39,388 bases of DNA from an uncultured Phycisphaerales bacterium (GCA_937891445.1 CALAFV010000276.1:1-39388); one strand, 5' to 3'. Positions 1 to 39,388 are shown, counted from the stretch's first letter. Notes: a model not told the origin generated them from the sequence alone. Made by a program: numbers and translations.

Positions 1-1
1 G

Positions 2-316
2 CTGCCGGTGCAGCCGGACCCGAGCCGCACGCCGCTGTTCGGCCAGCCGTTCCGCTGGTCGCCGCAGCAGCCGTACGGGCGGGCGGACTGGGACCTGATC
101 CTGCGTGGTTTCTTCGACGCTGGTCGCGCGATCAACAGCGACCGGCTGAGTTTCGAGGAGGACCAGACGCTGCTGGGCATCGGCGTGGGGCTGGAGTTCC
201 TGTTCAAGCGCAACCTGTCGGTGCGTGCCGACTGGGGCTTTGCGCTGGAGGAGGTCGAGGGAGAAGTGGACTCGGGTGACAACGAGATCCACTTCTCGGC
301 GACGATCCTGTTCTGA
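2..316 (+). CDS. TpsB-type (ShlB/FhaC/CdiB family) outer-membrane transporter, C-terminal fragment; 5' end lies outside the window
   Basis: The frame is open to the window edge. The C-terminal strands ...LSVRADWGFALEEVEG...NEIHFSATILF end in a terminal Phe, typical of OM beta-barrels. It lies directly upstream of a TPS-domain exoprotein, the classic tpsB-tpsA order. Confidence 0.75.
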   Translation: MPVQPDPSRTPLFGQPFRWSPQQPYGRADWDLILRGFFDAGRAINSDRLSFEEDQTLLGIGVGLEFLFKRNLSVRADWGFALEEVEGEVDSGDNEIHFSATILF

Positions 317-417
317 GGCTGGGTTGGCGGGGGAGACGGCCGGGGGCGGGGGTGTGTTCAAGGACGAAAGCAAACGCCCGCTGCCCGCGCGGGCGACAGA
401 CAGACGAGGAGTTGGTC

Positions 418-3400
418 ATGAAGACGGCGATGGGCAGGAAGTCGAGGCTCGGGGGCGGCGTGGTTGGTCTGAGCCTGGGCAAGTACGCCTTCGTGGGCGG
501 CGGGGTGCTGTCGCTGCTGGCGGGGCCGGTCTTCGCCGGGCCGGAGGGCGGGCAGGTCGTGCGTGGGAACGCCACGATCTCCAGAAGCGGGGACGTGACG
601 ACCATCCACGCGGGCCACAACGCGATCATCAACTGGAACTCGTTCAACATCGCCGGGCATGAGACGGCTCGGTTCGTGCAGCCGGATGCGTCCAGCCGCG
701 TGCTCAACCGGATCAGCGGCGCGGCGCCGTCGGTGATCGACGGGACCCTGCTGGCCAACGGCACGGTGTACCTGGTCAACCCGGCGGGCGTGATGTTCGG
801 CAAGGACGCGGTGATCAACGTCGGCGGGATTTACGCCGCGGCCGGGCACCTGTCGGACGAGAACTTCCTGGCGGGGATCAACCACTTCCAGCACGTGCAG
901 GGGGCGGTGACCAACGATGGGCGGATCGACGCGGGCGTTGCGCACCTGATCGGGAAGCAGGTCACGAACAACGGTGTGATCCTGGCGCACGACGCCATGA
1001 CGATGGTGGCCGGGAGCGACGTGTACATCGGCCAGCATCTGGGCCGGATGATGGTGCGGGTGGACGCCACGGAGGCCGCGGCCGCGAGCGCGACGCCGGC
1101 CTCGACGGGGGTGACCAACTCCGGGACGGTCGCCGCGCCGCGCGTGACGATGGCGGCGGGGGACATGTATTCGCTGGCGATCCGCAACACGGGGACGGTG
1201 CGCGGATCGGACATCGCGCTGCAGGGCGGGCGCGGCGGGAAGGTGGAGGTGAGCGGGACGCTGGACGCGTCGGACACGGCGCCGGGGCGGACGGGCGGGC
1301 ACGTGGAGGTGCTCGGCGAGCGGGTCGTGCTCGACGGCGCCACGATCGACGCCTCGGGCGCGGCCGGCGGCGGCACCGTGCTCGTCGGCGGCGACTACCA
1401 GGGCAAGGGCCTGACGCCGACGGCGCAGCGCACGGCCGTGAGCGCCGACTCGGTGGTGCGCGCCGACGCCACGGAGAAGGGGGACGGCGGCAAGGTGATC
1501 TTCTGGGCCGACGACGCGACGGGGTTCTTCGGGCACGCGTCGGCCCGCGGCGGACCGGAGGGGGGCGACGGCGGGTTCGTGGAGGTGTCGGGGAAGAACT
1601 ACCTGTCGCTGACGGGGACGGTGAACACCTCCGCACCCAAGGGCAAGGTCGGCACGCTGCTGCTGGACCCGACGGACGTGGAGGTCGTCGCGGGCGACGT
1701 CAACAGCCTCGACGACGTGGATGCGTTTCTAGATGACGACATCGGCCCGGGCATGACGCAGATCGGGGCCAACACGATCGTCGAGGGGCTGGACGACGCG
1801 GACGTCATCATCCGGGCCACGCGGGACATCATCGTGAGCGCCGACATCGATGCAAGCGGCAACAGTGAGACGCACGACCTCGTGCTCGAGGCCGGCCGCA
1901 GCATCGAAATCGGCGCGAACATCACGCTCCACGGCGGGTTCACGGCGATCGTGAACTCCGCTTCCAACGACGCCGGGTCCCACCCCGAGGCGGCCGTGTT
2001 CACAATGAACGTCGACACGAAGATCGACACCTCGGCGACGGACTCGCCGATCACGATCACTCTGCTCGGGGGCGCCGGCGGTGCAGACCCGACCGGGCAC
2101 ATCACGCTGAGAGACCTCGACGCCGGCGCGGGCGGGATCTTCGTGACCAACGTCGGGCCGACGCCCAACAGCGGGATCGTCACCGCGGGCACCATCACCG
2201 GCGGGGTGATCACGTTCAACTCGCGCGACGGGGTCCACCTCGGGGGCAATCTCGTCGGCAACGGCGAGGTCACGCTCAACACGGACCTCAACAACGACGG
2301 CAACGGCGGCCTGGGCGTTGACGACGGGTTCGGCGTCACCACGAACAACCACCGGCTGATCATTTCGGGCGCGAACCTGAACCTCAACGCGACCGGCACG
2401 CTCAGCAGCGGCACCGCGGAGATGGTCATCGGGGTCACCAACAACGGGGGCGTCGGCCTGGGCGACGGCACGGGGGAGATGCAGATCTCCGGCTCGGAAC
2501 TGCAGCGGATCACCGCCGCCACGCTGACGATCGGGGCCAACGGCTCGTTCGACGTCAACAACGTCATGGGGGCCGACAGCGCCAACATCGGGACGGTGGT
2601 GCTGGAAGCGACCGGCGGCGATTCCTCTTCGATCACCTTCCAGACGGCGGCCTCGACGTTCCACGCCCTGACCGCCAGGGCCGACGGCGACGTGACGGTG
2701 AGCGCGGACCTGACCACCGACACGGGCGGCCTGACGCTGGAGGCGGACGCGGACGGCAGCGGGATCGGCGAGCTGACGCTGGACGAGAACGTGATTCTGG
2801 ATAGTTCGTCGAACTTGATCCGCCTGGCGGCGGCCTCGTTGGCGATCGACGACTCGGCGGTGATCAGCGCGGGGGCGGCCGACGTCGAGTTCCTGCCGAG
2901 CACGGCGAGCGCGAGCATCGGCATCGAGGACGCAACGCGGGACTTCTACATCCGCGAGGAGGACCTGCTGGCGGTTTCGACCACCGGCGCGGTGTACGTC
3001 GGCCACGTCGACGGCTCGCACCAGATCACGATCGGCACCGACGCCCCGGTCGACCTGTCGTCGAAGAACTACGACCTGGTGCTGCGGTCCCCCGGCGGCG
3101 TCCTCACGCCCGCGGGGAGCGTCACGTTCATCAACAACGGGCTGACGGGCGCAACTAACCGCATCGTGAACTTCGTTACCGGCACGGTGACGGGGCTGGA
3201 TGCCCCGGCGACCTCGGTGACCATCGGCGGGGCGACGGGCACGCTGCGGTTCGAGACCAGTGGGTCGGTCACGATGAACACGGCGGTGGCCCGGGTGTTC
3301 GACAGCCACGCGGGCGGCGGCCTGACGCTTTCGAACACCGGCGCGCTCGACCTGATCCAGGTTGGCGTGGACGGGGCGATGAACGTGGCGGGCACCGGCG

Positions 3401-6400
3401 CGATCAACCTGAGCCAGATCGACGTCAACGCAGGGTCGCTGACCGTGACGGCCGGCGGGGCGGTTGACCTGGCCCAGGTCGACGTCCAGGGGCCGATGAG
3501 CGTGACTGCCGGCGGGACCATCACCGACAGCGGGAACCTGTCCATCAACGGCGCGGTCACGCTCAAGACGCTCAACAACGCCGGCGCGGACATCACGCTC
3601 GACAGCGCCGGCAACATGTTCGGCACGATCACCGCGGCCGCGCTGATGATGGACGACGAAACCCCGGCCGGCGGCGACATCACCATCGTTGAGAACGGGA
3701 CGATCGCGATCAACGGCGTGCAGACGGCGGGCAATGCGTCGTTCCAGGCCGCCAACGGCATGACCCTGGCTTCGGTGAACGTTGGCGGCAACGCGACCTT
3801 CATCGCCGGGCAGGCCATCACCGACTCGGGCGCGCTGACGATCGGCGGCGTGGCGACCTTCCGCACGCTCAACGACGCCGGGGCGAACATCACGCTCGAC
3901 AACACGTCGTCCACATTCGGCTCGATCATCGCGGCGGCGCGCAACGCCGCCGATTCGGCCGACGCCGCCGGCGACATCAGCATCTTTCAGAGCGGGGACA
4001 TGGCGCTCACGACGGTGCGGACGGCCGGGAACGTCTCGTTCGAGTCCACCGGCGCGATGGATCTGGGCTCGATCACCGTCGGCGGCACCGGAACGTTCGT
4101 TGCCCGCGGCGCCATCACCGACAGCGCCGATCTGAGCATCGGCTCGACCTCGACGTTCAGGACGATGAACAACGCCGGCGCGGACATCACGCTCGACAGC
4201 GCCGGCAACGTCTTCGGTTCGATCACCGCGACGGCCCGGACGGCGAACGATCAGAACCCCGCCAACGGCAACATCACGATCGTCGAGAACGGGGCGATGA
4301 CTCTCGCGGTCGTGCGCACGGCGGGGAACGCGTCATTCCAGGCCGCCGGCGGGATGGATCTGGGCTCGGTTCAGGTGGGGGGCGCGGCGAGCTTCGTCGC
4401 CGGGCAGGCGATCACGGACTCGGGCGCCACGACGGTCACCGGGGCGGTGACGTTCCGCACGCTCAACGACGCCGGCGCGGCGATCACGATCGACAATGCG
4501 GGCTCTTCGTTCGGCTCGGTAACGGCGGAGGCTCGCAACGCGGCGAACAACGCCGACGCTCCCGGCGCCATCCTCATCCGCGAAGACTCGACGATGGACG
4601 TCGCGGCCGTGCGGACGACCTCCACGGTCGAGTTGCGGGCGACCGACATCAACATCACCGGGGCGGTGGTGGGCAGCACGATCACGCTGCGGCCGGTGCA
4701 GGCCACGGCGCCGATCGCCCTCAACGGGGCCGACGCGACGTTCTCGCTCTCGACTGCCGACCTGGGCTTCCTGGACGCGTCCAACGGCGTGATCATCGGG
4801 GCGGTGGCGGGCGCTACCGGCGGGAATATCTCGATCGGCCAGAGCGGCGCGATCGACCTGTCCGCCGAGACCTACGACCTGACGCTCCGCGGCAACGCCG
4901 TCACGTTCACCAACGGGATCACGCTGGGCGACAACCGGACGCTGACGTTCAACACCGGACGTGTGGACGGCTCGAACCCCGCGGTTGATGTGACGATCCG
5001 CGGCGGGAATGGGACGGTGGTCTTCGACATCGCGTCCGACGCGACGGCGGGCGTGAACATCGACACCGACGTGGACCGTCTGGGCGCCAGCGATGTTCGT
5101 GTCGGGAACCTGGTGCTGCGCAACGGCGCGACGCCGCTGACGATCGGCGGACAGGTGAACGTCAACACCTCGACGGCGACCATCGAGGCCGACTCACTCG
5201 AGGTCAGCGGGCCGGTCAACGCCGGAGCGATCGTGGTGCGGCCGTTCACCGCCGGGCGGGCGATCAACCTCAACAGCGGCGCCGGCGGGCTGGACCTCTC
5301 GGCGGCGGAACTGGCGAACCTCAATACATTGGGGGCCGTCACCATCGGCGCGGCAAACTCGGGCCCGATCGCCATCGGCGGGGACGGCGCGATCGACCTG
5401 AGCGGTGAGAACTGGGCGTCGCTGACGCTTCGCGGCGGGGCGCTGACCTTCTCCGACACGCTGACGCTCCGCGACAACTCCACGCTCACGCTTGCGACCG
5501 GCGCGATTACTTCTGCCCCGGCCGGGGTGGACGTCGTGATCGGCGGCACGGACGGGTCGCTGGTGATCGACGCCACCGGCGCGGTGGGCTCCGCCGCGAA
5601 CCCGCTGAGCACGGATGTGGATCGCCTGGCCGCGACCACGACCTCCGGGGGCGTCTTCGTCACCAACGCGGGCACGTTCGCCGTTGCGACGATCGGCGGC
5701 GTCTCGGGCGTCACCGCTGCCGCCGGGGAGGATGTGGAACTGACCACGACTGTGGGTGATATCAACGGCGAGGCTTCCTCTCCGATCACGGGCGACACGG
5801 TGACGCTGACCGCCGCGGGCGAGATCGGCGACACCGGCGCGGTCGCGACGGCGACGGGGACGCTGGTCGCCACCGCGGGCTCGGGGATCAACATCTCCAA
5901 CACCGCGCCGGCGCTGACGGCCACGCTCACCTCCACGACCGGGCAGGCACTCCTCTCGACCAGCGGCACGCTGGCGATGGGCGGCGCGTGGTCGGCCGGG
6001 TCGCTCGACGTGCGTGCGACCGACATCGACGTGTCGCAGCCGATCACCACGACCGGCTCCACGGCCATCCGGCGCTCGACGCCCGGGACCATGGGCGTGG
6101 GCGACATCAACCCCGCCGACTTCGACATGTCGCTGACGGTGGCGGAACTCCAGAACATTACGGCCAACGGCCTGATCCTGGGCGGCGGCAACGTGTCGCT
6201 GCTGACCGTCAACGGTTATGACGGCGCAACGCTGCCGAACATCACCGGGACCGTGTCGGTGCTGGCGACCGCGCCGGGCGGGTCGGTCGTCTTCGGCCCC
6301 ACGGCCTCCACCTTCCCCGCGCTGACGGCCACGGCCGAGAACGGGATCGACGTCAACGCGCCGATCGCCACGACCGTCGGCGCGATGACGCTCAACGGCG

Positions 6401-9400
6401 ACTCCGACGGCGCGGTGGATGGCGACGACTCGATCGTTTTCGCCGCGGGGCTGATCATCGAGTCGCAGGGCGCGATGACGTTCAGCGCGGCCAACGGCGG
6501 CATTGTGGGCACCGGCGACCTGACGCTGCGCACGCTGAACACCGGCGCCGACCTGACCATCAACGACTCGATCAACATCGCCGGGACGCTGAACCTCGCC
6601 TCCGGCGGCGCGATCACGCTGAACGCGACCACCGCGGACGTCGTCGAGATCACGTCCGAGGATGGCATCACGCTCGAGGACGACCTGACCACGACGGCGG
6701 CGACGATCATCAACGCTGATTCCGACATGACCGGCCCGGGCACGCTGACCGTGGGGCCGGGCGCGACGATCTCGACGACGGGCCACAGCCTGCGCATCCT
6801 CGCGGCCGACCTGGTGCTGGAAGGCCAGATCACGACGGGCGACGCGGCGCTGACGATCCGTCAGAGCAACGGCGGGCCGATCGCTCTGGGCGCAGGTGGG
6901 ACAGGGATGATGATCTCCAGCGAGGAGCTGTCGCGCATGACGGCCGGCTCGCTGACGATTGGCGGTGACACGACGTCCGCCATCACGGTCGGCGGCATTG
7001 ACGCGGCCGATCTCCAGGGAATCGCCGGCGGCGTCACGCTCGACGCCTCGGCGCCCAGCGGGACGGTCACGTTCGCCGGCGCCGACTCCACGTTCGGCCT
7101 GCTCACGATCAAGGCGGGCGCGGGGATCGCGCTCAACGCCGGCCTGGACACGGGGGGCGCTGCGTTGACGATCAACGCGGACGCCGACGACGACGGAACC
7201 GGCGTTCTGACCGTCGGGGTTGGGGGGACGGTGACATCCAGCGGCGGCGATCTGACGATCACGGCCGCGGACGCGACGATCGACGGCACGATCAGTTCCG
7301 GGGCCGGGGCGTTCACGATCCTGGCTTCGGGCAACCGGCCGGTTGGCCTGGGCGCGACGGCGGTGGTGGACGGGCTCAACCTGAGCGGCGCCGAACTCGG
7401 GAGGCTGTCCGGGGCTTCGCTGACCGTCGGTGGTCCGAACGGCGGGTCGATCACGGTTGATGGGGTCACCGCGGCGGCGAGCCAGGGCTTCGACGGCGGT
7501 GTGAATCTCGTCGCTGGGGCCGATGGCGGGCGCATCATCTTCACCGGCGGCGCCTCGACCTTCCGCTCACTCAGCGCCAGCGCCGACAACGGCATCGCGG
7601 TGAACGCGGACGTCACGACGACCGCCGGCGCACTGACCTTCAACGGCGACGCGGACGGCGCGGCTGACGGTCTGGACGGCATCACCTTCGGCGGCACCCG
7701 GACGGTCACGGCGGCCGGCACGCTCACGCTGAAGACCACCAACGGCAGCGTCGGCGCCACCGGGCCGCTGACGCTCTCGGCCGGCGATCTGGTGCTGGGT
7801 GCGCCGCTCGCGGCCCCCGGGCAGGCGGTGACGATCACCCGCTCCAGCTCCGGAACGATCGGCCTGGGCGACGTGGACGCTGATGCGTTCGACATGACCA
7901 TCAGCAACGACGAACTTGCGTCGATCACCGCCGGCTCGCTGACGATCGGCGGCGACCAGACGACGCTGGTCGAGGTGAACTCGGTGCCCTTCGAGAGCGC
8001 CGACGGCATCGCCGGCGTGCTCACGCTCCGCGCCTCGGCTGACGGCGGGCGCGTCCGGTTCGTGGGCGGCGCGTCGGAGTTCGTCACGCTCACCGTGCAG
8101 GCCGATGACGGCGTCGATTTCGATCAGAACGTAACGGCCCGCCTGGGCGCGATGGATGTGGACGGCGATCTCGACGGCGCGCCCGACACCCGCGACAGCG
8201 TCATGATCGCCGGCGATGTTGAGCTCTCCGCAGGCGGCGCGCTCACGATCCGCGCGACCACCGGCGGCATCCGGCTCACCGGCGGGAGAGGGACGACCAA
8301 CGTGATGCGGTCCGCGGCCGATCAGGCGCTGACGCTCGACCGCGTCACGGCCGACGCCGGCGCGAGCCTCACGTTGACCTCGCAGGGGATCCTCGCCCTT
8401 TCCGGCGTCGATCTGGGCACCGGCGACTTCACGGCCACTGCGGACGTGGACAGCGACACCGACGGCGTCACGTTCTCTCTGCAGGACATCACGGCACACA
8501 ACATCGTGCTTTCGGCCGGCACCGACAACAACGACACGATTCTGATCTCCACCGATTTCGCCGCCGGCGGCAACCTGATCATCCGCAACGCGTCCGTGGT
8601 GGAACTGGCGGGCGACGTGGACCTCACGGCCGGCGGGCACATCAATCTCGCCGAGGGCGTGGGGACGCTGCGTCTCACCGGTGCGGCCGGCACGACGAAC
8701 ATTCTGGAGGCCCTCGGCGACGGCGCCATCACGCTGAGCAACGTCACGGCGACGAACAACGCGAACCTGGTCCTCCGCGCCGAGGACACGGTTGCGATCT
8801 CCAGCCTCAACATCGGTTCCGGCTCGCTGACGATCAACATCGACACGGACAACGACGGCGAGAACGTCGCCACGCTGGGCTCGCTCACGGCCGGCTCGAT
8901 CACCGCGAGCGGCACGGGCAGCAACGACAACCTGACCATCAACGGCGATCTGACGGCCTCCGGCGCGGGCGGCATCACGCTCGAGGGCGGGGCCATCGTG
9001 CTCCACAACAATCTGACGGCCAGCGCGGGCCCGGTCACGCTCACCGGCTTCATCAGGCTCACGAACGACGTAACCGTCGACACCTCGAACGCCGACAAGG
9101 ACGTCAGCTTCCAGGGCCTGATCGACGGCGAGTTCCGGCTGACGGTGGACGCCGGCAGCGGCAACGTGCTCTTCGGCGGCGCCGTCGGCAGCTCGACGCC
9201 TCTGACCGGCCTGATCGTTTCCGACGCCGGCGGCCTGCGTTTCGACGGCAACGTCGCCGTCGGCACGCACGGGCTTGCCCTCTCGGCCGACTCCATCAGC
9301 CTCGGCGGCAGTGTCAACAGCGTCGGGGATGTGACGTTCTCCGGTCCGCTGACGCTCACCACCGACGTCACGATCGCAGGCAACGACGTCACGTTCAGCG

Positions 9401-11028
9401 GGACGATCAACTCCGACACGACCGCGCGGGCGCTGCGGGTGGAGACCAGTGGCAACGGTGCGACGTCGTTCGGCGGTGTGGTCGGCGGCACGTCGCCGCT
9501 TGCCTCGCTGTTCACGAACGCCGACGGCACCACCCGCCTGGGGACCAACATCTTCACCACGGGCGGCATGACGTTCCTCGACGCCGTGACCCTCACCGGC
9601 GACGTGCTGCTCCGCGACACCGGCGCCACGGGCATCGCCTTCGGCGGCACGATCAACAGCGACTCCAGCTCAACCCCGCGTGGGCTGACGCTCCTGGTCA
9701 ACACGGACACCTCCGGCAACCCGCTGGCGACGCCGATCCCGGTCATCTCCTTCGGCGGCAATGTCGGCGCCACTGCGGCGCTGTCGTACCTGCGGCTGAA
9801 CTACGACGAGGGCACGGGCGTGGACGGGCGGTCGACGCCCACCGCCGCGGCGACGATCGTCGCGCGGCCGCTGGACGCGACGGGCCAGCCGATCCCGGTG
9901 GACGGCTCGTTCGACCGCAACTTCGGCGTCTCGATCAACGCCCAGACGGTGACGATGGGCTTCAACGAGAAGTTCACGTCGCTCGGCGGGCTGTCGATCA
10001 CCGCGTCCAACCAGGCCCGGCTCGGCGACCTGACCGCCGCGGGCGATCTGGTCGTCAACTCCCCGTCGATCGTGCTCCGGGCCCGCAACGCCGGCGGGAC
10101 GCTGGACAAGGACGGCCTGCCGGACTTCGACACGGGGCTGGACATCGTCGGGCGGACGGTGAACTTCGCCGTGACGCCCACGATTGAGGGCGAGGGCTTC
10201 CCGCCCGTTACGTTCGGCACCGAGGACGGCACCGGCGACGTTGCTGGGACGCTGACGATGTTCTCGTTCCGCAGCTTCGGGTCGACGGACCCGGAGAACC
10301 TGGTCCTGAACAACGTGCCTCTCGACGCCCGCTCGGTCGGCCCGACCAACACCAACATCGCTCCGACGATCGCGGGCGCGATCCCGCGCGAGCGTCAGAG
10401 CGGCGACATCTCGCAGGACACCACGGTCGGCCAGTCCCAGCAGGAACAACTGCGCCAGCTGGGCATCTTCGCCCGCGAGCTGCGGCTGGATGAGTTCCTG
10501 GCGTTCCTCGTCGGCCGCTCGATCTACGACGACTACCCGACCCGCCCCGACCCCGATCCGATCGCGGGCGGCTACCAGGTGGCGGTGACGCGCCTCGCGG
10601 CCGACCGCGTCGAGCACCTGCTGGCGACGTACGACAGCATCTACAACCGCGACGTGGTGGACGAGAACGGACAGGCCGTCGTGGATCCGCAGACCGGGCG
10701 CACGCTCCGCGAGCCGCGCACCGAGGAAATCCGCGAGGCGCTGCAACTGGCGGTGCGCGAATACCGGCGCACCTCCGAGAGCCGCGAGTTCGACCCGGTG
10801 GGCTTCAGGGCCTACCTCGAGCAGACGCCGGAGCACGCCGAGGCGCTCGAGTTCATCGAGGGCCTGCGAGACCTGCTGACCCAGCTCGAACTCATCGGCC
10901 TGACGCCGCTGGAGTTCAGCGTCGCGCGGGACACGCTGCTCAAGGAGATCACTCCCCGCGGCATCCGCGCCGCCGACCTCCAGGCGGTGGTCACCGGGCA
11001 GCCGGCCGTTCCCGCCATCATCGAGTAA
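418..11028 (+). CDS. TpsA-type giant filamentous-haemagglutinin-like beta-helical exoprotein (3536 aa)
   Basis: RBS GAGGAG (405-410) precedes ATG 418. Signal peptide ...VLSLLAGPVFA|GPEGG. TPS/haemagglutination-activity domain motifs are present: NAIINWNSFNI, ARFVQP, VLNRISG, IDGTLLANGTVYLVNPAGVMFG. These are followed by more than 3000 aa of Gly/Thr/Ala/Asp/Asn-rich repeats. TAA stop at 11026-11028. Confidence 0.93.
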   Translation: MKTAMGRKSRLGGGVVGLSLGKYAFVGGGVLSLLAGPVFAGPEGGQVVRGNATISRSGDVTTIHAGHNAIINWNSFNIAGHETARFVQPDASSRVLNRISGAAPSVIDGTLLANGTVYLVNPAGVMFGKDAVINVGGIYAAAGHLSDENFLAGINHFQHVQGAVTNDGRIDAGVAHLIGKQVTNNGVILAHDAMTMVAGSDVYIGQHLGRMMVRVDATEAAAASATPASTGVTNSGTVAAPRVTMAAGDMYSLAIRNTGTVRGSDIALQGGRGGKVEVSGTLDASDTAPGRTGGHVEVLGERVVLDGATIDASGAAGGGTVLVGGDYQGKGLTPTAQRTAVSADSVVRADATEKGDGGKVIFWADDATGFFGHASARGGPEGGDGGFVEVSGKNYLSLTGTVNTSAPKGKVGTLLLDPTDVEVVAGDVNSLDDVDAFLDDDIGPGMTQIGANTIVEGLDDADVIIRATRDIIVSADIDASGNSETHDLVLEAGRSIEIGANITLHGGFTAIVNSASNDAGSHPEAAVFTMNVDTKIDTSATDSPITITLLGGAGGADPTGHITLRDLDAGAGGIFVTNVGPTPNSGIVTAGTITGGVITFNSRDGVHLGGNLVGNGEVTLNTDLNNDGNGGLGVDDGFGVTTNNHRLIISGANLNLNATGTLSSGTAEMVIGVTNNGGVGLGDGTGEMQISGSELQRITAATLTIGANGSFDVNNVMGADSANIGTVVLEATGGDSSSITFQTAASTFHALTARADGDVTVSADLTTDTGGLTLEADADGSGIGELTLDENVILDSSSNLIRLAAASLAIDDSAVISAGAADVEFLPSTASASIGIEDATRDFYIREEDLLAVSTTGAVYVGHVDGSHQITIGTDAPVDLSSKNYDLVLRSPGGVLTPAGSVTFINNGLTGATNRIVNFVTGTVTGLDAPATSVTIGGATGTLRFETSGSVTMNTAVARVFDSHAGGGLTLSNTGALDLIQVGVDGAMNVAGTGAINLSQIDVNAGSLTVTAGGAVDLAQVDVQGPMSVTAGGTITDSGNLSINGAVTLKTLNNAGADITLDSAGNMFGTITAAALMMDDETPAGGDITIVENGTIAINGVQTAGNASFQAANGMTLASVNVGGNATFIAGQAITDSGALTIGGVATFRTLNDAGANITLDNTSSTFGSIIAAARNAADSADAAGDISIFQSGDMALTTVRTAGNVSFESTGAMDLGSITVGGTGTFVARGAITDSADLSIGSTSTFRTMNNAGADITLDSAGNVFGSITATARTANDQNPANGNITIVENGAMTLAVVRTAGNASFQAAGGMDLGSVQVGGAASFVAGQAITDSGATTVTGAVTFRTLNDAGAAITIDNAGSSFGSVTAEARNAANNADAPGAILIREDSTMDVAAVRTTSTVELRATDINITGAVVGSTITLRPVQATAPIALNGADATFSLSTADLGFLDASNGVIIGAVAGATGGNISIGQSGAIDLSAETYDLTLRGNAVTFTNGITLGDNRTLTFNTGRVDGSNPAVDVTIRGGNGTVVFDIASDATAGVNIDTDVDRLGASDVRVGNLVLRNGATPLTIGGQVNVNTSTATIEADSLEVSGPVNAGAIVVRPFTAGRAINLNSGAGGLDLSAAELANLNTLGAVTIGAANSGPIAIGGDGAIDLSGENWASLTLRGGALTFSDTLTLRDNSTLTLATGAITSAPAGVDVVIGGTDGSLVIDATGAVGSAANPLSTDVDRLAATTTSGGVFVTNAGTFAVATIGGVSGVTAAAGEDVELTTTVGDINGEASSPITGDTVTLTAAGEIGDTGAVATATGTLVATAGSGINISNTAPALTATLTSTTGQALLSTSGTLAMGGAWSAGSLDVRATDIDVSQPITTTGSTAIRRSTPGTMGVGDINPADFDMSLTVAELQNITANGLILGGGNVSLLTVNGYDGATLPNITGTVSVLATAPGGSVVFGPTASTFPALTATAENGIDVNAPIATTVGAMTLNGDSDGAVDGDDSIVFAAGLIIESQGAMTFSAANGGIVGTGDLTLRTLNTGADLTINDSINIAGTLNLASGGAITLNATTADVVEITSEDGITLEDDLTTTAATIINADSDMTGPGTLTVGPGATISTTGHSLRILAADLVLEGQITTGDAALTIRQSNGGPIALGAGGTGMMISSEELSRMTAGSLTIGGDTTSAITVGGIDAADLQGIAGGVTLDASAPSGTVTFAGADSTFGLLTIKAGAGIALNAGLDTGGAALTINADADDDGTGVLTVGVGGTVTSSGGDLTITAADATIDGTISSGAGAFTILASGNRPVGLGATAVVDGLNLSGAELGRLSGASLTVGGPNGGSITVDGVTAAASQGFDGGVNLVAGADGGRIIFTGGASTFRSLSASADNGIAVNADVTTTAGALTFNGDADGAADGLDGITFGGTRTVTAAGTLTLKTTNGSVGATGPLTLSAGDLVLGAPLAAPGQAVTITRSSSGTIGLGDVDADAFDMTISNDELASITAGSLTIGGDQTTLVEVNSVPFESADGIAGVLTLRASADGGRVRFVGGASEFVTLTVQADDGVDFDQNVTARLGAMDVDGDLDGAPDTRDSVMIAGDVELSAGGALTIRATTGGIRLTGGRGTTNVMRSAADQALTLDRVTADAGASLTLTSQGILALSGVDLGTGDFTATADVDSDTDGVTFSLQDITAHNIVLSAGTDNNDTILISTDFAAGGNLIIRNASVVELAGDVDLTAGGHINLAEGVGTLRLTGAAGTTNILEALGDGAITLSNVTATNNANLVLRAEDTVAISSLNIGSGSLTINIDTDNDGENVATLGSLTAGSITASGTGSNDNLTINGDLTASGAGGITLEGGAIVLHNNLTASAGPVTLTGFIRLTNDVTVDTSNADKDVSFQGLIDGEFRLTVDAGSGNVLFGGAVGSSTPLTGLIVSDAGGLRFDGNVAVGTHGLALSADSISLGGSVNSVGDVTFSGPLTLTTDVTIAGNDVTFSGTINSDTTARALRVETSGNGATSFGGVVGGTSPLASLFTNADGTTRLGTNIFTTGGMTFLDAVTLTGDVLLRDTGATGIAFGGTINSDSSSTPRGLTLLVNTDTSGNPLATPIPVISFGGNVGATAALSYLRLNYDEGTGVDGRSTPTAAATIVARPLDATGQPIPVDGSFDRNFGVSINAQTVTMGFNEKFTSLGGLSITASNQARLGDLTAAGDLVVNSPSIVLRARNAGGTLDKDGLPDFDTGLDIVGRTVNFAVTPTIEGEGFPPVTFGTEDGTGDVAGTLTMFSFRSFGSTDPENLVLNNVPLDARSVGPTNTNIAPTIAGAIPRERQSGDISQDTTVGQSQQEQLRQLGIFARELRLDEFLAFLVGRSIYDDYPTRPDPDPIAGGYQVAVTRLAADRVEHLLATYDSIYNRDVVDENGQAVVDPQTGRTLREPRTEEIREALQLAVREYRRTSESREFDPVGFRAYLEQTPEHAEALEFIEGLRDLLTQLELIGLTPLEFSVARDTLLKEITPRGIRAADLQAVVTGQPAVPAIIE
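3481..4640 (+). repeat. In-frame tandem repeat inside tpsA: about 3.8 units of 297 nt (99 aa), organised as a 594-nt A-B-A'-B' super-repeat
   Basis: The anchor string ctcaac(a/g)acgccgg... (LN[ND]AGA.IT[LI]D) recurs at 3571, 3868, 4165 and 4462, an exact 297-nt spacing. Units 1 and 3 resemble each other (..DSAGN[MV]FG[TS]ITA..NITIVENG..) more than their neighbours do, and so do units 2 and 4 (..FGS[IV].A.ARNAA[DN].ADA.G..). Confidence 0.85.
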
Positions 11029-11034
11029 CCCCCG

Positions 11035-11059
11035 GGCGGCCCACGGGCCGCCTTTTTTT
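11035..11059 (+). terminator. Rho-independent terminator of the TPS operon
   Basis: GGCGGCC(11035-11041)-CACG-GGCCGCC(11046-11052) forms a GC stem, followed by T7 (11053-11059). It starts 7 nt after the tpsA stop. Confidence 0.8.
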
Positions 11060-11079
11060 CGCACGCACGAAAGCGACCC

Positions 11080-12168
11080 ATGGCCTCAGTCGATCTCGAC
11101 ACCCTCCTTGCCGACCTCTCGCCCGAGTCCCCCTGCGGCGAGGACCTCTCCTACGACCCCGCCTTCCTCGAACTGGAGCGCATCGCTCAGGGAACGCCGG
11201 AGCAGCAGATCGGCGACACGATCATCCCCGCCGAGGAGCCCAGTTGGCGGGAGGTCAAGGACAAGGCGGACGAACTCTGGGGACGCTCGCGCGATCTGCG
11301 CGTCTTGCTCTACCGCACGCTGGCCGACTTGAAACTCCGCGGTCTCCCGGGGCTCCGGGATGGGCTCGTCCTGCTGCACGCGCTGGTCGAGCGGCATTGG
11401 GAGAACCTTTTCCCGAAGCTCGACCCGGACGATGACAACGACCCGACCGAACGCCTGAACATCATCGCGGCTCTGGCCGCGCCGCCCGAATCGTTCGGCG
11501 ACCCGATGATGTTCCAGCGGCGGGTCCGCGAGGCCCCGCTGACCGATTCGCGCCGGCTCGGCCGGTTCGGCATGCGGGACATCCTGGTGGCCCGGGGCGA
11601 ACTGACGCTTCCGGTCGCCCCGGACGGCTCTTCGCCCCCGGACATGGCGGTGATCGAGGGCGCGTTCGACGACACCGCTACGGAGTCGCTCGAGGAGGTG
11701 TCGCGAGCGGCGACCGAGAGCCTGGAAGCCATCAAGGCGCTCTCAACGGCCCTCGACGAGCGAGTCGGTCTGGGCAACGCCCCCAGTCTCAAGAGCTTTG
11801 AGACGCTGCTGTCTGCGATCGCCAAGGAGGTCGCGGCTCAGATCGCCAAGAAGACGGGCGGGGCGCTCCCCGAGGAGGCCGAGGGGGCCGGCGGCAACGG
11901 CGTCGCGGCGCCGGCGGGGGGAGGAGGCGGCGGTGCGCCCCTGAGCGGCGACATCCGGTCTGCCCGCGATGTTCTTTTGGCGTTAGACAAGGTCGCCCGA
12001 TACTATCAGCAGGCGGAGATCTCCAGCCCCGTCCCGCTGTTTATCGGGGCCGCTCGCCAGCTGGTTTCGAAGAGTTTCGTGGAGATCACCAGGATCCTGA
12101 CGCCCGACCTTGTGCGCCAGGTGGAGGAGATCGCCAACCCCGGGAGCTACTCCGAAGAGGAGTCGTAA
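11080..12168 (+). CDS. tssA: T6SS protein TssA (short, ImpA_N-containing, 362 aa)
   Basis: ImpA N-terminal signature DLSPESPCGEDLSYDPAFLELERIAQG. It is the first gene of a tssABC-hcp operon and has a Gly-rich linker before a C-terminal helical domain. Confidence 0.85.
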   Translation: MASVDLDTLLADLSPESPCGEDLSYDPAFLELERIAQGTPEQQIGDTIIPAEEPSWREVKDKADELWGRSRDLRVLLYRTLADLKLRGLPGLRDGLVLLHALVERHWENLFPKLDPDDDNDPTERLNIIAALAAPPESFGDPMMFQRRVREAPLTDSRRLGRFGMRDILVARGELTLPVAPDGSSPPDMAVIEGAFDDTATESLEEVSRAATESLEAIKALSTALDERVGLGNAPSLKSFETLLSAIAKEVAAQIAKKTGGALPEEAEGAGGNGVAAPAGGGGGGAPLSGDIRSARDVLLALDKVARYYQQAEISSPVPLFIGAARQLVSKSFVEITRILTPDLVRQVEEIANPGSYSEEES

Positions 12169-12242
12169 GCCCGTAGCGGCCGCGCCGGCGCTCCCGCCGT
12201 CGGCGCTGAACCAAGGGCCGGCGGGAAGACGAAAGGGTCGGT

Positions 12243-12755
12243 ATGGCAAAGGCAAGCTCACAGAAGTTCATCGCCCGCAACCGGGCGCCGCGCGTGCAGA
12301 TCGAGTACGACCTGGAGCTGTACGGCGCTCAAAAGAAGATCAACCTGCCCTTCGTCATGGGTGTGATGGCCGACCTGTCGGGCAACCCGGCCGAACCCCT
12401 GCCCGCGGTGGCGGATCGCAAGTTCCTGACGATCGACGTCGATAACTTCGACGAGCGGCTCAAGAGCATGAAGCCGCGGGTCGCCTTCACGGTTCCCAAC
12501 ACGCTGACGGGCGAGGGGAACCTGGCGGTGGACATCACGTTCGAGAGCATGGACGACTTCTCGCCCGACGCGGTGGCGAAGAAGGTCGAGCCGTTGCGGA
12601 AACTGCTCGAGGCCCGCACGCAGCTGTCCAACCTGCTGTCCTACATGGACGGCAAGAGCGGCGCCGAGCAACTGGTCGGGAAGCTGCTGAGCGACCCGGC
12701 GCTGCTGCAGGCCCTGGCGTCCAACGCCAAGCCCCAGGAGGGATCCAATGGCTGA
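12243..12755 (+). CDS. tssB: T6SS contractile sheath small subunit TssB/VipA
   Basis: N-terminus KFIARNRAPRVQIEYDLELYGAQKKINLPFVMGVMADLSG is the canonical TssB signature. 170 aa. Its stop overlaps the tssC start (ATGGCTGA). Confidence 0.95.
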   Translation: MAKASSQKFIARNRAPRVQIEYDLELYGAQKKINLPFVMGVMADLSGNPAEPLPAVADRKFLTIDVDNFDERLKSMKPRVAFTVPNTLTGEGNLAVDITFESMDDFSPDAVAKKVEPLRKLLEARTQLSNLLSYMDGKSGAEQLVGKLLSDPALLQALASNAKPQEGSNG

Positions 12756-14241
12756 AGCCCAGCAACAAGGACAGGCCGCCGGCCAGACGATGGAGCTCGG
12801 CGAGTTCGACAAACTCCTGCAGAAGGAGTTCAAGCCGAAGACCGACCACGCCAAGAGCGCGATCCAGAGCGCGGTGCAGACGCTCGCGGCGCAGGCCCTG
12901 GCCGACACGGCGCTGATCGGCGACGACGCGATCAAGACGATCGAGGCGATCATCGCCGAGATCGACCGCAAGCTCACCGAGCAGGTCAACCTGATCATCC
13001 ACCACCCGGACTTCCAGACTCTGGAGGGCGCCTGGCGCGGGCTGAAGCATCTCGTCAGCAACACCGAGACCGACGAGACGCTCAAGATCCGCGTCATGAA
13101 CATCTCCAAGAAGGAGCTGGGCAAGACCATCAAGAAGTACAAGGGCACGGCCTGGGACCAGAGCCCGCTGTTCAAGAAGCTCTACGAGGACGAGTTCGGC
13201 ACGCCGGGCGGCGAGCCCTACGGCTGCCTCGTGGGCGACTACTACTTCGACCACAGCGCGCCCGACGTCGAGATCCTCTCGGGCATCGCCCAGATCGCCG
13301 CCGCCGCCCACTGCCCGTTCATCAGCGGCACCTCGCCGACGCTCCTGAACATGGATTCGTGGCAGGAGCTGGCCGACCCGCGCGACCTCACGAAGATCTT
13401 CACCAGCGCCGAGTACGCCGCCTGGCGCTCGCTCCGCGAGAGCGAGGACGCCCGCTACATCGGCCTGACGATGCCCCGCGTGCTCTCCCGCCTCCCCTAC
13501 GGCGCCAAGACCAACCCGGTCGAGGGCTTCGCGTTCGAGGAGGATACCGGCGCGGCCGACCACTCCAAGTACACGTGGATGAACGCCGCGTACGCGATGG
13601 CCACCAACATCAACCGCGCCTTCAAGCTCTACGGCTGGTGCTCGCGCATCCGCGGGGCCGAGTCGGGCGGCATGGTTGAGGGGCTCCCGGTCCACACCTT
13701 CCCGACCGACGACGGCGGCGTGGACATGAAGTGCCCGACCGAGATCGCGATCACCGACCGGCGCGAGGCCGAGCTGGCCAAGAACGGCCTGATGCCGCTC
13801 TCGCACTGGAAGAACACCGACTACGCCGTCTTCGTCGGCGCCCAGTCGCTGCACAAGCCCGCCGAGTACGACGACCCGGACGCCACGGCCAACGCCAACC
13901 TCGGCGCCCGCCTGCCGTACCTGTTCGCGACCTGCCGCTTCGCGCACTTCCTCAAGTGCATGGTCCGCGACAAGATCGGCTCCTTCAAGGAGCGGGCGGA
14001 CATGGAGACCTGGCTCAACAACTGGATCAACCAGTACGTCGAGCCCGACCCGGCCAACGCCACCGAGGACGCCAAGGCCCGCCGGCCGCTGGCGGCCGCG
14101 GAGGTCAAGGTCGAGGAGGTCCCCGGCAACCCCGGCTACTACTCGTCGAAGTTCTTCCTCCGGCCGCACTACCAGCTCGAAGGGCTCACGGTGTCGTTGC
14201 GGCTGGTCTCCAAGCTCCCCTCCGCCAAGGGCGGCGGCTGA
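12748..14241 (+). CDS. tssC: T6SS contractile sheath large subunit TssC/VipB
   Basis: 497 aa with typical TssC blocks: HHPDFQTLEGAWRGLKHLV, PYGCLVGDYYFD, APFISGTSP, RLPYLFATCRFAHFLKCMVRDKIGSF, YYSSKFFLRPHYQLEG. Confidence 0.97.
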   Translation: MAEAQQQGQAAGQTMELGEFDKLLQKEFKPKTDHAKSAIQSAVQTLAAQALADTALIGDDAIKTIEAIIAEIDRKLTEQVNLIIHHPDFQTLEGAWRGLKHLVSNTETDETLKIRVMNISKKELGKTIKKYKGTAWDQSPLFKKLYEDEFGTPGGEPYGCLVGDYYFDHSAPDVEILSGIAQIAAAAHCPFISGTSPTLLNMDSWQELADPRDLTKIFTSAEYAAWRSLRESEDARYIGLTMPRVLSRLPYGAKTNPVEGFAFEEDTGAADHSKYTWMNAAYAMATNINRAFKLYGWCSRIRGAESGGMVEGLPVHTFPTDDGGVDMKCPTEIAITDRREAELAKNGLMPLSHWKNTDYAVFVGAQSLHKPAEYDDPDATANANLGARLPYLFATCRFAHFLKCMVRDKIGSFKERADMETWLNNWINQYVEPDPANATEDAKARRPLAAAEVKVEEVPGNPGYYSSKFFLRPHYQLEGLTVSLRLVSKLPSAKGGG

Positions 14242-14364
14242 GTATCCGTTCGGTGGGGAAGGCGGGGGGCCGCTCCACGGGTGCGCGGCCGCAAACGCAG
14301 ACACGCACACACAAGCCCGGGTGGCCGGGTGGCACACGTCCGCAGGCTCTAGGGAGGTTCATCC

Positions 14365-14865
14365 ATGGCATACGACGCATTCATCAAGATCGAAGGCATC
14401 AAGGGCGACAGCACCGACTCGGCCCATAAGGACTGGATCGAGGTCAAGGGCTTCAACCACGAGATCAGCCAGGGCGCCGGTGGTTCGCACTCCGCCCAGG
14501 GCGGCCACGCCGGCGGCCGCGCCGACCACAGCGACTTCAGCTTCTCGAAGCTGATGGACAGCGCCACCCCCGTCCTCCACGCCTACTGCTGCGACGGCAA
14601 GCCCATCCCGAAGATCGAGCTGGAGATGTGCCGCGCCCAGGGCGACAAGGTCTGCTTCTTCAAGTACACCTTCGAGGACTCGATCATCTCCGGCGTGGCC
14701 CCGGGCGGCGAGCCCAGCGGCGACGACCTCGTGCCCAGCGAGACCGTCAAGATCCGCTACGGCAAGATCCGCTGGGAGTACACCCCCACCGATCCCAAGA
14801 GCGGCGGCAAGAAGGGCGCCTCCATCAAGGCCGGCTGGGACACCTTCGAGAACAAGAAGCTCTGA
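14365..14865 (+). CDS. hcp: T6SS inner tube protein Hcp
   Basis: MAYDAFIKIEGIKGDSTDSAHKDWIEVKGFNHEISQ is a classic Hcp N-terminus. 166 aa. RBS GGGAGG lies 7 nt upstream. Confidence 0.95.
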   Translation: MAYDAFIKIEGIKGDSTDSAHKDWIEVKGFNHEISQGAGGSHSAQGGHAGGRADHSDFSFSKLMDSATPVLHAYCCDGKPIPKIELEMCRAQGDKVCFFKYTFEDSIISGVAPGGEPSGDDLVPSETVKIRYGKIRWEYTPTDPKSGGKKGASIKAGWDTFENKKL

Positions 14866-14885
14866 TCGCCACCACGGCATCTTCG

Positions 14886-14917
14886 CGCCGGCGCGGCGGA
14901 AGCCGCGTCGGCGTTTT
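14886..14917 (+). terminator. Intrinsic terminator/attenuator downstream of hcp
   Basis: 12-bp stem CGCCGGCGCGGC / GCCGCGTCGGCG with one G-U pair, a GGAA tetraloop, then TTTT (14914-14917). It starts 21 nt after the hcp stop. Confidence 0.7.
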
Positions 14918-14998
14918 CGGTCCGGGACGGGGGACAAGGGCGGCAGGGGCATGCGGGAGGCGGGGGGACCACGGGCGGCGTAGGGGGGAGGAGCGGTC

Positions 14999-15829
14999 AT
15001 GCAAGCCGAGAGTCTGCTGCGTGAGGGCAAGGTTGACGAGGCGCTGAAGGACCTCGAGGCCGCCGTCCGGAAGAACCCCGCCGACGCCAAACTGCGCGTC
15101 TTCCTCTTTCAGCTCCTGTGTGTCATGGGGCAGTGGGAGCGGGCGATGACGCAGCTCAACGTGGCTGCGGAGATGAACCCGGCGAACCTGCTCATGGCCC
15201 AGGTCTGCCGCCCCGCGCTCAACTGCGAGGCCCTCCGAGCCCACGTCTTCGGCGGCGCCCGCGTGCCGCTGGTCATGGGCGAGCCCGAGGAGTGGGTAGG
15301 CTGGATGATCCAGGCCAACCAGATGACCGCCACGGGCCGCCACGCCGAGGGCGCCGCGCTGCGCGAGAAGGCCCTGGAGGCCGCGCCCGCTGTCGCGGGC
15401 TTCCTCGACGGCAAGCCCTTCGAGTGGCTCGCGGACGCCGACGCCCGCCTGGGGCCGATGCTCGAGGTGATCGCGGAAGGGAAGTACTACTGGGTGCCCT
15501 TCAACCGCGTGCTGCGGCTCGACATCGAGGCGCCGACCGACCTGCGCGACGTCGTGTGGACGCCTGGCCGGCTCACGCTCATCAACGGCGGCTCGTTCAT
15601 CGTCCTGCTCCCCGCGCGCTACCCGGGTTCGGAATCGAGCCCGGACGGGCTGATCCGCCTGGCCCGCAAGACCGAGTGGGCCGAGCGCGAGGGCGGCCTG
15701 TTCACCGGCCTGGGGCAGCGCCTCTTCGCGACCGACGGCGGCGAGCAGGGGATCCTCGAGACTCGCTCGATCGTCTTCGGCGACGACCCGAAGGCGGGCG
15801 CCCCGGATCCGGAGCGGGCCGATGGCTGA
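14999..15829 (+). CDS. tagJ: T6SS accessory protein TagJ (ImpE/SciE family)
   Basis: TPR-like N-terminus LREGKVDEALKDLEAAVRKNPADAKLRVFLFQLLCVMGQWERAMTQL, then an ImpE-like C-terminal half (YYWVPFNRV..L). 276 aa. It sits between hcp and tssE, as in H1-type clusters. Confidence 0.85.
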   Translation: MQAESLLREGKVDEALKDLEAAVRKNPADAKLRVFLFQLLCVMGQWERAMTQLNVAAEMNPANLLMAQVCRPALNCEALRAHVFGGARVPLVMGEPEEWVGWMIQANQMTATGRHAEGAALREKALEAAPAVAGFLDGKPFEWLADADARLGPMLEVIAEGKYYWVPFNRVLRLDIEAPTDLRDVVWTPGRLTLINGGSFIVLLPARYPGSESSPDGLIRLARKTEWAEREGGLFTGLGQRLFATDGGEQGILETRSIVFGDDPKAGAPDPERADG

Positions 15830-16337
15830 ACTGACCAACCGCGAGCGCCGCCAGCCCGCGCTCCTCGACCGATTGACGGACGAGGAACCCAACGTGCGCC
15901 GGGAGAGCCGCGACCGGCGCGTCGTCAGCGTGCAGCAGATGCGCCGCGCGGTGCTGCGCGACATGGAGTGGCTGCTCAACACGCCGCGCCGCTTCACGCC
16001 CGAACTGGCCGCCGAGTTCCCGCTCGCCGCTTCGAGCGTGCTCAACTACGGCATCGCCGACCTGTGCGGCCTGACGGCCTCGAGCGTGGATCCGCGCGAG
16101 ATCGAGCGGATGATCGCCTCCTGCATCCAGCTCTTCGAGCCTCGCGTGATGCGCGGGACGATCGGCGTCACGGCGACCGCCAGCGCGGAGGCCTTCGGGG
16201 CCAACGCCGTCGCCTTCGAAATCCGCGGCGAGATGTGGGCCCAGCCGCTCCCCGAGCCGCTGTTCGTCAAGACGGACGTGGACCTCGAGACCGGCCGCTG
16301 CAACCTGAAGGAAAGCGTCGGGGGCAGCCATGGATAG
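15822..16337 (+). CDS. tssE: T6SS baseplate protein TssE (gp25-like)
   Basis: PALLDRLTDEEP... and AVLRDMEWLLNT.. are typical of the TssE/GPW-gp25 family. 171 aa. Start and stop overlap the neighbouring genes. Confidence 0.9.
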   Translation: MAELTNRERRQPALLDRLTDEEPNVRRESRDRRVVSVQQMRRAVLRDMEWLLNTPRRFTPELAAEFPLAASSVLNYGIADLCGLTASSVDPREIERMIASCIQLFEPRVMRGTIGVTATASAEAFGANAVAFEIRGEMWAQPLPEPLFVKTDVDLETGRCNLKESVGGSHG

Positions 16338-18276
16338 GCGTCTGCTCCGCTACTACGAGCGCGAGCTGCGCCATCTGCGCGAGACCGCCGTCGAGTTCGC
16401 CCGGGAGTTCCCGAAGGTCGCCGGCAGGCTCGGGCTGGACCCGACCAAGGCCGAGGAGTGCCCGGATCCGTACGTCGAGCGGCTGCTGGAGGGCGTGGCG
16501 TACCTCACGGCACGCGTCCAACTCAAACTGGACGCCGAGTATCCGCGCTTCACGCAGAACCTGCTGGAGACCGTCTACCCGCACTACCTCGCGCCGACGC
16601 CCTCGATGGCGATCGTGCAGTTCAACCCCGACCAGACGGAGGGTTCGCTGGCCGAGGGGTTCACGATCCCGCGCGGGCGCGCGATGCGCTCCACGATAGG
16701 GCGGGGTGACCAGACGCCGTGCGAGTACCGCACCGCGCACGACGTCACCCTCTACCCCGTGCAGGTTGCCGAGGCCGGGTACTACACGCGCGACCTGGCC
16801 ACGATCCAGCCCCCGACCGTTGACGCCGGCGGCGGGGCGCCCCCCAAAGCCGGCTTCCGTATCCGCCTGCGCTGCTTCGCCGGCGCCACGTTCAACCAGA
16901 TCAAGGCCGACCGCCTTGCGTTCTACATCGCCGGCGCCGACGCGACGCCGATGCGGATTTACGAGCAGATCTTTGCGCAGGCCGTCGCGGTGTGCGTGCA
17001 GCCGGTGCGCACGCCGGTGCCGTGGCGCCACGTTCTCCCGGCGCGGGCCTCGATCGGCCGCCTGGGCTTCGCCGACGAGGAGGCCATGCTCCCCTTCGGC
17101 GCCCGCTCGTTCCACGGCTACCGCCTGCTGCATGAGTACTTCACCCTGCCGCAGCGGTACATGTTCTTCGAAGTCGGCGGCCTGGCCCCCGGCCTGGCGC
17201 GGTGCGAGGAGTCGGAGATCGACCTGATCATCCTGATGCGCAGCGCTCGTATCGAGCTGGAGAACAAGGTTGACGCCTCCAACTTCCAACTCTTCTGCAC
17301 GCCCGCGGTGAACCTGTTCCCGCGCCGCGCCGACCGCATCCACGTCACCGAGCGTGCTCACGAGTTCCAGGTCATCGCCGACCGCACCCGCCCGCTGGAC
17401 TACGAGGTCTACCAGGTCCTGACGGTGACCGGCTACGGCGAGACGGCGGACATGGTCCGCGAGTTCCGCCCGTTCTACGCCGCGCGCGACTCCGACGCGG
17501 GGTCCGGCACTGCCGCGGCCAGCGCCTACTTCGCCGTCCAGCGCCTCCCGCGCACGCTTTCGGAGCGAGAGAAGCAACTGGGCACGCGCTCCAGTTACAC
17601 CGGCTCGGAGGTGTACATCTCGATCGTGGACGCCGCGGCGGCCCCATTCGCACCCGACGTGCGCCAACTCGGCGTCGAGACGCTGTGCACCAACCGCGAC
17701 CTGCCGCTGCGCATGCCTGTCGGCCGCGGCCGCACGGATTTCACGATGGAGCAGGGCGCGCCCGTCGAGAGTGTCCGCTGCATCGCCGGGCCGACGCCCC
17801 CCAAGCCGTCGCTCGCCGAGGGCGACTTCGCGTGGCGGATCATCAGCCATCTGGCCCTGAACTACCTGTCCATCGCCGACACCGAGACGCCCTCGGGCGG
17901 CCCGCCCGGATCCGTGGCCATGCAGCAGGAGGGCGGCGCAGCGGCGCTGCGCGAACTGCTGAAGCTCTACGGCGACACGGCCGACCCCGCCACGCGCAAG
18001 CAGGTGGACGGCGTCAAGCACGTCCGGGCCCGCCCGATCACGCGCCGCGTCGCCACGCCCGGCCCCATCGCCTTCGCCCGCGGGCTGGAGGTGACCGTCG
18101 GGTTCGACGAGGCCGCGTTCGAAGGATCCGGCGTCTTCCTCCTGGGCGCGGTGCTCGAGGAGTTTTTCGCGAAGTACGTGTCCATCAACTCGTTCACGGA
18201 GACGGTCATCACGTCCCCGGAGCGAGGGGAGATCATGCGTTGGCCGGCGAGAGTGGGACTGCGGCACATCCTCTGA
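16330..18276 (+). CDS. tssF: T6SS baseplate protein TssF
   Basis: MDRRLLRYYERELRHLRETAVEFAREFPKVAGRLGL and ERLLEGVAYLTARV are the canonical TssF N-terminus. 648 aa. Confidence 0.95.
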   Translation: MDRRLLRYYERELRHLRETAVEFAREFPKVAGRLGLDPTKAEECPDPYVERLLEGVAYLTARVQLKLDAEYPRFTQNLLETVYPHYLAPTPSMAIVQFNPDQTEGSLAEGFTIPRGRAMRSTIGRGDQTPCEYRTAHDVTLYPVQVAEAGYYTRDLATIQPPTVDAGGGAPPKAGFRIRLRCFAGATFNQIKADRLAFYIAGADATPMRIYEQIFAQAVAVCVQPVRTPVPWRHVLPARASIGRLGFADEEAMLPFGARSFHGYRLLHEYFTLPQRYMFFEVGGLAPGLARCEESEIDLIILMRSARIELENKVDASNFQLFCTPAVNLFPRRADRIHVTERAHEFQVIADRTRPLDYEVYQVLTVTGYGETADMVREFRPFYAARDSDAGSGTAAASAYFAVQRLPRTLSEREKQLGTRSSYTGSEVYISIVDAAAAPFAPDVRQLGVETLCTNRDLPLRMPVGRGRTDFTMEQGAPVESVRCIAGPTPPKPSLAEGDFAWRIISHLALNYLSIADTETPSGGPPGSVAMQQEGGAAALRELLKLYGDTADPATRKQVDGVKHVRARPITRRVATPGPIAFARGLEVTVGFDEAAFEGSGVFLLGAVLEEFFAKYVSINSFTETVITSPERGEIMRWPARVGLRHIL

Positions 18277-19364
18277 TCCGCCGCCTGGAAACCGACCCGT
18301 ACGGGTTCGATTTCTTCCTCGCGGTGCGTCTGCTCGACTGCGCGCACCCCCACCTGCCGCGCACCGGTCACTCCGACCACCCCTGGGAAGATCACGTCCG
18401 CTTCTCGCAGGAGCCTTCGCTCGCCTTCGCTCCCGCGACCGTGCAGGGACTCCGGCGGCCGGCGCCGGCGGAGACCGAGCCGCTCCCGCCCGGCGAACTG
18501 CCGCCGGGGGAGCACGGGTCGGAGGAGAGTGGGGGGGATGGGCTGGCGGTGGGGGAGGATGGCCGCGCGCTGCCCAACGCCGCGCCGCGCCTCTTCCAGA
18601 ACTTCTTCGGCCTGCTGGGCCCCAACGGCCCGATGCCGCACCACATCACGGAGTACGCACGCGACCGCGAGCGCAACTACGGTGATCCGACGCTGGCCCG
18701 CTTTCTCGACCTGCTGAACCACCGCCTCACCGCGCTCTTTTACCGTGCATGGGCCTCGGCGCAGAAGACGGTCAGTTTCGACCGTCCGGCGGAAGACCGC
18801 TACGCCCCCTGGATCGGCAGCCTCTTCGGTTTCGGCACGCCGGCGCTGCGCGGCCGCGACAGCGTGCAGGATTTCGCCAAACTGCACTACGCCGGCCACC
18901 TCGTGTGCCAGACGCGCCACGCCTCCGGGCTCCGCGCCATCATCGAGGACTACTTCGGCGTCAAGACCAAGATCCAGGAGATGTCGGGCCAGTGGATGGA
19001 CCTGCCCGAGGACTGCCGCCTGCGCCTGGGCGAGAGCCCGGCGACCGGCACTCTCGGCTCGACCGCCGTGGTCGGGTCGCGCATCTGGGAGTGCCAGCAG
19101 AAGTTCCGCCTGCGCATGGGCCCCATGACGCTGGCCGAGTACGAGCGTTTGCTTCCCGGCGGAACATCTCTCAAGCGGCTCACCGACTGGGTTCGCTTCT
19201 ACACGACCGACGAGTTCACCTGGGACCTGCGGCTGATCATGTTCGCCGATGAGGTTCCGCAGATCACCCTGGGTAAGCAGGGCAAGCTCGGCTGGACGAC
19301 GTGGCTCCGGTCGAAGCCCCTGGGCCACGACGCAGACGACCTGATCCTCCGTCCGACCGGTTGA
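18240..19364 (+). CDS. tssG: T6SS baseplate protein TssG
   Basis: LETDPYGFDFFLAVRLLD..., LLGPNGPMPHHITEY and LDLLNHRLTALFYRAW are TssG signatures. There is no in-frame ATG or GTG near the conserved N-terminus. The candidates are TTG 18240 (37-nt overlap with tssF) or CTG 18273, so the start is uncertain by about 30 nt. The 5' part of track ORF 17685..19364 is an off-frame read of tssF. Confidence 0.85.
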   Translation: MAGESGTAAHPLIRRLETDPYGFDFFLAVRLLDCAHPHLPRTGHSDHPWEDHVRFSQEPSLAFAPATVQGLRRPAPAETEPLPPGELPPGEHGSEESGGDGLAVGEDGRALPNAAPRLFQNFFGLLGPNGPMPHHITEYARDRERNYGDPTLARFLDLLNHRLTALFYRAWASAQKTVSFDRPAEDRYAPWIGSLFGFGTPALRGRDSVQDFAKLHYAGHLVCQTRHASGLRAIIEDYFGVKTKIQEMSGQWMDLPEDCRLRLGESPATGTLGSTAVVGSRIWECQQKFRLRMGPMTLAEYERLLPGGTSLKRLTDWVRFYTTDEFTWDLRLIMFADEVPQITLGKQGKLGWTTWLRSKPLGHDADDLILRPTG

Positions 19365-19451
19365 CCATGGCGCGGGCCCCCCGGCTCGCGCCCCCTACAA
19401 GGCTGATCCTCCCCGCGCACGTCAACGACAGACCCCGCAGGAGTCCCCGAC

Positions 19452-22181
19452 ATGTCCGAGATCTCCCGCACCGCACTCTTCGGCAAACTCACGCCCCTCG
19501 CCTATAAGGCCGTCGAGGGCGCCACCGTCTTCTGCAAACTCCGCGGCAACCCGTACGTCGAACTGGTCCACTGGATCCACCAGATCCTGCAGAACCAGGG
19601 CTCAGACCTTCACGAGATCGCCCGGCACTTCAACCTCGACCCGTCGCGCCTGGCCGCGGACCTCACCGCCGCCCTCGACAAACTCCCGCGCGGCGCCACG
19701 GCGATCAGCGACCTCTCGCCCCACCTGGAGGACTCCGTCGAGCGCGGCTGGGTGTATGGCTCGCTCATGTTCGGCGAGATGCAGGTGCGCACCGGGCACC
19801 TGATCGTCGGCATGCTCAAGACCCCGGGCCTCAAGAACGTGCTCCTGTCGCTCTCGAAGGAGTTCGCGAAGATCAAGCCCGAGGAACTCGCCGAGAACTT
19901 CGCCAAGATCACCGCCGGCTCCCCCGAGGCCGGCATGACCGCCCAGGACGGCTCTACGCCCACCGGCGGCGGCGCTGCCCCCGGCGAGGCCTCCGGCGCG
20001 ATGGCCCCCGCCCAGATGGGCAAGCAGGAGGCGCTGAAACGCTACAGCGTTGATCTGACCGAGCAGGCCCGCTCGGGCAAGATGGACCCGATCATCGGGC
20101 GTGACGACGAGATCCGCCAGATGATCGACATCCTCATGCGCCGCCGCCAGAACAACCCGATCATCACGGGCGAGGCCGGCGTCGGCAAGACTGCGCTGGT
20201 CGAGGGCTTCGCGCAGCGCATCGCCAAGGGCGACGTCCCGCCGAGCCTCAAGGACGTGTCGGTCCGCGCGCTCGACCTCGGTCTGCTCCAGGCCGGCGCG
20301 AGCATGAAGGGTGAGTTCGAGAACCGCCTCCGTCAGGTGATCGACGAGGTTCAGTCCTCTCCCAAGCCCATCATCCTCTTCATCGACGAGATCCACACGC
20401 TGATCGGCGCCGGCGGCACGGCCGGCCAGAACGACGCGGCCAACCTCCTCAAGCCCGCGCTGGCCCGCGGCACGCTCCGAACCATCGGCGCCACGACGCG
20501 GGCCGAGTACAAGAAGTACTTCGAGGAGGACCCCGCCCTCACCCGCCGCTTCCAGGAGGTGAAGGTCGACGAGCCGACGCCCGAGAAGGCGATCGACATG
20601 CTCCGCCGCCTCGCGGCCCCGCTCGAGAAGCACCACCAGGTGCAGATCCTCGACTCGGCGCTCGAGGCCGCGGTCAAACTCTCGCACCGCTATATCCAGG
20701 GCCGCCAACTCCCCGACAAGGCCGTGAGCCTGCTTGACACGGCCTGCGCCCGCGTCGCCGTCAGCCAGTACGCCACGCCGGCCGAGGTCGAGAGTTGCAC
20801 GCGTCTCATCCAGAACCTCGAGACCGAACTGGAGATCGTCGCCCGCGAGGAGGCCGTCGGCTACGACCACGCCAAGCGCCGGGCCAAGCTCGAGGCGGCC
20901 CTCGCCTCGGAGCGTGAGCGCCTCACCGAACTCGACAAGCGGTGGAAGCAGGAGAAGGACCTGGTGGACCGCGTGCTGGCGATCCGCGCCAAACTCCGCG
21001 CCGCCGGCCAGTCGGTCCCGAACCCAGGGTCCAGCGCCACGCCGCCCCCGAACCCGCAGGCGCCGCTCGCCGCGCCCCTCTCCGAGCAGGACCGCCTGGT
21101 CGCGCTGGAGGAACTCCGCAAGGCCACGGACGAACTCGCGCAACTTCAGGGCGAGACGCCGCTGATCCTCCCGGTCGTGGACGAGAACGCCGTCGGCGCC
21201 GTCGTCGCCGACTGGACGGGCATCCCTGTCGGCCGCATGGTCAAGGACGAGATCCAGGCGGTCCTCAAACTGGCCGACACGCTCAATCAGCGCATCATCG
21301 GCCAGCGCCACGCGCTGGACGCCATCGCGCAGCGCATCCGCACCAGCCGCGCGGGCCTGGAGAACCCCAACAAGCCCATCGGCGTCTTCATGCTCGCCGG
21401 CACCAGCGGCGTCGGCAAGACCGAGACCGCCCTGGCGCTGGCCGAGGCGCTCTACGGCGGCGAGTCCAACGTCATCACCATCAACATGAGCGAGTACCAG
21501 GAGGCGCACAAGGTCGCCACGCTCATGGGTTCGCCCCCCGGCTACGTCGGCTACGGCAAGGGCGGCGTCCTCACCGAGGCCGTGCGGCGCAAGCCCTACT
21601 CCATCGTTCTGCTCGACGAGGTCGAGAAGGCCCACCCGGACGTGCACGAGATCTTCTTCCAGGTCTTCGACAAGGGCGTGATGAAGGACTCCGAGGGCCG
21701 CGACATCAACTTCAAGAACACCATCATCCTGCTGACGACCAATGTCGGCACGGACCTCATCCAGAACATGTGCAAGGACCCGGCGCTGATGCCCGACCCG
21801 GAGGCCATCGCCAAGGCCCTGCGCGAGCCGCTGCTGAAGGTCTTCCCCCCGGCGCTCCTCGGTCGCCTGACCGTCATCCCCTACTACCCGCTGACCGACG
21901 AGATGCTCCAGGCGATCACCCGCCTGCAGCTCGACCGCGTCCGCAAGCGCGTCGAGGCCAGCCACGGCGTCCCGTTCGAGTACGACCAGGCCGTCGTGGA
22001 CCTGATCGTCTCCCGATGCACCGAGCGAGAGTCCGGCGGCCGCATGGTGGACGCCATCCTCACCCAGACGCTGCTCCCGACGGTCAGCGGCGAGTTGCTC
22101 AACCGCCTCATGTCCGGCCGGCCCCTCGCCAAGGTCCGTGTGGGCGTCAAGGACGGCGACTTCGAGTACTCCTTCGACTGA
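19452..22181 (+). CDS. tssH: T6SS AAA+ ATPase ClpV (TssH)
   Basis: Clp N-domain, then two AAA+ modules with Walker A GEAGVGKTA (NBD1) and GTSGVGKTE (NBD2), and a coiled-coil middle domain. 909 aa. Confidence 0.97.
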   Translation: MSEISRTALFGKLTPLAYKAVEGATVFCKLRGNPYVELVHWIHQILQNQGSDLHEIARHFNLDPSRLAADLTAALDKLPRGATAISDLSPHLEDSVERGWVYGSLMFGEMQVRTGHLIVGMLKTPGLKNVLLSLSKEFAKIKPEELAENFAKITAGSPEAGMTAQDGSTPTGGGAAPGEASGAMAPAQMGKQEALKRYSVDLTEQARSGKMDPIIGRDDEIRQMIDILMRRRQNNPIITGEAGVGKTALVEGFAQRIAKGDVPPSLKDVSVRALDLGLLQAGASMKGEFENRLRQVIDEVQSSPKPIILFIDEIHTLIGAGGTAGQNDAANLLKPALARGTLRTIGATTRAEYKKYFEEDPALTRRFQEVKVDEPTPEKAIDMLRRLAAPLEKHHQVQILDSALEAAVKLSHRYIQGRQLPDKAVSLLDTACARVAVSQYATPAEVESCTRLIQNLETELEIVAREEAVGYDHAKRRAKLEAALASERERLTELDKRWKQEKDLVDRVLAIRAKLRAAGQSVPNPGSSATPPPNPQAPLAAPLSEQDRLVALEELRKATDELAQLQGETPLILPVVDENAVGAVVADWTGIPVGRMVKDEIQAVLKLADTLNQRIIGQRHALDAIAQRIRTSRAGLENPNKPIGVFMLAGTSGVGKTETALALAEALYGGESNVITINMSEYQEAHKVATLMGSPPGYVGYGKGGVLTEAVRRKPYSIVLLDEVEKAHPDVHEIFFQVFDKGVMKDSEGRDINFKNTIILLTTNVGTDLIQNMCKDPALMPDPEAIAKALREPLLKVFPPALLGRLTVIPYYPLTDEMLQAITRLQLDRVRKRVEASHGVPFEYDQAVVDLIVSRCTERESGGRMVDAILTQTLLPTVSGELLNRLMSGRPLAKVRVGVKDGDFEYSFD

Positions 22182-22259
22182 ACTCCGTTGCCTGCACGGG
22201 CGGCCGGCGCTGGATGACATGGTAAACTGGGCTTCATGGCCCGCTGCTAGGAGCCCCCT

Positions 22260-24545
22260 ATGGCGCGTACCCAGACTGGACGACTCCTGGCCCTCGGCAC
22301 CCCGCTGGGCGAGGACGTCCTTCTTCTCCGCCGCTTCACGGGCGTCGAACAGCTCGGCTCCATGTTCTCCTACGACTTGGACATGGTCAGCGAGCAGGCG
22401 GACATCGTCTTCGAAAAGATCGTCGGTCAGAACGTCACCATCCGCCTGGAACTGCTCGACGGCTCCACGCGCTACTTCAACGGCTACGTCTCCCGCTTCG
22501 TCCAGACCGGCGCCGGCGACCGGCTGGTGAGCTACCGCGCCACCGTCGTCCCCTGGCTCTGGTTCCTGACGCGCGTCTCCGACTGCCGGATCTTCCAGGA
22601 GATGACCGTCCCGGACATCATCAAGGAGGTCTTCCGCTCCCGCGGCTTCAGCGACTTCGACGACTCCGGCCTCTCCGGCACCTACCGCACGTGGGAATAC
22701 TGCGTGCAGTACCGGGAGTCGGACTTCAACTTCGTCAGCCGCCTCATGGAGCACGAGGGGATCTACTACTACTTCAAGCACGAGAACGGCAAGCACACCC
22801 TTATGCTGGCCGACTCATCCAGCGCTCACACGCAACTCCCCGGTTACTCGGAACTTCCCTTCCGTCCGCCGAGCAAGGCCCGTTTCGAGTACGAGACGAT
22901 CGAGTCCTGGATCATCGAGAAGCAGGTCCAGTCCGGCGTCGCCGCGCTCACCGATTTCGACTTCATCAACCCCAAGAAGTCCCTTGAGGCCAAGGCCGCG
23001 ATCTCACGCACCCACGCCGTGCCCGACCTGGAGGTCTTCGAGTTCCCCGGCGGCTACACCAAGCCCGGCGAGGGCGATCACTACGCCCGCGTCCGGATCG
23101 AGGAACTCCAGGCCCAGTACGAGGTCGCTACCGCAAAGACCGATGCTCGCGGAATCACGCCCGGGTACCTCTTCAAGATGGTGGACTACCCCCGGGCCGA
23201 TCAGAACCGCGAGTACCTTATCACCGGCGCGACGTACGAGATCGTCTCCGATCACTTCGAGTCAGCCGACAACGGCCGGGTCGCCGGTGAGCCCGAGCGT
23301 CAGTACCACTGCACGTTTACCGCCATCGAGGCACATCAGCCCTTCCGGCCCCCGCGCACCACGCCCAAGCCCCTGATCCAGGGCCCGCAAACCGCCATCG
23401 TCGTCGGCAAGAGCGGCGAGGAGATCTGGACCGACGAGCACGGCCGTGTGAAGGTCCAGTTCCACTGGGACCGCTACAGCCACGCCGACGAGAAGAGTTC
23501 CTGCTGGATCCGCGTCGCCCAGTCCTGGGCCGGCAAGAAGTGGGGGGCCATGTTCCTCCCGCGAATCGGCCAGGAGGTCATCGTCGAGTTCCTCGAGGGC
23601 GACCCCGACCGCCCGATCATCACCGGCCGCGTCTACAACGGCGACAACAAGACGCCCTACGACCTGCCCGCCAACGCCACCCGCTCGGGCATCAAGACCC
23701 TCTCCTCCAAGGGCGGCGGCGGCTTCAACGAGATCCGCTTCGAGGACAAGAAGGGCGAGGAGGAGATCTTCATCCATGCCGAGAAGGACCTCCAGACCCG
23801 CGTCAAGAACGACCGCGTCGCGCACATCGGTCGCGATCAGCACCTCATTGTCGAGCAGGACCTGATCGAGAAGATCGGCAGGGATCACCACCTCACTGTT
23901 GTGGGTGACCATGTCGACAAGACCGAAGGAGACCGGAGCACCTCCATCGTCGGCGACCACATGGCCAAGGTGGACGGTTCCGATCATCTCACGGTCGGCG
24001 GCGATCGCATGGTCGAGATCCGCGGCGACGACAACCTGAAAGTCACCGGAAAACTCAACTTCAAGTCCAACGACAAAGTCTCGATCGACTCCGCCGCCGA
24101 CATTCACCAGAAGTCCGGCGCGAAGATCGCCGTTGATGCCGCCGGCGCCATCCACATCAAGTCCGGCGCGGCGATCGTCATCGAGGGCGCCAGCCAGATC
24201 TCCCTCAAGGTCGGCGGCAACTTCATCGACATCGGTCCTTCCGGCGTCAGCATCAGCGGCACCGCTGTGAACATCAACACCGGCGGCTCCGCTGGCTCCG
24301 GCGGCGGCTGCAGCGTCACCGCTCCCGCCACTCCGGACGCCCCGGACGATCCCAAGGCCCCCGTGGAGGCCATCACCGAAGCCGCCGGCCAGGTAGAAGA
24401 GCCTCCCCCTCCGCCGCCCGCGGTCGAGCCGTGGCAGTTCAGCCCCGCCGCGCAGGTCCTCAAGGACGCCGCGCAGGACGGCACCCCGTTCTGTGAAGAA
24501 TGCGAGAAGGCCCGCAAGGAGCAGGCCGCGGGAGGTGCTTCGTGA
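22260..24545 (+). CDS. vgrG: T6SS spike protein VgrG with a roughly 80-aa C-terminal tail
   Basis: gp27-like N-terminus (LGEDVLLLRRFTGVEQLGSMFSYDLDMVS). gp5 OB-fold hallmark RVAQSWAGKKWGAMFLPRIGQEVIVEFLEGDPDRPIITGRVYNG. Beta-helix repeats (VGDH.DK..GD...). RBS AGGAG lies upstream. Confidence 0.97.
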   Translation: MARTQTGRLLALGTPLGEDVLLLRRFTGVEQLGSMFSYDLDMVSEQADIVFEKIVGQNVTIRLELLDGSTRYFNGYVSRFVQTGAGDRLVSYRATVVPWLWFLTRVSDCRIFQEMTVPDIIKEVFRSRGFSDFDDSGLSGTYRTWEYCVQYRESDFNFVSRLMEHEGIYYYFKHENGKHTLMLADSSSAHTQLPGYSELPFRPPSKARFEYETIESWIIEKQVQSGVAALTDFDFINPKKSLEAKAAISRTHAVPDLEVFEFPGGYTKPGEGDHYARVRIEELQAQYEVATAKTDARGITPGYLFKMVDYPRADQNREYLITGATYEIVSDHFESADNGRVAGEPERQYHCTFTAIEAHQPFRPPRTTPKPLIQGPQTAIVVGKSGEEIWTDEHGRVKVQFHWDRYSHADEKSSCWIRVAQSWAGKKWGAMFLPRIGQEVIVEFLEGDPDRPIITGRVYNGDNKTPYDLPANATRSGIKTLSSKGGGGFNEIRFEDKKGEEEIFIHAEKDLQTRVKNDRVAHIGRDQHLIVEQDLIEKIGRDHHLTVVGDHVDKTEGDRSTSIVGDHMAKVDGSDHLTVGGDRMVEIRGDDNLKVTGKLNFKSNDKVSIDSAADIHQKSGAKIAVDAAGAIHIKSGAAIVIEGASQISLKVGGNFIDIGPSGVSISGTAVNINTGGSAGSGGGCSVTAPATPDAPDDPKAPVEAITEAAGQVEEPPPPPPAVEPWQFSPAAQVLKDAAQDGTPFCEECEKARKEQAAGGAS

Positions 24546-25123
24546 GCCGCGCCGAGTTTGTCATGGAGCGTCCCGCACCCGGCGTCGCCGCCGACCTTGC
24601 CCGCCTGCTCTTCCGCGAAGAGCCGACGATCACCTATGTCGTCCTCGACGGCGCTTCCGTCCCTGGCCTCCGCCAGCGCCTCCACAAGGACGCTCCGGAG
24701 TCCTGCTGTCTCTACCGCGGCGAACTCGCCCCCGACCTCGCCGAGGTCGCCCCGTATCTCGTCCGCCTTCAGATCGGTCACCCGTTCACGAAATGGGTCC
24801 TCTCCGAGGGGTGGGCCGAGCACTGGGGCATCTTCGTCCAGACCAGCGCCGATCTCCGCTCCCTCCGCCGCCACTTTCGGAACTTTCTGATGGTCAAGAA
24901 CCCGGAGGGCAAGCGGCTCTACTTCCGCTTCTACGACCCGCGCGTGCTGCGGCTGTTCCTCCCCACCTGCGACGCTCAGCAACTCAAGGTCCTCTTCGGC
25001 CCCATCGACGCCTACCTCTGCGAGGCCGACGACCCCGGCCAAGTTCTTCACTGGCGCCTCGACGGGGGGACGCTCAAGAAGCAGTCCCTCCCCCTTGCTC
25101 CCGCGGGGCGCGCCCGCACCTGA
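24542..25123 (+). CDS. DUF4123-family T6SS effector adaptor/chaperone (Tap/Tec-like)
   Basis: TYVVLDGASVPGL..., APYLVRL, EHWGIFVQTSADLRSLRRHFRNFLMV..EGKRLYFRFYDPRVLRLFLPTC all match the DUF4123 pattern. GTG 24542 overlaps the vgrG stop (GTGA). The alternative start is ATG 24563. Confidence 0.8.
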   Translation: MSRAEFVMERPAPGVAADLARLLFREEPTITYVVLDGASVPGLRQRLHKDAPESCCLYRGELAPDLAEVAPYLVRLQIGHPFTKWVLSEGWAEHWGIFVQTSADLRSLRRHFRNFLMVKNPEGKRLYFRFYDPRVLRLFLPTCDAQQLKVLFGPIDAYLCEADDPGQVLHWRLDGGTLKKQSLPLAPAGRART

Positions 25124-25137
25124 CCGGACTATCCCCA

Positions 25138-25497
25138 ATGCTGACGATCAGACCCGAGCAGATCGAAGCCCTGAACGCCGCGATGCGCGAGCGCTACATC
25201 GCCAGGGTCGTCGCGCACCTCCGCGAACTCTTCCCCGAGCAGATGAAGGAGCGCGACGACGCCCAGGCCCGCGCCCTCGTCGAGGAGGGGATCGGCCGCG
25301 CCGCGGCGTACAACATCACCTCCGAGCGCGAGACGACGCTCTTCATCGACCTCATGGCCGCCCTCGGCCCCGACTTCGACACGCAGCGCCGCTACCGCGC
25401 GTGGATGCCCGGGATCCTTCGCAGCGAGGACCTCACCCAGCAGCAGAAGATGGAACTCGTGTACCAGCGGCTCGAATCCCTCGAGCAGCCCGCGTAA
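25138..25497 (+). CDS. Hypothetical 119-aa helical-looking protein, a possible co-chaperone
   Basis: ATG 25138 lies 15 nt after the DUF4123 stop. G/C dominates the third codon position, the composition is protein-like (MLTIRPEQIEALNAAMRERYIARVVAHLRELFPEQ...), and there is no signal peptide. I recognise no family. Confidence 0.55.
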   Translation: MLTIRPEQIEALNAAMRERYIARVVAHLRELFPEQMKERDDAQARALVEEGIGRAAAYNITSERETTLFIDLMAALGPDFDTQRRYRAWMPGILRSEDLTQQQKMELVYQRLESLEQPA

Positions 25498-25539
25498 CGC
25501 ACCCGCTCCCCTCACCTCGTCCTTCTCCGGCGGTACACC

Positions 25540-28500
25540 ATGGGATTCTTCCAAGACGCGCTCAACAGGGTGAAGAAGGCCTTCGGCTCCAAGGGCACCG
25601 GCGAGTCCACGCAGCCATGCCCGCTGAAGGAGACCGGTCTGCTCGTCGTGGTCGTCCGCGACGACAACCACGCCGCCGTCACCGGCGCGGGCGTGGACAT
25701 CAAGGGCAAGACCCCGTTCAAGAAGCAGTCCGACAACCAGGGCATCGCTCTCTTCAAGCCCGTCGAGCCCGATACCTACAGCGTCACCGCAACGCTCCCC
25801 TCCTCGATCAAGGACGACTTCTCCCCCCCCGACGCGACGCAGGCCACCGTCCCCCTCGGCGAGTGCCCGATCCACATCGTGCACGTCCAGCCTCTCGCCG
25901 CCCTGAAGGTCCGCGTTGTCTACCGCGACCCCAACTCCTCCGACCCCTCCGCGGAAACATACCTCGACGGCGTGACCGTCCACGTGGAGGGCGACCCCAA
26001 CTCGGGCAAGTCCCTCGCCGACCAGCGCACCGGCGCCGGCGCCACCGGCTGGGCCACGTACCAGCGCCTCAAGGCCGGGCAGTACAAGATCAGCGTCGCC
26101 TCCCTCGGCTCTCACGCCTCGAAGTACCTCCCTCCCGCCGAGGCCACTGTTGACCTTCTGCCGGGCAAGACGCAGGAGGTCACCCTCGTCGCCGTCCGCA
26201 GCACGCTCTCGGTCAAGGTCGTCGAGGACGCCGCCAATGGCAAGCCGATCAAGGGCATCAAGATCAAGGCCCGTGAGACGGGGAAGAACGCGGCGCTCGC
26301 CGACAAGACCAGTTCCGACTCCGCGCCCAGCGTCTACGAGCCCCTCGGCCCCGGCAACTACGAGGTCTCTCTCGTCCTGACCGACGAGGACAAGAAGAAG
26401 TACAAACTCTCGGGCGATCCCGTCCGCACCGTCGCACTCGGTGCGGCGGACCAGAAGGAAGTCGTCTTCATTCTGTGCCCGATGGTCCGGGTCCACCTCA
26501 AACTCCAGTTCAAGGACCCCGAGGACGCCAAGCGGCCGCTTCCGGAGAAGTTCCCCGTCCGCCTCGTCTCCGAGGTGGGCGACCCGATCGAGGCCTTCGT
26601 CGGCAAGGACGGCCTGCTCTACGACAAGGCCGGCGAGGGGGCCAAGCCCGGCATCGACGTGGAGCGCCGCCGCAAGACGTTGACCCTCGAGTTCCCCACT
26701 GACAAGCCCGCCTTCATCGTCTGCGAGAAGCGCGGCGAAGAGACCAAGACCCAGGAATACATCCCCGAGACCGATCCCTACAAGAGCGGCACGCCGCTCG
26801 CGGCCCGCATCGCCCGGGGCGCCCGCGCCCTGCGCACGCCCAAGGGCAAGTGGACGCTCAAGAACTCCGACTGGGAAGTTCTCGCCGGCGGCTCCGCGCC
26901 CCCGTGCTACAACAAGAACAAGGCGGCCTTCATCGACCTCGACAAGCCCGACACGACGATCGGCGACGAGTCCAAGCCGGTCGAACTCACCCTCGACCCC
27001 CACTGGCAGTTCCTGAAGTTCGAGTACTTCGACCGCTTCTACGGCCACAGCGTCTGCAAGGACAAGCCCATCTCGGTCCTGCCCCTCTTCATCGAGGGCT
27101 ACGCCAAGCCCCAGGACGACAAGGAAGTCCCCGTCGCCGACGACCTCACCACGCAGTGCAACTGGACGATCGGCCCCAACGACAAGGAACTCGTCCAGTG
27201 CGTCCCCTGGATCATCCGGCGGGACGACAAGGACGCCGAACTCAAGCACCCCACCAAGGACTGCACGCTCCGCTTTATCACCGACGAGGACCACCGCTTC
27301 ATCAAGTCCAACAAGATGTCGCGCGAGTTCTGCCGGCTCGACGACACGCACCCCGACAAGCACCACCTCCCCTGCGCCGATCGTCTCCGCTACTACGACC
27401 TCCCGGCCGAGTGGCGCTCCACACACTACTACTGCCGCCTCTCGGACAAGCCCGAGGACCAGGACTTCTATGAGATCCTCGTCGAGAAGGAGACCAAGAA
27501 GGACAAGCCCCTGATCTTCTCGCTCGACGACATGGTCCTCACCGACGAGACCCTCAAGCCCGTCGACTGGAGGTACGCCAACCCCGAGCCCGCCGGCACT
27601 CCCAACGACCGCGTCGCCATCTTCTCCCACAAGTTCTCCGGCCCCGCGTGGACCGACGGCCAGAGTTCGCCCACGCTCCTCAGCGCCGCCCCGCGCGCCG
27701 GCGGCGTGCCTCCCAAGCCCCAGCCCCGCACCGACCGCAGCAAGCCCGGCCTCTCGCCCGACGGCCTCTACCTCCACGAGGGCAAGGGCGACCGTCACGA
27801 CTACAGCGCCGTCTGCGTCCCCAGCAACTACATCGCCGACTACCCGGACTGGACGCGCCTCATCATCGCTCAGGGCAACGTCCACGATGTCTTCGACAAG
27901 CGCACCACCTACAAGACCAACGCCGGCAAGAGCAAGGTCGTCGGCGCACGCGCCGCCGTCCGCTGGGTCGAGTCCGCGAAGCCGGCGCACGCCGCGCTCA
28001 ACACCGTCAACCCCCGCCCGAGCCTGGTGAAGCACCCCTCCTCCGCAAGCGAGCCCTTCTTCGCCACCCAGCCGCTCTTCGAGCAGCGGTACCAGTGGTG
28101 GTACGAGCGGCTCGGCTCCGGCAACACCCTCGGCATCGGCCGCTTCGACCCCATCCTGCTCCGCTGCTGCGACGTCGAGTCCCAGGACGACAAGTCCGGC
28201 CAGACCGAACTCGCAGCCAGCATGATGTTCATGCGCGTCTCGTTTGACTTCCAGGCCGAGCCCGACGCCGGCAAGACGCGCGCGCAGTACATGGACCTGC
28301 ACAACAAGAACGTGTGCGACCGCTGGAACGGGCGCGAGCCCGGTCTGAGCAAGCCCACCACGTTCGTCCCGGTCGACGCCGCCAAGAAACTCAAGGTCCG
28401 CGCCTTCTACTTCGCCCAGAGCCACCCCCGCAGCCGCGCGCACCTCGAGTACAAGATCCTCGCCAACAACGATCCCAACGCCCGTCAGTGGTGCGGCAGT

Positions 28501-29559
28501 TCCAACGGCACCGGGATGCTCAAGAACGACGACTACCAGGCGACCGGCGCCCACATCGCCCCCGACTCCTTCACCGCCGCCCACGAGTTCGGCCACTTCG
28601 GCTCACAACCCGACGACTACGGCGAACGCTGGACCTGGTGCTCCGGCTGGCAACTCGACTTCATCAACTACGTCCCCGGCCTCCCCTACGACGACGACCA
28701 GCGTGCGATGATGCGCAAGAACCACACCGTCCGCGCCCGCAACCTCTGGTTCGCCGCCGAGTGGTGCCGCGTCGCCTCCGACGTGCCCTTCAAGGTCAAG
28801 TTCGGCAACGACGACCTGTACCACATCCCCAGGCACCCGCAGGCCCCCGCCCGCAACTACACCTCCTGGCCCGTCAAGCACCTCTACGACCAGACCGTCG
28901 GCGGCCGGTCCAAGTTCGATCTCTACCTCTACCTCCTCGGCGAGGACGCGACGTCCAAGAACGTCTACAACGTCGGCGGCACCGCGGACGGCGTGCTTGT
29001 CGTTGCGGTCAAACTCGAGTGGAACTTCAACATCGTGCCGGCTTCCTGGGCCATCCACGCCGTTTCGCTCATCGACCAGCACATCCGTTCCAAGTGCAAC
29101 GGCAAGTTCTACGCGACCGGGAAGGTCACCGTTGACGGCGAGGAGAAGACGCTCAACCGCTGCCTCATCATCTTCCAGCCCCGCTACCTCCTCACCCAGT
29201 GCACCGAGGATCCTCCCAGCCCGGCCACCCCGGCGGCGATGGCCAAGTACAACAACGCCGTCGCGCAATACAACACCAAGGTCGCCCAGGTCCGAGCCAT
29301 GAACGGCGGGCCGCACTTCAACATTACCGTCGACTTCGCCTCTCCCCCGCCCGCCCCCGCCTGGGGCGGCCCCGCTCCCGACCGCAACCTCGCCTACGCC
29401 ATCGACGGCAACAACACCGAGGCCAGGCTCCGCGGCGTCTTCTACCGTCACTTCCGCGAGATGATCGGCCTGCCCAACGGCAACACCGAGCCCGACGCCA
29501 ACGGACTCAAGCCCATCGCCGCGCTCATCCTCACCAACAGCGACGTCAGGAAGGCCTGA
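25540..29559 (+). CDS. Large (1339 aa) putative T6SS cargo effector: N-terminal prealbumin/CarboxypepD_reg-like beta-sandwich repeats plus a C-terminal HEXXH (HEFGH) zinc-peptidase-like region
   Basis: There are three or more modules of the type LLVVVVRDDNHAAVTGAGVDIKG...PDTYSVTATLP, LKVRVVYRD...KAGQYKISVASL and LSVKVVEDAANGKPIKGIKIKA...GPGNYEVSLVL. HEFGH is encoded at 28582-28596, in the context SFTAAHEFGHFGSQPDDYGERW. I count 22 Cys. There is no signal peptide. The gene lies immediately downstream of vgrG and DUF4123. Confidence 0.8.
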   Translation: MGFFQDALNRVKKAFGSKGTGESTQPCPLKETGLLVVVVRDDNHAAVTGAGVDIKGKTPFKKQSDNQGIALFKPVEPDTYSVTATLPSSIKDDFSPPDATQATVPLGECPIHIVHVQPLAALKVRVVYRDPNSSDPSAETYLDGVTVHVEGDPNSGKSLADQRTGAGATGWATYQRLKAGQYKISVASLGSHASKYLPPAEATVDLLPGKTQEVTLVAVRSTLSVKVVEDAANGKPIKGIKIKARETGKNAALADKTSSDSAPSVYEPLGPGNYEVSLVLTDEDKKKYKLSGDPVRTVALGAADQKEVVFILCPMVRVHLKLQFKDPEDAKRPLPEKFPVRLVSEVGDPIEAFVGKDGLLYDKAGEGAKPGIDVERRRKTLTLEFPTDKPAFIVCEKRGEETKTQEYIPETDPYKSGTPLAARIARGARALRTPKGKWTLKNSDWEVLAGGSAPPCYNKNKAAFIDLDKPDTTIGDESKPVELTLDPHWQFLKFEYFDRFYGHSVCKDKPISVLPLFIEGYAKPQDDKEVPVADDLTTQCNWTIGPNDKELVQCVPWIIRRDDKDAELKHPTKDCTLRFITDEDHRFIKSNKMSREFCRLDDTHPDKHHLPCADRLRYYDLPAEWRSTHYYCRLSDKPEDQDFYEILVEKETKKDKPLIFSLDDMVLTDETLKPVDWRYANPEPAGTPNDRVAIFSHKFSGPAWTDGQSSPTLLSAAPRAGGVPPKPQPRTDRSKPGLSPDGLYLHEGKGDRHDYSAVCVPSNYIADYPDWTRLIIAQGNVHDVFDKRTTYKTNAGKSKVVGARAAVRWVESAKPAHAALNTVNPRPSLVKHPSSASEPFFATQPLFEQRYQWWYERLGSGNTLGIGRFDPILLRCCDVESQDDKSGQTELAASMMFMRVSFDFQAEPDAGKTRAQYMDLHNKNVCDRWNGREPGLSKPTTFVPVDAAKKLKVRAFYFAQSHPRSRAHLEYKILANNDPNARQWCGSSNGTGMLKNDDYQATGAHIAPDSFTAAHEFGHFGSQPDDYGERWTWCSGWQLDFINYVPGLPYDDDQRAMMRKNHTVRARNLWFAAEWCRVASDVPFKVKFGNDDLYHIPRHPQAPARNYTSWPVKHLYDQTVGGRSKFDLYLYLLGEDATSKNVYNVGGTADGVLVVAVKLEWNFNIVPASWAIHAVSLIDQHIRSKCNGKFYATGKVTVDGEEKTLNRCLIIFQPRYLLTQCTEDPPSPATPAAMAKYNNAVAQYNTKVAQVRAMNGGPHFNITVDFASPPPAPAWGGPAPDRNLAYAIDGNNTEARLRGVFYRHFREMIGLPNGNTEPDANGLKPIAALILTNSDVRKA

Positions 29560-29566
29560 GCCACGT

Positions 29567-30964
29567 ATGACGCGTCCACGCACCGCCCAGCACGCCCGCG
29601 CGTCCAGGCCGTTCGCGGCCCGCCCCCTGTGGACCGCCGCCGCGACGCTGGCCGCCGCCGTGGCGTGCCTCGGCTGCCAACTCAACTCTCACAAGGACCC
29701 GAGCATGCCTCCCACGCCCTTCACCGAGTTCGGCCTCGACCCCAAGCCCGTCGCCGCGCCCGAGCCGCGCCGCATCGTCCCGCTCACCCAGCCCGCGCGA
29801 GCCGCTTCGGCGCGCCCGTCTCCCTCCGATCCCGACGGCGCTCTGCAGCCGTTCGCGAACGCTCAGCGGAACTCGCGGCTCCCGGCCTCGCTCCCAGCGG
29901 CCGAGTCGTGGGACCGCGCCGTCACCGTTCCCATCGCCGAGGACTTCATCCCGCACGGCCTCGTCGCCTCCGACCGCGTCGTTGTGCTCTCGACTCCCAT
30001 GGGGCTGCTCGCCTTCGGCCCCGACGGCAAGCAGATCGGCGGCCGCATCGACGCGCTGACCGACGGCGTTATCGCCCCGACCCAGTCTCACGTCCTCTGC
30101 GCCGACTCGAACGGGTTCATCGCCGGCCACCCCCTCGCCGCCGGCGCGCCCCGTTTCCAACTCAGCCCCTCCTTCGGCAACGTCTACCGCCGCGACTTCT
30201 TCGCATTCCTCGGCGGCCGCCTCGTCGTGGTCGGCCAGAAGTCGATTCCCCCCGTCGAACGCCGCGAGACGGAGCCCCCGAAGCCCGAGGCCATCATCGA
30301 CGCCTGGGACTGGCCCGAAACGATCAAGACCGACGAGGACGGCTACGCCGACAACGCGCCCAAGGTCCGCTCCATCATTACCCCCACGCCGACGCTGGCC
30401 GCCGCGGCCGTCGGCGAGGCTCTGGTTGTTGCCGTCCCCGATCACATCTACACGATCGACCGCGAACTGAACGTTCAGAGCGATCTCACCGGCGAGTTCT
30501 ACCCCCTCGCCCTCTGTTGCGACTCCCACGGCCGCATCTACCTCATCGCCCGCGGCACGCCCGCCGGCCGCCTCCTCGTCATCACACCCGACGCCCGCCA
30601 ACTCTTCGCGACCGATCTGCCCCCGCCGCCCCGCGGCGGCTACGCCCCGCCCATTGTCGGCTACGACCACACCATCTACATCCCCACCGAAGACCGCATC
30701 GTCGTCCTCGACTCCTCCGGCAAGGCCCAGCCGCCGATCCCGATTCAGGGCCGCTTCGCCGGCGCCGCCGTCACCGCCGACCATCACCTCCTGGTCGCCA
30801 GCGGCGACCGCCTCGTCGCCCACACCGTCGGCGCCGAGCCCACCGTGATCGCGGAGTTCCCCGGCGAGGCAGTCCGAACCGCCCCCGTCTTGCTGCGGTC
30901 CGGCGTCATCTGGATCGCGACCGACCGCAACCTCTACGCCCTCAAGCCCGTCCCGCGGCAGTAA
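29567..30964 (+). CDS. Exported (probable lipo)protein with PQQ/BamB-like beta-propeller repeats; candidate immunity protein
   Basis: N-terminus RPLWTAAATLAAAVACLGCQ looks like a signal peptide with lipobox-like Cys residues. Blade-like motifs recur: HIYTIDRELNV, RIYLIARG..GRLLVITPDARQLF, TIYIPTEDRIVVLDSSGK, HLLVASGDRLVAH, VIWIATDRNLYALKP. The start is 8 nt after the effector stop. Confidence 0.7.
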   Translation: MTRPRTAQHARASRPFAARPLWTAAATLAAAVACLGCQLNSHKDPSMPPTPFTEFGLDPKPVAAPEPRRIVPLTQPARAASARPSPSDPDGALQPFANAQRNSRLPASLPAAESWDRAVTVPIAEDFIPHGLVASDRVVVLSTPMGLLAFGPDGKQIGGRIDALTDGVIAPTQSHVLCADSNGFIAGHPLAAGAPRFQLSPSFGNVYRRDFFAFLGGRLVVVGQKSIPPVERRETEPPKPEAIIDAWDWPETIKTDEDGYADNAPKVRSIITPTPTLAAAAVGEALVVAVPDHIYTIDRELNVQSDLTGEFYPLALCCDSHGRIYLIARGTPAGRLLVITPDARQLFATDLPPPPRGGYAPPIVGYDHTIYIPTEDRIVVLDSSGKAQPPIPIQGRFAGAAVTADHHLLVASGDRLVAHTVGAEPTVIAEFPGEAVRTAPVLLRSGVIWIATDRNLYALKPVPRQ

Positions 30965-31000
30965 GCAGCGTCGCACGCACCACCATCAGAGGAGCCCGTC

Positions 31001-31387
31001 ATGGCGAATCAGGTCGTTTCCACCGCCCAGCTCCAGTGCACCTTCGGCGCCGCTCCTGCCGTTCTCAACGTCCTCCCGAATACCGTCACCATCGAGGGCA
31101 GGCCCGCCGCCACCATCGCCGACATGGTCCCCATGACCAACATCCCCTCCTTCGGGATGTGCAGCGCCCCCTCCAACCCCGCCGTGATCTCCGCGACCTC
31201 CGCGGCCTCCGGCGTCTTCACACCGGCCCCCTGCGTCCCCGCCACCGCGGCCCCGTGGGCCCCGGGCGCACCGACCGTCCTCATCGGCGGCAAGCCGGCG
31301 CTCAACAGCAACAGCAAGTGCAACTGCGCCTGGGGCGGCATCATCTCCATCACCGTCCCCGGCGCCACCAAGACCCAGGTCCCCTGA
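31001..31387 (+). CDS. DUF4280 PAAR-like T6SS spike-tip protein
   Basis: AQLQCTFGAAPAVLNVLPNTVTIEGRPAATIADMVPMTNIPSFGMC...PCVP...W..G.PTVLIGGKPALNSNSKCNCAWGGIISI matches the DUF4280 pattern as I remember it. 128 aa. RBS AGAGGAG lies upstream. Confidence 0.82.
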   Translation: MANQVVSTAQLQCTFGAAPAVLNVLPNTVTIEGRPAATIADMVPMTNIPSFGMCSAPSNPAVISATSAASGVFTPAPCVPATAAPWAPGAPTVLIGGKPALNSNSKCNCAWGGIISITVPGATKTQVP

Positions 31388-31397
31388 CTTCTCACCC

Positions 31398-32447
31398 ATG
31401 TTCACATCCCAGCCGCGCCGCACCGCGCTCGCGACCCTCGCCCTCCTGACCACGCTCGCCGTCGCCGCCGGCTGGGGCGCTCACGGCCACCGCACCATCA
31501 CCCTTCTGGCCCTCGACGGCCTCCCCGAATCCGCGCCCGCCTTCCTGCGGGACGCCGAGGTCCGCCGCCGCATCGCCGAGCAGGCCGTCGAGCCCGACCG
31601 CTGGCGTGGCACGCGTCTGGCCGCGATGACCCACGAGAACGATCCCGAGCATTACCTCGACGTCGAACTGCTCGAGCAGTTCGGCCTCACGCTCGAAACC
31701 GTGCCCCCGCTCCGCTACGACTACCTGCGGGCCATGGCCATCGCCAAGCACGTCCACCCGGAGAAGGTGGACCCCTACGACCGCCGCACCGACCCCGCCG
31801 GTTCGAAGGAGTGGCCCGGCTTCCTCCCCCACGCTATCGCCGAGCACTACGCCAAACTCCGCTCCAGTTTCCACACGCTCCGCATCCTCGAGGCCGTCAA
31901 CGACCCCGCCCGCGCGGCCCAACTCGAGAACGCCCGCGCCAACGTCGTCTACCACATGGGCATGCTCAGCCACTTCGTCGCCGACGCCGCCCAGCCCCTG
32001 CATACAACAAAGCACTTCAACGGCTGGGTCGGCGACAACCCAAGCGGCTACACCACCGACCGCCGCTTCCACGCCTTGGTGGACACCGACCTCGTCATCC
32101 ACCACGGCCTCTCCTACGACTCGTTGCGCGGCCGCGAGCGCACCCGGCGCCGCATCAACGCCGCGGACCCGTGGGACGACTGCATCGCCCACATCCGCCG
32201 CTCCTTCGACCAGGTTGAGCCCCTCTACCGCCTCGAGCGCGACGGCGCGCTCCGCGGCCCCGAAGGCAAGGCTCTCCTCGAGGCCCGCTTCCTCGATGCC
32301 GCCGACACCGTCGCCGCCCTTTACGCGGCCGCCTGGCGCCACAGCGAGCCCACCGAAGGCGAGATCGTCTCCTTCGCCAACTACAACCCCACCGAGCCCG
32401 CCCCCGGCTCGTCTCCGGCCCGCCGCCGCGGGTCCGAAAACCCCTAG
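31398..32447 (+). CDS. Exported S1/P1-family zinc nuclease
   Basis: Signal peptide MFTSQPRRTALATLALLTTLAVAAG|WGAHGH gives a mature N-terminal Trp, as in P1 nuclease (WGALGH). All the ligand motifs I remember are present with the right spacing: W1, H6, EPDRW, EHYLD, HFVADAAQPLH (H-x3-D-x5-H) and FHALVD (H-x3-D). Confidence 0.85.
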   Translation: MFTSQPRRTALATLALLTTLAVAAGWGAHGHRTITLLALDGLPESAPAFLRDAEVRRRIAEQAVEPDRWRGTRLAAMTHENDPEHYLDVELLEQFGLTLETVPPLRYDYLRAMAIAKHVHPEKVDPYDRRTDPAGSKEWPGFLPHAIAEHYAKLRSSFHTLRILEAVNDPARAAQLENARANVVYHMGMLSHFVADAAQPLHTTKHFNGWVGDNPSGYTTDRRFHALVDTDLVIHHGLSYDSLRGRERTRRRINAADPWDDCIAHIRRSFDQVEPLYRLERDGALRGPEGKALLEARFLDAADTVAALYAAAWRHSEPTEGEIVSFANYNPTEPAPGSSPARRRGSENP

Positions 32448-32467
32448 ACCGCACGTGGGCGCTGTTG

Positions 32468-35272
32468 ATGACCTGTGAATCGCCGACGGGGCGTCCCGCG
32501 CCGGCCGACTACCATGGTGCAGGAGCGCCGCCGCCGGTCTCCCCCATGACCCCCGCCCACCGCATCGCCGACGACCTCCGCCCCGACACCCCGGCCCACG
32601 AGGCCGCGGCGGCCGTCCTCCGCGCCTTCCTCCGGCCCCTTCCCCGCGCCGTCGAGCGTGCGTCCGCCGAGGGCAGGAAGAACTCCGCCGAGGACGTCCA
32701 CCACCTCCGCGTCGCCACCCGCCGCGCCGAGGCCGCCCTGCACGTCTTCGACGGCATCGTCCCCGCCAAGCCCGCGACGAAAATGCGCCGGCGGCTCAAG
32801 CGCCTCCGTCGCGCCGCCGGCCGCGCCCGGGATTGCGATACTGCCGCCGTCACGCTCGCGGCCCTTGGAACCAACCTGACGCCGGCCGAGGCCGCCGCCG
32901 CGGAGGCAGCGTTCGCCCAGTTCCGTGCGGACGGCCGGCGCGCCCGACGCGACCTGGCCCGTGCCGCGAAACGCGACACGCCGCGGAAACTCCGCCGCGG
33001 CCGCCGCAAACTTCTCCGCCGCATCGACGATGGCGAACCTGGCCGCCGTCCTCTTTCCGAGGTCCTCGACGCCGCCGCGGCCGGTGCGCTCGACGCGGTT
33101 CGCTCCGCCGCGGCCGCCAACCTCTCCGACCTCGGCGCCCTCCACACCCTCCGCCTGCGCATCAAGCGTCTGCGGTACACGATGGAGTTGATCGACGCTT
33201 GCACCGCTGCGCCCGGCGCGGCCGGCGCCGTGGCGTCACCGGCCGCCGCCGCCGTGGAGTGTCTCACCACCATCCAGGACCAACTCGGCGCTCTCAACGA
33301 CGCCGCCCATCTTGCCGGCCGTCTTGCCGACATGGCCCGCTCGGCCTCGGACCCCACCCTCGCCGCCGGGCTTGCGGCCCTCGCGGCCAGGGCACATGCC
33401 CGCGTGGCCGACCTGCACGCCGCGTTCCTCCGCGACTGGTCCCGCGAACACATCGACTCGGTTCTGGGCGATCCAGTTGTGGCATCCCCGGGGGCCTTGT
33501 CGGCGGATCACGCCGCGCCGGCCCAGCCGGGCACGCCCAACGGGGCCCATCGCCCCGCCACGCGCCACATCGCCCCGGAGGTCCCTCCGCGCGACCCGCG
33601 CCGCATCGCCGCCATCGACGTCGGCACCAACTCCATCCGCCTCATCGTCGCCGAGATGGATGAGCTCGAGCCCGGCTCTCCCGACGCCGGCCCCGGCGGC
33701 TACCGCATCCTCGACGATGAGAAGGAGGTCGCCCGTCTCGGCCGCGGCCTGGAGGCCACGGGCCGCATGGACCCTGCGGCGATGGAGCGTGCCGCCGCCG
33801 TCGTCGCCCAGATGCGCGGGATCGCCGACGGCTACGGCGTCGATCGCCTGCGCGTCGTTGGCACCGCCGTCGTCCGCGACGCCGAGAACGGCGAGGAGTT
33901 CCGCCGCCTCGTGCGAGAGCGCGCCGGCGTGGACCTCGAAGTCATCTCCGCCGAGGAGGAGGCCCGTCTGGCCTTCCTCTCCGCTTCGCACGCCTTCGAC
34001 CTGGCCGGCGCGCCCACGGCCGTCGTGGACATCGGCGGCGGCTCAACCGAAGTCATCCTGGCCGCCTCCGGCGTCCTCGACCGCATCTACACCGTCCCCC
34101 TCGGCGCCGTCCGTCTCACCGAGCGCTTCGGCGGCGCCGAGTCCGCCGCCCGCGACCGGTTCGACGACATGACCCGCGCCGTGCGCCGCGAGTTCAAGGA
34201 GCACATCGGCAAGCCCCCCTTCGTCCCCGCGGTCCTCGTCGGCACCGGCGGCACGTTCGCCGCCCTGGGCAGCATCGCCCTGCACGCCGAACTTGGCCCC
34301 GCGGTGGACGGCCTCTTCTCCGGCTCCGTGCAGGGCTACGAGGTGCGCCGCTGGGAGGTCCGCCACCTCCTCGACTACCTGCGCAAACTCCCCCCGCGCG
34401 AGCGAGAGCACGTCGGCGGCCTCAGCCCCGACCGCGCGGACATCATCGTCGCCGGCCTGACCATCATCGAGGGGCTGATGCGCCACCTGCGCGTCAACAC
34501 CGCGCGGGTCCATGAGGGCGGCATCCGCGACGGCCTGCTGCTCCAGATGATCGGCTTCGGCCCCGCCGGCGCCTCCCCCGGCAGCGGATCAGCACGTGAT
34601 CCCCTCCGCTCGATCATGCGTTTCGCCCGCGCCTGCGGCTACGAGCAGCGGCACTGCCGCCACGTCGCCATGCTCGCGACGCAGATCTTCGACCGCCTCG
34701 CCGCCGAGGCCGAGGCCGGGCGCTTCCCGGACGAGGCCGTCGCCGGCATCTTCACGCCCCGCAACCGCCTGCTCCTCGAGGCCGCCGCGATCGTGCACGA
34801 CGTCGGCTACCTCGTGAACTACGCCGGCCACCACAAGCACTCGTACCACCTGATCGCGCATGCCGACCTCCCCGGCTTCACCGCCCGGGAGATCGAGGTG
34901 ATCGCCAACGTCGCCCGCTACCACCGCCGCGCCGAGCCCAGCGAGAGCCACGCCCACTTCGCGCGCCTCCCCCAGAGCGACCGCCGCACGGTGCTGGCCC
35001 TCTCCGCCATCCTCCGCGTCGCCGACGGCCTGGACCGCACGCACATGCAGCGCGTCCGCGCCGTCCGCGTCGCACCGGCCGAGTCCGGCCGCATCCGCCT
35101 CCTCCTCGAGGCAGAACGCGAGCCCTCTGTGGACATCTGGGGCGCGACGCGCAAGGCCGCCCTCTTCGAGCGCTGCTTCGGCCTCACGCCCATCTTTGAG
35201 TGGACGCTCCCTGGCGAGCCGGCCGCCCACGATGTCCGGCCCGCCGACCCGGCGGCGGTCCCGCTCACCTAG
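32468..35272 (+). CDS. ppx: CHAD domain fused to Ppx/GppA exopolyphosphatase with a C-terminal HD domain
   Basis: The N-terminal ~300 aa carry CHAD-type helices (VHHLRVATRRAEAALHVF, LRRAAGRARDCD, LHTLRLRIKRLRYTMEL). Next comes RIAAIDVGTNSIRLIVAEM...VVDIGGGSTEVIL (Ppx/GppA ASKHA fold), then IVHDVGYLVNYAGHHKHSYHLI...ARYHRR (HD). The start is uncertain: TTG 32465, ATG 32468 or ATG 32546. Confidence 0.88.
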   Translation: MTCESPTGRPAPADYHGAGAPPPVSPMTPAHRIADDLRPDTPAHEAAAAVLRAFLRPLPRAVERASAEGRKNSAEDVHHLRVATRRAEAALHVFDGIVPAKPATKMRRRLKRLRRAAGRARDCDTAAVTLAALGTNLTPAEAAAAEAAFAQFRADGRRARRDLARAAKRDTPRKLRRGRRKLLRRIDDGEPGRRPLSEVLDAAAAGALDAVRSAAAANLSDLGALHTLRLRIKRLRYTMELIDACTAAPGAAGAVASPAAAAVECLTTIQDQLGALNDAAHLAGRLADMARSASDPTLAAGLAALAARAHARVADLHAAFLRDWSREHIDSVLGDPVVASPGALSADHAAPAQPGTPNGAHRPATRHIAPEVPPRDPRRIAAIDVGTNSIRLIVAEMDELEPGSPDAGPGGYRILDDEKEVARLGRGLEATGRMDPAAMERAAAVVAQMRGIADGYGVDRLRVVGTAVVRDAENGEEFRRLVRERAGVDLEVISAEEEARLAFLSASHAFDLAGAPTAVVDIGGGSTEVILAASGVLDRIYTVPLGAVRLTERFGGAESAARDRFDDMTRAVRREFKEHIGKPPFVPAVLVGTGGTFAALGSIALHAELGPAVDGLFSGSVQGYEVRRWEVRHLLDYLRKLPPREREHVGGLSPDRADIIVAGLTIIEGLMRHLRVNTARVHEGGIRDGLLLQMIGFGPAGASPGSGSARDPLRSIMRFARACGYEQRHCRHVAMLATQIFDRLAAEAEAGRFPDEAVAGIFTPRNRLLLEAAAIVHDVGYLVNYAGHHKHSYHLIAHADLPGFTAREIEVIANVARYHRRAEPSESHAHFARLPQSDRRTVLALSAILRVADGLDRTHMQRVRAVRVAPAESGRIRLLLEAEREPSVDIWGATRKAALFERCFGLTPIFEWTLPGEPAAHDVRPADPAAVPLT

Positions 35273-35736
35273 CGGCGCCGGCTCCCGGTGAACCGCGGCA
35301 CCCACTTGGACGTGCGCCGCGTGGCGATGCTGTTCAGCGCCCGCGTGAAATCGCGAGACGCTTGCCGGCCCGTCGCCTTGCCGCCTCCGACGATGGACGA
35401 GTGACCGACGTACGAAACCTTGCCGCCGCCCTTGGGCGCGTTCGCCGGCACCGGGATCGCCCGCGAGGTTGCGTCCTGCGGAGCGGAGATCCTCGCGACC
35501 GCCGCCGTCGTTCCCAGCGAGGCGACGCTCGCCGCACGCAGTTCGTCCTTCGGCGTGCCCGCGTGCTCCATCGCCCAGCGCACGATCTCGGCGGTCTCTT
35601 CCGCGGGGACCGCCGGGCCGACAACCTCGATCGGCTTCGCCCGCTCGGGCCCGCCCGTCACCCACTCATGGATCCCCCACGCGCTCACGCCGATGAGACA
35701 CAGCGAGGCGCCGATCTGGCACCAGGTCAAGGACAT
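35269..35736 (-). CDS. Hypothetical N-terminally membrane-anchored protein (155 aa)
   Basis: G/C strongly dominates the third codon position on the minus strand. ATG at 35736 gives MSLTWCQIGASLCLIGVSAWGI (a TM anchor), then a soluble part with a basic C-terminus. I recognise no family. Confidence 0.55.
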   Translation of the reverse strand: MSLTWCQIGASLCLIGVSAWGIHEWVTGGPERAKPIEVVGPAVPAEETAEIVRWAMEHAGTPKDELRAASVASLGTTAAVARISAPQDATSRAIPVPANAPKGGGKVSYVGHSSIVGGGKATGRQASRDFTRALNSIATRRTSKWVPRFTGSRRR

Positions 35737-35922
35737 ATCCGCTCTCCGATCTTCGTGATGTCGCCGCGACCCCCGCGGCTGCTGCAAACCTACCGCGGCG
35801 CTCGAAGGCTTCAACCCTCGCCGGGTCTGATTCGCGTCGCGCCGGTCCGGTCAGTCCGCGCGTACCGTCCCTGCGGCGGGCGCCGGCAGCCGTGCGCCGT
35901 TCTCGGACCAGGGGACCGCCGC

Positions 35923-36459
35923 GTGATCATCCTCGTCATGGGCGTCAGCGGCAGCGGCAAGTCCACCGTCGGCGGCCTCATCGCCGAACGTCTCGGCTGG
36001 CCATTGATCGACGCCGATCGTTTCCACCCGCCCGAGAACATCCGCCGCATGTCCGCCGGCATTCCGCTCACCGACGCCGACCGCATCCCGTGGCTCCGCG
36101 CCCTGCGATCCGAACTCGACCGCCTCGCCGCGGCCGGCACGAGCGTCGTCCTCGCCTGCTCCGCGCTGAAGCGCTCGTACCGCGCCATCCTGAGCGACGG
36201 CCTGAGCACGGAGTTCCGGATCGTCTTCCTCCGCGGCGATCGCGACACCATCCGCGTCCGCATGGGGTCACGCGAGCACTTCATGAAACCTCACATGCTC
36301 GCGAGCCAGTTCGCGGACCTCGAGGAGCCCGTCGAAGACGGAGCCGTCATCCTCGACATCCACGACGCCCCGCACGATCTGGCCGCGCGGGCGATCCGGC
36401 TGCTGGGCCTTTGTCCCGGCGATCAATCCGCCTGTTCACCGGCTTCCCGCGGCGGATGA
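35923..36459 (+). CDS. gntK: Gluconokinase (GntK/IdnK family, P-loop kinase)
   Basis: VIILVMGVSGSGKSTVGGLIAERLGWPLIDADRFHPPENIRRMSAGIPLTDADRIPWL...VLACSALKRSYR...FLRGD...HFMKPHMLASQFADLEEP aligns motif for motif with E. coli GntK. GTG 35923 is the nearest in-frame start to the P-loop. Confidence 0.85.
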   Translation: MIILVMGVSGSGKSTVGGLIAERLGWPLIDADRFHPPENIRRMSAGIPLTDADRIPWLRALRSELDRLAAAGTSVVLACSALKRSYRAILSDGLSTEFRIVFLRGDRDTIRVRMGSREHFMKPHMLASQFADLEEPVEDGAVILDIHDAPHDLAARAIRLLGLCPGDQSACSPASRGG

Positions 36460-36716
36460 CGCGGCGGCTCAACCGGAATGTGCGGGCGTTTGTAATCCTC
36501 AGGCGCGTGCCCGCGCCCCCCAGGGCGAGCGATGCTCATCCAACTCGGCGGATCGCTCGCGGGGAACGACGCCTCCGACCCGATCTGCACCTCGTCCTTC
36601 CCGGCGATGTCGGCCGCATCATCGGCCCGCGCATGCGGCGGCGATGGTTCCGCCACCCGCCCTGCGCTATCGCTCCGCTCTTCCGGCTCACGGACCTGCC
36701 GATCGCGCTGAGTCAT
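36423..36716 (-). CDS. Small hypothetical protein (97 aa) with an SFPASDPPSW motif
   Basis: On the minus strand, GGAGG lies 6 nt upstream of ATG 36716 (ATGTGGAGGTCAAACATGACTCAG). The protein is hydrophilic and acidic, with no TM segment. It converges on gntK and overlaps its 3' end by 37 nt. Confidence 0.5.
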   Translation of the reverse strand: MTQRDRQVREPEERSDSAGRVAEPSPPHARADDAADIAGKDEVQIGSEASFPASDPPSWMSIARPGGRGHAPEDYKRPHIPVEPPRHPPREAGEQAD

Positions 36717-36866
36717 GTTTGACCTCCACATCCCCCCGGTTGATTGTGGCCCGTCCGCGGCGCCGACGCGTGGGCGTCCTTCACCCGGATTTCAGGCCGG
36801 CGTCCGCGGCCGCTCCTTCCATCCATAGGCGCCTTCGGCCTCGGTCGGATGCGCAGGGAGACGCCC

Positions 36867-37265
36867 ATGGACGCCCGCAGCGACGGCGAAGCCCGTGGCG
36901 CCCGACGCGCCGCCGGGGCTCATCGCGAGGCCGCCGACGAGCACAACCGCCCCGCCGGCGCGGGCGCAGAGCCGCGCCGGCGCGATCCGGAGAGCCCTCC
37001 CGAGCGGCATCGCGCCGAGCGAGGACCGTCTGTCACGACGACACCCAGCCCAGACCCCGCCCAGCCCCCATCCTCCGAGCCCGCCAAGTCGGCAGGCTGG
37101 CTGATCCTCGCCCTCACGATCGTCGTGCTCGCGCTGCTGGTGCTCCCTTGGTTCATCTTCTCGATCGTGATCGCCGCGCCGCTCGCGCTCGTGGCGCTCG
37201 GTATTGCCGCGCTGTACCTCGCCTCGCGACGCCGCAAACGCGACTGGCCGACTTCCCGCCGGTAA
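36867..37265 (+). CDS. Hypothetical membrane protein: disordered N-terminus and two C-terminal TM helices
   Basis: GGGAG lies 7 nt before ATG 36867. The C-terminus GWLILALTIVVLALLVLPWFIFSIVIAAPLALVALGIAALYLASRRRKR is clearly a transmembrane hairpin. Third codon positions are G/C-rich. The alternative starts are 36744 and 36849. Confidence 0.45.
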   Translation: MDARSDGEARGARRAAGAHREAADEHNRPAGAGAEPRRRDPESPPERHRAERGPSVTTTPSPDPAQPPSSEPAKSAGWLILALTIVVLALLVLPWFIFSIVIAAPLALVALGIAALYLASRRRKRDWPTSRR

Positions 37266-37586
37266 GCCGACGCTCGTCGGACGCTTGGCAAACGCACCCC
37301 GCCCGAACGGCTGACAGTCGCTCTCAGACCGCCAAAGTGGCGGCTGGTGCAGGTTCTGCGCACGGACCCCGAACTGGGGGATCCGGGTGGGAATCTCGCA
37401 GTTCCCTGCCGCGAATGCACTTACGGGACCTGGCCAAACGCGCCGCCGTTTGGCACGCCCTGTGTAGAGGAGGGCTTCAGGATCCATCACGCCCCGGCCG
37501 ACGAAGCGTGTAGTGGTGAAACGGCCGCGGAACGTTGCCCACCAATCGGCCAAGAAGCCGATCGATACAAGGGAAAGGAGAGCCGC

Positions 37587-37832
37587 ATGTCACCCGCCGA
37601 CCACCTGAGCGCCGAACGTCTGTGCGAAGCCGCGGAGGCCGCGCTGCGTGCGGCCGCGGACGTCGCGGAATACACGGGCGGGCCGTGGCCCTACCCGGCG
37701 GACCTCATGGGTTCGCCGCTCCAGCCGGACTGGCTCTCGGAGTTCACCAAGTTCGAGATCGAAGCCGCCAGCGAGTTCCTCGTGCGCATGGGGCTGATCG
37801 AGCCGCGCTCGGGCTCGAGGGCGGCCGAGTAA
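37587..37832 (+). CDS. Small hypothetical protein (81 aa)
   Basis: Strong RBS AAGGAGAG lies 6 nt before ATG 37587. Codon bias is good, and a perfect intrinsic terminator follows. Confidence 0.6.
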   Translation: MSPADHLSAERLCEAAEAALRAAADVAEYTGGPWPYPADLMGSPLQPDWLSEFTKFEIEAASEFLVRMGLIEPRSGSRAAE

Positions 37833-37883
37833 GCCGCCCCCTGCGCCCGGTCCCGGCGCGACAACAACACCAACCGGTCACAC

Positions 37884-37917
37884 GGCCGGCGCCCCGCGGC
37901 GCCGGCCGTTTTTCTTT
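37884..37917 (+). terminator. Rho-independent terminator
   Basis: Perfect 10-bp stem GGCCGGCGCC (37884-37893) / GGCGCCGGCC (37898-37907), a CCGC loop, then GTTTTTCTTT. Confidence 0.85.
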
Positions 37918-38124
37918 GGCGGCAGCGGGGGGCGTGGAAGGGTGGGGGGGCGGGCGGTGAGACGATATTCGGCCGGTTCTTGCTCTCGGCCCACACCTTC
38001 GTGCCAATGTCATGGCGTCGAGGCACACGCCGCGCGCACCGAGTTGGTCGCGCCGGCCGCGCGGGAAGGAGCGTGGCCGCTCGGATCCGCGAGATTCCAA
38101 GTCGCTTGGCGAAGGGAGCCGGCC

Positions 38125-38370
38125 ATGGTTGAGACGTACGACGCGACGCGTTCGCGCCCGGTCGAGGCGGAGATCCAGAGCCGCATCTGGACCGCGATCA
38201 TCATCACCTCGATCGCCGCGGGCATCACCGGCGCCGTCATCCGCCACATCTTCGACGACGACCGAGCCGAAACGGCGACAACCGTCCCCGACGCGACCAA
38301 CCGCGGCACGACCAACCCGGCGCCGGCGCCCAGCACGCCGGCGAACACCCCGTCGAACGTCCCGAGGTAG
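38125..38370 (+). CDS. Possible small single-pass membrane protein (81 aa)
   Basis: GAAGGGAG lies upstream of ATG 38125. One TM segment (IWTAIIITSIAAGITGAVI) is followed by a Pro/Thr-rich tail. Long alternative-frame ORFs compete with it, so support is weak. Confidence 0.3.
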   Translation: MVETYDATRSRPVEAEIQSRIWTAIIITSIAAGITGAVIRHIFDDDRAETATTVPDATNRGTTNPAPAPSTPANTPSNVPR

Positions 38371-38465
38371 CCCGCGGCGACGCGGCCGACCCCGCAGGGA
38401 CGTTGGGACCGGAGAAGTGATCGCGGCGTGCACGCGGGCGATGACTCGCGCCGGAGGGGACCGCC

Positions 38466-39374
38466 GTGAGGCTCTTCACGCTCCTGAAGACCGCCGCGAT
38501 GGACTGGATGAACGACCGTGCCCCCGAACTCGGGGCCGCGCTGGCGTTCTACATGATCTTCGCGATGGCGCCGCTGGTGCTGCTGCTGATCGTCATCGCC
38601 GGCGCGGTCTTCGGCGAGCAGGCGGTTCAGGGCGAACTGGTCGGACAGATCGAGCACCTCGTCGGACGCTCGGGCGCGGAAGTCGTGCAGACGCTGGTCG
38701 CAAACGCCGCGAGACCCGCCGGCGGGATCATCGGCACCATTGTCGGCATCGTCCTGGCCATCGTCGGCGCAACCGGCATCCTGGCCCAACTCAAGACGTC
38801 GCTCAACCGCGTTTGGGACGTCGAGCCCAAGCCCGGGCGCGCGATCCGCGACCTGATCCGCACACGGCTCCTCTCGCTCGGCCTCATCCTGCTCGTCGCC
38901 GTGCTGCTGATGGCGTCGGTGGTGCTCAGCGCGGTGCTCTCAGGTGTGCAGGAGCGCCTGGGCCGGTGGGCCGCCGTGCCGGGGTGGGCGCTACGTCTGC
39001 TCAACGAAATGGGCACGGTCGCGATGATGACGCTCCTGTTCGCGGCGGTCTTCAAGTGGCTGCCTGATGTGCGGATCCGCTGGCGCGATGTGTGGGTCGG
39101 AGCCTTCGTCACGGCCGTTCTGTTCGTGATCGGTCGGTACCTCATCGGTCTGTACCTCGGGCGCAGCGCCCCCGGCTCGGTCTACGGCGCCGCAGGATCG
39201 CTCGTCGTCGTGCTCATCTGGCTGTACTACTCGGCGCAGATCATCCTCTTCGGCGCCGAGGTGACGCAGGTGTACGCCTCGATGTACGGCGAGGGGATCC
39301 AGCCTTCGGCCTACGCGGTGCGCCCGCCGTGGGCCCGCAAGCCCGCGCTCCGCGGCGAGGCCGCGGCGGCGTGA
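38466..39374 (+). CDS. YihY/BrkB-family (formerly 'RNase BN') inner-membrane protein
   Basis: DWMNDRAPELGAALAFYMIFAMAPLVLLLI..., GELVGQIEHLVG, SLNRVWDV..KPGR, and the C-terminal SLVVVLIWLYYSAQIILFGAEVTQVY are the YihY family pattern. GTG start. About 6 TM helices. Confidence 0.85.
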   Translation: MRLFTLLKTAAMDWMNDRAPELGAALAFYMIFAMAPLVLLLIVIAGAVFGEQAVQGELVGQIEHLVGRSGAEVVQTLVANAARPAGGIIGTIVGIVLAIVGATGILAQLKTSLNRVWDVEPKPGRAIRDLIRTRLLSLGLILLVAVLLMASVVLSAVLSGVQERLGRWAAVPGWALRLLNEMGTVAMMTLLFAAVFKWLPDVRIRWRDVWVGAFVTAVLFVIGRYLIGLYLGRSAPGSVYGAAGSLVVVLIWLYYSAQIILFGAEVTQVYASMYGEGIQPSAYAVRPPWARKPALRGEAAAA

Positions 39375-39388
39375 CGGCTCAGCCCCTG

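Follow-up and report, generated by a model that had tools for sequence, protein, structure and literature searches.

The window analysed here, a stretch of 39,388 nucleotides from an uncultured Phycisphaerales bacterium, holds a large gene in a T6SS operon, and the question that it raises is what the encoded protein, here called X, does: whether it is a toxin, of what kind, and what would protect its producer. The gene itself is real, since its GC3 of 0.94 is on par with that of its neighbours and protein homologues of X are present in loci spanning 34-72% GC; a long antisense ORF (25129..28596, minus strand) was rejected as a high-GC artefact. An earlier note on this DNA had counted 22 Cys and a single HEFGH at 28582-28596 (aa 1015-1019), and a recount gave both. 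It had also reported the absence of a signal peptide, and no hydrophobic signal was seen at the N-terminus. No PAAR, Rhs, lipase or amidase signature was matched by full-length X, as had been stated, although one trivial GxSxG, said to be missing, is present as GSSNG at aa 986. Full-length X gave nothing above the Pfam cut-offs and no match to NCBIfam or to PDB families, so that its description as a protein outside the known effector and peptidase families held through Pfam, NCBIfam and PDB searches. The features discussed below are collected in Table 1.

Table 1. Coordinates in the window of X, its predicted parts and the neighbouring genes
Feature	Coordinates	Strand	Basis
VgrG spike, 761 aa, presumed carrier	22260..24545	+	Pfam Phage_GPD 6e-107, Gp5_trimer_C, Phage_base_V
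Short DUF4123 (Tap-type) adaptor, 186-193 aa	24542..25123	+	Pfam DUF4123 3.8e-35
Conserved 119-aa gene	25138..25497	+	GC3 frame analysis; helical by sequence composition
X, 1339 aa	25540..29559	+	ORF is a real gene
X aa 1-~130, proposed constant delivery module	25540..25927	+	DNA similarity to locus L037 ends at 25927
X aa 38-300, three prealbumin/transthyretin-like beta-sandwich modules	25651..26439	+	CarboxypepD_reg, SdrD_B
X aa 314-907, almost all-beta conserved scaffold	26479..28260	+	invariant residues; AF2 pLDDT mostly >90
X aa 908-1085, predicted metzincin-like catalytic domain	28261..28794	+	DSSP topology, snapalysin match, Foldseek
Predicted zinc-binding motif A-H1015-E1016-F-G-H1019-F-G-S-Q-P-D1025-D-Y1027-G-E	28579..28626	+	conservation
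M1058, candidate Met-turn methionine	28711..28713	+	invariant, 59/59
X aa 1086-1339, C-terminal alpha/beta domain	28795..29556	+	AF2 secondary structure
Candidate cognate immunity protein, 465 aa	29567..30964	+	adjacency, AF2, Foldseek, Pfam PQQ_2 in homologues
DUF4280/PAAR-like protein	31001..31387	+	Pfam DUF4280 1.8e-32, PAAR_motif 6.5e-7

The T6SS operon is complete, with TssA/B/C, Hcp, TagJ(ImpE), TssE/F/G and ClpV encoded upstream of vgrG on the same strand, and it continues in the order vgrG, DUF4123, 119-aa gene, X, 465-aa gene and DUF4280/PAAR-like gene. X had been placed directly after DUF4123; it is indeed the linked cargo, but the 119-aa gene between the two had been missed. X follows vgrG and DUF4123 without being fused to PAAR, VgrG or Hcp, and this order recurs in L001/L009, L005, L026 and L039-L040. 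Such synteny is shared by unrelated phyla, which bears out the proposed VgrG/DUF4123 linkage. The order VgrG, DUF4123, small gene, effector, propeller, DUF4280 is found also in a Pirellulales MAG (46% GC) and other loci, and the order VgrG, PAAR, effector, propeller in Ignavibacteria and Bacteroidota. The DUF4123 gene has a GTG start that overlaps the vgrG stop, matches NCBIfam Tla1 weakly, and is 193 aa long in independent gene calls; at 186-193 aa its product corresponds in length to no more than the VgrG-binding N-lobe of such adaptors (PMC11582642). Homologues of the 119-aa protein, with 27-94% identity, occupy the same position elsewhere, and among 25 metagenome loci they usually lie directly past VgrG-DUF4123 and ahead of varied effectors. 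In the loci examined the short DUF4123 gene always has such a separate gene, of 113-131 aa, behind it. The protein has no match in Pfam, aligning it by hhalign with a single long DUF4123 protein produced no match, and fused forms were looked for and not found; its position makes it a candidate co-adaptor that accompanies this DUF4123 subfamily.

Comparison with locus L037 shows which parts of this arrangement move together. The DNA of L037 is about 82% identical to the window over 18133-25927; the similarity then stops and resumes at 31000. The swapped segment thus spans exactly the stretch between codon ~130 of X and the 3' end of the 465-aa gene, with the DUF4280 gene as its right-hand constant flank, which argues for an effector-immunity cassette placed behind a constant N-terminal loading module. 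That module combines a basic leader of 26 aa and a 'C27-P-L' motif with the first prealbumin-like sandwich, and the Cys-Pro leader is found also in unrelated effectors downstream of the 119-aa gene. The three prealbumin-like modules recognised earlier near the N-terminus are real, because aa 1-313, when scanned separately against Pfam, pass the cut-offs for both CarboxypepD_reg (39.4 bits against 32.3, in three stretches) and SdrD_B (33.7 bits against 29.7).

The gene that moves with X starts 7 nt past it. Its 465-aa product has a hydrophobic signal with Cys34/Cys37, a disordered linker of about 65 aa and an eight-bladed BamB/YxaL-like propeller at aa 103-465 (AF2 pTM 0.72), and it matches no named family. 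The earlier note had called it an exported lipoprotein, but the lipobox is non-canonical (AVA|C or LG|C). A propeller homologue lies directly 3' of an X-type core in 23 of 25 genome loci, and the other two end at a contig edge. Where the toxin differs the propeller is absent: a P0006-type toxin that shares the N-terminus of X is followed by a 339-aa gene instead. The propeller therefore covaries with the toxin core and not with the N-terminal module, and it is exchanged together with that core, as expected of a polymorphic toxin and its partner; a second, orphan copy occurs in L010. The BamB-like propeller is probably the immunity protein of X.

X does not stand alone: 577 clusters were gathered by an exhaustive profile search at 50% identity from at least seven phyla, all of them unnamed and metagenomic (577 representatives at E<=1e-3, 291 at E<=1e-30), and no functional name was found among the representatives listed. 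The core of X (aa 314-1339) was modelled with AlphaFold2 at a pLDDT of 90 and a pTM of 0.88; adding 313 to the core numbering gives the full-length numbering. Within the scaffold lie a loop region rich in Pro and a long beta-hairpin that bears the conserved C876-C877 pair, and among 59 sequences W489, R499, W542, Y619, D620, W625, D663, D664, W771, R773, R788, G802, R804, R875 and E890 are invariant. It has no Pfam match at E<=10 and no Foldseek match at E<=1e-3. Conservation within the core is lowest in the C-terminal domain (region conservation 0.36), which resembles Rossmann-like and GTPase-like folds in Foldseek at low probability only. As modelled, some 800 residues of the core outside the protease domain are without a structural neighbour in Foldseek. 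The description of X as Cys-rich fits its own lineage (1.6% Cys) but not the family (median 0.92%), in which conservation is confined to C876 (92%), C877 (85%) and, to a lesser degree, C554 and C1208; since 15 of the 19 core Cys are not, the suggested disulfide- or DsbA-dependent folding is unsupported. X is Lys-rich as claimed, but this is no peculiarity within an Arg-rich proteome, being common to TssB, TssC and Hcp.

The conserved site lies within this core. The H, E, G, H, D and Y of the motif are present in all 59 aligned relatives from at least seven phyla, and the family motif is AHExGHxx[S/G/A]xxD[E/D]Y with an invariant Met. HExxH alone occurs in 4% of shuffles of X, whereas the extended HExxHxxxxxDxY is expected 1e-4 times. 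The metzincin consensus HExxHxx(G/N)xx(H/D) (PMC12237041) is matched by HEFGHFGSQPD with a small-residue variant at the G/N position, which among the aligned relatives is Ser in 35, Gly in 18 and Ala in 5, and is Ser in X. The earlier note had contrasted an M64-like site with the metzincins. That contrast was mistaken because M64 igalysins are themselves metzincins, with one extra residue ahead of the Gly (HExxHxxxGxxD; PMC12237041); in X five residues, not six, separate the second His from the Asp, so that the extra one is absent. Its spacing, HEFGHFGSQPD-D-Y, is that of a canonical metzincin with Asp as third ligand and agrees with snapalysin (M7) and thuringilysin (M6).

The model points the same way. 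DSSP gave, in core numbering, a backing helix (601-616), strands at 627-631, 638-648, 656-661, 671-673 and 678-682, an active-site helix (699-707), the Met region (744-747) and a C-terminal helix (753-767), so that the metzincin order of backing helix, five-stranded sheet and active-site helix is found in the pLDDT-90 model; M1058 lies 33 residues past D1025, directly ahead of the C-terminal helix. The domain profile had one significant sequence match in the PDB, snapalysin (E=8e-5, over 57 residues of the motif region only), followed by InhA 4yu5 (0.13) and M64 (0.37). The highest-probability Foldseek matches of the core were MMP-3 (E=0.09, probability 0.72, TM 0.36), snapalysin (E=0.33, probability 0.57, TM 0.41-0.42), MMP-13 and archaemetzincin; the first two are not significant and the matches are weak overall (E 0.09-0.3, TM 0.36-0.42), and only metzincins exceeded a probability of 0.5. 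Pfam peptidase matches in the family all fell far below cut-off: Peptidase_M7 (PF02031) reached 12.5 bits against a gathering threshold of 25 in one homologue only, Peptidase_M6 (PF05547) 13.5 against 22 in a single homologue, and Peptidase_M64 was not matched. From the conservation and the model we infer that X carries a snapalysin-like or metzincin-like zinc-protease domain, with protease activity as the prediction.

The balance of evidence favours a reading of X as cargo toxin, part of an antibacterial T6SS effector-immunity module, and as a metalloprotease that acts in the periplasm; it also seems rather likely that X belongs to a large, widespread and previously undescribed T6SS toxin family, in which a metzincin-like domain is embedded in a large, novel beta-rich scaffold. 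Synteny and the literature suggest that the constant N-terminal ~130 residues would be held on the VgrG tip by the short DUF4123 adaptor together with the 119-aa helical partner. Once fired, X would work in the target periplasm, where a metzincin-type zinc endopeptidase may cut proteins of the envelope on or close to the peptidoglycan, with H1015, H1019 and D1025 as predicted zinc ligands, E1016 as catalytic base, Y1027 as tyrosine switch and M1058 in the Met-turn. The conserved beta scaffold of ~600 residues might position or pick the substrate. The exported propeller, whose linkage to X is observed, would presumably bind and occlude the protease and so guard the producer.

The substrate might instead be the peptidoglycan itself, X being an endopeptidase whose metzincin-like site cuts peptide stems or cross-links, in the manner of many T6SS cell-wall toxins. 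Of the 120 family members listed, about 30 have an OmpA-like domain in place of the N-terminus of X, and about seven of these also have PG_binding_1, both above the Pfam cut-offs; the presumed immunity protein is periplasmic, and the invariant Trp, Asp and Arg of the scaffold could make a glycan-binding surface. PG_binding_1, however, occurs also as the pro-domain of MMPs and does not imply a peptidoglycan substrate, no likeness to any cell-wall hydrolase was found with Pfam or Foldseek, and to our knowledge the known peptidoglycan peptidases use other folds (LAS, M23, NlpC/P60 or amidase) and not HExxH metzincin sites. We regard this as unlikely, though the best of the alternatives. Less likely still is a protease toxin of the cytoplasm that the propeller would neutralise inside the producer. 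The propeller homologues of eight Myxococcota loci, which start MTTLSRIAFMKPT..., have no recognisable signal peptide, and the lipobox in the window is atypical. Against this, signal peptides or lipoboxes are clear in most other clades, and one or the other is carried by the propeller proteins of the window, L001, L005, L008, L010, L023, L026, L028, L031 and the Ignavibacteria loci; many effectors of the family have OmpA and peptidoglycan-binding modules, and no translocation or transmembrane domain was found in X; the first two of these observations make the periplasmic action proposed earlier plausible.

Metzincins are classically extracellular proteases and arrays of prealbumin-like and Ig-like domains are typical of adhesins, so X might be a secreted protease that is anti-eukaryotic or degrades matrix, or else a structural accessory of the T6SS, and the propeller, a putative immunity protein, might be its helper. 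This is improbable, given that the partner strictly adjoins X downstream, covaries with its core, is exchanged with it as one cassette and exists as an orphan copy, and that the hosts of the family are free-living soil and water bacteria. A vestigial HEFGH site, with the real activity residing in the scaffold, is very improbable: aa 454-908 are conserved as well as or slightly better than the protease domain (mean top-residue frequency 0.45-0.47 against 0.46; 25 columns at >=90% in aa 454-673 against 20), but six motif residues and a Met that are invariant in 59 of 59 sequences from at least seven phyla are not what one expects of a dead site.

As a proposed periplasm-acting metalloprotease, X can be set beside several known systems. 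Snapalysin (MEROPS M7; ScNP, PDB 1C7K/4HX3), a secreted metzincin of Streptomyces with one domain and 132 aa, has Asp as its third ligand and a motif spacing, HExxHxx[G]xxD-x-Y, identical to that of X; the residues concerned are H83/H87/D93/Y95. Both proteins have a Met and a C-terminal helix past the motif. X differs in its Asp-Met gap (33 residues against ~10), in the Ser/Gly/Ala of its family at the Gly position, and in placing the domain inside a conserved multidomain core of 1000 residues. Thuringilysin/immune inhibitor A (M6) and igalysin/IgA protease (M64) are metzincins that resemble X in having D/E-Y behind an Asp third ligand and in being large proteins of several domains, flanking beta domains among them (PMC12237041). 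The Tpe-Tpi family (P. aeruginosa VgrG2b C-terminal domain/PA0261; A. baylyi Tpe1/Tpi1) comprises HExxH metallopeptidase toxins delivered by the T6SS; they work in the periplasm, and an exported immunity protein counters them, the parallel proposed for X (PMC6899460). The VgrG2b domain, however, is a small thermolysin-like gluzincin of subclan MA(E), with a Glu third ligand and fused to VgrG, whereas X is metzincin-like, with Asp and Met, and a stand-alone cargo delivered via DUF4123; VgrG2b was matched neither in PDB sequence searches at E<=10 nor among the 50 Foldseek matches listed. The candidate immunity protein of X is a beta-propeller. DUF4123/Tap-dependent cargo (Tle1-Tla1, TseL-Tap-1, RhsP2-Tap14) has the same order of VgrG, adaptor, effector and immunity, and the conserved N-lobe of the adaptor binds the VgrG C-terminus (PMC11582642); the present system differs in its adaptor of only 186-193 aa with a separate 113-131-aa gene, and in a proposed recognition module that joins a Cys-Pro leader to a prealbumin-like sandwich. 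The 465-aa protein, finally, resembles the eight-bladed PQQ-like propellers YxaL (Foldseek E=1e-11) and BamB (7e-10), with TM 0.6-0.65 and identity of ~14-15%, and a homologue reaches 29.3 bits with Pfam PQQ_2. Its N-terminus is of lipoprotein type with the propeller behind it, as in BamB, but it bears a long disordered linker, and its genetic link is with the toxin rather than with BAM genes.

The open reading frame at 25540..29559, whose 1339-aa product is here called X, is a real gene: its GC3 of 0.94 equals that of the adjoining genes, and relatives of the protein are present in loci of 34–72% GC. A 1155-aa antisense ORF opposite to it is the usual artefact of high-GC DNA. The 22 cysteines and the single HEFGH (aa 1015–1019, 28582–28596) reported in the earlier note were both recovered, as was the lack of any PAAR, Rhs, lipase or amidase match in full-length X, for which there was also no Pfam match above cut-off and no NCBIfam match. 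The protein had further been singled out as Lys-rich, which is correct, but TssB, TssC and Hcp have the same property: a lysine content of 6–10% is common to all four (12243–14865 for the T6SS genes), against 1.5–2% in the candidate immunity gene and its neighbours (29567–35272), in a genome with GC3 >0.9. The 3558-aa ORF upstream of the T6SS cluster is extremely Lys-poor (0.6%); it is a two-partner-secretion exoprotein of TpsA/CdiA-like type, because it combines a TPS secretion domain with DUF5649 repeats. At the other end of the cluster, the 935-aa fusion is probably an unrelated housekeeping protein. Between DUF4123 and X lies a 119-aa gene that the earlier note overlooked. An apparent long ORF at 24493–25497 is a frame artefact; GC3 reveals two genes there, and independent gene calls on nine contigs with the identical protein agree.

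Genes of the window in the order in which they occur
Feature	Position	Strand	Remarks
3558-aa ORF	352-11028	+	TPS secretion domain and DUF5649 repeats; adjoins the T6SS cluster on the upstream side
TssA, TssB, TssC, Hcp, TagJ/ImpE, TssE, TssF, TssG, ClpV		+	in this order, then VgrG
VgrG	22260-24545	+	
DUF4123	24542-25123	+	
119-aa gene	25138-25497	+	conserved; helical by sequence composition; between DUF4123 and X
X	25540..29559	+	1339 aa
465-aa gene (propeller)	29567-30964	+	directly downstream of X
DUF4280/PAAR-like gene	31001-31387	+	
349-aa protein	within 31001-32447	+	weak S1/P1 nuclease match, 34.5 bits; starts 10 nt after the DUF4280/PAAR-like gene
935-aa CHAD + Ppx/GppA + HD fusion	32465-35272	+	directly after the T6SS-associated genes

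The strongest evidence that X and the 465-aa propeller protein are an effector-immunity pair is the exchange of both in a related locus, L037. BLASTN aligned the window with L037 at 82% identity over 18133–25927, found no similarity over 25928–30999, and gave 85% over 31000–31400 and 78% over 31436–32390. Because there is identity on both flanks and none in between, X from codon ~130 onwards and the propeller gene have been exchanged together as a single block. From this codon to the start of the DUF4280 gene, L037 carries an unrelated toxin, P0006, with a HEIGH-containing, Cys-rich C-terminus, together with a 339-aa partner: a clean exchange of an effector-immunity cassette behind a constant loading module. 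The first ~130 residues of X constitute this delivery module, since the similarity to L037 spans them. The DUF4280/PAAR-like gene and the 349-aa protein are also kept in L037, and the two may form a second, PAAR-linked effector module.

Of 25 genome loci, 23 have a homologue of the propeller gene (E 1e-19 to 1e-190) directly behind the X-type core and two are cut off by a contig edge; the same arrangement is found in the metagenome loci. The propeller is absent from L006/L007 and L037/38, in which the effector matches X in its N-terminus only, its C-terminus being different and HEIGH-containing, and the next gene is the unrelated 339-aa gene. A Bryobacterales MAG (L010, 4293–6709) bears an additional, orphan propeller copy, and the small gene occurs twice upstream of its effector, an arrangement resembling that of immunity-gene arrays. 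The 465-aa protein was modelled from a 3-sequence MSA as an eight-bladed propeller (pTM 0.72; pLDDT about 80–90 over aa 103–465), with YxaL (E about 1e-11) and BamB (7e-10, TM 0.65) as its closest structures, and its homologues reach the Pfam cut-off for PQQ_2. In most clades the homologues begin with a signal peptide or lipobox, and the propeller of the window has a hydrophobic helix at aa 24–36, with Cys34/Cys37 in a non-canonical lipobox. The propeller partners in eight Myxococcota loci (L013, L015-L018, L022, L025, L032) are without any signal peptide.

A first homologue search, word-indexed and k-mer-limited, returned only five relatives and made X look like an orphan. Against the word-indexed collection a profile matched 143 clusters. 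When 1.84 billion representatives were searched exhaustively with HMMER, 577 (clusters defined at 50% identity) matched at E<=1e-3, of which 291 reached E<=1e-30, and the impression of an orphan was overturned. Among GTDB representative genomes, 25 loci with relatives of X were found, all in MAGs, from Acidobacteriota, Pirellulales, Ignavibacteria/Bacteroidota, Myxococcota, Gemmatimonadota and Gammaproteobacteria; MAG names in the profile search add Verrucomicrobiales, Phycisphaerales and Rhodothermales. The family is confined to uncultured Acidobacteriota, Planctomycetota, Myxococcota, Ignavibacteria/Bacteroidota, Gemmatimonadota and Verrucomicrobiota, with a few Gammaproteobacteria. In their sources the relatives are named only 'hypothetical', 'OmpA-like' or 'peptidoglycan-binding domain-containing'.

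What is conserved among them is the core, aa 314–1339 of X, while the N-terminus varies. The X-like type has prealbumin-like modules, and the three such modules proposed for X are real, because aa 1–313 scanned alone pass the Pfam cut-offs for both CarboxypepD_reg (39.4 bits, three stretches) and SdrD_B (33.7 bits). Among 120 listed family proteins, OmpA-like N-terminal domains occur in ~30 and PG_binding_1 in ~7, both above Pfam cut-offs on rescanning, and a few members have GYF_2 or fn3. In the eight Myxococcota MAG loci, effectors are 1470–1500 aa long, begin with a different N-terminus of ~175 aa and contain additional residues compared with the core; DUF4123 and a PAAR/VgrG-like gene are encoded downstream of them on the other strand. 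Five loci from Ignavibacteria/Bacteroidota (L002, L011, L012, L014, L027) encode an effector whose N-terminus is OmpA-like and carries PG_binding_1. Ahead of it stand VgrG and, in place of DUF4123, a PAAR-motif protein of ~363 aa; behind it come the propeller and a ~281-aa relative of the PAAR-motif protein.

HExxH alone arises in 4% of shuffles of X, and the extended HExxHxxxxxDxY is expected ~1e-4 times; the latter is meaningful because it is conserved in the family. Across 59 diverse members A-H-E-x-G-H-x-x-[S35/G18/A5]-x-x-D-[E/D]-Y is invariant, as is M1058. The metzincin consensus is HExxHxxG/NxxH/D, with Asp as third ligand in snapalysins and thuringilysins and a 'tyrosine switch' Tyr two residues further on (PMC12237041). 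The earlier note had compared X to M64, but the M64 igalysins, themselves metzincins, have an extra residue in the motif, HExxHxxxGxxD (PMC12237041), whereas X has the canonical spacing, and membership of M64 is therefore rejected.

Neither the single X protein nor the 167-aa motif region matched anything in PDB sequence searches. A 5-sequence profile detected only snapalysin, at E=0.2, and a 29-sequence profile of the domain placed snapalysin first (1C7K/4HX3, E=8e-5), followed by InhA/M6 (0.13), ADAM8 (0.13), M64 IgA protease (0.37) and ADAMTS-5 (1.2). Pfam gave nothing above cut-off for the core of five relatives (searched at E<=10) or for ten isolated catalytic-domain segments, with only sub-threshold M6, M7 and reprolysin on individual members. 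An AlphaFold2 model of aa 314–1339, built from a 59-sequence alignment (mean pLDDT 90, pTM 0.88), shows around the motif the elements of a metzincin in order: backing helix, five strands, active-site helix, Met region and C-terminal helix. Foldseek with this 1026-aa model gave no PDB match at E<=1e-3; among the matches listed only MMP-3 (0.72) and snapalysin (0.57) exceeded a probability of 0.5, MMP-13 and archaemetzincin coming next, and a poxvirus MMP and ulilysin were among the BFVD matches. The sole BFVD match at E<=1e-3 is an Ig-array artefact. We conclude that the active site of X is metzincin-like and of snapalysin type, and that X is not a member of M6, M7 or M64.

The region preceding the protease domain, aa 314–907, is almost all beta and equally conserved, with many invariant Trp, Arg and Asp, and has no relatives by sequence (Pfam, core of five relatives, E<=10) or by structure (Foldseek against the PDB). 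An alpha/beta domain is modelled at aa 1086–1339, with structural matches of low probability only. In all, ~800 residues of confidently modelled structure have no known neighbour. The suggestion that folding might be disulfide-dependent is not supported for the family as a whole: only C876/C877 (92% and 85%), C554 (66%) and C1208 (58%) are conserved, at a median Cys content of 0.92%, and a conserved disulfide network was rejected on this basis.

Homologues of the 119-aa gene (27–94% identity) occupy the same position, and in 25 metagenome loci the gene usually lies after VgrG-DUF4123, the DUF4123 protein being usually short (~190 aa), and before varied effectors, some with the X-type core and many without. 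Many of these effectors begin with a polar or basic leader of ~25 residues, then Cys-Pro, then a beta strand, as in X (25540–25650, TQPC27PLKETGLLVVVV) and in L041, L044, L047, L050, L052 and L056; this may be a loading signal. DUF4123/Tap proteins have a VgrG-binding N-lobe of ~177 residues and a variable, helical, effector-binding C-lobe (PMC11582642). Because the DUF4123 protein of the window is only 186–193 aa long, we infer that the small helical protein may supply the effector-binding function in trans, as a split Tap lobe. That it is literally a split-off C-lobe is a hypothesis drawn from these sizes and the published architecture; it gained no support from hhalign against one long DUF4123 ORF (probability 0.1) or from a search for fused DUF4123-small ORFs (none among 8 candidates). 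The loading module of Cys-Pro leader and prealbumin-like sandwich could be recognised by the short DUF4123 protein and the small protein together, and could mark further effectors.

The observation in the earlier note of a Cys-rich HEXXH protein behind vgrG and DUF4123 is confirmed and its interpretation partly supported: the effector role is upheld, M64 and disulfides are not. The explanation we rather favour is that X is a toxin, active probably in the periplasm of the target, and belongs to a new and widespread family of metzincin-like T6SS effectors to which a beta-propeller protein would confer immunity. A more far-reaching reading seems improbable in its entirety. It would make the new metzincin family a T6SS weapon in at least seven phyla and the BamB-like lipoprotein 'immunity' a decoy that arose from the toxin's natural substrate; the toxin would attack a propeller lipoprotein of BamB type or some other constituent of the outer membrane/peptidoglycan interface; the ~600-residue beta scaffold would serve substrate recognition, and DUF4123 would be a two-gene split adaptor. 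T6SS effector catalogues derive almost entirely from cultured Proteobacteria, and the 577 clusters of the X family, from uncultured hosts, carry no annotation. A literature search on metzincins or snapalysins together with the T6SS found no description of the family.

The functional analogue of X and its propeller is the Tpe-Tpi family (VgrG2b C-ter with PA0261; Tpe1 with Tpi1), whose toxins are periplasmic T6SS metallopeptidases (PMC6899460). X gave no match to these toxins in PDB sequence searches (E<=10) or among the Foldseek matches listed; they are gluzincins of thermolysin-like type in which Glu is the ligand, either VgrG-fused or small, whereas X is metzincin-like. Beside the gluzincins of the Tpe family, the X family would add a metzincin-type protease to the known T6SS toxins, and with it a propeller-type candidate immunity protein.
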